From positions 22,637 through 86,636 of the forward strand of contig LRSL01000081.1 of assembly GCA_001563335.1 (NCBI GenBank): a stretch of DNA of 64,000 bases. Direction: 5' to 3'. The stretch comes from Candidatus Thorarchaeota archaeon SMTZ1-45 (GTDB lineage Archaea > Asgardarchaeota > Thorarchaeia > Thorarchaeales > Thorarchaeaceae). Positions 1 through 64,000 of the stretch are shown piece by piece. The notes beneath the pieces were generated by a model. That model saw only the letters and a list, made by a program, of their open reading frames with translations, was not told the DNA's origin and made no database searches. Within the stretch, counting starts at the first letter, position 1. Each line of letters opens with the position of its first letter. Made by a program: the position numbers and the translations under genes.

Positions 1-439
1 TGACTTCATATGATGCTGAAGCAGGATACTCTGGAGTCACATACTGCTTGCTTGTTCCGTCTAGCCGAACTGCCGCAGTGGAGATGATGATATCCCCAAT
101 GTCAATTTCATTCTTCAATGTGGCACATGATCCTACGCGAAGAAAGGTTTCTGCTCCGACATTTGCTAACTCTTCTATGACTATGGCTGTTCCCGGTCCG
201 CCTATACCCGTCGAACATGCAGAGATGTCTGCACCTTTGTATTTTCCAGTGTGTGTGACAAACTGCCTGTGCATAGCTACTTCTCTTGATTCATCCCAGA
301 GCGAGCTGATTCTTTCAACTCTCTGAGGATCACCAGGAATAAGTACAGTTTTTGCCACATCACCTTCCTTTACCTCAAGATGATATTGTTCCCTATCTTT
401 CGTGATTGGTCGGGTGGCAGAGATCTTCTTGTCTGTCAT
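1..439 (-). CDS. udp: Uridine/nucleoside phosphorylase (PNP_UDP_1 family), 3' end truncated by window edge
   Basis: Not in the ORF track. My translation from ATG at 439 gives MTDKKISATRPITKDREQYHLEVKEGDVAKTVLIPGDPQRV...STGIGGPGTAIVIEELANVGAETFLRVGSC, with the GDPxR, STGIG and RVGSC motifs. Frame is open to the edge. Confidence 0.9.
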   Translation of the reverse strand, partial: MTDKKISATRPITKDREQYHLEVKEGDVAKTVLIPGDPQRVERISSLWDESREVAMHRQFVTHTGKYKGADISACSTGIGGPGTAIVIEELANVGAETFLRVGSCATLKNEIDIGDIIISTAAVRLDGTSKQYVTPEYPASASYEV

Positions 440-550
440 ATGAAACCACTGTCTATTGGCATGAACACAACGATTTGTTACTTTCGCATCACTCGCTAAG
501 CATATAGGGGGATAACATCTTCTATTGAAAACTGTCTGAGGTCAATTGAC

Positions 551-1438
551 ATGGTAAATCTTGATGATCTACAACATTTGAACTTGGGAAAGCGTACGCG
601 CCTTCATCGTATGATGTATGAATATGGTCCTGGCAATGGGACGCTATTGATACTCCCTATTGATCAAGGAATGGAGCATGGTCCTGTTGATTTCTTCACA
701 GATCATGACTGTCTGAATCCAGAGTATCAGTTTAGACTTGCTGTGGAAGGTGGATACTCTGGAATAGCACTGCATCTAGGTCTTGCTGAAAAATATGGTC
801 CCAAATTTGCAGGCAAAATCCCCATTGTGCTGAAGATTAATGGAAAGACTCGTATTCCTTCTTCAAATGAACCTGTATCGCCTATGACTGGATCAGTAGA
901 GGATGCAGTCCGAATTGGTGCAGACGCAGTTGGATACACACTCTATGTTGGAAGTCCAAAACAGCATACTGACTTCACACAATTTCGGAAAGTCAAGGAG
1001 GATGCAGAACGTTATGGAATTCCAATCATTGTCTGGGCGTATCCAAGAGGTGATGCTGTTGATTCGAAAGGTGGTCGTGACTCTCTGTATGCTATAGATT
1101 ATGCAGCAAGAGTTTCCGACGAACTTGGAGCTGATGTTGTCAAATTGAATGTACCAGTTACAAGTGCAAAGAGCAGGTCGATGCAACCACCACCCTATGA
1201 TACACTCAATCTCAGTACTGAGGACATGGTGGCAAAGGTTGTAAAGTCTGCAGGCAAAACATTGGTCATATTTTCTGGCGGTGGGATGGCCACCGATGAA
1301 GAGGTCATTGAACGCGCCAAGATTTGCATGGAGCAAGGGGCTACTGGATTGATTTTCGGCCGAAACCTCTGGCAAAGAAACTGGGATGATGCCCTCAAAA
1401 TGACAAAATTGCTCAAGGATATCATGTTAAAGGTCTGA
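551..1438 (+). CDS. fbaB: Class I fructose-bisphosphate aldolase (DhnA/FbaB archaeal-type)
   Basis: PIDQGMEHGP, GADAVGYTLYVGS, WAYPRG, ELGADVVK (Schiff-base Lys), SGG and GRNLWQ motifs. Confidence 0.9.
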   Translation: MVNLDDLQHLNLGKRTRLHRMMYEYGPGNGTLLILPIDQGMEHGPVDFFTDHDCLNPEYQFRLAVEGGYSGIALHLGLAEKYGPKFAGKIPIVLKINGKTRIPSSNEPVSPMTGSVEDAVRIGADAVGYTLYVGSPKQHTDFTQFRKVKEDAERYGIPIIVWAYPRGDAVDSKGGRDSLYAIDYAARVSDELGADVVKLNVPVTSAKSRSMQPPPYDTLNLSTEDMVAKVVKSAGKTLVIFSGGGMATDEEVIERAKICMEQGATGLIFGRNLWQRNWDDALKMTKLLKDIMLKV

Positions 1439-1519
1439 GAATCAAGTTTCGAAATTCCAATTACTGTATTAACCCGATGAGAACTATTATATGGGTAAAG
1501 AATAGCCGAAGGACATGAC

Positions 1520-1539
1520 GAGCCTCAATTTTGAGGCTC
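1520..1539. promoter_or_regulatory. Perfect 9-bp inverted repeat upstream of fbp (operator or 5'-UTR hairpin)
   Basis: GAGCCTCAA-TT-TTGAGGCTC, about 30 bp downstream of TATA-like TATTATAT (~1485-1492) and 28 bp before the ATG. Confidence 0.45.
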
Positions 1540-1567
1540 ATTAACAAAGATTTGGAGCGAGTTACCA

Positions 1568-2716
1568 ATGGTTGAAACCACCATTAGTGTGATTAAAGCA
1601 GATATTGGCTCACTGGCAGGGCATATCGTTGTACCTGATTTCCTTTTCGAAGCAGCGCGGAAATCATTGAAGGAAGGAGTGAATCAGAAAATCATCAATG
1701 ATTTCTATGTCACTAACGCTGGTGATGACCTTGAACTAATCATGACCCACAATAAAGGTGAAGGCGCTGAGGATGTTCACAAACTTGCATGGGATACGTT
1801 CATGAAGGGCACAGAACTTGCTCGTGAGAAGAAAATCTACGCCGCTGGTCAGGATATCCTTGCAGATACATTCAGTGGTAACGTGAAGGGTATGGGCCCA
1901 GGCTCCGCAGAGATGGTGATTGAAGAACGCAGGTCTGAACCGATTGCTATATTCATGGCGGACAAGACAGAACCTGGTGCATTCAATCTCCCACTTTACA
2001 AGATGTTCGCTGATCCCTTTAACACAGCAGGTCTCGTTATTGACCCTAACCTACATGATGGCTTTAGGTTCATCATTCAAGATATCATGAAGGACATTCC
2101 TTGCTTTATTGAAATGAAGACTCCTGAAGAGTCATACGATGTTTTAGCACTTCTTGGAAGTACAGGTCGCTATACAATAAAGAAAGTCTATCGCGCAGAT
2201 GGAATGATAACAGCATCAGTCAGCACCGACAAACTTCACGCTGTTGCTGGCAAATATGTTGGAAAAGATGATCCAGTAGCAATTATCAGGGCTCATTCAG
2301 GGCTTCCAGCTATGGGTGAGGTCCTTGAAGCATTTACTATGCCCCATCTAGTTTCTGGTTGGATGCGTGGTTCTCATGCAGGACCTCTTCTTCCCGTGGG
2401 ACTGAAGGACTCACGATGTACTCGATTTGATGGTCCTCCACGAGTTGTTGGACTTGGATTCCAAGTTTCAAATGGAGTGCTTATTGGTCCTGTTGACCTG
2501 TTCGATGACGTTGCTTTTGACATCACACGTCAAAGAGGCATGGAAATCGCTGACTATCTTCGACGTATCGGACCATTTCAACCCCATCGTCTTGCTGAGC
2601 ATGAGATGGAGTATACAACTTTGCCTAAAGTTCTCGCCAGCTGTGAGAATCGATTCGTTGAAGAAGAAATTGTACCAAAGACTAAAGCCAAGGATACATC
2701 TGAGTCTGCGGAGTAA
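1568..2716 (+). CDS. fbp: Bifunctional fructose-1,6-bisphosphate aldolase/phosphatase (class V FBPase)
   Basis: KADIGSLAGH, GDDLELIMTH, YAAGQD, FSGNVKGMGPG, YVGKDDP, GWMRGSH, RFDGPP and MEYTTLP motifs. Confidence 0.95.
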   Translation: MVETTISVIKADIGSLAGHIVVPDFLFEAARKSLKEGVNQKIINDFYVTNAGDDLELIMTHNKGEGAEDVHKLAWDTFMKGTELAREKKIYAAGQDILADTFSGNVKGMGPGSAEMVIEERRSEPIAIFMADKTEPGAFNLPLYKMFADPFNTAGLVIDPNLHDGFRFIIQDIMKDIPCFIEMKTPEESYDVLALLGSTGRYTIKKVYRADGMITASVSTDKLHAVAGKYVGKDDPVAIIRAHSGLPAMGEVLEAFTMPHLVSGWMRGSHAGPLLPVGLKDSRCTRFDGPPRVVGLGFQVSNGVLIGPVDLFDDVAFDITRQRGMEIADYLRRIGPFQPHRLAEHEMEYTTLPKVLASCENRFVEEEIVPKTKAKDTSESAE

Positions 2717-2773
2717 ATGAGAAGGGACCATCAGTCTCTTTACTCTTCATTTAAAATGCACATACTTGCCCAT

Positions 2774-3064
2774 CTATCCAGTTCTTTTAATGATATGATA
2801 ACCGAACTGAGTCTTTACAGGGTCTCTGGTCATTGCACCAACACTAAGGGCAAACGCAGCTCTTTCAAATTCAGGGACCATTTGACCCTTAGTGAACCAT
2901 CCAAGGTCTCCACCCCTCTTCTTAGAAGAACATGAGCTATACTGTTTTGCTATGTGTCCGAAGTCCTCACCCTCAGCAATTCTACTTATCATGGCGAGGG
3001 CTTGACTATGTTTATCTACCAGAATATGGCTCGCCCTGATCTTTCCAGCTTTTCCTTTCGCCAT
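2774..3064 (-). CDS. ppiC: Parvulin-type peptidyl-prolyl cis-trans isomerase
   Basis: IRASHILV, GGDLGWF, FERAAF and KTQFGYHII motifs; start placed at the MAKGK ATG (3064). Confidence 0.92.
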   Translation of the reverse strand: MAKGKAGKIRASHILVDKHSQALAMISRIAEGEDFGHIAKQYSSCSSKKRGGDLGWFTKGQMVPEFERAAFALSVGAMTRDPVKTQFGYHIIKRTG

Positions 3065-3187
3065 TGAAATCACCCAGATTGTGTGATAGCCACCAGTGAT
3101 GTAGTCTTAAACTTGTCCTAGGTTTCCCCTATCAGAGTTTTTATTTCGAACTATGCGTTAACCTCGACACTTGTAGGTTGATGCCAC

Positions 3188-4228
3188 ATGAAAGCAGCAG
3201 TATTCCACGAATATGGTTCCCCGGAGGTTCTCAAGTATGAAGACTTTCCAATTCCTGAAATTGGGTCAAATCAAGTGCTTGTGGAGGTGAAAGCTGTCGC
3301 TCTCAACCATTTGGATCTGCTTGTGCGTAAAGGGATTCCAGGGTTAAAATTAGAGCTGCCCCACATTCTTGGGAGTGATATTTCTGGAATAATCAAGGAA
3401 ACAGGTAGTGCTGTTGCAGAAGGTCTTTACGCGAGTCAAAAAGTGATTATTGATCCTAATCTTTCATGTGGGGTCTGTGAATTTTGCATTCGTGGAGAGG
3501 AATCACTCTGCGTTGATTATGGAATACTCGGCGAACATTCTCGTGGAGGATATGCTGACTTTATCTCAGTGGATGAGAAGAATATCATACCTATTCCAGA
3601 ATACAGTGAACTCGATTTTAGTCAAGCCGCTGCAGTTCCACTCACATTTATGACAGCTTGGCGCATGTTAGTTACTAAAGCCAGAGTAAGACCTGGTGAT
3701 GATGTTCTGATTCTTGGAATCGGTGGTGGAGTGGCTTTAGCTGCATTACAGATTGCAAAGACTGCAGGTGCTCGAGTTCTCGTTACAAGCTCGACTGATG
3801 AGAAGTTAGAGAAAGCAATCGAATTAGGGGCATCTGTTGGCATTAATTACAAAACGAATCCTGACTTCCACAAAGAGGTTTGGAATTTCACTAATCGGAG
3901 AGGTGTTGACATTGTTGTTGACTCGGTTGGTGAAGCAACTTGGGAGAAAAGTCTTCGAAGCCTATCCAAAGGAGGGAAGCTTGTGACTTGTGGTGCAACT
4001 ACTGGACCCAATGCAACAACAAATCTCAATTTGCTGTTCTGGAAGCAACTCGAAATCCTTGGGTCGACTATGGGAAGTCGTTCTGAACTTCGTGATGTCC
4101 TAAAACTTGTATGGAATGGACAGCTCAACCCCGTCGTTGATCGTATTCTTCCGTTGTCAAAAGCCCAGAAAGCTCATGAGATTCTTGAAAAGAGTGAGCA
4201 GTTTGGCAAACTTGTTCTAAAACCATAA
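3188..4228 (+). CDS. Zinc-binding medium-chain dehydrogenase/quinone oxidoreductase
   Basis: MKAAVF...G.PEVL, structural Zn site CGVCEFC-x7-C, GIGGGV nucleotide-binding loop, GKLVL C-terminus. NHLD and GSD replace the catalytic-Zn CHSD/GHE, as in the QOR-like subgroup. Confidence 0.88.
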   Translation: MKAAVFHEYGSPEVLKYEDFPIPEIGSNQVLVEVKAVALNHLDLLVRKGIPGLKLELPHILGSDISGIIKETGSAVAEGLYASQKVIIDPNLSCGVCEFCIRGEESLCVDYGILGEHSRGGYADFISVDEKNIIPIPEYSELDFSQAAAVPLTFMTAWRMLVTKARVRPGDDVLILGIGGGVALAALQIAKTAGARVLVTSSTDEKLEKAIELGASVGINYKTNPDFHKEVWNFTNRRGVDIVVDSVGEATWEKSLRSLSKGGKLVTCGATTGPNATTNLNLLFWKQLEILGSTMGSRSELRDVLKLVWNGQLNPVVDRILPLSKAQKAHEILEKSEQFGKLVLKP

Positions 4229-4309
4229 CCAACCTAGTAATACCCTGATACGCACTACAATCAGACACCCTTTCATTATGTACTTTGTATTGAAGTGTCT
4301 TGGTGTAGA

Positions 4310-4534
4310 ATGAGAGTCGTCACTATATGTCTCCCAGAATCTTATGTTGAAGGAGTAGATGAGCTGATAATCCAAAACAAATATCCCAATCGCTCAGAAG
4401 TCATCAGAATTGCTATACGAGATCTACTTGTTGACGAGCTCTGGGGGGACCGTAAGCCCTCTAGCAGCCTGCCGCTCGTTGCGCAACTTCAGAAACTTGC
4501 TCTCATGCAGGATCCACCTCAAAAACCAACATAA
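4310..4534 (+). CDS. Ribbon-helix-helix (CopG/Arc/MetJ) transcriptional regulator
   Basis: MRVVTICLPESYVEGVDELI...YPNRSEVIRIAIRDLL. Confidence 0.85.
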   Translation: MRVVTICLPESYVEGVDELIIQNKYPNRSEVIRIAIRDLLVDELWGDRKPSSSLPLVAQLQKLALMQDPPQKPT

Positions 4535-4562
4535 AGATAGATACAACTGAGCTATCTTTTTC
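4533..4562 (+). terminator. Hairpin plus T-run after the RHH gene
   Basis: AAAGATAG-N11-CTATCTTT followed by TTT. Confidence 0.4.
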
Positions 4563-4638
4563 TATAACTACACGCAACAAAAACGTGAGCAAGACGGGGA
4601 CAAGTATTGCTCTTTCTCGATTAGGAGCGAACTCGAAT

Positions 4639-5214
4639 ATGTCACGATTCTTCCGACGAAAAAAGAAAGACGATAAAGAAGTAGAACAAAAGCCTGATGA
4701 TATAGTCGCAGTTGAGGTTGAAGGACAACCTGAAACTGAACTTGAGGTCGAAGCTGTAGGAGAAGAACCAGCTGAAGCTGAGGTTTCAAAACCGATGCCA
4801 GAAGGTAGAGAGGATACAATACCCTACCATGATTCAATTCAGGACCGTTTGGTTTACATGTTAAAAGATCCTGTCATGGCTGATGGTCTAGAGGGAACAC
4901 ACGAGTTCATGCTTGAGTTCATGGCTATGGGTGAACGATTCTGGATTGCTAAAGCACCCCTTGGTGAGATAGAAACAAAGATTGGAAAAGCGGCTGATGA
5001 GGACGCTCATATTAGAATCTCCAATGACGCTGTAAGTGAATTGCTCAATGCATCTACATTCTCACAGTTCTCAAAGATTTACCTAAAATACTACAAGACA
5101 TCTGATGCTGGAAAGTTCATCAAGATAGAAGCTCGAAAGCCAATCATTGACTTAAACCGTAGAGGTTATGCTAGGGTTCCCGTGTTGAAGTTACTTATAG
5201 GTGCTGCGAGATAG
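4639..5214 (+). CDS. Hypothetical protein: basic N-terminus, acidic linker, possible SCP2-like C-terminal domain
   Basis: GGAG RBS before ATG 4639. C-terminal pattern F.LEF...GERFWI...G......G....DAHIRIS.DAV.ELL resembles SCP2 lipid-transfer domains (by eye). Confidence 0.6.
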   Translation: MSRFFRRKKKDDKEVEQKPDDIVAVEVEGQPETELEVEAVGEEPAEAEVSKPMPEGREDTIPYHDSIQDRLVYMLKDPVMADGLEGTHEFMLEFMAMGERFWIAKAPLGEIETKIGKAADEDAHIRISNDAVSELLNASTFSQFSKIYLKYYKTSDAGKFIKIEARKPIIDLNRRGYARVPVLKLLIGAAR

Positions 5215-5277
5215 AGCTGCTCCTTAGGAAATAGAACACTCTAGCAATAGTTTAAAATCCGGCGTAATGACCATCTG

Positions 5278-5982
5278 ATGTATTCAGGTGGTTGTATCTT
5301 GTCACGTATCAGAACTCCAGTGGTCATAATCAATTTCAAGACATATCCTCAAGCCACAGGTGAAAATGCTGTAGTGCTTGCTAAGACATGCGAAGCTGTA
5401 TCGAAAGAATTCAATGTACCTATCGTTGTTGCTCCGCAGATATCTGATCTGTATCGAGTTTCTCAGGTTGTTGATATTCCTGTATTCTCTCAACATATGG
5501 ACCCTGGAGAGCAAGGACGGTTCACCGGTCATGTTTTGGGAGAGGCTCTTGTGGAGGCTGGGTGTTCTGGAACTCTTCTGAATCACTCTGAGAATAGAAT
5601 GCAGCTCGCAGATGTTGAAATGGCTGTGACAAAAGCAAGAAAGCTGAACCTTTACACTGTTGTGTGTACAAACAATCCTAATGTGAGTGTTGCAGCTTCC
5701 ACCATGAAACCAGACTCTGTGGCTGTAGAGCCTCCTGAGCTAATTGGCACTGGAATTTCAGTTTCTCAAGCCCAACCTGAAGTAATCCGCGGAACTGTTG
5801 AGTTGATTCGTGATGTGAACAAGGATGTCGTAATACTTTGTGGGGCGGGCATAAGTAATGGGGATGATGTATCAGCAGCAATGAAGCTGGGGTCTCAAGG
5901 GGTTCTGTTAGCCTCAGCTGTGGCAAAGTCAGACAAACCTGGAGCTGTCCTCAGGAGTCTTACACATCCATTGAGAAAATAG
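5278..5982 (+). CDS. tpiA: Triosephosphate isomerase, archaeal type
   Basis: INFKTY, LLNHSE, AVEPPELIGTG, CGAGI and GVLLAS motifs; true start may be TTG at ~5299. Confidence 0.95.
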   Translation: MYSGGCILSRIRTPVVIINFKTYPQATGENAVVLAKTCEAVSKEFNVPIVVAPQISDLYRVSQVVDIPVFSQHMDPGEQGRFTGHVLGEALVEAGCSGTLLNHSENRMQLADVEMAVTKARKLNLYTVVCTNNPNVSVAASTMKPDSVAVEPPELIGTGISVSQAQPEVIRGTVELIRDVNKDVVILCGAGISNGDDVSAAMKLGSQGVLLASAVAKSDKPGAVLRSLTHPLRK

Positions 5983-6037
5983 TACATTCCGCATGATTTT
6001 TCACATGACATAGAGCGCATCGAACAGGCGAGTTAAA

Positions 6038-6931
6038 TTGAAAGTGACTTTGGAGTGTGCTCACTGTTTACTCGAAAGAGCAATCAATCAAGTGAAGCTA
6101 GCTACCGATGATCCCGCTCTTAGAATGAGAATAGTCGAAGCCATGACTCAATTCCTTAGCGAGAACTTCAATGGTGATGCTGTTCCAAGTCATATTGGTA
6201 CAGACAGAGATCTACTAGTCCAAAAGATGACTGGCAATGATCCATACAGAAACCTCAAACATCAGTCCAATGAGATGGCACTAAACATTCTTCCTGAACT
6301 TCAGAAACTTGTAGATGAGCATAATGACCCTAAAACACGATTTCGTATTGCCACTTTGATAACTGCTGCTGCTAATGCTATCGAGTTCGATGTTTCCGGT
6401 CGCGACTTCAGTCTGGATGAACTACGTTTGATTCTTGATAACGTTGAAACCGATCTTGTTATTGATCAAGTAGATGAATTTAGGCGTCTAGTTGCTAATG
6501 TGAATGAGGTTCTTTATCTGATGGACAACGCTGGTGAGATTGCTTTGGATATGATACTTCTCAGGGAAATCAAACGCATTGGTCCCAAAGTCATCGCAGT
6601 TGTTAAAGGTGGACCTGTCCTCAACGATGCCACTATGATTGATGCTGATGAAGTAGGTCTATCAGAATGCGCTGATGAGGTCCGCGATACCGGTGCAGCA
6701 GCTATTGGTGTTAATCTCGAACGAAACTCTGAAGATTTCAAAAAGATATTCTCTGCTGCTGAACTCATCATAGCAAAGGGTATGGGTAATTTTGAATCAC
6801 TGACCGAGTTCGAACCTTCTTGTCCAATAGTTCATATTTTGAGGACAAAATGCAATCCTGTGGCTGAACACGTTGGTGTGCCTAAAAACAAGAACGTTGT
6901 CTTGATACGAACTCCACCACAAGTAGACTAG
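6038..6931 (+). CDS. DUF89/ARMT1-like damage-control phosphatase
   Basis: ECAHC, DPY..LK..SN, DNAGEI..D, PVLNDAT, IAKGMGNFESL and KC.PVA motifs. Confidence 0.9.
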   Translation: MKVTLECAHCLLERAINQVKLATDDPALRMRIVEAMTQFLSENFNGDAVPSHIGTDRDLLVQKMTGNDPYRNLKHQSNEMALNILPELQKLVDEHNDPKTRFRIATLITAAANAIEFDVSGRDFSLDELRLILDNVETDLVIDQVDEFRRLVANVNEVLYLMDNAGEIALDMILLREIKRIGPKVIAVVKGGPVLNDATMIDADEVGLSECADEVRDTGAAAIGVNLERNSEDFKKIFSAAELIIAKGMGNFESLTEFEPSCPIVHILRTKCNPVAEHVGVPKNKNVVLIRTPPQVD

Positions 6932-6936
6932 CTGGT

Positions 6937-7767
6937 TTATGCCATATCGTCCTTGTAAGGCCTTAAAGCTCTTGCAACAGGTCCTGATTCTGTGAACTCA
7001 ACCCTCATCTCTGGAAAATCAAGACTGATAACATCTCTGAGTCGTTTCATACCCGGTTCTTCTGTTGCAAATGCACCAAGTTCTAGGGTGTTTATTCCCT
7101 CTTCACTAGCAAGTAATCTAATCTCGGGTGAGAGTTCTCCTGTGATTAGTGTATCTAGATCTTGATTCTTTGCGTTTAATATTTCAGGCATGTCCACACT
7201 GCTTCCTGCGATAACAAGCAAATCCCTAACCTCATCATCGAGGTCTCCTGAAAACAATACTGAGTCTAATCCTATCTTTCCCGCAATGTAATTTACAAAA
7301 CCTGATTGATTCTTAACTCCAGGAGGTTTGCAGACTCTTCCAATGGCTGTGGGTTCTCCAAAATCACTCTCAGTCATAAAATCTGAAGACTTTTTGAGTC
7401 CAAGAGTTTCCACAAGTGCGTCATTCAACCCGTCTCTCATGCAGAGCCACCCACTACCAACAACATAAGTTGAGATGTAGTTCTTTGTCAACAGTCTCAC
7501 TCTTACAAGGTCTAGTCCTGATAATCTGTCTATAGCAAAAGGAAACAATGGACGATATGTTATCAGAAGATTGACCTTGTCTTGTGTAGCCTTGGTAACT
7601 ACTCGTGCTGAAGGATATGTGGCTACTAGAATCCTATTGATTGTGGTATTCGCCTGTTCTTTTTCAGTCTGTGGCCCTATCTCAACTCGACTCTCAAGAC
7701 CACGAATCGAAAATTCCTTTGGAGATAACTTACTAAGGCGTTTAATAAGTTCAAGAAGGCTGGTCAT
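6937..7767 (-). CDS. Nif3/YbgI-like protein with degenerate metal site
   Basis: Nif3 layout (LLITYRPL, GLNDAL...LGL, IGRV, ITGE, TEEPGM), but the HH, HxxxD and GH ligands are replaced. Confidence 0.75.
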   Translation of the reverse strand: MTSLLELIKRLSKLSPKEFSIRGLESRVEIGPQTEKEQANTTINRILVATYPSARVVTKATQDKVNLLITYRPLFPFAIDRLSGLDLVRVRLLTKNYISTYVVGSGWLCMRDGLNDALVETLGLKKSSDFMTESDFGEPTAIGRVCKPPGVKNQSGFVNYIAGKIGLDSVLFSGDLDDEVRDLLVIAGSSVDMPEILNAKNQDLDTLITGELSPEIRLLASEEGINTLELGAFATEEPGMKRLRDVISLDFPEMRVEFTESGPVARALRPYKDDMA

Positions 7768-7856
7768 GACATCACCTCAAGCCACGGTGGATAGGGACTC
7801 CAAATTGTACTCCTAGTCTTATTCTTTTGCATGAGTTTGTAATTGAGGAATCTGAA

Positions 7857-8252
7857 CTACTCTAAGTCTTCTTCTTCGAAGTCTTCCTCATCAATATCCT
7901 CATCGTATGAGTACAAATCTTCGAGATCTTCACTGATCTCTTCTAATTCAGGCTCTTCCTCAATCTCTTCCAGCTCCAAGTCCTCATCAAGGACTTCAAG
8001 TTCTAGTTCATCTTCTAATATCTCAAGTTCTGGTTCTTTTTTCTTGGGTTTCTTAGCTGGTTTGACTTTCTTTTTCTTCTTCTCTGTAAGAGATACTTTT
8101 GCTGGAGCGACGGTATGTTTCCGCTTGAGTTTCCAAAGACTCGTTTTAGCTGCGCGGAGTTTTCGCATCCTCCTAAAATCAATCTGTTCTGGGTTCTGGG
8201 TCTTTCTGAGACGAGTCAATTCACGTTTAATGGCTTTCTCCTTGTTTACCAT
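7857..8252 (-). CDS. Hypothetical protein with basic N-terminus/Lys tract and very acidic C-terminal tail
   Basis: GGTGA RBS upstream; K/R-rich first ~70 aa followed by ~60 aa E/D-rich tail. Confidence 0.7.
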   Translation of the reverse strand: MVNKEKAIKRELTRLRKTQNPEQIDFRRMRKLRAAKTSLWKLKRKHTVAPAKVSLTEKKKKKVKPAKKPKKKEPELEILEDELELEVLDEDLELEEIEEEPELEEISEDLEDLYSYDEDIDEEDFEEEDLE

Positions 8253-8386
8253 TTCATATCACCGTCGCCTTTACAGCGTCACTTTGTGTTTGTTTTATAA
8301 CTGTGTCGGGCCTTCAATAAGACAAGCCTTTTCTCCTTCATTGTCCCTGCAAATGTAAGTGACAAAAACCTGTGAGTTGTTTTGCT

Positions 8387-8908
8387 ATGAGTAAGAAGAA
8401 ACAGCATGAGTTTGTTAGCATTCGTTTTAGAATTGATAAGGAATTACTGGAACGAATTGATCAGATTGCAGGTGAGCGAGGGCGTCAAAAATACATCCAT
8501 GATGCAATCTTGTGGAGACTGGATGAAGAGCTACCACCAATTGTTTATGATTTAATTAAAGATGTAGATGAATTGAAGAACCGAGTAAAGCATCTCGAAA
8601 GCATAGGCTCGACTAGTTTTCAGTTGGGTGAATTAAATGATATTGCTCGTAACGAGCTGTGTAATGATGAACTTGACCGAAAACTATTGGCATATTTCAT
8701 AAGAAATGAAGGTGCAACAACTCCAGAACTAGCCAAATACCTTCTCGGATCTGCGGACAAACGAAGAACCATTCTTGACAGGATAGATCGATTGAACGGT
8801 CGAGCCCAATCACTCTTCGGAACACCCATTCTGGACTACAAGAAAGGCTTTGTCAAGCACAAACGAGGTGCCTGGTGGATCACAGGTCTAGAGCATATAA
8901 TCATCTGA
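8387..8908 (+). CDS. Putative DNA-binding regulator (RHH + short coiled coil + winged HTH)
   Basis: VSIRFRIDKELLERIDQIAG...RQKYIHDAI (RHH-like); ELDRKLLAYF...GATTPELAKYL (wHTH-like). Confidence 0.65.
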   Translation: MSKKKQHEFVSIRFRIDKELLERIDQIAGERGRQKYIHDAILWRLDEELPPIVYDLIKDVDELKNRVKHLESIGSTSFQLGELNDIARNELCNDELDRKLLAYFIRNEGATTPELAKYLLGSADKRRTILDRIDRLNGRAQSLFGTPILDYKKGFVKHKRGAWWITGLEHIII

Positions 8909-8948
8909 TTTAGCAAATCTTTATAGAACGCTACTCTGACAAGGTTCT

Positions 8949-9026
8949 GGGGCCGTAGTCTAGCCTGGATAAGGCACCAGCCTCCGGAGTTGGTCATCCC
9001 CGGTTCAAATCCGGGCGGTCCCGCCA
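8949..9026 (+). tRNA. tRNA-Arg(CCG)
   Basis: Acceptor GGGGCCG/CGGTCCC, discriminator G, encoded CCA; anticodon arm CCAGC-CT CCG GA-GTTGG; T-loop TTCAAAT; no intron. Confidence 0.95.
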
Positions 9027-9105
9027 CTAAAGATGACTTTTCTTTGTCCTGTCGGAGTTTAAAAGACATCAATTTGCAGTGTATTGTGAAAGTGAGGTCT
9101 ACGAT

Positions 9106-9312
9106 ATGAGTTTCCTGCATGACCGGGATTCAACACATGATCGTGTTGTTAATAGATTTTCAAGATATCTCAACGGTCCTATGGGCAAAACAGTACTTGA
9201 GAACTTGGAGGAGGGCGAACATTTCATTCTACAGACTTCAGAGCATACCTTTCGTGTCACAAAAAAGAAAGGTCGTGCAGTTGTTGAGCTTCTTCAAATA
9301 CAGTGTACTTGA
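9106..9312 (+). CDS. Small hypothetical protein (68 aa) between the two tRNA-Arg genes
   Basis: GTGAGGT RBS before ATG 9106; globular alpha/beta-like composition. Confidence 0.65.
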   Translation: MSFLHDRDSTHDRVVNRFSRYLNGPMGKTVLENLEEGEHFILQTSEHTFRVTKKKGRAVVELLQIQCT

Positions 9313-9383
9313 TTCCTCACACCTAAAAACAGTCTATTTTCACAACGAAGACTCTATAAGTCAAACTAGGTCCCCCGATGAAT

Positions 9384-9461
9384 GGGGCCGTAGTCTAGCC
9401 TGGATAAGGCACCAGCCTGCGGAGTTGGTCATCCCCGGTTCGAATCCGGGCGGTCCCGCCA
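9384..9461 (+). tRNA. tRNA-Arg(GCG)
   Basis: Same cloverleaf as 8949-9026; anticodon loop CT GCG GA; T-loop TTCGAAT; encoded CCA. Confidence 0.95.
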
Positions 9462-9575
9462 CGTATTTTTTACATTGCCACAATTTCGAAGTCGACAAGA
9501 AGCTTAAATGCACTGTAAAAATCGGCTATGTATAAGTGGAGGAATAATCTGCCACAATTTCGAGAGAATTTGGCT

Positions 9576-10703
9576 ATGCAATTCACACCTCAGAGATTAG
9601 ACAAAGTACATCGTGCTATGCGGAGAGAGGAAGTTGCTGCATTACTAGTCACACGTAGGCAAGATGTACAATATCTGACAGGTTTTCAATATCGTGGCAT
9701 GAATGTGCCAATTGGATGTCTAATTATTGAGAAACATCAACCACAATTGATCCTTCCTGACAGACATGAACTTGTTTCTTCTCGTGAATCAGTGATTGGT
9801 AAGGTACGAACATTCAACGAAACAAACTATGAAGGATGGTCTCGAAGTCATGGTCCAGCTTTTTGGGAGAAGGTCACTAGCATTTTGAAAGAACTTGGGC
9901 TCGCAGGCAGTATGATTGGATTGCAGCATGATTGGCTCTCAGTGCAAGAGTTTGAGAAGTTAAAACAATCACTACCTGAGGCCGGATTCAAGGACTTCTC
10001 ACCAAGCTTATGGAAATTGAAACTCATCAAAGATGCTGCTGAGATAGATGCAATACGTAAAGCTGTGACCATATGTGAGATTGGTGTTCGAACTGCTCTT
10101 GAGGTTGTTACTACTGGTAAGTCAGAAGAGGATGCCTCACTTGAGATTGAGTCAGCAATGAGAGTTGCTGGTGGTCAACAACGAGGAATTCGTGCTGCAG
10201 TTTTGTCAGGAACATATTCACATCTTCCTCTTGCAGAACCTAGCACTTCAAGAATTATTAGTGATCAGTTTATTGTTCTTGATATAACAGTAAGTCACAC
10301 AGGATATTTTGGAGAGATTGCTAGGACTATACATCTTGGTAGACCGTCGAGTAAACAGAAGAAATTCTTCCAGTATGTGGTCAACATAGTAAGAATGCTA
10401 GAGAAGAGACTCAGACCTGAAGCACAGATAAAGGATGTAGCTGAGAAGACCCTTAAGAAAATGAAACGACGAATTCCATCTGACAATATACTGCAGCCTT
10501 TAGGGAACTCAATTGGTCTTGATCTCCATGAACCCCCATTCATCGCTCCTGATGCCCAGCACACTCTGAGACCAGGAATGGTATTCTCACTGCATCCAAC
10601 TGGCTTTGCAACTGGTGTTGGTACAGTCAAAATCGCTGATGTAGTCCTGATAACTGATAGCGGCTGTGAGAATCTCACATCGCTGGCTCGTGAAACAATA
10701 TAA
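9576..10703 (+). CDS. M24/Xaa-Pro peptidase-fold protein (creatinase N-domain + pita-bread domain), metal ligands degenerate
   Basis: YLTGF, IKDAAEIDAIRKA, GYFGEIART, GNSIGLDLHEPP, LRPGMVFS and GCENLT motifs; alternative start 9528. Confidence 0.85.
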   Translation: MQFTPQRLDKVHRAMRREEVAALLVTRRQDVQYLTGFQYRGMNVPIGCLIIEKHQPQLILPDRHELVSSRESVIGKVRTFNETNYEGWSRSHGPAFWEKVTSILKELGLAGSMIGLQHDWLSVQEFEKLKQSLPEAGFKDFSPSLWKLKLIKDAAEIDAIRKAVTICEIGVRTALEVVTTGKSEEDASLEIESAMRVAGGQQRGIRAAVLSGTYSHLPLAEPSTSRIISDQFIVLDITVSHTGYFGEIARTIHLGRPSSKQKKFFQYVVNIVRMLEKRLRPEAQIKDVAEKTLKKMKRRIPSDNILQPLGNSIGLDLHEPPFIAPDAQHTLRPGMVFSLHPTGFATGVGTVKIADVVLITDSGCENLTSLARETI

Positions 10704-11231
10704 TCAGGTAGCCTGCTGCCATCTCCGTAACTTCATGAATACTTGAGTAATCGTATCAGCTCTAAGTGTATGTTTCTCAACCTCTTCCCTTGTTATTTCT
10801 CTAATTTGAGCAGCTGGGGCTCCTGAGTTAAGAGTTCTGGGTGGAATTACAATATTTGGGGGGATAATACTTCCAGGAGCTAAAGACACCCCCTCTCCAA
10901 GGGTAGCGCCATCGAAGACAACGCAACCATCTCCAATGTTCGAGTTGTCTCCAACATAGACACCATGAATTGCGGAAGCAGTAGAAATAATGACATTATT
11001 TCCGATAATTGCTGGGTTGTCTGCATTGTGAGCATGGATGACCACACTATCTTGAATACATGTGTTCTCACCAATGCGGACTGAAGCTTGATCGCCTCTT
11101 ATGACTGCTCCTGGCCAAACGTTCGATCCCGGACCAATCTCAACATCTCCCATAATGGTCGCTTGTGGACTAACATAGGCTTGTGAATCAATCTTCGGAC
11201 TCTTATCACCAAAGGGTAGTACTGGCATCAT
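10704..11231 (-). CDS. Gamma carbonic anhydrase-like hexapeptide-repeat protein (YrdA/PaaY family)
   Basis: GDVEIG...VWPGAVIRGD...IGENTCIQD..VIH left-handed beta-helix; G.PA..IR C-terminal motif. Confidence 0.88.
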   Translation of the reverse strand: MMPVLPFGDKSPKIDSQAYVSPQATIMGDVEIGPGSNVWPGAVIRGDQASVRIGENTCIQDSVVIHAHNADNPAIIGNNVIISTASAIHGVYVGDNSNIGDGCVVFDGATLGEGVSLAPGSIIPPNIVIPPRTLNSGAPAAQIREITREEVEKHTLRADTITQVFMKLRRWQQAT

Positions 11232-11303
11232 CGCACCTCAATTCTATCTAGAATACCTCCAGTCTCGCATTCATATAAAATATCATGCGATTTGTAGGCA
11301 TGT

Positions 11304-11678
11304 TCACTTCTGACCAAAGAAGAACTCAATCACATCTTCATAATGCTCAAGCGGCCGTAATCCAATCAATCTGTTCAGTTTCTTCTTCTCCCCAGTCCTT
11401 TGGTCTGTGGTTTCATATTTAGCAGGTGCTCCGTCAAAATAGAGCAAAACACAGGGAATCGCATGAATCATATTATCAATGGCAAATTTCCGGTATTCTT
11501 CTGTGTTGACCTTCAAGAATCTGATATCGGGATTATCAGCATATTTTGCATCTAGCTCTTCAAGGATGGGTGTCAATGCTCTACAGGGCTGACACCAAGG
11601 CGCCCAAGCATCTACAAAAAGGAGTCTGGTCTCGCGAATTATTCTCTCAACAATATCTGGTGATACATCCGAAACCAT
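11304..11678 (-). CDS. Thioredoxin (WCQPC)
   Basis: DAWAPWCQPC, FLKVN, AIP cis-Pro, RLIG. Confidence 0.9.
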   Translation of the reverse strand: MVSDVSPDIVERIIRETRLLFVDAWAPWCQPCRALTPILEELDAKYADNPDIRFLKVNTEEYRKFAIDNMIHAIPCVLLYFDGAPAKYETTDQRTGEKKKLNRLIGLRPLEHYEDVIEFFFGQK

Positions 11679-11809
11679 GACTCTTTGATTACATGATAGG
11701 CTATGAATCTTACTTCAGATGACGAACAACTTGTTTAAATCTGTCTGCTGATTTGTAAGATAGTTTCTTAGTGGAATCCACAACATAATCAATGTTCCAT
11801 CTCGAAGTG

Positions 11810-11840
11810 GGAGAAGAAAAGATGAAGGGGAATAATCCCC
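11810..11840 (-). terminator. Hairpin plus pyrimidine tract after the upstream thioredoxin
   Basis: Minus strand reads GGGGA-TTAT-TCCCC followed by TTCATCTTTTCTTCTC. Confidence 0.4.
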
Positions 11841-11860
11841 AAGAGAATAGTGAAAGCTTT

Positions 11861-12223
11861 CTATGCAGCTTCTTGTGCAAGAAGATTATCTGCAATCTGT
11901 TCGTACACCTCTGGCGGCATTACACCAACCAGCTTGTCCATCTTTCTACCTGATCCGTCGTCAAAAACAACTCTCTTGCCTTCGGAATAGACTAGTACGC
12001 TTGGAACGCCAGTTATCTGATTTTCCATTGAGAACTCGCGGTTTTGATCCACATCGATTTTTACAACCTTAAGACCTCTATCCTTGAATTTCTCCTGTAC
12101 TTCTTCAAGAATCGGACTAAGTGTCCGGCACGGTCCACACCAAGTAGCCCACGCATCAACAAACACTACTTTATGACCCTCGATAATCTTCGGCAAATCA
12201 TCGGAATTTATGTCATCAACCAT
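11861..12223 (-). CDS. trxA: Thioredoxin (WCGPC)
   Basis: DAWATWCGPC, VVKIDVD, GVP; start placed at MVDDINS (12223) after GGAG. Confidence 0.92.
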   Translation of the reverse strand: MVDDINSDDLPKIIEGHKVVFVDAWATWCGPCRTLSPILEEVQEKFKDRGLKVVKIDVDQNREFSMENQITGVPSVLVYSEGKRVVFDDGSGRKMDKLVGVMPPEVYEQIADNLLAQEAA

Positions 12224-12252
12224 TATGTCTACGCTCCCGTCTCCGGCACGAG

Positions 12253-12287
12253 TCGGTTGTGCATGTTGGGTGCACAATCGGTTATAA
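12253..12287. promoter_or_regulatory. Inverted repeat abutting a TATA box in the trxA/helicase divergent promoter region
   Basis: TTGTGCA-N7-TGCACAA (12257-12277) next to TTATAA (12282-12287). Confidence 0.45.
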
Positions 12288-12377
12288 GGATTGTGATATC
12301 ACCTTGTTGTTCTTCAATGCATGTCAGGCCAAAGTTTGATAAGCGGCAGTCGATGGAATTGATTTCTAGAAACCTCG

Positions 12378-15026
12378 GTGATTATTGTGCCTGTTCTACA
12401 CTGTTCAAAATGTGGCTCTCGTCTTGACTTCAATAGAGCTGGAGATATTTGGACTGTGACTTGTTCTTCTTGCAATTTGGAGGTTTCAATTGGTGGAAGA
12501 AAGACTGACCTCTTTGATGCATATGAAGCATATACAACTCAAGTTCAGGCAGGTACAGCACTAGCAATGACCAATCAGCGAAAAAAGAAGTATCTTGGGT
12601 CAGGTGCTGACACACCGAGAAAGCGACGTCGGTCTGCTGATCCTGGCTCACGAGTTCAGTCCAAGGAAATAATCACAAAACTAGTGAAATCAGGTGGGGC
12701 GGATCTTAATGAACTCTTAGAGCCTCTTAGGAAACTCCTCACGAGCGGACGTGACTATCTGGTAAAATATCAGCTTATGCCTGCTTCTGATGCAGAGTAT
12801 GGCATTGAAACTGATAGACTAAATATACCAACAAAGCTGAAAGAATACCTTCAAAACCGAGGTATCACAACTCTCTACAAATTCCAAGAGGACTCATTCA
12901 ATGCCATCGAGCATGGAGAGGATTTAGTAATTGCAGCACCGACTGGTCAAGGTAAGACTGAGGCATTCATACTTCCCATAATTAGAAGGCTGCTAATCTC
13001 AGTTCGAGAATCATTTGATAATCCTGGAGTTCGAGCCTTGTTAGTGTATCCCACGAAGGCTTTGGCTCGAGACCAGTATGATAAGATCAAGCGGATGTGT
13101 GTAACCTCGAATCTCACTGTTTCAATATTTGATGGCGACGTTTCACAGAATACTCGACAGAGGATATACGATTCTCCTCCCGATATCCTGCTAACAAATC
13201 CAGATGTTCTTCACTATCATCTTGGTTGGGCAGAATCTAGACTTGTGCCATTACTGAGAACAGTACAATTTGTAGTCCTTGATGAGATTCACCTCTACAC
13301 AGGGTCTATGGGAACAAATGTCTATTACATTCTCAAACGATTGGAACTTGAATCCGGTCGTTTTCAGAAAATCGGTGCATCAGCCACTGTTTCTAATCCA
13401 AAAGAGTTTGCAGATATCCTCTTTGACACTGACGTCAGACTTGTAGAGTCTGTGACTGCCAAACGTGGACCAGTACACTTCATGATGTACTATCCGGGGA
13501 TGAGAAGTAAGTATAGTATGATAGTTGACCTTGTCAATCAACTCCGACAGGGTGATTTCAAGACACTTGTTTTTGGCAACACGCATTCTGAAGCTGAAGT
13601 ATTGAATATGCTCATTGGTGATACTGGTATCAAATCAATGGTTCACAGAGCTGGGTTGCCAAAGAAATATAGGAGTGAAGTTGAAGATCAATTTAGATCT
13701 GGAGACCTCCCTGTCATCGTTTCCACACCAACCCTTGAGCTTGGGATTGATATTGGTGACCTAGATAGTGTGGTCAGTATGATTGTGTCAATAACGCGAT
13801 TGACTCAACGAGTAGGCCGGGCTGGAAGGAAGGGACAAGAGAGTGTAGCTATCTTAGCCCTAAGAGAGAATGATCCCATATCTTCCTTCTATCGACATGA
13901 GCCTGAGAAATACTTCTCAGACATAGACGCAGCATATATGGAGCCAGACAATGAAGTCGTTGGTTACTACCAACTTATTGCAGCAGCTATGAGTGGAAAA
14001 TTAAGCATCTCTAATTTTTCAAGACACAGAGAATTAATTGACAAGCTTGAGAATGAAGGCTTCATTCGAATTCAAGATGGTGGAAAGGTACAGATTGTTG
14101 ATTTTGACAAAGCAAGGAAAGAATGGCGTGGATACAGCATTAGAGGTATCGGAGATACTGTTCAGATTAAGACTGGGAATAAGGGACTTGGTGAACGATC
14201 AATGCCAATGGCAGCTCAAGAGCTTCATCCAGGTGCTATCTATCTCCATGGGGGGAAGAACTACCTATCTGTAGATTTCAAGTATACTCCTGGTTTGGGA
14301 CGTGCCACAGTCGTTCCACACACCAACAGGAGTGAACATACTAAGCCCCTCTACTCGACGATGCCTAGGATTATAGACATAATAGAACGAAGTAAGATTC
14401 TTGGTCTCAATGCTGTCTATTGTACACTTGAGATGACACAGACTGTTGATGGCTATGTGACAAAGGAAACCAGGACCGCTCGAGTGCTGAACAGAACAAG
14501 TCTTTCAAAGCCTCTCATCTACAAGTATCGAACTCGTGGTTTTGCTTTCACAGCTCCTGAACCAGTCAAGGCAGTCAACAACCAGACTTCTGGAGAGTTG
14601 CGTGCATTGAAGGGTCCTCGAATGGGTCCAGCTGAATTGTATGGTGGCGCTTTTCATGCACTTGAACATGTACTAATTGAGTCTAGTGACATGCTTACTG
14701 GTGGTGGCACACGTGAGATAGGAGGCGTTTCCATGGGTGACTCAGGGATTATTTTCGTTTATGATGGAAGCCCTGGGGGAAATGGTGCCTCTAAACTATT
14801 GTTCACAAAGCTTGATGAAGCATTCCGAAGGGCAAAGACAATTCTTGAGAAGTGCGACTGTGATACCATAGACGGGTGTCCTCTGTGCACGTATTCATAC
14901 CATTGCGGTAATAATAACAGTCCCCTATTCAAATTAGGAGCGCTTGAAAGCATCCACAAAATCCTCGAAAAAGTTGAAACAACAGTTGATATCGAGGGAT
15001 ACATTGGCTACCAACCCCTTGTCTAA
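12378..15026 (+). CDS. SF2 DEAD/DEAH-box helicase with C-terminal DUF1998 (Hrq1/MrfA/SftH-like) and N-terminal Zn finger
   Basis: APTGQGKT, DEIH, SAT, LELGIDIG, QRVGRAGR; C-terminal HALEH...YDG..GGNG...CDC...GCPLC...C; N-terminal CSKC...CSSC. Confidence 0.9.
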   Translation: MIIVPVLHCSKCGSRLDFNRAGDIWTVTCSSCNLEVSIGGRKTDLFDAYEAYTTQVQAGTALAMTNQRKKKYLGSGADTPRKRRRSADPGSRVQSKEIITKLVKSGGADLNELLEPLRKLLTSGRDYLVKYQLMPASDAEYGIETDRLNIPTKLKEYLQNRGITTLYKFQEDSFNAIEHGEDLVIAAPTGQGKTEAFILPIIRRLLISVRESFDNPGVRALLVYPTKALARDQYDKIKRMCVTSNLTVSIFDGDVSQNTRQRIYDSPPDILLTNPDVLHYHLGWAESRLVPLLRTVQFVVLDEIHLYTGSMGTNVYYILKRLELESGRFQKIGASATVSNPKEFADILFDTDVRLVESVTAKRGPVHFMMYYPGMRSKYSMIVDLVNQLRQGDFKTLVFGNTHSEAEVLNMLIGDTGIKSMVHRAGLPKKYRSEVEDQFRSGDLPVIVSTPTLELGIDIGDLDSVVSMIVSITRLTQRVGRAGRKGQESVAILALRENDPISSFYRHEPEKYFSDIDAAYMEPDNEVVGYYQLIAAAMSGKLSISNFSRHRELIDKLENEGFIRIQDGGKVQIVDFDKARKEWRGYSIRGIGDTVQIKTGNKGLGERSMPMAAQELHPGAIYLHGGKNYLSVDFKYTPGLGRATVVPHTNRSEHTKPLYSTMPRIIDIIERSKILGLNAVYCTLEMTQTVDGYVTKETRTARVLNRTSLSKPLIYKYRTRGFAFTAPEPVKAVNNQTSGELRALKGPRMGPAELYGGAFHALEHVLIESSDMLTGGGTREIGGVSMGDSGIIFVYDGSPGGNGASKLLFTKLDEAFRRAKTILEKCDCDTIDGCPLCTYSYHCGNNNSPLFKLGALESIHKILEKVETTVDIEGYIGYQPLV

Positions 15027-15041
15027 TGAGGTGAATAGTAA

Positions 15042-16964
15042 ATGGCTGAGTTTCGTGTAGGTCGTGGTCATGATGGTCCCGCCCGCGTGGGTGAGTATAT
15101 TCTAGGACCTACAACATATGCAACACCTCTCTTGACCTCATCATTCACCTCCAGTGATTCCATCATTTCATATGGGACCCAAGGTCGTGACGAACCTTTT
15201 TCAAAGAAACCAATGTTGATCGCACTTCCTTTCACCAGTCATTTCAATGATTTTCCTCTATCAAATGTCCGAGAATCTGACGCAATTATCCTGCCATCTT
15301 TGATCTCACTTGCAGCCATAAGTCATGAATCCCCTGGCTTAGTCCTTGACCTTCAACATGACGTTCTTTCAAGACTCACAAAAGATATTGATCCATCTAG
15401 GACCATTATTCGTATCCCCTCTGAGTTGAACCCTGAATCAATTACAAACTCACACAACTTTGGTTCTCATGGTGCCGCATTTTCTTTCAATGGCCTACTA
15501 GGTTCTAATGACTTTGGTGCCATTCACCTTCGAACTCGTCTGCCTCTCTTCATGCTTGCACTTGCCCTAGGCCGAATTGAACCAGGACTCATTCCACTCC
15601 TTTTCTACGTCGGGTTTGACATCATTGACATCGGTCACGCAGAGGAAGCTGCTGCAAAAAAGCTCAGGTTGTGGAAAAACGGTTCTGAGAGGATAGAGCT
15701 TGGAAAAGAACGTCGCTATTGTTCATGCCCCGCCTGTGAGAAGCTTGACAATGCTACGCCAGAAGCCCTACAGGGTATTATTCTAGAACATAATCTTGGA
15801 ATCTACAAATCTATTCTTTCTGAGTCAAAGGATGCAATGAGATCCGGTCGTTTACGATGGCTAGTGGAGAGTTCTACTCACAACTCTCCCGCACAAGCCT
15901 CTCTCATACGGCTGGTCAATAGAGAACTCTACCCCTTTATTGAAGAATTCTCTCCCACAACAGGACCAGATGCCTTACCAGTGATTGGGTCCGAATCTTA
16001 CAATGCTCCAGTAGTACAAAGGTTTAGAGATTATGTAGCAAATAGATATGCTGCTCCTGATAACAAACCAATCATTCTCCTGCTACCTTGCTCTGCGAAG
16101 AAACCCTATTCTGACTCAAAGTCTCACAGAAAATTCTCTGCTGTAATTGAATCAGCAATGAGTGGAATGGAATCTAGAGTGGCTCAAGTTATACTTACCT
16201 CACCACTTGGACTAGTCCCTCGAGAACTTGAAAGAATCTATCCTGCTGGCCAATATGACATACCTGTGACTGGCGATTGGGATACAGAAGAAATCGCAAT
16301 TGGTGCCAACGCCCTCATTACCCACCTAAACAAATTCCCTATTTCTTCAGTTGTCATAGCACATGTGTCTGGAGGTTATCTGGACATAGTCCGAGCTGCG
16401 GAACCAAGAATTGCACAAAGTCTGATCTATACGACACATGAGAATCGAGCAACAAGTCGTGAGTCACTAAATGCATTACAGGAAACGCTAATCGAACTCA
16501 AAGAGATTCTCTCTATATCTGGTGGACCTAGAACTGAATTGGAAGAGATTGTTACCGCTACAGCAGATTATCAGTTCGGAGCTAGGGCTGGTAAAGTATT
16601 AGTCCCTGAACATGCAAAACTCAGGGGAAAGCCATACAAGCAAATCATCTGTAGTTTAAATGAGGATCAAATCTGTTCCTATGTGGCTGAGAGTGGCACA
16701 CTATCACTGACACTTGCTGGAGGAAAACTTCTTGCTCCACTAAATCGTTATTGGGTCCGTCTTGAGGCTCCAAAAGTCAAGGGTGGATCCGTCTTTGCGG
16801 TGGGTATACAAAAGGCTGATTTTACCATTCGTCCTGGTGATGAAGTCGTTGTCATTAACGAATCCAATGATGTTATTGCTGTAGGTCGAAGTGAGATGTC
16901 TGGCCGTGAGATGTGCGAGTTACCACGAGGTAGAGCTGTAACTGTTCGTCATAAAAAGGAGTGA
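15042..16964 (+). CDS. arcS: Archaeosine synthase subunit alpha (ArcS/TgtA2) with PUA domain
   Basis: DGPARVG, CSCPAC...H Zn site, LLPCSAKKPYS.SKSH, TSPLGLVPRELE..YP...YDIPVTGDW, C-terminal PUA (IRPGDEV); GAGGTGA RBS. Confidence 0.92.
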   Translation: MAEFRVGRGHDGPARVGEYILGPTTYATPLLTSSFTSSDSIISYGTQGRDEPFSKKPMLIALPFTSHFNDFPLSNVRESDAIILPSLISLAAISHESPGLVLDLQHDVLSRLTKDIDPSRTIIRIPSELNPESITNSHNFGSHGAAFSFNGLLGSNDFGAIHLRTRLPLFMLALALGRIEPGLIPLLFYVGFDIIDIGHAEEAAAKKLRLWKNGSERIELGKERRYCSCPACEKLDNATPEALQGIILEHNLGIYKSILSESKDAMRSGRLRWLVESSTHNSPAQASLIRLVNRELYPFIEEFSPTTGPDALPVIGSESYNAPVVQRFRDYVANRYAAPDNKPIILLLPCSAKKPYSDSKSHRKFSAVIESAMSGMESRVAQVILTSPLGLVPRELERIYPAGQYDIPVTGDWDTEEIAIGANALITHLNKFPISSVVIAHVSGGYLDIVRAAEPRIAQSLIYTTHENRATSRESLNALQETLIELKEILSISGGPRTELEEIVTATADYQFGARAGKVLVPEHAKLRGKPYKQIICSLNEDQICSYVAESGTLSLTLAGGKLLAPLNRYWVRLEAPKVKGGSVFAVGIQKADFTIRPGDEVVVINESNDVIAVGRSEMSGREMCELPRGRAVTVRHKKE

Positions 16965-16973
16965 AAGAGAGGT

Positions 16974-18056
16974 ATGGAAGTAACTCTTAGACAAATCAAT
17001 GAAGTTGTTCAACAAGCCACTCTACAGGCTCGAGGAAGTTCACTCAGAAAGAGAAAGAAAAGAAATCCAATACAACCCTCTGCGAAGTGGACAGCACCCG
17101 CCAGAGTTGGTAGAGAACAAGGAACTGCACTTGCAGTTGTCTTGTCAACCATAGGATGTGCGCATGCACGGAGTGATGCAGGAGGTTGCACAATGTGTAG
17201 CTATCTCCTAGATGGTACACAAGAAAAGCCAACTTCCGAAGAGATAGTTGCCCAATTCAAATTTGCAATTTTGGAGCTAGACATGAAAGAAGCTCCATTA
17301 TCAGTCAAAATCTACACTAGTGGTAGTTTTTTGGATGATGAAGAAGTCCCATCAGAGGCAAGATTCAAGATTCTGAATTTAATATCAAAAGATGAGAGGA
17401 TACGTGAAGTAGTGCTTGAATCTCGACCAGAATATGTCAATGATATGAATCTATCAGATATTCGAGAGGCACTTGGTGATAGAACTATTGAGATTGGGAT
17501 GGGGCTCGAAAGTGCAAGTGATGCAGTTCGTTCAGTTTGCGTAAACAAAAATTTCGACTTGAAAATATTCAGCAATGCTCTGAAGACCGCTAAGAAATTC
17601 AATATTGGCACTCGTGCTTATGTGTTACTCAAGCCACCTTTTCTTACAGAACGTGATGCACTTCTTGATGCTATCTCAACAATACAAGAAGCACAAACAT
17701 TGGGGGTCACAACTGTTTCTCTTAATCCAGTCAATGTACAGAGGGATACACTAGTTGAGAAGCTCTGGACACGAGGCAATTACAGACCACCTTGGTTATG
17801 GAGTGTTCTTGAAGTACTTCGTGAAGCTACAAGTATCTCTGATCGGTGGATGAAGATTGTCTGTGATCCTGTAGGGGGAGGAAAGAGAAGAGGTGCACAC
17901 AATTGTGGTAAGTGTGATAGTGAAATACTAGATGCAATTCGAGAATTCTCATTGAGTCAAAACTCTTCTTTGCTGGATAATCTGAGTTGTGACTGTATCA
18001 ATCAGTGGAAACATGTCCTGACACACGAAGACTTCTCTCTAGTGGCTCATAGATGA
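16974..18056 (+). CDS. raSEA: Archaeosine biosynthesis radical SAM protein RaSEA
   Basis: GC...GGCTMC, KIYTSGSFLD..EV, ESRPEY, YVLLKPPFL.E, YRPPWLWS, RGAHNCGKCD; adjacent to arcS. Confidence 0.92.
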   Translation: MEVTLRQINEVVQQATLQARGSSLRKRKKRNPIQPSAKWTAPARVGREQGTALAVVLSTIGCAHARSDAGGCTMCSYLLDGTQEKPTSEEIVAQFKFAILELDMKEAPLSVKIYTSGSFLDDEEVPSEARFKILNLISKDERIREVVLESRPEYVNDMNLSDIREALGDRTIEIGMGLESASDAVRSVCVNKNFDLKIFSNALKTAKKFNIGTRAYVLLKPPFLTERDALLDAISTIQEAQTLGVTTVSLNPVNVQRDTLVEKLWTRGNYRPPWLWSVLEVLREATSISDRWMKIVCDPVGGGKRRGAHNCGKCDSEILDAIREFSLSQNSSLLDNLSCDCINQWKHVLTHEDFSLVAHR

Positions 18057-18134
18057 AATATGTGTCTTATGAAAAAGGTCATAAAGAATATCAAGTGGCG
18101 GTGCCATGTTTTGAATAATCTGGAGTGATTGATA

Positions 18135-18482
18135 ATGGCTCGATATGTAACCCGAGTGTCTGTTTGGTTCTATAGTGAAGGAGCCTCACCTTCTCAGGTG
18201 ATGAGCAAGCTCCTTGATCTTGGCTTTAAACCTGTCAGAGGGGCATATGATTTCGTATATGAACACAATAATGAAAACATGACTGAAGCGGACCTTGGAA
18301 GTGCTATTATTGAGATTTCAAATGCATTACATAAAACACTCTCAGGGTTCAAGGTTTTTTACAATCTAGATACGAGTCTTTCCAATGGGGAGGATGATTA
18401 TGCCCCACTCGAAGATATCGATGCTGAGTTAGAAGAAACTCGAAAAGCACTTGAGGAGATTGAGAACGAAACTAAATTGTGA
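18135..18482 (+). CDS. Conserved archaeal hypothetical protein with acidic C-terminal helix
   Basis: GGAGTGA RBS; SEGASPS.V...L..LGFKP..G.YDF.Y pattern typical of a small archaeal family. Confidence 0.7.
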   Translation: MARYVTRVSVWFYSEGASPSQVMSKLLDLGFKPVRGAYDFVYEHNNENMTEADLGSAIIEISNALHKTLSGFKVFYNLDTSLSNGEDDYAPLEDIDAELEETRKALEEIENETKL

Positions 18483-18491
18483 TTTTTCGGA

Positions 18492-18517
18492 ATGGGTGAG
18501 TTGTTTTTCTCACCCAT
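18492..18517. terminator. Inverted repeat between convergent genes (bidirectional terminator-like)
   Basis: ATGGGTGAG-N8-CTCACCCAT, followed by CCTTT. Confidence 0.55.
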
Positions 18518-18536
18518 CCTTTATAATCCGATTCTA

Positions 18537-20318
18537 CTAGATTGATGTAACTTCAGGTTCGCGGCGTTCGTACTCACCCTCCCCTTGTACTATGACCCTA
18601 AGTTTTTTCTTGTCTCCAGGATTCATTCGAGTCCAAGTCCATACCATTTTTGAACCATCAGAAACAGCTGAAACCTCAGGAGCATCCTCCTCTGGATCTG
18701 TGGATACATAATCGAATCCCGAAGGAATCCAGTCGGAAACCTGAATGTTTTCAGCGGTCACCTCACCACTATTAGTAACTACAAGCACTACGATATACTC
18801 TCCAGCGCCTACTCCTTTGTTTATAGCTTTCTTTGTTGAGATCGCCCGTTTCTTGTAGATTACTCCAAGCTTATGTCCATCCTCTGGACTTCCTACGATT
18901 GCTGGTACCCCTGCAGGCTCTGTATTCGCTGTACAGGTGACTGGTGAAGGATATTCCTTCTCAGGTCGACTTCGCCACGCCATTATAGCATAGTTGATTT
19001 TGATGCTTTCACCAGGCTCTAATTCTCCAACTGTATTTCTGAGGTCTTCTAATCTGAACGATATTTTATGAGGTTTCTCTGGATCTTGGTCTTCAGGATC
19101 TATTACAAACTCGAAGGGTCCCGTGTACTCTTCGTTTCTAATCCAAACAGTGACATGCTCACTAGTTGGAGGCATGACATCATCTGGTAGATTATCCTCA
19201 ATAGTGATCTCATTTATTTTTGCAGATCCATTGTTAGTCACTTCAATTGTGACCTCAACTGGTGTCTTGTCAAAGCTACTTACCGAAGGTGGGTCGAATG
19301 TCTTTTCATAATCAATACTATAAACTGGAATCTCTTGAGGTACTTTCTTAATTGTTCCAAGTACTCTCTTTTTGATCTCTCTAGCAGGTGTGTATATGAT
19401 GTCTTGTGTGCATTTTGGAGTTGACTTGCTTTCGACCTCAAAGCTTGAAGTCCACTCTTGATTTGGTTCCAATTCAATGCCAGGAGTTTCCTCTATCATC
19501 TTCTGTTTCTCGCTACCGTCCTCGGGAGTGAGATAGACCTCTGCTTTGTCCAACCTGACAATTAAGTCGCTTTCATTTGAACATTCCAGTGTGCATTGCC
19601 ATTGATTTGGTTCTGTTTCAGCAGTTTCGATTCCAGTCAGAAATTCAGTAAGTGCTGTCAGGTCAGGATTTAGATTGGATCTTTGTTGGTCTTCGCCTCT
19701 ATAAGTGATGACAACATCTCCAGCTCCCTTGGGTTCCGTATCGTCGACATATCCTCTTGCTCGTAGAACAAGTGATGAGGATTCGTGTGGATAGACTACA
19801 AAGTCCTTCCAGACTACTTGTTTAGTTCCTTCATCATATTCTGCGTTACCTGACTTTACAGACATAATTTCAATATTGGAGAGTTCTGGAGGAATTGTCT
19901 TATTGAGAATGATATTGTCAATTTCTCCATCTGTTTCATTGGTGATAGTTAATGTAATCTTAACAGGATTTTCCTTATCTTTAACATATGCCCAGTGAGG
20001 TTCATCTGTTTCAATTGTACCACATGTATCAAACACTTCTTTGAAGGTCAATATTGGTGATTCTACATTAAGACCATAGTTGGCCTCCCACTTTCCACCG
20101 ACATCTATCTCACCAGCGACAAGTTTTTCGTCACCAATATCTGTTGCACCACGCGTTTCACCAAGGTGGACTTTTACATTCCAGATACGGCTCCTCTCTG
20201 ACACATTATTAACGCTTAGAACACCCGAAGCATCAATACTATTCAGCTCAGATCGTTCTCCAAGCTTAACCTTCTCTGACTCTTCGAGGTCAATTACGAT
20301 TTTTTTTCTTTCACTCAT
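18537..20318 (-). CDS. Acidic all-beta cytoplasmic protein; N-terminal mu-homology-like (adaptin mu/delta-COP) domain plus Ig/DUF11-like domains
   Basis: No signal peptide or TM segment; repeated V.I.VTN.G....I.I.D.LP beta-sandwich motifs; N-terminal alignment to the MHD (see findings). Confidence 0.75.
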   Translation of the reverse strand: MSERKKIVIDLEESEKVKLGERSELNSIDASGVLSVNNVSERSRIWNVKVHLGETRGATDIGDEKLVAGEIDVGGKWEANYGLNVESPILTFKEVFDTCGTIETDEPHWAYVKDKENPVKITLTITNETDGEIDNIILNKTIPPELSNIEIMSVKSGNAEYDEGTKQVVWKDFVVYPHESSSLVLRARGYVDDTEPKGAGDVVITYRGEDQQRSNLNPDLTALTEFLTGIETAETEPNQWQCTLECSNESDLIVRLDKAEVYLTPEDGSEKQKMIEETPGIELEPNQEWTSSFEVESKSTPKCTQDIIYTPAREIKKRVLGTIKKVPQEIPVYSIDYEKTFDPPSVSSFDKTPVEVTIEVTNNGSAKINEITIEDNLPDDVMPPTSEHVTVWIRNEEYTGPFEFVIDPEDQDPEKPHKISFRLEDLRNTVGELEPGESIKINYAIMAWRSRPEKEYPSPVTCTANTEPAGVPAIVGSPEDGHKLGVIYKKRAISTKKAINKGVGAGEYIVVLVVTNSGEVTAENIQVSDWIPSGFDYVSTDPEEDAPEVSAVSDGSKMVWTWTRMNPGDKKKLRVIVQGEGEYERREPEVTSI

Positions 20319-20390
20319 TCAATGCACACTCATTGTTTTACACTTGTTTTTAGGATCTTCTGGTTCTAGTGCCAACCTTGCAGGAAGACA

Positions 20391-21086
20391 TTAGTCTAGC
20401 TCGTATCTAAACTCGTTTCCTGCCGCCCAGAAAACTTTCAGGACTTGGCCCGGTTCTAAAATCACTGGAGAAATTCCTTGACCAAACTGCTGAATATATT
20501 TGGAGAATTTCTTCGGATCCTCCTCTGATGACCATCTCATAGGTACTCCAACGCGTGGTTTAGCATCAATGCATAGACTAACTGCGTCTTTTACCTGAAA
20601 GACACCATCACCACCAACTGGAACTATAAGTACATCCATATCGAATTGCTCGAATGGACCACGTATCACTGCATCACCAAGATATCCTACTTTCATGTCT
20701 CCAATCTCAATATACAATCCGAGATTTTCAATTCGTCCACCTTCTCCCTCATCGATTCTTGAAAGAGCATAGGGTGTAATCTTCAAATCTGGTATCTCGT
20801 AGGGGACTTCAGATTCGAGAATATGAACTAACCACGGTTTGACTCCTTTTTCAGAAGCTTTGTCAGCGGCTCCCTGATTGCCTAAGAACCATGCTTTTGA
20901 ATTGACTGCGATTGTTGCTGCGTTTCCGACCGCATCTTCAGATTGATTCGTAGCAATAACTATTCTCGCACCAAAATCATCAGGAACGACTGGTTCTTCA
21001 TTCCAAATTCCTGGATTTAGGAGAACAGTCATTTCATTATACTCGAGTGCGAATGAAGTCTTTCCAAAGTACACTATTTTGAGCAA
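20391..21086 (-). CDS. Metallo-beta-lactamase-fold protein (UPF0173-like), degenerate metal site
   Basis: KIVYFGKTSF.L...VLLNP, GYLGD, DVLIVPVGG, DAV.L....KPR..VPM. The HxHxDH position reads TNQSEDA. Start uncertain (21086 or 21104). Confidence 0.75.
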   Translation of the reverse strand: MLKIVYFGKTSFALEYNEMTVLLNPGIWNEEPVVPDDFGARIVIATNQSEDAVGNAATIAVNSKAWFLGNQGAADKASEKGVKPWLVHILESEVPYEIPDLKITPYALSRIDEGEGGRIENLGLYIEIGDMKVGYLGDAVIRGPFEQFDMDVLIVPVGGDGVFQVKDAVSLCIDAKPRVGVPMRWSSEEDPKKFSKYIQQFGQGISPVILEPGQVLKVFWAAGNEFRYELD

Positions 21087-21333
21087 CGAATCACATCCCG
21101 TCAAATTACACTGGCACGGTCAAACCAGAATGACTGCTGCACTACTATCGTTGAGCTTGTCATTAATAAGCTAATTTCTAACCTATGCGGAGTTCTTTGT
21201 CGAACTATAAATTCAGAGCATATTTCCGCTGCTTCTTAAGAGGGCTCTGATCCGCCGAGTGCTATCTTTTTATGACTCTGACAGGACAGTGATTTAGAGG
21301 TCCTGCAAATCCTGAGGAATTATAGAGAGTGAG

Positions 21334-22635
21334 TTGGATTCTATGTTAGATAAGATTCTCACTGAAAATTTCAGAAGAACACTAAAGCTCGTCTTTACTG
21401 ACATTCAAAATCAGCAGGACCGACGCGATGAACAGGAGTTTGCTAAGGATGAAGTCCGCATCAAAGATCGTCTTTTGGACACATTCATATCATACAGTCC
21501 TGATGTGATTTTAAATAACGATTTCCGCATCGCTGCAATTGATGGGTCCGGTTCTGACAGTCTTATGACCCTTGATGACATTCGTATCCATTTCATTAGT
21601 ACTTCAACCGTAGTGGTGGACACAAACACACGATCTGAAAACCTGTTTTCACCAATAGACCGAGATAGACTGGAACACGAACTGGGTGAACAACCACATA
21701 TAGACCTTCATTGGCATTCTGGAGTCCGTAATGATGCCCGTGACAAGCTGGCTGAAACTCTCGCAAATATTTATCCATTGAAAGATGTCACAAGTCTTAC
21801 TCTGCCATTTTTCCAAGATTACACAAAGGGAAAGATCTCCTCGTTTTCGGATTTTAGTGAAACGGAATATGAGAAGCATATTCCACGTCTACGAGAGATG
21901 GAATCATTGATCTCAAGAGAGCAATTATTGACAAATCCGACTGTTCATGAAGAGATAAGAAAAACTAGTGAATATGCAGCAGCACGTAAAGTATTGATGA
22001 GCGATATAAATCCAAAGTATCTCCTCTTGGATGGAGCAATGTCTGTATTCATGCATTTTGTACGACACTTTCCATCAATGCCCAGTGGATTCATGCTTAG
22101 AGACTTATGTGCACTCGCACGACAGAAGGAAGTTGTATTGTGTGCTGTAAGCAAGAACCATACAATCCCTTTTGCTCATCGAATTGCGAATTTGGCAAGA
22201 GATGCTTTTGGAGGTAGTGCAAAGTGGTTCTGTCACCTTCCCAGCAGTGAAGACCCCGAGGGAGGTCTCCATATTTATGATGATCGAACCTATATCCCTC
22301 CAATATTGGCAGTGCCTTACCTATACAGCTTCTCTCGCGATAATAGACCTTCAAGAATTGATTTTGATAGAATTTGGTGGCTTGAGAACATATTTGTTCC
22401 AGGTGACCCTGAGGCCACCCGTACTAATGAAAAGGCACTCTTTGCTGAACTCGAGTTCATGTCAAGAGATGCTCGGTGGTACGGATACCCCGTACCTCTT
22501 GCCTTGGCTCACGAGTCATGCAAATTAAGTTATGAAGATTTACGACTAGCAAAAGAAGTGTGCATGGATGTTAGAGCTGAAATGAATTTGGAACGACGAG
22601 ATGCACAACCACTCCGTGCAGATTATGACTTATAA
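21334..22635 (+). CDS. nurA: NurA 5'-3' nuclease family protein
   Basis: AAIDGS, E, LLLDG, VSK and YGYPVPLALAHE motifs; first gene of the DSB repair cluster. Confidence 0.85.
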   Translation: MDSMLDKILTENFRRTLKLVFTDIQNQQDRRDEQEFAKDEVRIKDRLLDTFISYSPDVILNNDFRIAAIDGSGSDSLMTLDDIRIHFISTSTVVVDTNTRSENLFSPIDRDRLEHELGEQPHIDLHWHSGVRNDARDKLAETLANIYPLKDVTSLTLPFFQDYTKGKISSFSDFSETEYEKHIPRLREMESLISREQLLTNPTVHEEIRKTSEYAAARKVLMSDINPKYLLLDGAMSVFMHFVRHFPSMPSGFMLRDLCALARQKEVVLCAVSKNHTIPFAHRIANLARDAFGGSAKWFCHLPSSEDPEGGLHIYDDRTYIPPILAVPYLYSFSRDNRPSRIDFDRIWWLENIFVPGDPEATRTNEKALFAELEFMSRDARWYGYPVPLALAHESCKLSYEDLRLAKEVCMDVRAEMNLERRDAQPLRADYDL

Positions 22636-22649
22636 CCGAGGAAAACACA

Positions 22650-24410
22650 ATGAGTTTAGATAAAGACAAACTTGGAGAACTTTATGGAAAAGTTGGGGCG
22701 GGTAACCAAACCTCACTTGGGATAATGGGAAGTAACCGTGATATTAGCGTGGGGGAGATCTTTTTGATATATTCCCATCGTGATGGCCATGAGAGAGTGT
22801 TCTTCTTCAGAGTCCTAGGTCTAGAAAATTATCTACGACAAGTCGATGATTTAGCTCGTGTGGCTGGCACGCTCATGGTTGAAGGCGATGCCTATCTGTC
22901 AGGAATTGAACGGAACATGCTGCTTTCTGTTGGTGGCAGAATGCTTGGTTACGCGGAGGATAAGGATGGAAAATGGGATTTTCACTCACCAAGGCGGCTA
23001 CCAGACCATTTGGCTTCGGTTTATCGTCCTATCCCTGGCACGTCTGATGAGAATGTTAGGAACATGCTCGAGGGTCAGATTGACGGTGAGGTCTATGTTG
23101 GAGACCTACAAGTTGGAGAAACTACACTTGATGTTCCAATCAGGATTCCATCAAAATATCTACCAATGCATGTAGGTATCTTTGGTTCTACGGGGGCTGG
23201 AAAAAGCAATTTAATGATGGTACTGATTAAATCAATCATTGATAATAATCTCAATGCCTTCAGAAGACCTAATCAGGCTTTGCCACGAATATCTGCATTC
23301 TGTATTGACCCCCACGACGAGTTTGCTAAGGGCGTTGACAAATATGGTATTCAACATGTGGTTGAAGATATGAGCCCATCAACCAGGTCTGAAGTTCTTG
23401 GTGATTTTTATTACCTGACAACCCACAAGAGAGCCACGACTAGGGAGATTAGGAAGTACGCTCGTGAGATCAGAATCTTGTGGTCTGAAATTCAACCTAG
23501 AGACCTATACTCTATACGAGAGTTCACACCTGAGATGTCCTCCTTCATAGACGCACAATATTCAGTAGCAAAAGAGGATTGGATAAGTTCGATTGTTAAT
23601 ATGGCAGAGGATGATGCAGGAGTGCCTGTTGGAACATTGAGGGCAGTCAAACGCAGGCTTAGTTTCCTTGAGAGATCTCCGATTTTCATTGAAAAAGGGA
23701 CTTCCATTCTTAGTGACATTTTCTATGCAATGGAAACCGGGAGAATTCTCGTTGTCAATACTAGCCTAATGAGCGATATGGAGCAGTTCCTCTTGACAAC
23801 GATAGTAACACGAACATTATCTGATATGAGGCGTGCTTTGAAGAGTAGTGGAAATCTAAGCGATTTTGAGAATCAGGGTCAGATGCGTCTTCCTAAACCA
23901 TTCTTTGAAAATGTTAAGAAGCAAGCTCGGGCATTTTACGGTCTGGGAGGTGTAGGAGATGACACTCCTGTTCAAGACCCACGAAAACTTCCAGTTATTC
24001 AAGTGACAGTCGAGGAGGCGCCATCTATACTCAATCCTGAGCTGATGAGAGGTCAATCAGTCTTTAAGGACATATCACGTCAAGGTAGGAAATTCAATAT
24101 TGGATTGCTCGTTGTAAGCCAACAGGTCAGTGTGCTTGATAATGTCATATTAAGTCAGATGAACACTGAGATTAATCTAAGACTTGGTAATGAACGTGAG
24201 ATACGTGCTTGTGTAGAAAATGCAAGTGTGAACATATCCGGATTTGAGGACGAGTTTCGGGTAATGTCCCGAGGCGAGGCAATTGTGACTCAGTCGTACA
24301 GAGAGCTTCCTTTACCTGCCAAGATACCCCTGTTTGATGATATTTATGAAAAGGATAGACATAGATACAAAGACAAAGAGTCAAAGAAAAAACAAGAACA
24401 TATACTATGA
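22650..24410 (+). CDS. herA: HerA bipolar DNA helicase/translocase
   Basis: N-terminal HAS-barrel-like region, HVGIFGSTGAGKSN, IDPHDEF, VTVEEAP, RQGRKF.IGL.VVSQ, RGEA. Confidence 0.92.
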   Translation: MSLDKDKLGELYGKVGAGNQTSLGIMGSNRDISVGEIFLIYSHRDGHERVFFFRVLGLENYLRQVDDLARVAGTLMVEGDAYLSGIERNMLLSVGGRMLGYAEDKDGKWDFHSPRRLPDHLASVYRPIPGTSDENVRNMLEGQIDGEVYVGDLQVGETTLDVPIRIPSKYLPMHVGIFGSTGAGKSNLMMVLIKSIIDNNLNAFRRPNQALPRISAFCIDPHDEFAKGVDKYGIQHVVEDMSPSTRSEVLGDFYYLTTHKRATTREIRKYAREIRILWSEIQPRDLYSIREFTPEMSSFIDAQYSVAKEDWISSIVNMAEDDAGVPVGTLRAVKRRLSFLERSPIFIEKGTSILSDIFYAMETGRILVVNTSLMSDMEQFLLTTIVTRTLSDMRRALKSSGNLSDFENQGQMRLPKPFFENVKKQARAFYGLGGVGDDTPVQDPRKLPVIQVTVEEAPSILNPELMRGQSVFKDISRQGRKFNIGLLVVSQQVSVLDNVILSQMNTEINLRLGNEREIRACVENASVNISGFEDEFRVMSRGEAIVTQSYRELPLPAKIPLFDDIYEKDRHRYKDKESKKKQEHIL

Positions 24411-24420
24411 GGCTGACTAG

Positions 24421-25731
24421 ATGAAGGCAAGAATTGCTCACATCTCAGATACCCACCTTGGAACCCGTCCAAGAGATGGTGTTCGTCCCAATGTATGGGG
24501 CGAAGAGATGCGTTCTCAGTTACTTGAGAATGATTTCTATGAGCGGTTCCGAGAACTCTTTGATAAGATATCAAGACTTGACCCTCCTGTTGATCTAGTT
24601 GTCCATTCTGGTGATTTATACAACTCACCTTGGGAGGGTAATCCCTCTCAACCTCCTGTTGTTGCTCAAGAAACCGCTATTACAGTCCTTCAAAACTTCA
24701 TAACAACGACTAAGATTCCAGTTCTAATTATTGAAGGAAACCATGGACTCTACAGGCTGTTAGAGGTCTCTCTTCTTGACAGTCTGAAACTAGCTGTTCC
24801 AGGATTGGATGTTGCAACGCAACAAGATCTGAAAAGAGCAGTGAGGGAAGGAGAACCTCTTGTTTTCTCTTATGACAAATTAGACGCCTACTGCTTTCCA
24901 TTCATGGATTACGCAGTTCTCAAGTCTGCTGACATGATCTCGGGATTTGATGATTGGATTACAACTCACCAAACTCGTGTTAGATTAAGACCCTCGATTG
25001 CCGTAGCTCATGGAATGGAGATTGACCAGACATTATTCAAGAGTATATTCTCAATGGATTATGATTACATTGCGCTGGGACACGACCACCATCAACATCA
25101 GCAATCAACAGGAGCATGGTATGCCGGTTCACCTGAACGCTGGAGGTTTGATGAAGCCCGTCATGAAAAAGGATTCCTAGTCGTGGACATCCAAGCAGGC
25201 ACTGCACCAATAGTGACACCGTACATGCTTGAATACAAAAGGCAAATCATCAATGAGAAAATCAAGATAGACACCGATGACTCTGTCGAATCTATTTCAG
25301 ACAAGGTCTATGCTCTATTTGACAAGAAAGGTGTAAAGGCTCCATGGAACCCTGAAACAGCAGCTCGAATTCGTCTTGTGTTTGAAGGAAAAGCGACTCG
25401 TGTGAGTTCATTTGAACTTGGGATGACTCTTGAATCTTTAAGAATGAAAATCCACTCGAAAGACTCCGAATATAATGTAGCGCAGTTGTTTTGGACTGTT
25501 CGTCAATCCATCGATGAAGAGTTCACAGCTGCATCATATCCTGAAATTGAATCTGAATATCTCATACAGGACCCTGAGGAGGATTTCCGTGCATATCTTG
25601 AAACATTAGAGATCGATAAGACCATGGATCCGAGTATGCTCACAAAGATTGCAGTACGTTCGCTTGAACACGCAGTGGGAAAGAAGGAAGGTCGATTGAA
25701 TACTGAATCAATCATGGAGGATGAAAAATGA
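24421..25731 (+). CDS. mre11: Mre11/SbcD metallophosphoesterase nuclease
   Basis: HISDTHLG, HSGDLY, GNH, AHG, LGHDH and YAGSPE motifs. Confidence 0.92.
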   Translation: MKARIAHISDTHLGTRPRDGVRPNVWGEEMRSQLLENDFYERFRELFDKISRLDPPVDLVVHSGDLYNSPWEGNPSQPPVVAQETAITVLQNFITTTKIPVLIIEGNHGLYRLLEVSLLDSLKLAVPGLDVATQQDLKRAVREGEPLVFSYDKLDAYCFPFMDYAVLKSADMISGFDDWITTHQTRVRLRPSIAVAHGMEIDQTLFKSIFSMDYDYIALGHDHHQHQQSTGAWYAGSPERWRFDEARHEKGFLVVDIQAGTAPIVTPYMLEYKRQIINEKIKIDTDDSVESISDKVYALFDKKGVKAPWNPETAARIRLVFEGKATRVSSFELGMTLESLRMKIHSKDSEYNVAQLFWTVRQSIDEEFTAASYPEIESEYLIQDPEEDFRAYLETLEIDKTMDPSMLTKIAVRSLEHAVGKKEGRLNTESIMEDEK

Positions 25732-27806
25732 AGCTCCTCCAATTAAAGGTTCGAAACTTCAAGCCTTTCAGTGCTCTCATGTTGCCTGAGGGAGATGCTG
25801 AGCTTCCTGAAGGACTTATTCTCATAAGAGGTCAGAATTCTACAGGAAAATCCTCTCTCTTCGAAGCTATCCTCTGGGGCTTCTGGGGTGCAGATGCAGT
25901 TGACTTAACGAATGATGAGCTCATAAACTTCAGATCAACAAACTGCCAAGTGGTTCTCACTTTCCAGATTGCTGATACTCAATACAAGATTGATCGTTCC
26001 TATGATCCAGCGAATGGAATGGCTGTTGTCCTATTCATAAATCGAGAAGGTGCTTGGAAACGTATTGCTGACAAAAGTAAGTCTGTCAATTCTAAGCTCG
26101 ATGAGATTCTGTGCCTTGAGCTTAGGCAAGCCTTGAATACCCTTCTTGTCAGACAAGGAGAGGTTGCAGTCATTGCGAATGCTACTCCTTCAGTCCTGAG
26201 AGACCTTCTCGTAAAAGTATATGATATTGACTTACTTAATCAGATGTCAAGTCATTTAGAAAGTCTTGAGAAAGATGTGGACTCAAAAATCAACTCTCTG
26301 AAGTCAGACTATATTCATCCTGAGCGAATTCAAGAAATGGTTGCAGAGCGCCAAGATGAAATCCGTCGTTTAGAATCTATTCTAATTACTAAAAAGAAAG
26401 AGATCGAATCTACGGAAAAGATACTCGAAGAGATGCCAAATGCTGAACTCTTAAAGAAGGTTCAAGAACTCAGTAAGAATATTGAGTTTCTTCAGCAAGA
26501 GGTTGAAGTTAAGAGTGAAGGTCTTAAGGAAGACATTGCACTAGCTGGTGTTGTTGACGCAAGTCCCAAAGTTCTGAACGCGCGATTGGATGCTCTTGAG
26601 CAGGGAAGAAAACGGATTGAGAAAGAACAAAAGGTACTCAAGAGCAAGATTCAGCGTCTGGATCAAGATATCGGGATGAGTTTAGGCACAAATCGTGACC
26701 TTGAAGAGAAGATCCAGATACTTACCGCTGCTGGTACTGATGATATCATCGAATGTCCGACCTGTGCAAAACCACTCTCTGCAGCTGAAAGAAACAAACT
26801 CGTGACTGAATACAAGATAACAATCAAAGATAGCGAAACGAAAAGAAAGCGATTAGAGATCACCAAACAGGAACTCATAACATCCTCCGAGGACTTCGAA
26901 GATCAACTTAGTAGAATGTCCAAAAGCGAAGATGCTGTAAAAAGAGCTAACCAGGGGCAGAAAAGAGTTGACCAATCAAAAGAGAAATTATCCAAAGTTG
27001 AGCAGGAGTTTTCAATGCTCTTGGAAGAATATAACATTAAGAGCGTAGATAAGCTGCTCAAGAAATACAATATGCCTACTATTATCGAACTTCATGAGAA
27101 AGTTATCTCTCTCACATCAGCTTTGAAAGCGCTTCGTAAAGAAACAATGGAAAGTGAGGACAACATTCAAAGAGAAAAGGACAAGATTATCGAACTTCAA
27201 GGAAAGCAATCACAGATGGAACAGATTGGATCTGAAATTGTTGAACTTGAGAATATGAACGAACACGCAAAATATGTTCGGAGAAGACTTGTGAGTGGAT
27301 TTGTCACTGACTATGTGTTTCAAAAACGACTTCTTGGTATCATCAGAGGGGCGACCAATCCATATGTTCGGTCATTCACCAATGGTCAATATACAGCAAT
27401 TGATTTAGAGCCTACACCCGCCAAGGGTCGAGCAGGTCCAGGGTTAATCCTTCGAATTTGGGATGAAAGAGATCAAGCCTGGAAAAAAACATCTCAGCTG
27501 AGTTATGGCGACAGGACAGCAATCAGTCTAGCGCTACGAATGGGAATTAGTCGTACCATGAGCAGCATTCGACCACTTAGGGACAGCCCTATTGTGACCC
27601 CACGTGTTCGTTCTGTTCTTCTCGATGAACCTTTGGGTGGTCTTGATAAGAATAGAAGAGAGGCTGTTGTGCGGAACCTCATTAATGATCGGAGTTTTGA
27701 ACAGATACTCTTAATCACTCACACTGACGTTCAAGGCTGGCTGGGAGTCCCAGTCATAGAAGTTACGAAGGATGGTGCTTTTAGTAACGCAACTCTTGAG
27801 ATGTAA
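25728..27806 (+). CDS. rad50: Rad50/SbcC ATPase
   Basis: GQNSTGKSS, VRQGE Q-loop, central CPTC zinc hook in coiled coil, LSYGD signature, LLDEPLGGLD, ITH; ATGA overlap with mre11. Confidence 0.92.
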   Translation: MKLLQLKVRNFKPFSALMLPEGDAELPEGLILIRGQNSTGKSSLFEAILWGFWGADAVDLTNDELINFRSTNCQVVLTFQIADTQYKIDRSYDPANGMAVVLFINREGAWKRIADKSKSVNSKLDEILCLELRQALNTLLVRQGEVAVIANATPSVLRDLLVKVYDIDLLNQMSSHLESLEKDVDSKINSLKSDYIHPERIQEMVAERQDEIRRLESILITKKKEIESTEKILEEMPNAELLKKVQELSKNIEFLQQEVEVKSEGLKEDIALAGVVDASPKVLNARLDALEQGRKRIEKEQKVLKSKIQRLDQDIGMSLGTNRDLEEKIQILTAAGTDDIIECPTCAKPLSAAERNKLVTEYKITIKDSETKRKRLEITKQELITSSEDFEDQLSRMSKSEDAVKRANQGQKRVDQSKEKLSKVEQEFSMLLEEYNIKSVDKLLKKYNMPTIIELHEKVISLTSALKALRKETMESEDNIQREKDKIIELQGKQSQMEQIGSEIVELENMNEHAKYVRRRLVSGFVTDYVFQKRLLGIIRGATNPYVRSFTNGQYTAIDLEPTPAKGRAGPGLILRIWDERDQAWKKTSQLSYGDRTAISLALRMGISRTMSSIRPLRDSPIVTPRVRSVLLDEPLGGLDKNRREAVVRNLINDRSFEQILLITHTDVQGWLGVPVIEVTKDGAFSNATLEM

Positions 27807-27860
27807 AGGATAGCCTTCCTTGGAACATATATTAATCAGGGAACAGACATCGAAGTTACC

Positions 27861-30122
27861 ATGCACCAACTTAAAACCAGCCAAAGAATTCGACGAATTT
27901 CAAGTATAGTCGACAGCTGGTTTCTTCGAGTTGGAGACAAGATTGCAAGATTTCTGATCGAATATCGCTACCTCATAGCAGTGCTGTTCATCGGGTTCAT
28001 TGTTTGGGCAATTGTCTTTAATGTCGCTGTCATTGATTATATTGATACTAACAATTGGAGAACACGAACTGCTTGGTTGGGACCTATTCCTGGACCCGGC
28101 ACGATTCAGCTCTTCGGGTTCACAATCGAATATCAACTTGAAGGATATAGTGACTACTCTTTCTACTATGTTCACTGGGGATACAATTCACTATATGGAG
28201 TGATGCCCTACTCTCCGGAGTATGGAATTCTAGAGCTGAATGGTATCACAAATGAGAATGGTGCACATATGTTTCCTCCTTTTACGTCATATCTCTATGC
28301 TTTAGGGATTGCACTGGGAAATACGCTGGGCTGGACTAATTGGGGAATCGGACTCCTAATTGCTGCATTTGGTTACTTGACAGCACTCCCCATTTATGGT
28401 ATTGCAAGTGAGTTGTCTTCAAATAAGCGAGTTGGAGAAGCAGCTGCTCTAACTTATCTACTAAATCCTTTGATGATATACCACACTGATTACTTATGGT
28501 TCAATCCTGCCCCATTTGTGTTCTTATTCTTTGCTGGATTCTACATGCTGGTGCGAGGGAAACGTCTCACCGGGACCCTTCTCATAGTGTCTGCTGCATT
28601 GTTCAAACAGACCGCTTGGTTTCTGGGAATTCCGCTCGTTGTATATCTACTAGTACGTCCTAGAGAACGAAAGACAGTAGATGCTGAACCCTCACAAGTT
28701 GATGAAATACAAACCAAGAATGATGAAAAAACTGGCGATTCCATCGAAAAAGTTCGATCTACACTACAACCCTTCATCGATTATTTCGATCTTCCGAATT
28801 TCATGGTCAGTGTTGTACTTGTGTTAGTCTTTGTAGGTGCGGTTATGTTTCCATTCATAATTACCCAACCGCATTTCTTGGACTACTGGAAACTTGCCTT
28901 AGGGTCGTTTTCTTTTGAGGGCAACTTTACTGAACCTCCTGCGTATAATATGCCAATGAGAATACAAGTTCTAGCAATTCTGGCTGGGAATGCTGAATTT
29001 GCTGAATTACTCGATACTATCCTGATATCTGGTGGTCCCCTTGGTTTTGGAGTCATATTATGTGCTGGATTAATGGTGCTTAAAGATCGGTATATTGGCG
29101 AAGAAATAACCTACCTGCGTCGTATTCTATTCATCACCTTGATTATGATGCTAATTGTAACCTTGTTTGGTCCCAGAGGCGTCTTCAAGTATTATTTCGT
29201 CATGCTAATGCCATTCTTCTCAATCTTCTCTTCTGCAAGAATGATCCGTGGGACTGGTGAACATGTTCCATTCTCAGCTTCAATGATTTGGGTACCAATC
29301 ACACTGACACTGTTGATTCTAATACCTGATCGCAATATCTATCTCGGGTTTGTATTACTAATCTTCCTAGGTTATCTCCTAGCTCCAGCAATAGATCGGT
29401 TGTATCATTACACAAAATCTCCATTCAGATTCATCAAGCGGATTATCCAACGGATTACGGAGATTTCATTCAAGTTTCTAACTCTCGTAGAATTGCCATT
29501 TGATGTTACAAGGAAACGTTACATTTCGAATATTATCACACAGAGTCTACTATTGGGTTTTGGAATCTTCTTTATCGCTTTTGGTTGGTTAACCACTCAG
29601 ATGGCAGTTGGGGTTGACATCGTCACAGGTTTAGAGGTTGTTTTGGTCTTTAGTGCTTCAATCGTTGTGGGATTCCAGCTTCTATCTCTTGCCATTAGCC
29701 TAGCTCTCAATACTGAGATAAGATTAATGTATCTGAATAAATGCATACGTGAACTCTCAATCATAATCGCAGCTATAATTTGGATCTTCGGAGTTCGGAC
29801 TTATTTTCTAAGCTGGCTGATTGATTTTGCACTCGAGAGGCAGCTGCTTGTATTCTCTAGTGTGTTCACATCTATTTGGTCTATATCACTCTTTATGGAT
29901 CAAAGCAATAGAGTCAGGATTTTGACAGATATCATGCTTCTCGCAGGCTTGGCAATTGGTTTCCTTGTTTGGTCTTCTCTAGCTAATTTTACGCTCTTCC
30001 TTCTAGGGAGCATAGCTATCTGCACAGTGTTTATCCACCTCATACTCATTTTAGTTCACTATTTTGACAAAACCGCTGCGACCCATTCAGGTACGATCAA
30101 CCCCCCTGAGCTCACGATATAG
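27861..30122 (+). CDS. Polytopic membrane glycosyltransferase, GT-C fold (GT87/PIG-M-like), with extra C-terminal TM bundle
   Basis: Acidic EGYSDY in the first external loop, MFPPF (YPP-like), LLNPL, FKQ; many hydrophobic helices. Confidence 0.7.
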   Translation: MHQLKTSQRIRRISSIVDSWFLRVGDKIARFLIEYRYLIAVLFIGFIVWAIVFNVAVIDYIDTNNWRTRTAWLGPIPGPGTIQLFGFTIEYQLEGYSDYSFYYVHWGYNSLYGVMPYSPEYGILELNGITNENGAHMFPPFTSYLYALGIALGNTLGWTNWGIGLLIAAFGYLTALPIYGIASELSSNKRVGEAAALTYLLNPLMIYHTDYLWFNPAPFVFLFFAGFYMLVRGKRLTGTLLIVSAALFKQTAWFLGIPLVVYLLVRPRERKTVDAEPSQVDEIQTKNDEKTGDSIEKVRSTLQPFIDYFDLPNFMVSVVLVLVFVGAVMFPFIITQPHFLDYWKLALGSFSFEGNFTEPPAYNMPMRIQVLAILAGNAEFAELLDTILISGGPLGFGVILCAGLMVLKDRYIGEEITYLRRILFITLIMMLIVTLFGPRGVFKYYFVMLMPFFSIFSSARMIRGTGEHVPFSASMIWVPITLTLLILIPDRNIYLGFVLLIFLGYLLAPAIDRLYHYTKSPFRFIKRIIQRITEISFKFLTLVELPFDVTRKRYISNIITQSLLLGFGIFFIAFGWLTTQMAVGVDIVTGLEVVLVFSASIVVGFQLLSLAISLALNTEIRLMYLNKCIRELSIIIAAIIWIFGVRTYFLSWLIDFALERQLLVFSSVFTSIWSISLFMDQSNRVRILTDIMLLAGLAIGFLVWSSLANFTLFLLGSIAICTVFIHLILILVHYFDKTAATHSGTINPPELTI

Positions 30123-30181
30123 AATGAAAAGCTATCCCTATTTCCTGCTTGTAGAATCTGAAAACAGAGGACTCTGTATTA

Positions 30182-31366
30182 TCATTGTTCACTAAGAGCA
30201 GCTAGGTCTGTTTCCTTTGCATCGATCTTCTTCTTTAGGTTTTTAATCTGAGCATCCAATTTTACAACCTGTTCTGCGTAGGCGTCCTCAGGCATTGCTC
30301 CTGAAGTATGTCTTTTCTCTATATGTTTCCTAAGGTCCTCGACGGATTTCATTTCTTTTCTTAGTGCTTTTAGATCCGCCTCTATTGAAGCACTCTTGTT
30401 TTCTTCTGGAGTCTTAAACTGCTTCGATGGAATCATTATTCCAAGTTGCTGCTGTGTCTTCTCTGCAAAGTCTTGGAACTGGTTTCTCAACATCTCAATA
30501 TTATTATCAACATTGGACACCTGCTCCTTCACTTTGGAAATGTCCTTTTGCAAATCAAATACTGCATTAACAAGACGCTTCATTGTTTTTTCAAACTCTA
30601 TGCTAGCAGATGAGTCTCCAGTAGTTTCTTCCTGTGGTTTCTTTTTCTCCTCTCTCTCTTGCTCTTTGACCACTGTACTTGGTTTTGCCATTTGAACATC
30701 CCCACTTAACCATCTGAATGAATTGACTGCAAATGTTGCATTTCCCTTGTGTTTGAGACCTCCTCCTTTTCTAAAGACCTCATAGCTTCCAATGCACATC
30801 ACTCTCCCTTTTCCCACCTCTGCAATAGCTATGACCGGTGCATTTCCTGGTTCAGCGGTCTCTGAAGTGATTGCTATTGGTGCAGCCTTTCCTGAAACCT
30901 TGAGGCTACATGCTGACGGGATTAGAAGGTCTAAAACATCCTCTGTCACTGGATGAGTAGCTATGTGCTTAATGATTGGCATTGTTGGGAGACCTGCATT
31001 ATTTCTGTCGTCCTTTACTGCAGTGTTCTCAAATGTGATTCCAAACTCCCCAGATATTTTAGACATATTATTCATTAGTCCACGGTCGCCACCAGAAAGA
31101 GAGAGCAGCATCAATCCCCCTCCATTCTTCACATATTTCTGCAAGACATCTATCTCCGCAGGTCTCACCTTTGAGCTATTTGGACAACCAAAAATCATCA
31201 CATCTGCATCTTTGAGGTTCTTTGCTAGAATCATGAACTCAGTATATGCCTCAACATCAAAGTCATTGTCCCGAAGCAACTGTCCAAGTTCAGAGTATGT
31301 GCTCTCTAATCTACCTCGTTCATTTTGGGTCTGATCAAAAAGGATTCTCTTTCTCCTTCCGCTCAA
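30182..31366 (-). CDS. GIFT (IFT52/GldG-like) domain protein with C-terminal coiled coil
   Basis: ILFD...E, DVMIFGCP, EI..L.KYV.NGGGL, FGI.F, HPVT, GKGRV..IG, N..F..N.F.WL; no signal peptide; TTG start after CAGGTG. Confidence 0.8.
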   Translation of the reverse strand: MSGRRKRILFDQTQNERGRLESTYSELGQLLRDNDFDVEAYTEFMILAKNLKDADVMIFGCPNSSKVRPAEIDVLQKYVKNGGGLMLLSLSGGDRGLMNNMSKISGEFGITFENTAVKDDRNNAGLPTMPIIKHIATHPVTEDVLDLLIPSACSLKVSGKAAPIAITSETAEPGNAPVIAIAEVGKGRVMCIGSYEVFRKGGGLKHKGNATFAVNSFRWLSGDVQMAKPSTVVKEQEREEKKKPQEETTGDSSASIEFEKTMKRLVNAVFDLQKDISKVKEQVSNVDNNIEMLRNQFQDFAEKTQQQLGIMIPSKQFKTPEENKSASIEADLKALRKEMKSVEDLRKHIEKRHTSGAMPEDAYAEQVVKLDAQIKNLKKKIDAKETDLAALSEQ

Positions 31367-31484
31367 ATGGATACACCTGCGACAACCGTTTTGTTATCAA
31401 GCATGACGGATGCGTTAATAGTACTTCCGTAGATGGGCTAACTGATTCGAATGTTTTATTTCAATATGATGTATCAAGACCGGT

Positions 31485-31913
31485 ATGAGCGAGGAGAACT
31501 GCATTTTCTGCAAAATCATCCGTAGGGATATGCCTTCTTCAATAATTTTCGAGGATGAACACAGCATAGCATTCATGGATGTATTTCCAGTAGCCGAAGG
31601 TCATTGTCTATTGATCCCAAAGAAACACTATGAGAACATGTTTGATGTTGACCTTGATGTTGTTGCACATCTAGCCAAGACCCTTGTAGACCTTACAAAG
31701 AGAGTACGGAAGGCCACGGGCGCAGAAGGAGTGCTCAATATTGCTGCAAATGGTGAAGGTGCTGGTCAGGATGTTCCTCATCTACACTTCCATGCAATAC
31801 CGAGGAACAAGAATTCGCCATTTGGTTTCAAGTTTCCCCCTGGCTATCGAAATTCCATGGCTCCAAGGGATAGACTTGACCATATGGCTGAGAAGATAAG
31901 GTCCTCTGTCTAA
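31485..31913 (+). CDS. hit: HIT family nucleotide hydrolase
   Basis: CIFCKI, AFMD.FP...GH.L.IPK.H, GQDVPHLHFH. Confidence 0.93.
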   Translation: MSEENCIFCKIIRRDMPSSIIFEDEHSIAFMDVFPVAEGHCLLIPKKHYENMFDVDLDVVAHLAKTLVDLTKRVRKATGAEGVLNIAANGEGAGQDVPHLHFHAIPRNKNSPFGFKFPPGYRNSMAPRDRLDHMAEKIRSSV

Positions 31914-32344
31914 TGGATGTTGAGCAGATTCAGTCCGGTCAGGTCATCATACTTCCTGGTCAGATTAATCTCTGTTTCAATAACCACTAGCTCGATAGTA
32001 ACAGAAACCTCGCAACCAATCATCAGATGACCTCCGTAGCATTTTCCGGATTCATCTGCTACAATCATGTGTGCATGAACAACAATGTTGCCCTCGTGGG
32101 ATGAGATATCCCCCATACATGATACAACCTCAACATCCTCATTTACCATGAAATGCTTATACTCAGCTGATTCTCGATGATAGTATCCTAACTTCGCCTT
32201 TGAAACAGCTCCAATCAGGGAGATTTGGCCTGACTTGATTCCATACTCCTTTGCAACTGCTTCTATAGATTCAAGTACATCTTCTCCAGGGTCCATTCGG
32301 GCGAAAATCACTCGTTTAATCTTGGTCTGAATTGAGCGCACCAT
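31910..32344 (-). CDS. PPC/DUF296 domain DNA-binding protein
   Basis: RMDPGEDV, IGAV, EVVS..G.I, HAH, GGHL motifs; start placed at MVRS. Confidence 0.88.
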   Translation of the reverse strand: MVRSIQTKIKRVIFARMDPGEDVLESIEAVAKEYGIKSGQISLIGAVSKAKLGYYHRESAEYKHFMVNEDVEVVSCMGDISSHEGNIVVHAHMIVADESGKCYGGHLMIGCEVSVTIELVVIETEINLTRKYDDLTGLNLLNIH

Positions 32345-32445
32345 ATTTGCTTTAGTGCACAACATACTAATGAAGGACTCGCATAGATGACCATAATAGG
32401 AAGTGCTTATCAGGAGTGGACCATCAAAATAAACTGTGAAATGTA

Positions 32446-35247
32446 TTGACCAAGGACGAGCAACCTGCAGATGAAAATCAATCCTCTCTTGAGGACTACT
32501 TCACACATTCTGACATAGAGTCAGATGACTCAATGAATGAGGGTTCATCGTCCGATTTTACACACAACAAATCGAATAGGAATAATCCTACATCTACGAA
32601 TGAAAATGATAGTTTTGATGACTCCACAATTGATGAAGATGAAGAAGACTCTATTGTCGATGTTTCAGTTGGAGAGCGTGACACCCCTGCAAACCTAGCA
32701 CCCTCCTTCCTCCTATCAATTGATTACTCAGGTCCTTTAAACAAAGCTGTTGCAAGGCTTTACAATCCTGACAACAAACAAGTGTATTTTTGGCTCGACA
32801 ACACTGGTCACAAACCCTATTGTTACACTGATTGGCCTATACAAGCTGTTGAATCCGTTGCAAGAAAGAATCCTGGGTTTGTAAGAGCTGAAGCAGTTGA
32901 GCTGCATGACCTTCTTAAGGACGAACCAGTGAAGATGACTAAAGTCATTGGTGATAATCCACTGGCGATAGGAGGCTCAGCTAGCTCTATTAGAAATTCA
33001 CTTGTGGATAATAATAATGTTAGTCATGCTTGGGAAGCTGCTATCCGTTATCAGTTGTGCTTCACCTATGATAGTAAGCTCGTCCCTGGGCTTATGTATA
33101 AGATAGAAAATGGAAACCTTCTCGCATATCCACCAAATGTTAATCCCCAAATTCTCGAGGAATTTAAGAAGACAGTTCAAGATGATGAGAGCCTCGAGTC
33201 GATAATCAAAGAATACTCACCCATGTTCTTCACCGAAGTTCCAGACATCAGGCGTTTGGCAGTAGATATCGAAGTTTACAGTCCTGTAGTAAACAGAATC
33301 CCTGATGCTCGAACAACAGAATATCAGGTGACTGCAATAGGTCTGTCAGACAATGAGGGATACAACAAGTGTTTCGTCTTGAAGCGTGAAGGTCATCCGG
33401 AAGGAAAGAAAGGTACAGATTTTCCAAAAGAGTTGGATATTATATACTTCAAGGATGAAGCGGAAATGCTTGTTGAGGCATTTAGAATCATCGATCAATA
33501 TCCGATAGTCCTCACTTTCGTGGGTGATACATTTGACTTGAAGTATCTCCATAATCGTGCGAAACGATTGAGGATTGACATGGATAAATACTGTCCAATC
33601 AAACTCAGAGGCAACCAAGACCCACGAAGAGAGCGTGCTAATTTAAATCGCGGAGTTCATGTTGACTTCTACAAATTCTTCACAAACCCCTCAATCAAAA
33701 TCTATGCTCTCTCTGGTGCATACCAGCGAGAGAATCTCGAAACAATAGCACAAGGCTTGCTTGGGATTGGGAAATTGGAACTGAGTAGCGACATATCTAA
33801 GTTGCCATACTATGAGCTTGCACACTATTGCTGGAAAGATGCAAATATTGTCCTGAAATTTACACAATTCGAGAATAACCTCTTGCTACGTCTCATCGTT
33901 CTCCTGATGCGTATCTCAAGAATGTCAATGGATGATGTCACAAGGTTCTACATCTCTTCATGGATTCAATCAGTTTTCAGACAGGAACATAGGTCACGTA
34001 ATTTTCTGATACCCCGGCGAGTTGACATTGATAGCATGAAACAAGCCGACGCGCAGACTGAGGCGGTCATAGGTGGCAAGGCTTTCAAGGGTGCCATTGT
34101 GATTCCGCCAGTTGCAGGAGTTCATTTCAATGCAACAGTTCTAGACTTTGCAAGCCTATACCCCACCATCATGAAGACACATAACATAAGCTATGAAACA
34201 GTAGACTGTCCGCATGAGGAGTGTAGGACCGGAACTGACAATCAAGTCCCAGAAACTGAGCATTGGACCTGTACACTGAAAAGAGGGATGATTAGCGAAA
34301 CTATAGGGTTCTTTAGAGACACTCGAGTTAAATGGTTCAAACCTAAAAGCAAGGACAAATCTCTCGATAAAAAAACACAGAATTGGTACTCTGTAGTTGA
34401 AAAAGCGCTAAAGGTTTTTGTCAATGCATCCTATGGAGTCACTGGTGCTCAGCACTTTGAACTATTTTGTATGCCAGCTGCAGAGAGTGTTACAGCGTAT
34501 GGTCGAGATGCCATAATCCGGACTAAAACGAAGGCTGAGTCGATGGGGATACGTGTTCTTTATGGAGATACTGACTCTGTTTTTCTAGACAACCCATCAG
34601 ATGAACAACAGAAAGAGCTGGTACGTTGGTCCAGAAAAGAGCTGGGAATCGACCTAGAGGTGGAGAAGACCTACAAGTATGTTGCTCTCTCTGAGCGGAA
34701 AAAGAATTACATTGGTGTATACAAAGATGGACAGGTTGAAGTCAAGGGGCTAACTGGAAAGAAACGCAATACGCCTGACTTTGCACAAGATGCTTTTCGA
34801 AAGATGCTTGATGTTCTCAGTAGAGTTGACAATCCTGAAGGGTTTGAGGTGGCAAAGGAAGAGATTCGAGAGATTGTGAATTGCGTCATTGACAGGTTGG
34901 AAGGAAAGGCTGAACCTTACGATCCGGAAGATTTGGCTTTTAGAATTCAGTTGACAAAGCCACTCCATTCTTATGATACAGATATTCCTCATGTAAGAGC
35001 AGCAAAGATGCTTGTAGAAAAGACTCAGGATCCCACAAAGGCGGCCCCTGGTACAATTGTATCGTATGTTAAAACCAAGGGCCAAGATACAGTAATACCA
35101 GTTGAGCTAGCAAAAGGCGCAAGCTATTGGATTGATAAGGATGCGTACATTGATATTTTGAAGAGTGTATTTGAACAGGTTCTCGATTCAGTCGGTCTTG
35201 ACTTTAACGAATTTCTTGGATTCACAACTCTTGACCAGTTCTTCTAA
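32446..35247 (+). CDS. polB: Family B DNA polymerase (PolB1-like)
   Basis: DNTGHKPYC, DIE (ExoI), GDTFD (ExoII), YCWKD (ExoIII), DFASLYP, KVFVNASYG, YGDTDS, KKNY.G, KGL.GKKR.TP. Confidence 0.95.
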   Translation: MTKDEQPADENQSSLEDYFTHSDIESDDSMNEGSSSDFTHNKSNRNNPTSTNENDSFDDSTIDEDEEDSIVDVSVGERDTPANLAPSFLLSIDYSGPLNKAVARLYNPDNKQVYFWLDNTGHKPYCYTDWPIQAVESVARKNPGFVRAEAVELHDLLKDEPVKMTKVIGDNPLAIGGSASSIRNSLVDNNNVSHAWEAAIRYQLCFTYDSKLVPGLMYKIENGNLLAYPPNVNPQILEEFKKTVQDDESLESIIKEYSPMFFTEVPDIRRLAVDIEVYSPVVNRIPDARTTEYQVTAIGLSDNEGYNKCFVLKREGHPEGKKGTDFPKELDIIYFKDEAEMLVEAFRIIDQYPIVLTFVGDTFDLKYLHNRAKRLRIDMDKYCPIKLRGNQDPRRERANLNRGVHVDFYKFFTNPSIKIYALSGAYQRENLETIAQGLLGIGKLELSSDISKLPYYELAHYCWKDANIVLKFTQFENNLLLRLIVLLMRISRMSMDDVTRFYISSWIQSVFRQEHRSRNFLIPRRVDIDSMKQADAQTEAVIGGKAFKGAIVIPPVAGVHFNATVLDFASLYPTIMKTHNISYETVDCPHEECRTGTDNQVPETEHWTCTLKRGMISETIGFFRDTRVKWFKPKSKDKSLDKKTQNWYSVVEKALKVFVNASYGVTGAQHFELFCMPAAESVTAYGRDAIIRTKTKAESMGIRVLYGDTDSVFLDNPSDEQQKELVRWSRKELGIDLEVEKTYKYVALSERKKNYIGVYKDGQVEVKGLTGKKRNTPDFAQDAFRKMLDVLSRVDNPEGFEVAKEEIREIVNCVIDRLEGKAEPYDPEDLAFRIQLTKPLHSYDTDIPHVRAAKMLVEKTQDPTKAAPGTIVSYVKTKGQDTVIPVELAKGASYWIDKDAYIDILKSVFEQVLDSVGLDFNEFLGFTTLDQFF

Positions 35248-35383
35248 TATTAGAATTGGGGAAGGGTCTGAATAAGAAATTCTTATAGCACCGACTTGAT
35301 ACACGCAAGCAGACCAAAAGCCAGATGCATACCGATTTCGACGGGGTACAAAGATAATGAAGGTGAATTATCGCGAGTTCTTC

Positions 35384-36391
35384 ATGCAGAAGCTACTAAT
35401 TATGTTCAAACCCGAAGACATAGAGTCGTCTGCAAAAGACTTCATTTCTACTTATGCTTCTTATATGGAAGATGTTGGAATTGTTGGTAAGGGTCCAGAT
35501 GGTTATGCTTTGTATCCCAGTAAGACTGCACCGGTTAGAGAGGAGCACACTGAATTTTTTGCTGAATGGGTCCAACTGAATGATGCCCTTGGCATACACG
35601 GAGTAGTAGGCATGGACTTCTATACGGATGGCTGGTTTGCCCGTGATCCGAAGTATCAGACAATGAATGACAAAGCCGTCAAGATGGAACATCAAATTTG
35701 CCCCAATCGCAAAGAATTCTGGCAATATGGCGCTGAGATTGTAAAGGAGATTGGTTCATATCCGATTAACGAAATCCTTCTTTTTGGCACTGGCTTTATC
35801 CGTGACCACTTTTGCTTCTGCGATCGTTGTCGAGCAGAATTTGCTCCAATGATTGACAATGAACCAAATCGTCTTAGCTATGCCCTGCTCGTTGAGAACG
35901 AGGAATATCACGAGAAGTGGCATCAATTTCGTAGTAACAAAGTCCATGAAGGGCTGCAACATCTAAAAGATGCCGCCACTGAGTCTGATGAAGCAACAGG
36001 TCGAGAACATCCTTTGAAACTCTCTGTTGAAGTTCTACTTGACCCAGAAACTGGACTTGCAGATGGAGCTCGAAATGAATATGGTTATGATTACGCTAGA
36101 ATTGGCGAGATCACAAAGAATGTGCTGATTAACCTGTTTCCATGGTCTCCAATACTACCATCTAAGGGAAGTTCGGAGTACAGCGAACTTGTGGAATCCC
36201 TCTATTTTGTCAATGAATTCACAAGACGCGGTGGCAGAGCTTCTCTATTCCGCTGGGGTGTCACAACAATTGAACAACTGCAGGAATTGAAAGCACTGGG
36301 AAAGGATGTAGGAATTGATCGAATTGTGAGTACATTCCATTATCCTTCTGACTATTCTCGTCGACGTGAAAGTGCTATTGGAAACTACTAG
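35384..36391 (+). CDS. TIM-barrel glycoside hydrolase-like protein (GHL10/DUF187-like), catalytic acid apparently absent
   Basis: K...GYALYPSK, ICPN, CFCDRC...F, W..FR pattern; start 35357 or 35384. Confidence 0.6.
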   Translation: MQKLLIMFKPEDIESSAKDFISTYASYMEDVGIVGKGPDGYALYPSKTAPVREEHTEFFAEWVQLNDALGIHGVVGMDFYTDGWFARDPKYQTMNDKAVKMEHQICPNRKEFWQYGAEIVKEIGSYPINEILLFGTGFIRDHFCFCDRCRAEFAPMIDNEPNRLSYALLVENEEYHEKWHQFRSNKVHEGLQHLKDAATESDEATGREHPLKLSVEVLLDPETGLADGARNEYGYDYARIGEITKNVLINLFPWSPILPSKGSSEYSELVESLYFVNEFTRRGGRASLFRWGVTTIEQLQELKALGKDVGIDRIVSTFHYPSDYSRRRESAIGNY

Positions 36392-36394
36392 AAC

Positions 36395-37219
36395 TCATTG
36401 TCTTGCGCTGCAGTATGGACATACTCTATTATCTGCTCTGATGCTTCGCCCGCATGAAAAGCAAAAGCTATAGTCATCCTTGTGTCCTCGGGAATCATCT
36501 ATAAATGGACTGAGTTCCCCCTGAGAGAATAATGCGCCTATTCCTTCAATCGACTCATCAGGTTGATTGTTACACGTTTTGCAATCTTCCTCATCAGAGA
36601 ATATCCTGCTATCTCCCTGATAGCGATAGGTTTCTGCTGATTGCCCTGATTCATCCCGCCATGATCCAGAACGATCTCCATACTCAGCAGCCAATGACTT
36701 CATAGTCCTATCCAAGCATTCGAAGTCCTCTCTATAATCATCAGTCCCATAACCTGGATCAGAAACTGGACGATTTGCTAATCTCTCTCTCGGAACCTGC
36801 TGTTGCCAGCTTGGATCAAGATTTGATAATCCTCTAGCTGTTTCAACAAACTTGACGTGAGAATCCCCTTTCAATTGCTCATACTCATCTAATGTGAGTC
36901 CGAGAATCTCCAGAGCTCTATCTCTCTCAGCACATCTCTTTGACAATGGACAACAGTATGCAAGACTTCCATGACACAGAGATGCCATTGCTCTATCTTG
37001 ACGTGATTTGAAAATTGGTGAGATCCGCCTATTTCCGAGTACAAGTGAATCACCAACAGCTCTCAGTTCAGTATATCCACTCTGTGCAAGAGCTTCAACT
37101 ATCTCTCGAGCTGGGTATGACCGCCCCTCTATGATAATGTGTCCTTCGGTCTTGTCAAGTCGTACTAACCGTTCAGTGCTCTTATTTCCATCATAGCTGG
37201 AGTACCTCGTATGTGCCAC
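36395..37219 (-). CDS. Cys-rich hypothetical protein: methanogenesis-marker-9-like module plus C-terminal zinc ribbon
   Basis: CHGSLAYCCPLSKRC..RD.AL..LGL...EY..LK; CKTC; CFSC-x10-CPYC. Confidence 0.7.
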   Translation of the reverse strand: MAHTRYSSYDGNKSTERLVRLDKTEGHIIIEGRSYPAREIVEALAQSGYTELRAVGDSLVLGNRRISPIFKSRQDRAMASLCHGSLAYCCPLSKRCAERDRALEILGLTLDEYEQLKGDSHVKFVETARGLSNLDPSWQQQVPRERLANRPVSDPGYGTDDYREDFECLDRTMKSLAAEYGDRSGSWRDESGQSAETYRYQGDSRIFSDEEDCKTCNNQPDESIEGIGALFSQGELSPFIDDSRGHKDDYSFCFSCGRSIRADNRVCPYCSARQ

Positions 37220-37358
37220 CTCTAATAATTTTGATAAGATGTCATGCGGTCATGCCATCAGAGCAATACAGGTGTATGTATTATCTGGGTCTGACGCGGG
37301 ATAGTTATATACTGGACTTACAACAAACATTAGAAGTTCTCTAGGAGGACAATTAGAA

Positions 37359-37730
37359 ATGGGTTGCAAAGCTGAAGGTGCTGCTCAAGGCTATACCATT
37401 CTAGGTGGTCTTGTTCTTCTCATTTATGCAATTCTTAGAATATATAATGCAATGAACAGCCCAGGTCCTGGTACTTTTGAAGGACTGATTGAGATTTTTC
37501 TGGGAATCATACTCATTGTTATAGTTGCTCTGGCATTTGATGCCTGTGGCTTTATATCTTGGAAGGTTCAGAAATCTGGACTTCTCCTTACAGTGTTTGG
37601 ATTCATTGCGATTGTGATAGTATCATATCCTGGAATCACATTAGACCCAATTGCATGGATGATGAGTCTGGACACACTTGCAGGCTTCATGATTCTGTTA
37701 GCTGGATTGCTTCTCATAATCAGAAGCTGA
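37359..37730 (+). CDS. Small 4-TM membrane protein
   Basis: AGGAGG RBS; four hydrophobic segments. Confidence 0.75.
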   Translation: MGCKAEGAAQGYTILGGLVLLIYAILRIYNAMNSPGPGTFEGLIEIFLGIILIVIVALAFDACGFISWKVQKSGLLLTVFGFIAIVIVSYPGITLDPIAWMMSLDTLAGFMILLAGLLLIIRS

Positions 37731-37817
37731 CATGGGTAGTGTATTCGCCTGCATCGGAAATTAGATAATGGGGACCAATTCCTCAAACGACTACTCAATC
37801 TATAGAAGGTTGATGAT

Positions 37818-39164
37818 ATGGACGACAAACACATTCAGATTCTGAAAGATCTTGGATTTGATATCGATAAAAAAATGATGACCAACGAGTATTGGAAAAG
37901 AAGAGGTGCTGAGGCTCTCGCGCTGACAACTCAGGATCGTGACGTTTATGGTTGTCTTGACCATACTGTGGGGGAAGGAGTTCGAATATTCGATATTGAA
38001 GGAACAGAATATCTGGATGTTACTGGTGGAGTAGCAGTAAGAGCACTTGGTCTTCGGTACAAACCCTATATTGATTTTGAGGCAAGTATCATTGATGTTG
38101 TTAAGGAACTACCTGGAATGGACTTTGATGGGATACCGCAGACGCTTCTTGCTGAGCGAGTTGCTGGACTAACTCCAGGTAGTCACAAGAAACGCGTTGT
38201 ATTCACAACTTCTGGTGGTCGAGCTGTCGAAGGATGCTTGAAATCTGCAATTGATCTCTCAGGGAAAAGAAGAGTCATTGGCTTCAGACCTGCATTCCAT
38301 GGTCGCACAGGATATGCTCTTGCAGTGACTGCATCAAACTCAAAACACAAGTCTGGTTTTCCTCAGGGTCTGGATGTCATTCGTGTTTCCTATCCATATT
38401 GCTACCGTTGTCCATATGGGGCAACTGAAGAAACCTGCAGTCTTGAGTGTGTTGAAGCTCTTAGATACGCGCTTCAGGTGGAAGGCAGTGACATTGCAGT
38501 TACTGTGATGGAACCACTTTGTGGTGAGGGAGGTCTCATCGTACCTCCAGCAAAAGCCATTCAAGGTATGTATGAAGTTACGCGTGAAATCGGTGCATAT
38601 TTCATGTCTGATGAGGTTCAGGCTGGAATGGGTCGGACTGGAAAATGGTGTGCGATTGAAAACCATGGAGTGGTACCTGATTATATTTCAATGGGCAAAG
38701 CAATTGGAGGTGGTTATCCTATGGGTGCGTCAATAGGTCCTGCCCCAATGTTCACAGGTGGTGCTCGTCATTCGGAAACATTCTCAGCTGAACCAAAGAT
38801 GTCTCTTCTATCTCTATGGATTATCAAAACGCTTGAAGATGGTGATTATCTCAAAAAGAATGCTGAGAATGGAGCGTATCTTTTGAAACGACTTAATGAG
38901 TTGAAAGACAAATATGATGTCGTTGGAGATGTCCGAGGAATAGGATTAATGGTCGGTATTGAGTTTGTCAAAGACAAAAAGACCAAAGAAAAAGCACCAA
39001 AGCTTCGGGATAGTGTGGTAAAGAATGCCGTTCAGCAACAGAAGTTATGGATCCTTGGTGCTGGACAGAATGTGATTAGATTTACTCCAAGCTATGTCAT
39101 CACCAAGGAACACTTAGATGACGCTGTTGACAGACTTGACAAGGCAATCGTTGTGGTAAAATAA
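37818..39164 (+). CDS. Class III PLP-dependent aminotransferase (GABA/ornithine AT-like)
   Basis: YLD.TGG, SGGRAVE, FHGRT, EP..GEGG, DEVQAGMGRTG, GKAIGGG, VGDVRG.GLM.G.E. Confidence 0.92.
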   Translation: MDDKHIQILKDLGFDIDKKMMTNEYWKRRGAEALALTTQDRDVYGCLDHTVGEGVRIFDIEGTEYLDVTGGVAVRALGLRYKPYIDFEASIIDVVKELPGMDFDGIPQTLLAERVAGLTPGSHKKRVVFTTSGGRAVEGCLKSAIDLSGKRRVIGFRPAFHGRTGYALAVTASNSKHKSGFPQGLDVIRVSYPYCYRCPYGATEETCSLECVEALRYALQVEGSDIAVTVMEPLCGEGGLIVPPAKAIQGMYEVTREIGAYFMSDEVQAGMGRTGKWCAIENHGVVPDYISMGKAIGGGYPMGASIGPAPMFTGGARHSETFSAEPKMSLLSLWIIKTLEDGDYLKKNAENGAYLLKRLNELKDKYDVVGDVRGIGLMVGIEFVKDKKTKEKAPKLRDSVVKNAVQQQKLWILGAGQNVIRFTPSYVITKEHLDDAVDRLDKAIVVVK

Positions 39165-39232
39165 TTGAGTTAAAGATAATAAAAAGGAATGCTCGCACCA
39201 ATTCATGAAATCTGGTGCAGAGCAGACTCCAA

Positions 39233-39556
39233 TTAAAGCAGCAATAGTATTGCACCAATGATGACTAGTGCACCGCCAAGACCACTTGCAAACAGGTACA
39301 TTAGAATACCCATTATCAATACTACAAGCCATTTATTGCTGAACTCTAATGCTTTGATTTTCAGGTTACCACTGTTGACTAGCGCTATCAGTGAAAACAC
39401 TATTCCTAAGATTCCTGTTATTAAGGGATCAAGTAATGTCACATATGGTAGAAACCGTAGCAAAGGATTATTCAAGATGGTTAGAATGCCTTCAATAAGG
39501 CCCAAAATTCCACCAAGGAGAATTAAAAGATCCCCAATCTTCTTCAAATCACTCAT
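39233..39556 (-). CDS. Small 4-TM membrane protein, paralog of 37359-37730
   Basis: Four hydrophobic segments; shared LGG...LI..IL and G..L.I.G..LL pattern. Confidence 0.75.
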   Translation of the reverse strand: MSDLKKIGDLLILLGGILGLIEGILTILNNPLLRFLPYVTLLDPLITGILGIVFSLIALVNSGNLKIKALEFSNKWLVVLIMGILMYLFASGLGGALVIIGAILLLL

Positions 39557-39698
39557 TTCGGATTTTTTCTCTCCTTCTACGTACATAACCCTCAGGAAGG
39601 GTTACTCGCTGCAAGAATCACTAGTATATAAGATATAAGGGTTGAAGTTATTTTCTATAATTTAGCTGGATTCAAAAATTTAAAGGTGGTCTAGAAGA

Positions 39699-41033
39699 GT
39701 GGACTTGTCGACATCAACTCATGCAGCAGCAGCTCGCGAAGACACGAGTGAGTTGATTGAGGTTGAGGGCGACATCGATCCAAGTTTTGATGTTCCAAAT
39801 CAGGGCAAGATACTCGTTATCAGTAATGACCAATCATATCTAACACATGGAATCCATAGGTTTCCTGCAAAGTTCTTTCCTGAACTGCCACGGTATTTGA
39901 TACGAAAGTATTCCAATAAATATGAGGTAGTCTTAGACCCGATGTGTGGCAGTGGCACGTCCATTTTAGAAGCAATGTTAAACAATCGGATTGCCATTGG
40001 AATTGATATAGATCCAATCGCTCACTTGATTACAAAAGTAAAGACAACACCCATCGATTCAATTAGTCTATCAGTTGCTAGGCGCATACTAATAAAGAAA
40101 ATTCAAGAACTGGAGTCAAAGTCTGATTTCCATCCCAATATTCCTGGGTTTCATTATCGAGATAACTGGTTCCGTCCTTTCGTTATACGAGAGCTGGCTA
40201 TCATCCATGATTGCATTGAGAATATTCTCTCTACTAATATGCATCAAGATGAGTGGAGAAGCATTGGTGACTTCTTCCGAGTGATTCTCTCATCTATTAT
40301 TCGGGATGTTTCAAATGCAGACCCACACTGCACACGAACAGTCCTTCGGAAAAAGGTTGTCAAAAACATCTCGCCCGGTGACGCATACTCAAAATTTACA
40401 GAACGGTTAATTCAACAGTGTGTTTCAATGTCTGACCTGTATCAAATCTCTAAGACACTAGAGATATGTGATGTTCGATTACCAATTGGAAATGCTATTG
40501 AAACAGGTCTTGATGATGATTCCGTAGATCTTGGATTAACCTCGCCGCCCTACATTAACGCTGTAGATTATCCGCGCACTCATCAGTTAGAAATGTATTG
40601 GCTTGGTCTTCTTGGAACTGGACCTTTATCGCATGTGAAACGGAAATATATTGGTACAGAAACAGTCTACAAGAATGAGTATAACACTCTAAAGACCTCA
40701 GGTTATGAAACCTTAGATCCCGTTCTTGAAGAGATCTTTAATTCTGATCCAAGACGGTCCTTTATTGTCTTCAAATTCTTTAAAGATATGCAACAACAAC
40801 TTGCTGAGATGTATAGGGTTCTAAAACCTGGGAGTATGTACTGTATCGCAATTGGTAACAATCTCATTCGCGGGGTAGAAGTACGGTCTAATAAGATTCT
40901 ATCAGAAATTGCAACTTCTGCCATAGGTTTTAGGCTAGAAAGGACTTTCTTCTCAAAGCTGATTAGACATTTCATCAGGATTCCCCGACCTGAGCGAATG
41001 ATGGGTGAATGGATTCTTATTTTAAAGAAATAA
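39699..41033 (+). CDS. Orphan N4-C/N6-A DNA methyltransferase (motif I before motif IV; SPPY suggests m4C)
   Basis: THG.H.FPAKF.P, VLDPMCGSGT, GIDIDP, TSPPY, RVLKPG. Confidence 0.88.
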   Translation: MDLSTSTHAAAAREDTSELIEVEGDIDPSFDVPNQGKILVISNDQSYLTHGIHRFPAKFFPELPRYLIRKYSNKYEVVLDPMCGSGTSILEAMLNNRIAIGIDIDPIAHLITKVKTTPIDSISLSVARRILIKKIQELESKSDFHPNIPGFHYRDNWFRPFVIRELAIIHDCIENILSTNMHQDEWRSIGDFFRVILSSIIRDVSNADPHCTRTVLRKKVVKNISPGDAYSKFTERLIQQCVSMSDLYQISKTLEICDVRLPIGNAIETGLDDDSVDLGLTSPPYINAVDYPRTHQLEMYWLGLLGTGPLSHVKRKYIGTETVYKNEYNTLKTSGYETLDPVLEEIFNSDPRRSFIVFKFFKDMQQQLAEMYRVLKPGSMYCIAIGNNLIRGVEVRSNKILSEIATSAIGFRLERTFFSKLIRHFIRIPRPERMMGEWILILKK

Positions 41034-41076
41034 TCAACCCAATATTTTGGAACCTTCTAGTATAATAATCATCATT

Positions 41077-44000
41077 TTACTCCTTTTCCAAATCTGCATC
41101 AATGCTCTTCAAGAGATCCTCGATTAATGCACTGGGAAGACCTTTTGCTTGCTTTACGATTGAATCAATTTCCTCCTCTGGCAACCCTCGCTGCTCAAGT
41201 TGCATTCGTAACTCTTCCACCTCTAATTCAGTTAATCTATCTTCAAACTCAATTTCCTCAGGTTCTTCTCTTGGTACCAGACCTTCAATTGTCTTCAGAA
41301 AATCTTCAATTTTATCCCTTTCAACTGTTTTAGCTTGCTTCATAATTGATTCAATCTCTTTCTTCGGTACTCTTTTCTTTACTAACTCGGCTCTCAATCC
41401 TTTGAGTTCCTCTTTAGAGAATGCTTTAACTTTCTTAGCACTTTTCTTCTTGGGTGGTTCTTCTGGTTCTTTAAAGAGATCGAGAGCAAGTTCCCTGGGA
41501 AGGCTTCTTGCTTGGTCAATGATTGACTTAATTTCACGATCAGTAGCATTTCGTTTAATCAGTTCAGCTCTTAATTCCTCAATCTCCTCTTCAGTTAGAT
41601 GCTCGATTGCTTTTTCAGCCTCTTCTACCTTCTCTTTTGGTTGGAAACTTTGAAGAAGCATCTCGACTATATCTTTAGGTAGGTCTCGAGCTTGGATGAT
41701 AAATGACTCAATCTCATGTTTTGGAATTCCACGTTTTTCTAGTTCAGAAGCCATTTCTTCGAGCTCAAATTCTCTCATTCTATTTTCGAAATCAATTCCT
41801 TCCTCTTCAACCACCTCGGCCTCCTCTTCAACTGCCATATAGATCTCTGGCTTTGTTGGTGGTGCAGTACCGCCAATTCTCCTTCTTCTCTCTTCAACAA
41901 CTTCTTCTATGACCTGTTCTAAGGGTTTGTTTTGAACTCCTGCAACTCTTATGACCTCCTGTCTGATTACCTCCCTCACAAAACTGGTCTGTTGACTCAT
42001 TTTCATCTTTGAAATCTCAAGTCGGAAATCATCAAGTTCCTGCTGAGTCATCCCTGTCAGAATTGATAGATCTATAATCAGCTCATCGATCTCAGGCACT
42101 TCAATTATAATGGGCTCTCCAGGCATTTGAGAGGCTTTTCTACGCAGTCCAGTTGGCTCGTATAATTCATTGAATATCTCTGCAAGGAGTGCTTGTCTTG
42201 TCTTTGCGTCTTTAGCTCGTTTTGGTACCTTTCCTCTCCTGACCTGCCGAATCTGTCCACTAATTATTCTGATTATCTTTGGCACTCTCAGAACACGTAC
42301 CCACACAAGAGAGCCAAGAATTAATATGATGATAAGAGCTCCTCCATATGTTATCATATTCTGCATAGCGATATCTTCGGGAGACGGACTAACTGGAACA
42401 GTAAATATCACTTCGTTGGCATCATAGTACGTCTTGTTGAATTTGATTGTAACCACTGCGGAACCCTGAGCTCTATGTGCAATGACTCTGAATTGATAAT
42501 ATCCTGGACGACTTGCATCAGGACCAAGATATTCAACAGTTGCAAAATCAGGATGCTGATTATCAACCACGAATGTTGCATCAGTAATCCCCTCTCCTGA
42601 GTGTCCTGGCCAAGCATCTGAATAATAAACCCAAAAGGTGGTGTTCATCCCCCAGTGAAGTGGCATTACCGAAGGTCCATCTATCTCAAGATTAGTCTGA
42701 ATTGTGATAATGGTGATCTCGAAAACAAATACTGCTGTTGTATAATTCTCAAGCATGAATCGAATATGAAATGAAACCCTCGAAAATAGATTCCAGTCAG
42801 GTGTATTGAAAACGAAGGAATAATTGCCATTTCCATGATTCGTCAAGATAAGCGGTTCTTCATAGACTCCTGGTCCAGAATAGAATGAGGTGTTGTACGA
42901 AGCATCAGGAATACCTCGTGCACTATTTGTGTCATTGTACAGCAGAGTGACTGTAAGTATATCACCATAGGGAACTCGTAGATTTGTCCATGAATCGCCT
43001 ACTCGATATAGTTCTGGGAGAAGAATGGTAATTTCAGTGGGCACAGTCGAAATATGGATTCTTATCGTTAATTCAACATCCTCATAGTTTGCCTTACGAA
43101 ATTCAATTGTGATTGTATATGTTCCTGGTCTGAGTGTTGTTGTATTGATTGGAATACCATAGACTCCACCGCCTTGATAGGATGCACTACCAAATCCACC
43201 CGCCCAAGAATAAGCGGAGAAGTCCGCCTGCATTCCCTGTGCATGAAAATCATCATAATAGGTGACATTGACCAAACCGGCCCATCCCCAAACAAATTCA
43301 GGAGATCCTGGTGATACAATTGTTGCCTCTAGATTTTTCACGAATATTGAAGTTGAATTATCGGCTCTCTCGTAGTCCAGGTTAGGTGGGTTGGCTGAGA
43401 TAATGAATGTATGAAGAGCTGCAATTCCTTGACTTGTGTTGAAGTCATAATAATAATACCCCGAGCCTCCTGTCAGAATCCCATTCACAAGTGTACCATT
43501 TGTGCCAAGCTCGGGTGAGTTCCATGTAACAACCAGACCATCCAATCCGGTTGAGAATGGATGTGTTGCGTTAAGGGCTGGAGCAAGCACATATACTCCA
43601 ATTCTGACAACCTCCGACCAATAGAAAGAGGTGTATTCATAGGTTGCAGTTACATTATCGAGCCATACCACCATCTGGATTTTTGAAATTGCCATAATCA
43701 GTGTTGCTGAGGTATCACCATAGTTTTGCTTTTCAGCGTCTATATGAATCTGGTAACTTCCAAAACCCACGCTTCCTGTTACTATCTGAAGTCTGTAATA
43801 ACCTGGTCTACTCGGTATCTCAACCAATGTAAGATTGGTCCCATAGTCCCATTCTGCTGTGAGGGTTGCTTCAGTCACAAGAGTGCTATCAAGAGAGTCT
43901 TCTATGTATACAATAATTTCCGCAGTGCTTCCATATGAAACAGTGAAGACGTATCTATTCCCTTCAGGAATTACCTCCATTGGTCTTGGCAACAATCTGA

Positions 44001-47000
44001 AAACCAACTGATAGGATGCATCAATGTAATTTGGTGCGCTACCACTAATCATAACAATAATTGTGTCAGATATACTGCCAAGACTAGTATCAAGAATAGT
44101 TGTGTAGTTGCCGGATACACCTGAGGGTACAAACGAACCAGTACCTCCAATCCAATCATACGTAATAGTTGCCACTGAAACAGTCTGATTCCGAAGAGTA
44201 TCGTTGATGGCTGCAAATATTGTAAGAGGTTCTCCCCAATATATTTCACTTGTTAGTCTAGGTCCGCTCCAAGTGACTAATAGTTCTGAAGGGACTGGGA
44301 GAAGGTTGATTTCTACATTTAATGAAGTAATTGTGTAGTGCAATAGATTCGCTTGCACATTTAGAATCTGTGAGCCATAGTCTAAATTACTAGTCTGAAG
44401 TGTTACGTTGTAGCTACCATCTCCAAAATCAACATAGGATGATGAGTCTCCCCATATTAAACCTAGAATAGCTCCTGGAAGGGGACTGTCGTTGGCATCA
44501 TAATCAACGAGGTATATAATAACCGATGTCGCGTAGCCTGCATAGTTTGTTGGCGCTATTACAGCAGAGAGTCCACCTACTCTGTTCCGTAGTCCAAACA
44601 CCACTGATGTCTGAGCCATCTCATATGGTGAAAGATTGATTGACACAATGACTGATTGCAGACCAACACTCAAAGAATCCATCATACTTAAGGTAACATT
44701 GTATTGTCCACTCCCTAGAGCTTGAGCTGACCAAGACGATGGTTCTAGCATTGTTGACGCATAAATGATAGAAATCTGTCCTAATGCTCCATTTATCGGT
44801 AAACCATGATCTGTATCAGTAAATTGAATCACAAACGAAACGTCTTCATAGAAAGCAACAACTGAAGGCGATGGCAAATCACTTGAAACAGAAGTCTGAA
44901 TTTCACGGACCCGTCCTTGTACTTCTGGCGAGACAATATTCCCATAAAACGGACTTACCAAAGCGCTCCATTGCACCTCAATTTCAAATGTAAACACACC
45001 AAGGCTGCCTAATGAAGATGTGCTGACAATAATTTTGTACTTGCCTGAATCAACACCTGTCCCTATCTGTACCCAATAGTCCACTCCTTCAACCAGACCT
45101 GGCACCTCGATACAATCTAGAATTATGGTTGCACCTTCGATTCCAGCTCCTGTTCTCTGATCTGTGTATGTCAAACTAATATTCATGAGGTCTCCATAGG
45201 GTGTTTGCTCAATTTGGTTGAAGTCAACATTTCCAACTCTACCTATAGTATTAACAAAAACTGAGGTTACATCATCCCTATAATATGGTGCTCCAGTAGT
45301 CCAATCAACCTGAATTGTTATGTTCCAATTACTCACCAAGTTTACACTTAGGACAGTGGAATTGATCTGGAGTCTGTATATTTGGCCCATCGACTGAAGG
45401 ACATATTCACCATATGATAGAAGTATTGGTCCACTGTATATTTTAACATCACTGAAAGCTACTACTACTCTCTCGCCTGTTGATATGTCTACAAATGCAA
45501 AATCCATTGTCACATTGTCAAGATACCATGTCTGCCCTGGTGGAAACACTATCTCAACATTTGATGGTCTCTCAGTAACAGGGATATTGATTGTCCTTTG
45601 AGCATCGCTGTAATGTGGTGGACCTGCAGACCAATTAGCTATAACCTGTAATGTCTTGACTCCTGGTGGTCCAAGAACTGAGCTATCTACAGAAATAGCA
45701 AATAGCCCTGCACTCACTTCGATGATATCGTAGTCAATAGTGGGTGTAAGAAGTACCAATCCATAATAGACAGAGATTGTGCCACCGGAGATTCCAGATG
45801 ATGATAGAGTATCCTTAAACAGGACTGTGAAGTTGGCGTAATCTTGGTAGCGAGTCTGAGATGGTGAAGAGATCAAGTCTAGACTAGTGTCCCGCTCACG
45901 CATTTCGAATGACACCATTATGTCATTCCATTGGTAAAATGGCACAGCATATTCAGAACTGAAATTCAACCATAGACTATAGATCTGGCTTAGCTCAAGT
46001 GCTTGGTTGTTGGTTTCAACTGTGAGAAGGTAATTCTGCTGTGATGGTCTCCAAGAACAGGTGAATAACCAATCGGTCCCATTTAGAATTTCTAGATTCG
46101 TCATGATTCCAGTACCATTTCCTATTGGGGTGAGCGTATCAAGGTCCTGATACTGTAAAACAATACTGAAAGAGCTGCCATAGGGGATGGACCCAATGGT
46201 TTCAGCTGTCAATATTGTTGCGCGGAAATCAACAGTGAAACTCTTTGTTGCACTTCTTGCTTGATAGTAGAACTGTCCAGATGATGCCTCGATTCTGAGT
46301 GAATACACACCCGGTTGGCTGAAATAGGATGTGTTCAGGTCAATTTGGTACTCTCCAGAACCTAAGTGCGTGATTTGAACATAACTGGAAGGTATCATAG
46401 TTACTCCAATGTATACCTCGATGACTGTATCTATCACAGCTTTCGAGGTTAAGCCTGCGATATCAACATAGGTCACTGTAAAGGCGGCATTATCCCCATA
46501 TGGAGTCGCAGGAGGTGTAGGATAAGTCAGGAGTGTCTGACGTTCTATCAGTGTAATCCCTATGGAACGCCCAGTGATATTTGAATAGAATGGAAGTCCA
46601 CTCCATGTGAGATTTAGAATGAGTACTCTCGCTCCTAATGGAGCACCCAACTGACTCGTGTTGAATGAAATTGTGTACAGGTCTTCAATGGCACTGTAGG
46701 TCAATGTGAAATCAAGTACATTTAGCGATAGTGTCATTGCTAAAGCATCATAAACAATAGGACTTGAGGTACCCCCAGTTGTATCTTCATACGTAAATGA
46801 AAATGTAGCGTTCTCACCAAAGGGAACATTGGTTGGAGGTATGACTGATAGTGATGCTGTTCTTGGAAGTACTCTCACAGAAATCAAATCGGTTCTATTT
46901 GTGTAAAATGGAGACACACCAGCAGACCAGTTTATGAAAACCTTCATCGAGATTATTCCAGTGCGTCCAAGAATTGAATTGTTGAAACCAATTGAATACT

Positions 47001-50000
47001 CTCCAGGTCTGCCAATACTATCTATCTCCCAGATATCCACTTGCGATAAATCAACTGTGACTCCAATGAATTCAACGCTGATGAATACGTTAAATGTATC
47101 ATTTGAAATCCCAGTTCCCATGGTGGTACTTGAATATAGGAATGAGTAGACCATATAGTCAAGACACGGAGAGGGAAGTGCCGCCTCAATCAATGTAAGG
47201 TCTGTGTCTTCACCCACAGTCTCAACTGAAACTGAGAGGTACCTGTTCTCATATTTCTGGATGCTTCCTGTCCAGTTGAAGAAAACAGTAAGTTGTTGAA
47301 CTCCAAGACCTCCAAATTGGGAAGCATCTATTGTTATCATATAATAACCAGCACTGGTGTCATTATACCACATAATTGTCAACTGGTCCGTCGCGTTCCA
47401 GACAGTGCACAGAACATTGGATGAAACTATTCCTAGTAAATGATCTCGGTCACCGTAATAGACAGAAATCTCAATTTGTCCGGATGGTGTCGTATCCTCT
47501 ACTGGCGATAAAAGACGTAATTCTGTCTTGATGGACCGAATCGTTAGAGTCACGTTGAAAGTCGCTGACTCATATTCAGCTCCAGCTGAAAAAACAAAGA
47601 CTAGAAGATAAGATGTCAAAGCATCGCTATCAAAAGTGTGAATTGTGATGCTGTAACGATTGCCGATCCAAGCTATGTCATAATGAGCTGGAGTCCAATT
47701 ACAAAGATGACTGATAGTTAAGATTGGCAAGTCATGATCCATATCTATGTAATCCACATAGAATGTTCTAGAGTCACCTACAGGTATTTCCAGAGCACCG
47801 ACAGTGGCTGTGGCAAATGTTCTGATTTGCCTAACTTGGATGTCAATTGATATTGTCTTGTTATCATAAGTCAGTGCCGAAGCTGTGAAGTTCACTGTAT
47901 AAACTCCAATACTCCATGCTGAAGTATCAAGTGTTACTCTATATCTCCCATTGCTTATTAGTTGTTGACCGAGTTTGAAAGATCCAGTGACATAGATGGT
48001 GGCTGTGTCAATTCCTAGTCCTCTATCTATATCAATAAACTCTAGGGTGACAATAGCATCTGTGTTGTAGGAAATTGTCAGAAGTGGATAATCTGGAGAA
48101 CTGAGATCACATCGTGCTTGAGTGAACTGAAAGCTGATGATGGGTGTCTGCGTATTCGAGTAATTCTCAGCAACTCCAAAGACGAGGAATATCCGAATAC
48201 CATATGACCCTCCAGGGAAGTATGATTGGTCAAGAGTTAAGACATAGTTGCCTGAACCTTGGGCTGAAAATGTCTTGATGCTGTAGAGCGTACCATTCTT
48301 GTCCCTGATACTGAAATGGCTCTGAAGAAGACCATTAACTGGCATACCATCATAGATAGAGCTTGAATCATTCACAGTCACATAGGTTGTTATTTCGAAA
48401 TCATCCCCGATTGGAAAGACATCAATGTTATCCCATGAAAGAGCTGTTGTCAGTTTTTGGATATTCAATAGTATTGCTATGGTCCCATCATAGAAGAATC
48501 TCGGAGATGTAGTGGTGAAAACTGTGATGTCAATTGTATAGATGCCCATCATCCAGTCCTGGGATTCGATAAGGATTTGAAGGGAACCGTATTCAGCAGA
48601 CCCTCCGGTCCATTCAGCTGAAACACTAGAGAGATTGCCTATAATTGCTGCATTTCCAGCATCTCGGTCCAATAGCTCAAGTGTGACAGTGACATTCGAT
48701 CCCATGGGTATGGATGAGTCATAAGTAGCTACCACAAGGGTTCTGTGTGGTCTGACAGTAACAGCGACTGTGATTGCGCTCGATTGATAGTTCGTGTCAC
48801 TAATTGTGAAATTAAACATATAGATGCCAACACTATAGGAATCGACATCGAGTTGAATCGAGTATCTCCCATCTAATAGGTCAACATACTGAAATGTTCC
48901 ATCTCCACTTAGCGTTCCACCTGATATTCCAAGACCACCATGATCAAGGTCCTGCCAGTTCAGTACAACAGTGGCATTTTTGCTCCAAGGTACGCTAACT
49001 GGATTAATCTCAACTTGAACAAGGTCTGTCTTTATGTTTCGATATAGAAAGACTACATCTACTGAGCTCTCAATCACAAAGCTTTGTGTTGGGAATGCAT
49101 TTAGTTTGAAACAATACGTTCCAATGCTAAAGCCCGTTGAATCTATGTTCACAAGATATGTTCCATTGTTGTAATCTGTGACACCACTGATTGTCCCATT
49201 CGAGGTGAAGGATGCTCCATTATAGTATGTTCCAGTGATAGCATCTCGAAGATTCACCCTGACGCTGAAATCATCACCATATGGCACTGATGCTGGAGTT
49301 CTATATGTCAAAACCGTGTTGTGTGATAGCTCCAAGTCAAAGTAAGTTGTTGCATCAATGAGGTAGGGATGACTTGAAACAATATTGAGCCTCCAATTTC
49401 CAGGTTGTCCAAGGTCCGATGTGTTCAGCGTCTTACCATAGATCCCATTACCATAATCTTCGAACTGAGCCTGTGTTTCAACACCCAAAGCGCTCCAATT
49501 CATCATAATAGTTGAACCTGTCACACTTTCAGCAGTTTCAGTATTGGTCAGTTGAACCTCAACCTCGAGAAGTTCTCCAGCAGTCCGAACTGCAACACCA
49601 TCTCCGACTGCATCAGCTGGTGACAGGAGATTCAGTGAAGAAGCATGTCTGACAGTAAACAATCTATTGTATCTTCCAACACCCTCTGGACTGGAATCTG
49701 CTGTGTTATTGAAGTCGACATAAGCATCCCAAAGACCATTGGGCCATGCACTGGTCACACTGATTCCAGTCCATTCGAACTGACCACTCCCGTCTTGACT
49801 CAAATCTTCTGTACTGTAAAAGATCTGGCCGCTTGGATCTACCAGATATAACCTCATAGCTGATCCAGGAATCACGGTGGCTGTTCCTCTGAACTTCGCC
49901 TGATCGCCTATTTGAAGTTCTACTGTATTTCCATACACACCTGCATTCACACCACACTCAAGGAGCGAAGCCTCGTTGCTCGAGAAGAACGTGAATGTCC

Positions 50001-52998
50001 AAATGCCCATCACATCAAGTACCGATGAAGATACCATGACCTGCGTGCTTGTAGTAATTACTTCTGGGAGTCTGTTATTGCCAACTGAATCTGTAACTCC
50101 AGTCAATGTCCACTCTGCAGAATTGGTTAAGTTGAAGCTGATGTCACTGATGCCAACAGGAGGATTTACGAAGACATTAGCGGTCCATGTTACATCAGTA
50201 CCATTACTCACGCTGAATGATGTACCTTCTTGGAAGTTACTATCAAGAGTCAGTCCATCATAAGCAACACCGAGTTTCAGTCTTGGTAGGATTTTAACGG
50301 TAGATGGATTAGTTGTTGTGAAAATGAGCGTTGTTGAGTCTTCAATTTGGGCCGTCTGCTCCTCTCCTACTGTAAAAAAGCTTTCAGGGTCGTATTGATT
50401 CGCATACTCGGTTTGAATCCACGGAAGAGATGTATAACCCTCTTTGAAACGAATTTCATCCATTGTCCCACAAAATGCTTCATCGGGACTCGTCGACCCA
50501 AGCAAGAAGGAGCTAGCATCATTTAGTAATCTGTCCCCAGTCCCCACTAGCTCATTATATGAATCAAAAAGACCACCATTCACATAAGAGTATGCCCTCA
50601 GCCTGCCATCGCCTGAGCTTTCATATTTCATCACTATATAGTTCCAGACTCGGTTTCTGATTGTAATTGTTAGATAGCTGGTACCGCTACTCTGAAATCG
50701 CACATCAATCTGAAAAGATCCATCTGAGCCTCCCCATGTGTAGACACGAGCCATAGCCAAAGAATTCCCCTTATAGAAAACATTTGGTTCGCTTACTCCT
50801 CCTTGCCACTCTGAATCGCTACTAAAGTCTGGATACATCCAAAGTGAAAGCTGCCAGTCTGACCAGCCATTTGCAATATCCTCTCCTCCATCAACCAAGA
50901 TATAGCTGTCTCCTGAATTCTGCAAGTATCTCGCTCCATCAATCTTTCCATTATCCATAAAGATAGCACCTGTGGGAGTGCCATCATGACCGAATGAGCT
51001 TGAGTCTTTCAAATAAGCTCCAGAACCAGACGATTCGGACATATGCCAGATGCTCTGATATCTATCCTGCCAAACACCAAGAGGGCTCTCCATACTACTA
51101 ATGTCTGGATCACCATACCGCATGCTTATGGTTGTGTCAATTGAAGAGGATAGAAATGGGACTCGCACCCATGCAACCAAATGAGCATGGGTTAAATTAT
51201 AGTTCGAATCATATAGCTCCATCTGATAATCAAGCTGTTCATTGCCAATCCAGAATCTGATGTCATCTCCATCTTCTTGAGCATTGACTTTCAAGTCGCT
51301 GTCAAAAATGTCTATTAAGACTGGGAAATCTTGAAGGTCTGCACTGACTTTTGTGTGGTCAACAACAATATCCTTCTTGTATTTGAACAACGAAATGCTA
51401 TCTTCTGGCAGGGGTATCATGAAGTCCACAAAAAGTCTAGCAAGATCTACTCCGCCATAGCTAGATGTTCCTTTGATTCTGTTATAGTCATTATAGCTGT
51501 CTGAGAACATATAATCAAGCATGATACAGACGTAGTTGCCGCTTGACCACTCATCCCTCGAAATAACGCCCTGAACCAACGAAGATATGTCTGGTGACAT
51601 GTACCTGGTACTTGCGACCCACGAATTCAGCAACCAGTTTACACTTGTTGTGCTCCAGTCGTATCTATCCTCGAGATGCGGGAGACCACTACTGAAAGGC
51701 GCAAAACTATCCTCTTGAGCCACGTACACTCGAAGTCCATTGTTACCTCCGCCCACTGAACTCTGTGCTTCAATTTCTAGTTTCGCGGAGGTTATAACTG
51801 CACCATTTGGTATATCTAGCAGGAACTGAAATGCAGTCTGATACTTGCTAGCATCACTCCACGCTGTCCCTTTAACACCTACATCCATTGGAGAAGAAAC
51901 AATTCCTGTTGTAGGGTTATCAGAGCAGTCACGATATACTCCATCAGGGACATAAGGTGATACACTCCCAGATACAGTACTTGTTAAAATACTCTGATTT
52001 ACACTGAGGCCAATTTGCTCTGGGAATGGTCGAGCCTCAAAGACAGCTTTGATTTCATCAATGTAAACATAATTGTTTATATTAGATGAAGGTTGACCTG
52101 AGAAGTCAGTGCTCAGACCAATTGAAACTGAAACAGAACCAGGCACTGGGATGTTCGAGAATACAGAAGCGGGAACATCAACAGTTTTCTGAATCCATGT
52201 ATCAGTAGTATAACCCACACTTAGTACATTGAACTTAGCTTCGTAGCTTCCGACTCTTACGAACAAGTAGAACATACCAGTTAACGTCTGACCACTCGGT
52301 ACCCTGTGATAGAATGATATTTTGCTGGAGTACACTTCTCTCCATGGTAATTGGACCTGCTGGCTAAGACAGATCTCCATATTTGGATTAAGAGTCTTGG
52401 TTGTATCAAATAGCACGCTAGGTCTCCATCCCATAGAACCTTCCCTACCAGCTCCTGCTGAAGTATACCAATAGAGTCCCCCATGTCCGGGATGGATTGT
52501 TGAGTCACCGCTCTTTAAAAGTGACCAATCATCAGGCACATAGAATGTTTCTGAATTCCATGCGGAACCAGTTATGATGCAACGTTCTGAATGGTAGTAA
52601 TCAAGAAGCTCGTTCGTCAATCCTCCAACTTCTGTAGAAATATGTTCTATTGTTCCACTTAGAGCATCTACAGTCCAGCCTTGAGGTGCAGCGATAGAAA
52701 CTGCTGCTGGTGCTGATGAATCGAGCATAACAATAGGCTGGGTGGCATTAGAGAACAAGCCATCAAAGGTAACTGGTTGTGATGCCCCGGTTGAACTGTA
52801 CCCTTGAGACCCTTCTGCTGGTTCAAACCAATATGGTGAGCTATTACTGATGGACTTCTCACTAGCCAAATCAGACTGGTCTGAAGTGAATCCTGTAGGA
52901 GAACAGAATATTAGCAGAATGATACACGAAATTATGACTCTAGACCACACCCGCTTCCATCTCTTTATCTGATTTGCAAAGGTAATATTTGGACTCAC
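41077..52998 (-). CDS. Giant single-pass cell-surface protein (3973 aa): signal/TM, DNRLRE-like, DUF2341, LamG, long Ig-like stalk, TM, ~400-aa cytoplasmic tail
   Basis: N-terminal hydrophobic segment after a basic stretch; DFPVLIDI...DGDDIRF...AWV.VP (DUF2341); WHMSE...G.MDEIR (LamG); ~100-aa repeats with GNG.Y.I..(N/D)T..L..G.Y; TM at ~42298-42357; GTG start with AGGAGGTGA RBS. Confidence 0.88.
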   Translation of the reverse strand: MSPNITFANQIKRWKRVWSRVIISCIILLIFCSPTGFTSDQSDLASEKSISNSSPYWFEPAEGSQGYSSTGASQPVTFDGLFSNATQPIVMLDSSAPAAVSIAAPQGWTVDALSGTIEHISTEVGGLTNELLDYYHSERCIITGSAWNSETFYVPDDWSLLKSGDSTIHPGHGGLYWYTSAGAGREGSMGWRPSVLFDTTKTLNPNMEICLSQQVQLPWREVYSSKISFYHRVPSGQTLTGMFYLFVRVGSYEAKFNVLSVGYTTDTWIQKTVDVPASVFSNIPVPGSVSVSIGLSTDFSGQPSSNINNYVYIDEIKAVFEARPFPEQIGLSVNQSILTSTVSGSVSPYVPDGVYRDCSDNPTTGIVSSPMDVGVKGTAWSDASKYQTAFQFLLDIPNGAVITSAKLEIEAQSSVGGGNNGLRVYVAQEDSFAPFSSGLPHLEDRYDWSTTSVNWLLNSWVASTRYMSPDISSLVQGVISRDEWSSGNYVCIMLDYMFSDSYNDYNRIKGTSSYGGVDLARLFVDFMIPLPEDSISLFKYKKDIVVDHTKVSADLQDFPVLIDIFDSDLKVNAQEDGDDIRFWIGNEQLDYQMELYDSNYNLTHAHLVAWVRVPFLSSSIDTTISMRYGDPDISSMESPLGVWQDRYQSIWHMSESSGSGAYLKDSSSFGHDGTPTGAIFMDNGKIDGARYLQNSGDSYILVDGGEDIANGWSDWQLSLWMYPDFSSDSEWQGGVSEPNVFYKGNSLAMARVYTWGGSDGSFQIDVRFQSSGTSYLTITIRNRVWNYIVMKYESSGDGRLRAYSYVNGGLFDSYNELVGTGDRLLNDASSFLLGSTSPDEAFCGTMDEIRFKEGYTSLPWIQTEYANQYDPESFFTVGEEQTAQIEDSTTLIFTTTNPSTVKILPRLKLGVAYDGLTLDSNFQEGTSFSVSNGTDVTWTANVFVNPPVGISDISFNLTNSAEWTLTGVTDSVGNNRLPEVITTSTQVMVSSSVLDVMGIWTFTFFSSNEASLLECGVNAGVYGNTVELQIGDQAKFRGTATVIPGSAMRLYLVDPSGQIFYSTEDLSQDGSGQFEWTGISVTSAWPNGLWDAYVDFNNTADSSPEGVGRYNRLFTVRHASSLNLLSPADAVGDGVAVRTAGELLEVEVQLTNTETAESVTGSTIMMNWSALGVETQAQFEDYGNGIYGKTLNTSDLGQPGNWRLNIVSSHPYLIDATTYFDLELSHNTVLTYRTPASVPYGDDFSVRVNLRDAITGTYYNGASFTSNGTISGVTDYNNGTYLVNIDSTGFSIGTYCFKLNAFPTQSFVIESSVDVVFLYRNIKTDLVQVEINPVSVPWSKNATVVLNWQDLDHGGLGISGGTLSGDGTFQYVDLLDGRYSIQLDVDSYSVGIYMFNFTISDTNYQSSAITVAVTVRPHRTLVVATYDSSIPMGSNVTVTLELLDRDAGNAAIIGNLSSVSAEWTGGSAEYGSLQILIESQDWMMGIYTIDITVFTTTSPRFFYDGTIAILLNIQKLTTALSWDNIDVFPIGDDFEITTYVTVNDSSSIYDGMPVNGLLQSHFSIRDKNGTLYSIKTFSAQGSGNYVLTLDQSYFPGGSYGIRIFLVFGVAENYSNTQTPIISFQFTQARCDLSSPDYPLLTISYNTDAIVTLEFIDIDRGLGIDTATIYVTGSFKLGQQLISNGRYRVTLDTSAWSIGVYTVNFTASALTYDNKTISIDIQVRQIRTFATATVGALEIPVGDSRTFYVDYIDMDHDLPILTISHLCNWTPAHYDIAWIGNRYSITIHTFDSDALTSYLLVFVFSAGAEYESATFNVTLTIRSIKTELRLLSPVEDTTPSGQIEISVYYGDRDHLLGIVSSNVLCTVWNATDQLTIMWYNDTSAGYYMITIDASQFGGLGVQQLTVFFNWTGSIQKYENRYLSVSVETVGEDTDLTLIEAALPSPCLDYMVYSFLYSSTTMGTGISNDTFNVFISVEFIGVTVDLSQVDIWEIDSIGRPGEYSIGFNNSILGRTGIISMKVFINWSAGVSPFYTNRTDLISVRVLPRTASLSVIPPTNVPFGENATFSFTYEDTTGGTSSPIVYDALAMTLSLNVLDFTLTYSAIEDLYTISFNTSQLGAPLGARVLILNLTWSGLPFYSNITGRSIGITLIERQTLLTYPTPPATPYGDNAAFTVTYVDIAGLTSKAVIDTVIEVYIGVTMIPSSYVQITHLGSGEYQIDLNTSYFSQPGVYSLRIEASSGQFYYQARSATKSFTVDFRATILTAETIGSIPYGSSFSIVLQYQDLDTLTPIGNGTGIMTNLEILNGTDWLFTCSWRPSQQNYLLTVETNNQALELSQIYSLWLNFSSEYAVPFYQWNDIMVSFEMRERDTSLDLISSPSQTRYQDYANFTVLFKDTLSSSGISGGTISVYYGLVLLTPTIDYDIIEVSAGLFAISVDSSVLGPPGVKTLQVIANWSAGPPHYSDAQRTINIPVTERPSNVEIVFPPGQTWYLDNVTMDFAFVDISTGERVVVAFSDVKIYSGPILLSYGEYVLQSMGQIYRLQINSTVLSVNLVSNWNITIQVDWTTGAPYYRDDVTSVFVNTIGRVGNVDFNQIEQTPYGDLMNISLTYTDQRTGAGIEGATIILDCIEVPGLVEGVDYWVQIGTGVDSGKYKIIVSTSSLGSLGVFTFEIEVQWSALVSPFYGNIVSPEVQGRVREIQTSVSSDLPSPSVVAFYEDVSFVIQFTDTDHGLPINGALGQISIIYASTMLEPSSWSAQALGSGQYNVTLSMMDSLSVGLQSVIVSINLSPYEMAQTSVVFGLRNRVGGLSAVIAPTNYAGYATSVIIYLVDYDANDSPLPGAILGLIWGDSSSYVDFGDGSYNVTLQTSNLDYGSQILNVQANLLHYTITSLNVEINLLPVPSELLVTWSGPRLTSEIYWGEPLTIFAAINDTLRNQTVSVATITYDWIGGTGSFVPSGVSGNYTTILDTSLGSISDTIIVMISGSAPNYIDASYQLVFRLLPRPMEVIPEGNRYVFTVSYGSTAEIIVYIEDSLDSTLVTEATLTAEWDYGTNLTLVEIPSRPGYYRLQIVTGSVGFGSYQIHIDAEKQNYGDTSATLIMAISKIQMVVWLDNVTATYEYTSFYWSEVVRIGVYVLAPALNATHPFSTGLDGLVVTWNSPELGTNGTLVNGILTGGSGYYYYDFNTSQGIAALHTFIISANPPNLDYERADNSTSIFVKNLEATIVSPGSPEFVWGWAGLVNVTYYDDFHAQGMQADFSAYSWAGGFGSASYQGGGVYGIPINTTTLRPGTYTITIEFRKANYEDVELTIRIHISTVPTEITILLPELYRVGDSWTNLRVPYGDILTVTLLYNDTNSARGIPDASYNTSFYSGPGVYEEPLILTNHGNGNYSFVFNTPDWNLFSRVSFHIRFMLENYTTAVFVFEITIITIQTNLEIDGPSVMPLHWGMNTTFWVYYSDAWPGHSGEGITDATFVVDNQHPDFATVEYLGPDASRPGYYQFRVIAHRAQGSAVVTIKFNKTYYDANEVIFTVPVSPSPEDIAMQNMITYGGALIIILILGSLVWVRVLRVPKIIRIISGQIRQVRRGKVPKRAKDAKTRQALLAEIFNELYEPTGLRRKASQMPGEPIIIEVPEIDELIIDLSILTGMTQQELDDFRLEISKMKMSQQTSFVREVIRQEVIRVAGVQNKPLEQVIEEVVEERRRRIGGTAPPTKPEIYMAVEEEAEVVEEEGIDFENRMREFELEEMASELEKRGIPKHEIESFIIQARDLPKDIVEMLLQSFQPKEKVEEAEKAIEHLTEEEIEELRAELIKRNATDREIKSIIDQARSLPRELALDLFKEPEEPPKKKSAKKVKAFSKEELKGLRAELVKKRVPKKEIESIMKQAKTVERDKIEDFLKTIEGLVPREEPEEIEFEDRLTELEVEELRMQLEQRGLPEEEIDSIVKQAKGLPSALIEDLLKSIDADLEKE
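41080..41778 (-). repeat. Four ~45-aa helical repeats in the cytoplasmic tail
   Basis: Consensus L..EE.EELR.EL.KRG.P..EI.SI..QA+.LP......LL..I. Confidence 0.85.
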
Positions 52999-55900
52999 TT
53001 GTCTTCACCTCCTTTTCCAAGGATGCTCTTCAGAAGTTCCTCTGCAAGTTCCCTCGGAAGTTCACGGGTCTGATCCATGATAGTTTCTAGTTCACTTCCC
53101 TTAATACCCGCATCCATTAACCGCTGACGTATCTCTTTTAGCTCATCTTCACCAAGCATATCAGTCGAATCGACTTCTTCAACTTCTATTGGCTCGAGAA
53201 TAGTTTCCTCTACTTCTTTGGCGTCTTCTGGTTTAACATACTCTTTCACTGGTTCACGTTCTAGAACTTCATCAATCTCTTCTCCTGCCAGAATTGCTCG
53301 TGCCTTGGCCGCAGTTTCCTCTAGAATCGTTTCCATTGGCTTTCTCTCGGTTCTCCCCTGCTTGATGGCTTCCTGATTAATCACTTCCTTGACAAAGGTA
53401 ACTTGCTCACTCAGTTTCATTTTTGAAACATCTAGCTTAAAGTCTTCAAGTTCATCAGGAGTCAACTTTGACAGGATTGATAGTTGAACAAGCAATTCTT
53501 CTATTTCAGGAACCTCAGTAGTAATTGCCTCACCTGGCATACTGGACGCTGTCTTTGAAATGCCAACGGGTTTTGCAATGTCATTGAACAGGTCTGCAAC
53601 CATCTCTTGCCTGGTAGGAACATTATCTGGAGGTTCAGGAATCTTCCCTCTACTAATGGTTCTCACCATTCCTCTGATCTCTCGTAATCGCTTTGGCACA
53701 CTGAATAATCGAGTCCACAAGACTACTCCAGCCAAGATTATGATTCCAATAGGCACACCAAAGATGATAGCACGTTCGAGAAGAATATCAAAATCAGAAG
53801 GTTCCACTGAAACTGCGATATTCACACTAGCAGACTCGTAATTCTCTTTTGATAGGATAACCGAAATGATTGTTGAGCCTTGGGTCCTTTGAGACCGTAG
53901 TCTGATTTCATACCATCCAGACCGGGAGGGATCGGATTGATTCAACGAAACAATCACATATCGAGTGTCTAGACTTGTTGCGTTTATTGAACCTCCTGCT
54001 ATACCTTCCCCTGCATGACCAACCCATGTATCATAATAGAATACCCATACGCTGAATTCTGCCCCGTAGCTCATGCTCACAGAAGTCGACCCCTCGATTT
54101 GGAGTCCAGTAGGAACATGAATAATTGTGATTTGTATGTTTATTGAAGCTCGACTCCAGTTTCCTAGGAAAAAGCTCAGAATCACTCTGTATGGAATTTG
54201 ACTAACTGTCCAACGTGTTGTATCAAATAATAAACTGTAATTCCCGTTTGATATTTCTTCAATCGAAAGATAATCCCTATCAGGAATTCCTGGACCGAGA
54301 ACAACACCTGTTATTTCAGTCGCACCTGGAATTCCCCTGTTGTACCAAGTGTCATTATAGAACATGATTACTGGAAGAATATCACCATATGGTACTTGTA
54401 AGTTCAGACTGTCTTCGTCAATTTGATTCAAGGTAGGTGCAAACACACTGATTGCTGTAGGCACCTCTTTCACAATGAGTGTGAAGATCCCTGTTCCAGT
54501 CTTGTAGTTGTCCATCAGGAAGCGGACAGAAACTGGGTAGATACCAGGTGATACTAATGATGCATTGATAAAGACTTGATAGGTTCCATTACCAATGAAT
54601 CTGTATAAACTCTCAGTGCCATCCCAATCTACGGTGACGGATGCACCAGCTATTCCTCTGTCATATAGAAGATCCCAATAGGTGAGATTAACCCATCCTG
54701 TCCAACCCCAGATTTTGGGACTGAGATATGTTGATTCGACAGAGGTTTCAATTGACTCTATGATGAGAGTCGTGAGATTACTTGAATAAGCAAACATCCC
54801 AATATTAGGATAAGCAGTAATTCTCAGAGTGTAGGTAGACGCACTATAGTCCCATGTTTCAAAGTCGAAGTAGAAGTAACCTGGTCCTCCAATTGATGTT
54901 CCATTCAAAAATTCACCAGTGAACGCTGTTCCCGATAGTGACCATAGGACAGTGCAATTTGTTAGACCTGTTGATAATGGATAAGACTCGTTTAATGATG
55001 GTGCAAGAACATATACTCCTATTCGAATTGTGTCTGACCAGTTGAAGGTTCGAGTACTATAGGTGGAGGTAAGTGCGTCAAGCCAAACACTTGTTGAAAT
55101 TTGTTTGATTATTGCAGTCGCAGAGGTAGTTGCTATAAGGTAGTTTGTTCTCTCTGCAGTTATAGTGAGGACATATTCTCCAACGAATAGGTCAGTGGTA
55201 TCAACGAATCCAGAATAATATCCATTCTTTCCTGGAACTGCGGTAAGGATGATTTCAATTTCATCCTGGAAGATATAAGTAACTCTGACAGTTGCTCCAA
55301 GTAATGGGAGATTGCTATAGGTATTGTTGACATAGACTGTAATGTTTACTGGAGTTCCCTTGAAAACTTCGGGTTGTGCTTCACTAATAATAGTCAATCC
55401 AATGGGCAGTTTCAGCACATTCACAGTGAGCTGGCCAGTTACTGTGACATAGTTCTTGAGAGTAGCTGTAATTGATACAACGTAGGTCGTAGCTATAGCG
55501 AGATTTCCTGTGTCGATAGTGAAGGAATAGTTGCCTGCCGGTGCACCTTCAATGAGAGTATCACTCAAAACTCCAAACTGATAAACAAGAGTTGCTCCAG
55601 ATATGAGGACACTATCTCTTGTATCGTTGAACATTGCCCAAATTGACATAGGTTCGCCCCAATAGACATCCTGAATTGTCTGAGGTAGAATAAGTTCTGT
55701 AGGTATGCTCTGGATTTGAATAGGTATAGATATGTCCGAGATGAAATAGTCACTTATCTGAGCACCAACGATGAGTGTGTAAAGACCTGCGTCAAGACTT
55801 GTTGTTGTCAGCGTTATATTGTATAAGCCCGGACCAATTGATGTATAATCTGGCGTATATCCAATGTCTGGCCAAGTTATAATCAGAGTGGCACCACTAA

Positions 55901-58900
55901 TCGGTGCATCACCCGCATCTTTGTCAACAAGCTCTACAATTACATATGTTGCTTCTCCAAAGTACGTACCTGGTGGTGTAAATTCATTCAATTCTCCTTG
56001 GCGAAGCCTGATTTGAAATGGCACCTGTATCTCGAGTGTCTGATAATCCGAGAATGACAAAGTTATGATGAATGAATTAGTTCCTGTAGCACCCGCATCG
56101 GAACAGTCTACAACCAACTCATATACGCCTGGCGATAACAGAGTTATGCTCCATGTAGCAGGTCCAGAGGCATTTGTCTTGTATCTTACTGAGAAAGAGC
56201 CCTCTGCACCACTAATTGGAATGCCATGATCCAAATCTATGAGGTTCAAAATGACAGAAACATTGTCATTTATTGGTACAGTCGAAGGATCTGGCTCCTC
56301 ATTCGTGAGCTGTGCCTGAATTAGTCGGACTGATCCTTGAAGGAATATTGTGGTTGTATTTCTGTAAAATGGCGCAAGTGTGGGGCTCCAAAGTAAACGT
56401 AGTGAGAATGTGAAGGTGCCTGTACCGCCTAGACTCGTAGAGTCAACAAGGATTGAGTAATTACCTTCATTTCGGAAGATCCAGAAATCAGTGCCCTCAA
56501 TAAGACCACTTGGACTGAAACAGTCGAAACTCACAATTGCATCATTAATTCCTATACCTGTTGAATCATCTACATATTCGAAATTGAATGTCATGTTGTC
56601 ATATATAGGCACAGTTGGTGCAACATCGCGGATGATGACTCCGACCCTATTGACCACAGTCACCCGAGCTGATGCTCGACCATCTGAATAGTATGGTGCA
56701 ACATTATCCTGCCAATCCATATAGAAAGTGATGTTCCAATTACTGATCAACCCTGAAAACAATACGGTCGAGTTAATAGATACCTCATAATTTGAACCAA
56801 GGTAGTTCATTGAGAAGTCGCTGTCTGGTAATAGAACTCCACCACTATATATCAACAAATGATCTTTGTTGAGTTGAATTGCTTGTCCTGTTGCTTCATC
56901 ACTATACCTAATCGTAAATGTGACATTCTCAAGGAATTTTACTTGTGTTGTCGATACTAATGTTTCAGTAACAGAGTTTCTCTTTGTAACACTCAGCGTG
57001 AGGCTTATTATGGAAGTTGAGTAATATGGTGCGTTCGATGTCCAAGATGCTCTTAGCACGAGGTTAACGGTTGTACCAGCTGGTCCCAATGCAGTAGTAT
57101 TCAGCGAAATGAAATAGAAGCCATCTGCAGGACTCTGTAGTACATAGTCCACCCCTTCCACTAGGTCCATTCCCCCTACTGTTAGAGTAATGGTCGCTCC
57201 GGCGATTCCATCTAAAGACAACGAATCTTGATAGTATGCTGTAAAGTTGACGTTCTCAAGATATTGTGTTGGTTCTGGCGATGAGGTCAGTTCCAGATTT
57301 GTTGCTCGCTCTCGTAGAGTAAATGAAACAAATGCTTCAGCTGACAAATAGAATGGTGAGGCGTCTGGATAGCTGACCTCAATCCAAAGAACGTATTCCC
57401 TATTTATCTCAAGATTTTGATTATATGTTTGAACTGTGAGAAGATAATCTTCTGAAGCACCTCGCCATATTGAAGTGAAGAACCATGAACTTCCGTTCAA
57501 GATTTGAATGGATGTTAATGTTGTAGTATTTCCGATATCAGCTAGAGTCAACAAATCACTGTAATGAAACACTAATTCGAGTGAGTTGTTGTATGCCATT
57601 TCTTCAACCGGCTCAACAAGAAGCACTGTCAGTCTATATCGCAAACTGAGTGATCGTGATGAAGTGACTACTGCATAATAGAAATGACCTGTACTCATTT
57701 CTACTGAGATGGAATATGTCCCTGGTCTGTTGAAGTATGTTGTCTTAAGTTCAATTTCGTATTCTCCATTTCCGAGGGGTGTGAAGGAGTATTCGGATAT
57801 TGGAATTATCTGTGTGCCATTATACAGAGTGACTGACCCGTCGTTGATTGGTTGGTGTGGTCCAAGCGTGATATCAGTGAATGTGAGATGTAGAGTTACA
57901 TTGTCACCATAAGGTGTTGGACTGATAGTCGAATAATCAAACTCAGTTTCACGGAATCTGACGCTTATGATGACTGGTCTTCCAGTCACATTAGCATAAT
58001 ATGGTGCTCCAGTCCAGGTCACACCTATTGTGAACTGTCGATTTCCAAGTGGAGCTCCTAAGATGCTTGTATTAAAGGAAACATGAAACATCCTCGTAGA
58101 TTCGTTATATGTTATCGAGAAGTCTGGTAGTCCAATTGTGACACTCATCTGGCTACTGTTTGCTATACTGTAGGTACTACCTTCTGCTACATCATCAAAT
58201 GAGAATGAAAAGGTTGCATTCACTCCGAAGGGAGTACTTTCCGGTGGGATCAAATTGATCAGGGTGCTTCTTGGAATGATGCGAACCGACACGGTATCCG
58301 TCCAGTTGCCATAGAATGGTTCTTGAGTCTTGGACCAATTTACATATACAATCATCGTATATGTTCCCGGTCCAGCGAATATCGTACTATTGAACTCAAT
58401 CGAATAATATCCTGGATTACCAATATCCTCAGTGATTGTAAATAATGAGGGACTAAAGGATTGACCAACAACCTCTATGTATATGAACACGTTTCCTGCT
58501 GGTGCAGACAAGTTGGAGATACCATTACCACTGTAAAGCTCACTGTAGAGATATGTATAACTCAGGTTTCCAAGGTATGGAGTAGGTTCAGCAGAATCAA
58601 TCAAATCAAGTTCTGAAGCCTCTCCTATTATCTTCACAAAAGCTACGGCAGAGCGGTCATAGTACTTCTGAACAGGTCCTGTCCAGTTAAAGAATACAGT
58701 CAGTTCGTAGATGCCTGAGCTACCTAAATTAGTGGCTGCAAATCTGATTATGTAGTAACCATTTCCTAGAAGTGTATCATTTTCAACGGTTGCAAGAATC
58801 CATCCAGACTCTCCGTATATGGATAGGTTAACTGGTGCATCAATAATTCCTGCATCATTATCGAGATCACCACAATAGACAGATATGTTGACCATTGCAT

Positions 58901-61900
58901 TGTAGCTCGTAGGTTCTACAGCGCTCGCAAGTCTAAACTCAGTCAAGTGAGTCCTCAGAATTATACTTAGGTTGAAGTAACCAAACTGATAGTTGGGTCC
59001 TTTTGAAAAATTAAAGATAACCAAGTATGAGCTAAGTCCATTTGTGTCCATACTAGGTAGTTCAATTCTATATTGGTCTCCAGTCCAACTAACAACCAAA
59101 GGATAGGTCCAGTTATGGTCTATAGTTGCTCCAATAATCGGTTCATCATGTGTGATGTCCCAATAGTCTGCATAAAAGACAGCAGTGTCCCCGACTGGTA
59201 AATCAACAATAGTGACTGAAGATCTTGCATACGCATATGCAATTTGGACGAGAATCTGGAATGTCAATGTCTTAGCCTGATAGCTACTTGCGTCAGCTGT
59301 CAGATTCACCTCATGAGCACCTAGATCCCATCCCTGAACAACTATCAGCACCTCATATACTCCGTTTCCAATGTGTTGCCAGACTATTGATGCCCCTTCT
59401 GAGGTTATTAAACCAGTAGTAATATTCTGAACGTGATCTATGTCAACATATAATAACCTAACAGTGACATTTGTATCAAAACTAGTTGTCACCGTTGGAT
59501 AGTCCGGGGATGATAGATAAGTCAGAATTGGACGATATGTGAATGGAACTTGAGGCGTATTGGTGTCCGTGTAATTTTCTGTTGGTAGGAAATCGACAAA
59601 AACGATAATCTTGTACTGCCCCTCTAGAAACCTCGCACTGTCAATTGTAATTTGATAGAGTCCATTTCCGAGGTTTGTGAAGCTCTCAAAGGTGTATAGT
59701 CCTCCTGTTTCGTTTCTTGCGCTAAAGTAGGACTGGTCAAGCCCTGTTATTGGCGTGCCGTCGATTGGGCTACCTGGCTCGCTCACATTCACATAGATGA
59801 ACATCACAAAGTCATTCCCATTTGGAAACGGTTCAAGTGGATCCCAACTTAGGTACACTTTCAGTTTTCGAATCTCAAGTTGGATTACAATGTAAGAATC
59901 CATGTAGAATCTTGGAAACTCTGTCGCACTTATTGACACATTAATGAAATATGAGCCAACTGCCCAACCGCTAGTATCCAGCCAGAAACCAAAAGCAGGG
60001 TAACTATCACTTCCAGTTCCCCAATCCAAGGTTATCTGGCTCAGATTCCCGCTCCCAACTCCAATAGAGTCAAGGTCTAAATCTAACCAAGAAACATCAA
60101 AGTACGCATCAGTTCCGACAGGAATAGTTGAGTTGTAATCCACACTTAGTGATGTTCTGTGCGCAAGAACTAGGATGCTTATTGTTGTTGTTGATGATTG
60201 ATAATTGAGTTTCGAGAAAGTCAAGTTAAAGTAGTAAGTTCCAGGTGCTAAAGAACTGACATCGATTGTTATGTTATAATAGCCACTCCCCTCCTCAAAA
60301 GTTTGAGTCTGGACAAATGGAGAAATTGAAAGACTTCCTCCCTCAACTCCAATTCCCGCATGGTCGATATCATACCAGTATATGCTTGTATTCGCTTGTT
60401 GACTCCATGGTGCTTCAACAGCATCTGGACTAAGAGGTGTTGCATCAGTAGCAATGGGTCGATAATTGAATTGAACATCGATAATACTACTCAGAAGGAA
60501 TGATGAACTAGGCTCAGCTGTGAACCTAAATGTATGCTCTCCTATAGATAACCCTGTACTATCAACTGATACGAGGTAAGTTCCATTTCCATAGTCGATA
60601 GGTGAACCTAGAATTGTACCATTGCATGAGATCGTCGCGCCTGATAATGGCGCATTATCGAACTGGTCCTTTAATGTCAATCTGATTTCAAAATCATCTC
60701 CATAAGGCGCATCAGGTGGAGGCACATAAGTCAGGAAGGTCCGATGCGAGAGATCCAAATAGAAGAAATCTGTTGTATTAGTGTAGAATGGATGTGATGC
60801 TTCAAGATCTAGCCGCCACCGTCCATAACCTCCCAAATCAGATGTGTTGAGTGTTTTGCCATATCTTCCATCTCCATAATCATTGAGCTGGACATCTGTA
60901 GGCATACCACTTACACTCCAGTTCATAGATACTGTTGCTCCACTCACCATGGCCGCATTCAATGTGTCCTCGAGCTCAAATTCAACATAGAGTTGTTCGC
61001 CAATGAGTTTGGTTGAAATTCCGTCTGCAATCGCATCTCCAGGTGCTGCGAGGTTGAGCGAAACACCACGCTTCACAATAAAGCTCCTTGAGAACATACC
61101 AACTCTATGATGCACAACAGAACTACCATCACTATATCGAGCAGTTGCAAGCCAAACTCCTGCAGGAACTGAAGTATCCAGATTGATGGATGCTGACTCT
61201 GAATACCCTATATTCTCTTCAATACTAACAGAGTAGAAACTACTTGGATCATATTGGTTCTCAAACTGGGTTTGAATCCAACCTGCTGAGCGTACAACAT
61301 CCGAAATACGAACCTCGTCAATCTGGCCATCCCATTCAGCACTCCAACCTCTGTCCTTTGGTTGGTCCCCATGTCCTATCCAGAAAGCTTTCTCGAAAGA
61401 TGAAGGTGCAATTGCATTTGTTTTCGCTAAGACATTGGGGTCTTGAATACCGTCCATATAGATTCTCATTAATGACCCATCGTATGTTGCAACAATATGA
61501 TGCCAAGAACTGCCAGTAACATCATTGGCTCCTCTAAGCTGATGGGTATCTCCTGGTAGACTAAAGGTTGGTTTTAACGTGGAGCTACCCCCATAATTGA
61601 CATACAGTGCATACCCATCGTACCAACCCTTGTGATTCATTATACCATAGACATGAGTATTAGGAGTGATGTCATGTTGGACCCAAGCTTCAAGGGTTAT
61701 TTGATAACCGTCAATATCCCATAGAGGACTATCACCACAGTCAATAAGATCGTAATATCCGTCAATGTTGTTGAAGTCCTGCCCCGAGCCTATCTTACCT
61801 GTTACCCGAGTTGGGATGAACGAACTGTTACCCTCACCACCTTGTCCATGATTCTTGTATTGGCTACTATCCAAATATTCATCGAGAGCTCCAGTTCCAC

Positions 61901-64000
61901 TCTCTCCCAGGTGCCAGACTCCCAAGTAACCAGCATCCCAGACTGGTCCAGAATCATATACTATTGGAGCCAATGGATTCCCATAATACATAGTAATTAC
62001 TGTATCACTAGAGCCAGAGAGTAATGGGACATTCACCCACGCTACGAAATGCGCATGGCTGCCATTATAAGATTGGTCAAACAGCTCTATCTCATGTGAA
62101 AGCGTTTCTTCGCCAATCGTGAATGCGATATCTCTTCCGTCAGAGCGCACATCTGTCTGAAGATCTGTATCATATATGTCTACCAATACAGGGAAGTTTA
62201 CAAGACTCTCAGCAACATTTTCATGACTGATAGTGAGATACTTTCTGTGGTGGTAAGGGAGCGTGAATCTTTGTCCTTGAAATGTTGTTGTCCCAGTATA
62301 CCACGTTGAGCCTGATGGGTCTCTCAGCTCAAGGGCGATTGTAGACCCTATAGTTCCAGAACTCCAAACACGAAACTGGATGTCATCACCCAATGTAAAC
62401 TGGCTCGTGGTAGAATAGGGTCCTCCTGCAGGTCCCATCTGCGTATCGAGAATATGATTCCTATCCAAGAATTGTAGCTGCCACATACCATACTCGTCAA
62501 TTGCTGTTGAACTAACAATCAATCTTCCATCAAAACATGTCCAATCAGTTGCGAATGTTAACTCAATACCTGAAGGGCTTTTAACGGAAAATGGCCACCA
62601 TTCGCCCTCTGGATACGAAATCTCGAATGATATCGAATCTAATTCAGGCGGAGGCGACACCAACACACCAGCAGTCCAAATTGGCAGACTCCCATTAACA
62701 ATAGAGAATGATGTTCCTAGAGTGAAGTCATCAGCATAACTTTGAGTTGGCATCTGAACTTCAAGTGATAGCTTAGCCCCGATTGTGACGCTGGATTCAG
62801 AACTTGTTGTGAAAATGTATCCCTCACCACTAATTTGTACTTCCGACCCAACTGAATAGAAGGAGCTAGGATTGTATTGATTATTATATTCCGTTAATAT
62901 CCACTCTGAAGATCGGACAATATTGGACACTCGAATTTCATCAAATTTCCCAAGAAACTGACTATTTGTAATAACATCATTTCCTCCCCATAACCAATCA
63001 TCAAGACTGGCTAGTTGTGTCCATTCTGAGGGAACATTTTCAATAGCTAAACTCAATGGAACTCCATCCAAATACATCACTACGCTTTTTGTAGAGTAGT
63101 CTAAAGTTAATGTAGCGTAATGCCAAACACCATTTGTAAAGGGATTTGTAACAAGATTATAATCAATGCTATTGCCACCCCATGGATAGAAGAAATTGTC
63201 CCCATCTGATTGTACTGCCCATTCAAAACCATCAACTTGGATATTTGGCGGGTCAAAGCGATCACTTGTTGTAAAAATGCGTTGATATCCGCCATCAGAT
63301 GAATCCACCCAATTGACCCAGATTGATATAGTCCCTGCATATTTTATCAAGTCCAAGCTGGAGCTTTCTGACACATTGATCATGTCATCAATTCCATCCA
63401 ACTCAAACCCGCTCCCAATTTGACCTGGGACTAGATCTGAGCCGCTCATGGATCCCAAAGTTACACCATCATTGTTATACGGACTACTATCATAAACTAT
63501 TCCTGTTGGACTTTCATCTAGATGCCACGCACCGACATAACTGCTCCATACTGCATCTGGTCTTTCTTGAGCTGGTAAGCCTGGATTGCCATAATACATA
63601 GTGATCGTTGTATCGATTGAAGAAGAAAGGTCTGTCTTAACCCAGGCAATAAGATGCGCATGTGTTTCGTTATATGTCTGGTCAAAGAGTGCAATCTCGT
63701 GTGGACACCAAATATATCCAGTCTTGAACATGATGTCATCTCCGTCAGGTTGCACATGAGTCCTAAGATCTGTATCAAAAATGTCAATGAGCATAGGGAA
63801 ATCCGTCAGGTCTGCACTGACTTTTGTGTGGTCGACAACTATGTCTTTCTTATATTTGAAATCAGTAATTTGAACTTCTGGATGATATTCTTCCTGGAGT
63901 GCTGTTTCATCTCCTATTGAGTAGAAACTGTATGGATCATTTTGATTATTGAACTCAGTTAGTATCCACCCTGCAGAACGAGCAACTCTAGATATGCGGA
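52995..64000 (-). CDS. Giant single-pass cell-surface protein, paralog of 41077-52998, 5' end outside the window (>3660 aa)
   Basis: Frame stays open upstream of the ORF-track ATG (63794) to the edge: RISRVARSAGWILTEFNNQNDPYSFYSIG...FKYKKDIVVDHTKVSADLTDFPM. Two complete DUF2341-LamG modules plus the end of a further LamG; Ig-like stalk; TM at ~53715-53772; GTGA stop/start overlap with the downstream paralog. Confidence 0.88.
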   Translation of the reverse strand, partial: RISRVARSAGWILTEFNNQNDPYSFYSIGDETALQEEYHPEVQITDFKYKKDIVVDHTKVSADLTDFPMLIDIFDTDLRTHVQPDGDDIMFKTGYIWCPHEIALFDQTYNETHAHLIAWVKTDLSSSIDTTITMYYGNPGLPAQERPDAVWSSYVGAWHLDESPTGIVYDSSPYNNDGVTLGSMSGSDLVPGQIGSGFELDGIDDMINVSESSSLDLIKYAGTISIWVNWVDSSDGGYQRIFTTSDRFDPPNIQVDGFEWAVQSDGDNFFYPWGGNSIDYNLVTNPFTNGVWHYATLTLDYSTKSVVMYLDGVPLSLAIENVPSEWTQLASLDDWLWGGNDVITNSQFLGKFDEIRVSNIVRSSEWILTEYNNQYNPSSFYSVGSEVQISGEGYIFTTSSESSVTIGAKLSLEVQMPTQSYADDFTLGTSFSIVNGSLPIWTAGVLVSPPPELDSISFEISYPEGEWWPFSVKSPSGIELTFATDWTCFDGRLIVSSTAIDEYGMWQLQFLDRNHILDTQMGPAGGPYSTTSQFTLGDDIQFRVWSSGTIGSTIALELRDPSGSTWYTGTTTFQGQRFTLPYHHRKYLTISHENVAESLVNFPVLVDIYDTDLQTDVRSDGRDIAFTIGEETLSHEIELFDQSYNGSHAHFVAWVNVPLLSGSSDTVITMYYGNPLAPIVYDSGPVWDAGYLGVWHLGESGTGALDEYLDSSQYKNHGQGGEGNSSFIPTRVTGKIGSGQDFNNIDGYYDLIDCGDSPLWDIDGYQITLEAWVQHDITPNTHVYGIMNHKGWYDGYALYVNYGGSSTLKPTFSLPGDTHQLRGANDVTGSSWHHIVATYDGSLMRIYMDGIQDPNVLAKTNAIAPSSFEKAFWIGHGDQPKDRGWSAEWDGQIDEVRISDVVRSAGWIQTQFENQYDPSSFYSVSIEENIGYSESASINLDTSVPAGVWLATARYSDGSSVVHHRVGMFSRSFIVKRGVSLNLAAPGDAIADGISTKLIGEQLYVEFELEDTLNAAMVSGATVSMNWSVSGMPTDVQLNDYGDGRYGKTLNTSDLGGYGRWRLDLEASHPFYTNTTDFFYLDLSHRTFLTYVPPPDAPYGDDFEIRLTLKDQFDNAPLSGATISCNGTILGSPIDYGNGTYLVSVDSTGLSIGEHTFRFTAEPSSSFLLSSIIDVQFNYRPIATDATPLSPDAVEAPWSQQANTSIYWYDIDHAGIGVEGGSLSISPFVQTQTFEEGSGYYNITIDVSSLAPGTYYFNLTFSKLNYQSSTTTISILVLAHRTSLSVDYNSTIPVGTDAYFDVSWLDLDLDSIGVGSGNLSQITLDWGTGSDSYPAFGFWLDTSGWAVGSYFINVSISATEFPRFYMDSYIVIQLEIRKLKVYLSWDPLEPFPNGNDFVMFIYVNVSEPGSPIDGTPITGLDQSYFSARNETGGLYTFESFTNLGNGLYQITIDSARFLEGQYKIIVFVDFLPTENYTDTNTPQVPFTYRPILTYLSSPDYPTVTTSFDTNVTVRLLYVDIDHVQNITTGLITSEGASIVWQHIGNGVYEVLIVVQGWDLGAHEVNLTADASSYQAKTLTFQILVQIAYAYARSSVTIVDLPVGDTAVFYADYWDITHDEPIIGATIDHNWTYPLVVSWTGDQYRIELPSMDTNGLSSYLVIFNFSKGPNYQFGYFNLSIILRTHLTEFRLASAVEPTSYNAMVNISVYCGDLDNDAGIIDAPVNLSIYGESGWILATVENDTLLGNGYYIIRFAATNLGSSGIYELTVFFNWTGPVQKYYDRSAVAFVKIIGEASELDLIDSAEPTPYLGNLSYTYLYSELYSGNGISNLSAPAGNVFIYIEVVGQSFSPSLFTITEDIGNPGYYSIEFNSTIFAGPGTYTMIVYVNWSKTQEPFYGNWTDTVSVRIIPRSTLINLIPPESTPFGVNATFSFSFDDVAEGSTYSIANSSQMSVTIGLPDFSITYNESTRMFHVSFNTSILGAPLGNRQFTIGVTWTGAPYYANVTGRPVIISVRFRETEFDYSTISPTPYGDNVTLHLTFTDITLGPHQPINDGSVTLYNGTQIIPISEYSFTPLGNGEYEIELKTTYFNRPGTYSISVEMSTGHFYYAVVTSSRSLSLRYRLTVLLVEPVEEMAYNNSLELVFHYSDLLTLADIGNTTTLTSIQILNGSSWFFTSIWRGASEDYLLTVQTYNQNLEINREYVLWIEVSYPDASPFYLSAEAFVSFTLRERATNLELTSSPEPTQYLENVNFTAYYQDSLSLDGIAGATITLTVGGMDLVEGVDYVLQSPADGFYFISLNTTALGPAGTTVNLVLRASWTSNAPYYSTSIISLTLSVTKRNSVTETLVSTTQVKFLENVTFTIRYSDEATGQAIQLNKDHLLIYSGGVLLPDSDFSMNYLGSNYEVSINSTVLFSGLISNWNITFYMDWQDNVAPYYSDGRASARVTVVNRVGVIIRDVAPTVPIYDNMTFNFEYVDDSTGIGINDAIVSFDCFSPSGLIEGTDFWIFRNEGNYSILVDSTSLGGTGTFTFSLRLLWSPTLAPFYRNTTTIFLQGSVRLIQAQLTNEEPDPSTVPINDNVSVILNLIDLDHGIPISGAEGSFSVRYKTNASGPATWSITLLSPGVYELVVDCSDAGATGTNSFIITLSFSDYQTLEIQVPFQIRLRQGELNEFTPPGTYFGEATYVIVELVDKDAGDAPISGATLIITWPDIGYTPDYTSIGPGLYNITLTTTSLDAGLYTLIVGAQISDYFISDISIPIQIQSIPTELILPQTIQDVYWGEPMSIWAMFNDTRDSVLISGATLVYQFGVLSDTLIEGAPAGNYSFTIDTGNLAIATTYVVSITATLKNYVTVTGQLTVNVLKLPIGLTIISEAQPEVFKGTPVNITVYVNNTYSNLPLLGATVRVTYIFQDEIEIILTAVPGKNGYYSGFVDTTDLFVGEYVLTITAERTNYLIATTSATAIIKQISTSVWLDALTSTYSTRTFNWSDTIRIGVYVLAPSLNESYPLSTGLTNCTVLWSLSGTAFTGEFLNGTSIGGPGYFYFDFETWDYSASTYTLRITAYPNIGMFAYSSNLTTLIIESIETSVESTYLSPKIWGWTGWVNLTYWDLLYDRGIAGASVTVDWDGTESLYRFIGNGTYQVFINASLVSPGIYPVSVRFLMDNYKTGTGIFTLIVKEVPTAISVFAPTLNQIDEDSLNLQVPYGDILPVIMFYNDTWYNRGIPGATEITGVVLGPGIPDRDYLSIEEISNGNYSLLFDTTRWTVSQIPYRVILSFFLGNWSRASINIQITIIHVPTGLQIEGSTSVSMSYGAEFSVWVFYYDTWVGHAGEGIAGGSINATSLDTRYVIVSLNQSDPSRSGWYEIRLRSQRTQGSTIISVILSKENYESASVNIAVSVEPSDFDILLERAIIFGVPIGIIILAGVVLWTRLFSVPKRLREIRGMVRTISRGKIPEPPDNVPTRQEMVADLFNDIAKPVGISKTASSMPGEAITTEVPEIEELLVQLSILSKLTPDELEDFKLDVSKMKLSEQVTFVKEVINQEAIKQGRTERKPMETILEETAAKARAILAGEEIDEVLEREPVKEYVKPEDAKEVEETILEPIEVEEVDSTDMLGEDELKEIRQRLMDAGIKGSELETIMDQTRELPRELAEELLKSILGKGGEDK

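Follow-up and report, generated by a model that had tools for sequence, protein, structure and literature searches.

An Asgard protein family with a predicted mu-homology-domain fold and a linked MBL-fold gene

The window analysed here is a 64,000-nucleotide stretch of a Thorarchaeota genome, in which a gene for a protein of predicted mu-homology-domain fold (the MHD gene; its product is P0001) lies 72 bp downstream of a gene for an MBL-fold protein on the same strand (Table 1).

Table 1. Genes at the locus and segments of P0001, with positions in the window
Feature	Residues	Positions	Strand	Basis and remarks
MHD gene (P0001)	593 aa + stop	18537..20318	minus	Soluble four-module beta protein; ORF list, translation
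MHD fold (predicted)	2-327	19338..20315	minus	AF2 model, Foldseek, VIA-align
S1, N-terminal part of subdomain A	1-108	19995..20318	minus	Six modelled strands, E7-19 to E90-97
S2, subdomain B, DUF11-type Ig	109-215	19674..19994	minus	Pfam, profile, hhalign
S3, subdomain A return strands and extra strands	216-335	19314..19673	minus	Nine modelled strands, E219-223 to E313-325
S4, DUF11/DUF7507 Ig-like domain	336-480	18879..19313	minus	Pfam, hhalign; modelled strands 335-476
S5, DUF11 Ig-like domain	481-593	18540..18878	minus	DUF11 E 8.5e-10
MBL-fold (Lactamase_B_3) protein	237 aa as called	20391..21104	minus	PF13483 E 6.9e-17

The MHD gene is present as a single copy in the genome, and its product is 65-89% identical to 119 other Thorarchaeota-type homologues among the matches listed. 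This conservation, together with the wide occurrence in Asgard genomes described below, points to selection. An earlier, sequence-only reading of this DNA had described a protein of 593 residues, beta-rich, acidic and free of a signal peptide or transmembrane (TM) segment, and the open reading frame, composition (D+E 18.7% versus K+R 10.8%), hydropathy and DSSP assignment on the AF2 models (essentially all-beta) agree with it. A signal peptide or TM segment was looked for in the sequence of P0001 and none was found; the top 19-residue Kyte-Doolittle mean is 1.07 and the N-terminus is not hydrophobic. Because it carries neither signal peptide nor anchor, P0001 is probably cytoplasmic. Homologues that routinely carry signal peptides would have spoken against the adaptor-like reading, and we found the opposite: an N-terminal hydrophobic or TM-like segment is absent in 68 of 69 aligned family members, the sole exception being P0197 with a TM-like stretch at 15-33, and the Thermoplasmatota forms likewise have no hydrophobic N-terminus or TM segment.

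DUF11 is the sole Pfam family above threshold for P0001. On the full-length protein PF01345 (DUF11) scores 65.1 bits over three stretches against a cut-off of 24.6, and TIGR01451 lies above its cut-off of 24 with 43.8 bits. When residues 327-473, representing S4, were searched as a separate piece, Pfam returned DUF11 (E 7.5e-5) and DUF7507 (E 2.6e-3), and hhalign relates the DUF11-type segments to each other with probabilities of 97.8% (S2-S5), 97.0% (S4-S5) and 95.4% (S2-S4). The earlier caveat that DUF11 surface domains share part of the adaptor pattern was apt, as S2 is itself DUF11-like. Extra Ig-like sandwiches had also been described as both appended and inserted: the appended ones stand, as two DUF11 domains (about 336-480, and 481-593), and an inserted one is plausible because the MHD alignments take in just 210-229 positions of the stretch 2-327.

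Residues 2-327 are confidently predicted to fold like a complete mu-homology domain. Two AF2 models made from different alignments, one of residues 1-335 (pLDDT 96.3, pTM 0.86) and one of the full-length protein (pLDDT 94.2, pTM 0.79), were compared with known structures. All 39 of the 39 matches that Foldseek listed in the PDB are AP mu or COPI delta, with E-values from 2.5e-13 to 5e-10. Against 48,161 chains, the best 10 VIA-align matches of the 1-335 model are all MHDs (Z 13.1-16.0, 210-229 residues aligned), the best pairing model residues 3-329 with mu2 169-437 (Z 16.0, 229 aligned); after the MHDs come generic Ig proteins (pilins, adhesins and others) with Z of at most 12.0 and 110-142 residues aligned. 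For the full-length model, the best 50 of 50 are MHDs (Z 15.6-18.6), with model residues 2-327 placed on mu2 168-435. The top structural matches comprise the mu subunits of AP-1 to AP-4, delta-COP, SGIP1 and Syp1, and the alignments run up to model residue 326-329, where the MHD chains end as well. They have an rmsd of 2.8-3.9 Å and an identity of only 8-14%, and they leave some 100 of the 327 residues without an MHD counterpart.

The resemblance to the mu/delta-COP homology domain suggested by the sequence-only reading is thus borne out as a predicted fold. AlphaFold modelling followed by Foldseek, which had been proposed as a check, gives a strong MHD match over the whole domain from first to last strand, and the N-terminal module is modelled as more than a set of independent DUF11/CARDB Ig domains, with a Z of 16-18.6 to MHDs. 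In the predicted models it is a two-sandwich fold with B inserted into A: subdomain A would consist of residues 1-108 and the strands returning after 216, the DUF11-type Ig (109-215) would be inserted as subdomain B. Two further DUF11 Ig domains follow the module.

In sequence, the relationship is much more remote. With the family profile, the best 20 HMMER matches in the PDB are all mu2 or mu3, at E-values of 5e-4 to 6e-3. In these alignments the family's IVIDLEE...SGVLSV lies opposite mu2 ELFLDVLES...SGRVV, NIILNKTIP...AEYDEGTKQVVWK opposite KIEVRIPTP...AKYKASENAIVWK, and DVVITY...SNLNP opposite PISMNFEV...SGLKV. Three of the four motif matches named by the sequence-only reading are therefore recovered on mu2 chains; the remaining one, GGKWEANYGL...PIL, falls between the collinear blocks and outside the reported alignments. 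Given the profile E-values and fold Z-scores of 16-18.6, the match to mu subunits exceeds chance. The Pfam family of these subunits, PF00928 (gathering score 31.6 bits), is found in 33 of 69 family members when E is limited to 1e-3, the lowest value being 1.9e-10; of 20 distant members scanned, P0160 alone lies above the cut-off, with 34.4 bits. Full-length P0001 has no match to PF00928 at E<=10, and its pieces score below the cut-off (19.0 bits for the N-terminal 236 aa and 20.3 bits for S2 alone). Where members align to the profile, they do so in order through both subdomains, P0107 residues 12-220 running along profile positions 10-222, and P0146 and P0158 behaving alike. A single-sequence phmmer search of the PDB gave nothing significant (best HisF, E 0.041), and neighbours in the ESM Atlas are mostly DUF11 clusters, with a eukaryotic Adap_comp_sub/muHD cluster at rank 28 (score 0.79).

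When the segments were searched separately, the detectable sequence signal to mu is confined to residues 109-215, that is subdomain B, which is also DUF11-like. S2 of P0001 matches PF00928 at E 4e-4, ahead of DUF11 at 1.7e-3, and across the family PF00928 is found in 49 of 96 S2 pieces and DUF11 in 56 of 96. This mu signal is specific to S2 and no general property of DUF11 domains: in S5 pieces of the same proteins PF00928 is matched in just 3 of 95 cases. An S2-only profile has AP-3, AP-2 and AP-1 mu as its best PDB matches, starting at E 0.0038. An S1-only profile found no mu chain in the PDB at E<=10 (PF00928 in 2 of 96 S1 pieces), and an S3-only profile found no mu chain either (PF00928 in 0 of 96). 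Because S1 and S3 carry no mu signal, homology of the whole module rests on the predicted structure together with one DUF11-like segment.

We also examined co-variation by mean-field DCA; the alignment comprised 334 unique sequences, with an effective depth of 173-178, and ladders were scored since single pairs were too noisy. Between S1 and S2 the ladders peak at z 5.4, and 46 cells have z>=3; in control windows these values do not exceed 4.3 and 18, respectively. S1 has the densest co-variation ladders of all segments (22.9 per 10k pairs). The S1-S2 co-variation indicates sheet contact and a rigid two-lobed unit, not beads on a string. The return of residues 216-260 onto S1 is not confirmed by co-variation (z 3.2 versus 3.2-4.3 in controls); of the raw pairs linking strand 1 to S3, the strongest, 9-222, is at the 99.99th percentile and isolated.

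The upstream MBL-fold gene is the only conserved partner that we found. It adjoins the MHD gene in 74 of 75 determinable genomes and in 7 of 10 inspected loci, and the two genera without the MHD gene (g4, 0 of 3; g13, 0 of 2) are also without the MBL partner. Most homologues of the MBL-fold protein have 231 aa. In the alignment, all Thorarchaeota-type sequences have NxxxDA in place of HxHxDH, with Asn and Arg in place of two later His, and L017, L018 and L026 retain the metal ligands. Judged by these residues, the partner looks like a putative active metallo-hydrolase in Jordarchaeales-type genomes and may be a pseudo-enzyme in Thorarchaeota. Complex prediction of P0001 with its MBL neighbour gave 0.68, 0.55 and 0.55, and one control with chain 1 replaced still gave 0.46, so these scores speak neither for binding nor against it.

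An Asgard survey, also suggested by the sequence-only reading, finds the family in 262 of the 301 genomes sampled; 42 of 151 Thermoplasmatota have it as well. The family is thus near-universal rather than patchy in Asgard, and extends beyond that phylum. It is also already known, which answers the earlier question whether the architecture had been described: in the portion of Eme et al. 2023 (Nature 618:992, PMC10307638) available to us, Table S3 has 44 PF00928 (Adap_comp_sub) rows among candidate eukaryotic signature proteins, including the Thorarchaeota orthologues Thor_24, B59_G1, GBS33_23710 and das_tool_maxbin2_13 as well as Jordarchaeia, Helarchaeales, Hermodarchaeia and Lokiarchaeales members. 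Judged by reading the printed sequences side by side, the Thorarchaeota entries are nearly the same as P0001 residue for residue at the N-terminus (Thor_24 starts MSERKKVVIDLEETEKVQLGELSELTNVDASGVLSVNNVSERSRIWNVKV and P0001 MSERKKIVIDLEESEKVKLGERSELNSIDASGVLSVNNVSERSRIWNVKV), and some other PF00928 rows of the table are unrelated proteins, namely helical Gerdarchaeales/Heimdallarchaeaceae entries and Lokiarchaeales TM proteins. The same portion of that paper calls the Asgard homologues ‘sparsely distributed’ and mentions no structure, MBL partner or Thermoplasmatota members; a 2026 paper, as far as its text was available, calls Asgard adaptor homologues ‘patchy’. A literature search for Asgard mu-homology, muniscin or TSET proteins and for DUF11 adaptors gave, among the papers listed, nothing further than Eme et al., with the proviso that spellings with the Greek letter mu may escape such a search.

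We think it reasonably probable (about 0.6) that P0001 is a cytoplasmic, all-beta scaffold of MHD fold, a remote homologue of the eukaryotic AP-mu/delta-COP/muniscin MHD that serves as a peptide-binding platform and works with its MBL partner. By analogy with eukaryotic MHDs, the rigid platform would most likely bind short linear peptide motifs along its beta-sheet edges, and in Thorarchaeota, as in three further Asgard families, the protein would act together with the putatively co-transcribed upstream MBL-fold protein.

In the adaptors of the AP, COPI and muniscin types it is the MHD that reads sorting signals, and P0001 could be conceived as a true counterpart of AP/COPI mu, an Asgard cargo adaptor that reads membrane-protein tails and is linked to a membrane-deforming coat. 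We regard this as quite unlikely. The complete predicted fold would suit such a role, as would near-universal presence in a phylum for which trafficking-related proteins have been reported (Eme et al. 2023, PMC10307638, as far as available), the weak likeness of S5 to the gamma-adaptin ear, and a longer paralogue, P0177, that is fused to HEAT repeats (1 of 20 scanned). Asp10, moreover, lies opposite the mu2 Asp of ELFLDVLES in the HMMER alignment, a first-strand residue that we take to belong to the pocket; the mu2 motif-binding pocket is formed by Phe174, Asp176, Lys203, Trp421 and Arg423. However, position 10 is Asp in merely 54% of 334 family sequences, the sole conserved neighbour is the MBL-fold protein, the family also occurs in Thermoplasmatota, and the protein has no membrane-binding element. 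Nor did coat partners come to light. No longin domain is fused N-terminal to the MHD, since P0001 starts directly at its first MHD strand (residue 7), and among 20 relatives scanned, the longer ones, which are extended by 100-200 aa at the N-terminus, gave no longin match there. The adaptin trunk and ear models PF01602 and PF02883 have no match in the genome at E<=0.01, in an assembly that is 87.7% complete and with HMMs that may miss divergent forms, and PF01217 gives one longin-like match of 17.2 bits, below its cut-off of 22.5. No recognisable heterotetramer of AP/COPI type to which P0001 could belong was thus detected in this genome, and for the stand-alone cargo adaptor proposed by the sequence-only reading we found nothing in favour.

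Two other explanations dispense with homology to eukaryotic MHDs. A DUF11-type Ig inserted into another beta sandwich might mimic an MHD by convergence, as the low structural-alignment identity, the silence of S1 and S3 in mu searches, the clear DUF11 kinship of S2 and the roughly 100 unaligned residues would allow. We consider this unlikely, because the mu likeness is specific to S2 as opposed to S5, alignments of three relatives run collinearly across both subdomains, and the MHD is covered from first to last strand with a Z at least 4 above any non-MHD chain of comparable aligned length. It is very improbable that P0001 is an ordinary DUF11 repeat protein of independent surface-type Ig domains whose adaptor matches are noise. 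The Pfam and TIGR01451 results, the DUF11 clusters in the ESM Atlas and the mutual homology of three of the five segments as DUF11 domains are what such a protein would give, but a hydrophobic N-terminal or TM-like segment is missing from nearly all members, residues 2-327 are predicted as one interleaved module that scores well above the Z of at most 12 of other Ig proteins, and the co-variation of S1 with S2 reflects a sheet contact.

Since the MHD reads sorting signals, an archaeal homologue bears on the origin of vesicle trafficking, a point already published in the form of a candidate list. What is added here is a high-confidence predicted fold over the entire domain with a sequence link confined to the DUF11-like subdomain B, a distribution that is near-universal in Asgard and not Asgard-specific, and a closely linked MBL partner, active-looking in certain lineages but degenerate in Thorarchaeota. 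With no coat partners detected and an MBL gene linked, the focus shifts from a coat to the ligands of the MHD-MBL pair. A further idea, which is possible and which we hold tentatively as more doubtful than probable, is that the MHD is older than eukaryotic coats: an archaeal module that arose when a DUF11-type Ig was inserted into a beta sandwich, originally recruited substrates or partners for a small MBL-fold hydrolase, became near-universal in Asgard, was passed once to or is shared with Thermoplasmatota, and was ancestral to the MHDs of eukaryotic mu, delta-COP and muniscins. The family tree (FastTree) is unrooted, and no direction of transfer between Asgard and Thermoplasmatota is claimed. 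If this were true, the patchiness described in the literature would stem from Pfam thresholds and be an artefact of detection.

Compared with known systems, P0001 is predicted to share the two-lobed all-beta fold of the MHDs of AP-1 to AP-4 mu, delta-COP and SGIP1/FCHo/Syp1 over the entire domain, and the eukaryotic subdomain B is collinear in sequence with its S2. It differs from them in about 100 extra residues within 2-327 and in the extra strands of S3. AP mu and delta-COP have an N-terminal longin domain, which P0001 lacks, and in contrast to the AP/COPI heterotetramer no partner set was detected for it in the genome; muniscins carry an F-BAR or APA region, whereas P0001 has two appended DUF11 Ig domains instead. 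The gamma-adaptin ear (GAE) accounts for the best six PDB matches of an S5-only profile (E 2.8e-4 to 0.03, no mu chain among them), the gamma-adaptin appendage is also matched by the S2-only profile (E 0.016), and the GAE domain of yeast GGA2 aligns to the 1-335 model with a VIA-align Z of 9.5. PF02883 (GAE) itself matches merely 1 of 95 S5 pieces, and this likeness is a weak lead because Ig-like sandwiches are common. Three of the five segments (S2, S4 and S5) resemble the DUF11/TIGR01451 (PF01345) repeat proteins, which are usually secreted or surface-anchored. Unlike these, P0001 has no signal peptide or anchor, and one of its DUF11 units would be embedded as subdomain B of an MHD instead of standing in tandem.

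The 593-residue protein encoded in the window (see the table below) had been read from its sequence as a cytoplasmic, stand-alone relative of the mu-homology domain (MHD) of AP mu subunits and delta-COP, with a cargo-adaptor role. Its open reading frame, acidic character (D+E 18.7%, K+R 10.8%) and absence of a signal peptide or transmembrane segment are as described, with no hydrophobic N-terminus or transmembrane-like stretch in the hydropathy profile (highest 19-residue Kyte-Doolittle mean, 1.07). The gene is present as a single copy in the source genome (87.7% complete, 119 contigs).

Coordinates of the MHD gene and its surroundings in the window
Feature	Position	Strand	Description
Three upstream ORFs	12378-18056	+	882, 640 and 360 aa
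MHD gene	18537..20318	-	ORF, 593 residues
S5, C-terminal DUF11 segment of the MHD protein	18540-18878	-	residues 481-593
MBL-fold partner gene	20391..21104	-	Lactamase_B_3, E 6.9e-17; 72 bp upstream of the MHD gene, same strand
Four ORFs divergent from the MBL-MHD pair	21334-27806	+	433, 586, 436 and 692 aa
First giant tandem ORF	41077-52998	-	3973 aa; only DUF2341 in Pfam
Second giant tandem ORF	52995-63998	-	at least 3667 aa, extends beyond the window; only Laminin_G_3 and DUF2341 in Pfam

The MHD interpretation holds in the predicted structures. Models of residues 1-335 (from A8, an alignment of 96 sequences; pLDDT 96.3, pTM 0.86) and of the full-length protein (from A1, the 69-sequence family alignment; pLDDT 94.2, pTM 0.79) were built from different alignments, and both are essentially all-beta. 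With the 1-335 model, every one of the 39 matches listed by Foldseek was an AP mu subunit or COPI delta (E 2.5e-13 to 5e-10). An independent comparison by VIA-align against 48,161 representative chains placed MHDs in all of the top 10 positions, led by AP-2 mu2 (Z 16.0, rmsd 3.4 A, 229 residues aligned, model 3-329 versus 169-437) and including AP-3 (Z 15.7), AP-4 (15.5), SGIP1 (14.8), delta-COP (14.7 and 13.5), AP-1 (14.7) and Syp1 (13.1); scores then drop to Z 12.0 and below for pilins, adhesins and macroglobulin domains, with 110-142 residues aligned. For the full-length model, 50 of the 50 listed matches were MHDs (Z 15.6-18.6), always pairing model residues 2-327 with a complete domain (e.g. 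mu2 168-435). A chain of independent Ig domains with no MHD match is thus not what the models predict. As 210-229 of 327 residues align to MHDs, about 100 are extra; the third segment (S3, residues 216-335) has nine predicted strands, whereas the C-terminal return of mu2 comprises about 40 residues.

From sequence alone, the MHD cannot be established. Against Pfam, the full-length protein matches DUF11 in three stretches (65.1 bits) as well as DUF7507, and has no match to the MHD family PF00928 even at E<=10; TIGR01451 likewise matches, and a single-sequence search of PDB sequences returned nothing significant. The A1 profile, by comparison with the PDB, gave AP-2 or AP-3 mu chains as all of its best 20 rows (E 5e-4 to 6e-3) in two collinear pieces, which reproduce three of the four motif pairs with mu proposed in the sequence-only reading; the fourth is not among them. 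PF00928 matches 33 of the 69 A1 members at E<=1e-3 (best 1.9e-10), and among 20 distant members it matches 10 at E<=0.01, one of them above the cut-off. Among the best 120 of 201 homologues, seven carry a precomputed PF00928 tag; on rescanning, these reach 24.3-27.5 bits (E 2.4e-6 to 2.3e-5); although this falls short of the 31.6-bit cut-off, the alignments are collinear, as in homologue P0107, where residues 12-220 follow profile positions 10-222 of 259.

To locate this signal, the protein was cut into five segments (S1 1-108, S2 109-215, S3 216-335, S4 336-480 and S5 481-593), with segment-only alignments drawn from 95-96 diverse genomes. S2, or subdomain B, is the stretch matched to mu2 300-402, and by profile-profile comparison it is also homologous to the DUF11 domains S5 (97.8%) and S4 (95.4%). 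Among its 96 pieces, 49 match PF00928 (best 2.7e-10) and 56 match DUF11; in the window's own protein, PF00928 (E 4e-4) ranks above DUF11 (E 1.7e-3), and the S2-only profile has AP-3, AP-2 and AP-1 mu as its top PDB matches, from E 0.0038. S1 and S3 carry no mu signal: PF00928 matches two of the 96 S1 pieces and none of the 96 S3 pieces, and neither profile finds a mu chain in the PDB at E<=10. In the control segment S5 of the same proteins, PF00928 was found in only 3 of 95 pieces, and the mu-likeness is therefore specific to S2 rather than generic to DUF11. In the PDB, the first six places for the S5 profile go to gamma-adaptin ear domains (E 2.8e-4 to 0.03).

Co-variation across 334 unique family sequences (effective depth ~175) fits S1 and S2 being two lobes of one rigid unit. 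Beta-ladder density per 10,000 pairs is 22.9 within S1, 14.5 within S5, 8.8 within S2 and 8.6 within S4, and about 0-4 between separate domains, with S1-S2 exceptional at 6.1. The S1-S2 ladders at 93-126, 93-203 and 9-110 reach z 5.4 with 46 cells at z>=3, as opposed to z <=4.3 and <=18 such cells in control windows. A return of residues 216-260 onto S1 was not significant (z 3.2); its best raw pair, 9-222, lies on predicted strands 7-19 and 219-223.

Close homologues (593-603 aa, 65-89% identity), among the best 120 of 201 matches, are nearly all labelled Thorarchaeota where named. Searched exhaustively, a set of 1.84 billion representatives yielded 651 family proteins at E<=1e-3. Many align from end to end (~590 residues) at 22-35% identity, and the named members come from Jordarchaeales, Ranarchaeia, Promethearchaeota, Njordarchaeales and Borrarchaeum, with a few labelled Korarchaeota. 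A match to the family profile occurs in 262 of the 301 sampled Asgard-phylum genomes (E<=1e-10), covering 77 of the 90 high-quality ones and 65 of the 70 genera; some lineages have 3-6 copies. The family is not Asgard-specific: relatives of member P0209 occur in Thalassarchaeaceae and other Thermoplasmatota records, and 42 of 151 sampled Thermoplasmatota genomes have a match, 41 of them single and near-full-length (E 1e-109 to 1e-146) and one (G340) split over two contigs. TM segments are absent here too. A FastTree of 107 genome-derived sequences groups the 33 Thermoplasmatota copies into a single clade (support 0.91), and none of the 74 Asgard copies falls within it; because the tree is unrooted, we claim no direction of transfer. 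The Marine Group II members (Thermoplasmatota loci L028-L031, e.g. L028:4578-7859) are 950-1093 aa long, without a TM segment; their ~590-aa core is flanked by long proline-rich repeats (APPAPPM-type) and an acidic D/E/S tail, and they have a C-terminal four-cysteine CPIC...CxxC motif of zinc-ribbon-like appearance.

The proposed cargo-adaptor function gained no support; the genomic evidence points to a pair with the MBL-fold gene rather than to a coat. The arrangement is kept in 7 of 10 inspected loci from five taxonomic families. Close partner orthologues (E<=1e-87) occur in 77 of the 301 sampled genomes, and manual coordinate comparison puts 74 of these directly upstream of the MHD gene, sharing its contig and strand; one maps to a different contig, and two could not be placed. 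The partner is likewise missing from two Thorarchaeota-family genera without the MHD gene (0/3 and 0/2 genomes; completeness 90-99%), and one Loki-type family has the MHD gene in 65 of 68 genomes and the partner in none. In the partner alignment (A3), Jordarchaeales-type rows retain HxHxDH and, further along, His, Asp and His. In every Thorarchaeota-type row these metal ligands give way to NxxxDA, Asn and Arg; the window's partner is one of these rows and is therefore probably catalytically dead. As for coat components, PF01602 and PF02883 had no match in the source genome at E<=0.01, nor did PF00928 itself; PF01217 (sigma/longin) had one (G000:C118:9084-9386), at 17.2 bits below the 22.5 cut-off and inside a 285-aa open frame.

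Elsewhere in the window, the two giant tandem ORFs, the 'membrane proteins at 41-54 kb' of the sequence-only reading, are probably huge surface proteins. By motifs in their translations, the four divergent ORFs look like a NurA-HerA-Mre11-Rad50 DNA-end-processing cluster; similar-sized ORFs occupy the same position in four Thorarchaeota-order loci (L022-L025) and are absent there in L017, L018 and L026. The three upstream ORFs resemble, in their translations, a DEAD-box helicase carrying a zinc domain at its C-terminus, an archaeosine tRNA-guanine transglycosylase and a radical-SAM enzyme.

The presence of this family in Asgard archaea is already known. The accessible part of Eme et al. 2023 (PMC10307638) reports that each of the five types of AP domain, among them the mu C-terminal domain, was detected in Asgard archaea, 'albeit sparsely distributed'. 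Supplementary Table S3 of that study has 44 PF00928 rows, in which four Thorarchaeota entries are evident orthologues of the MHD protein, alongside many Loki, Hel, Hermod and Jord family members and several unrelated proteins. In the accessible text of a 2026 paper, Asgard adaptor homologues are described as patchy, and that of a 2026 preprint has AP and COPI subunits among its structural clusters, without mention of the MHD. Our analysis adds the confinement of the mu sequence signal to a DUF11-like subdomain, a distribution near-universal in Asgard yet not exclusive to it, counts for the linkage of the MBL partner gene to the MHD gene and for their joint loss, and the partner's lineage-specific loss of metal ligands.

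Some paralogues in other genomes carry further domains. P0201 (1322 aa, Borrarchaeum-labelled cluster) has a C-terminal NACHT NTPase fused to the core, and P0177 (739 aa, Thorarchaeota-labelled cluster) has N-terminal HEAT repeats (HEAT_2, E 8.5e-15). The copy in the source genome is unfused; the HEAT-plus-MHD fusion of P0177 recalls the solenoid-plus-appendage logic of adaptins.
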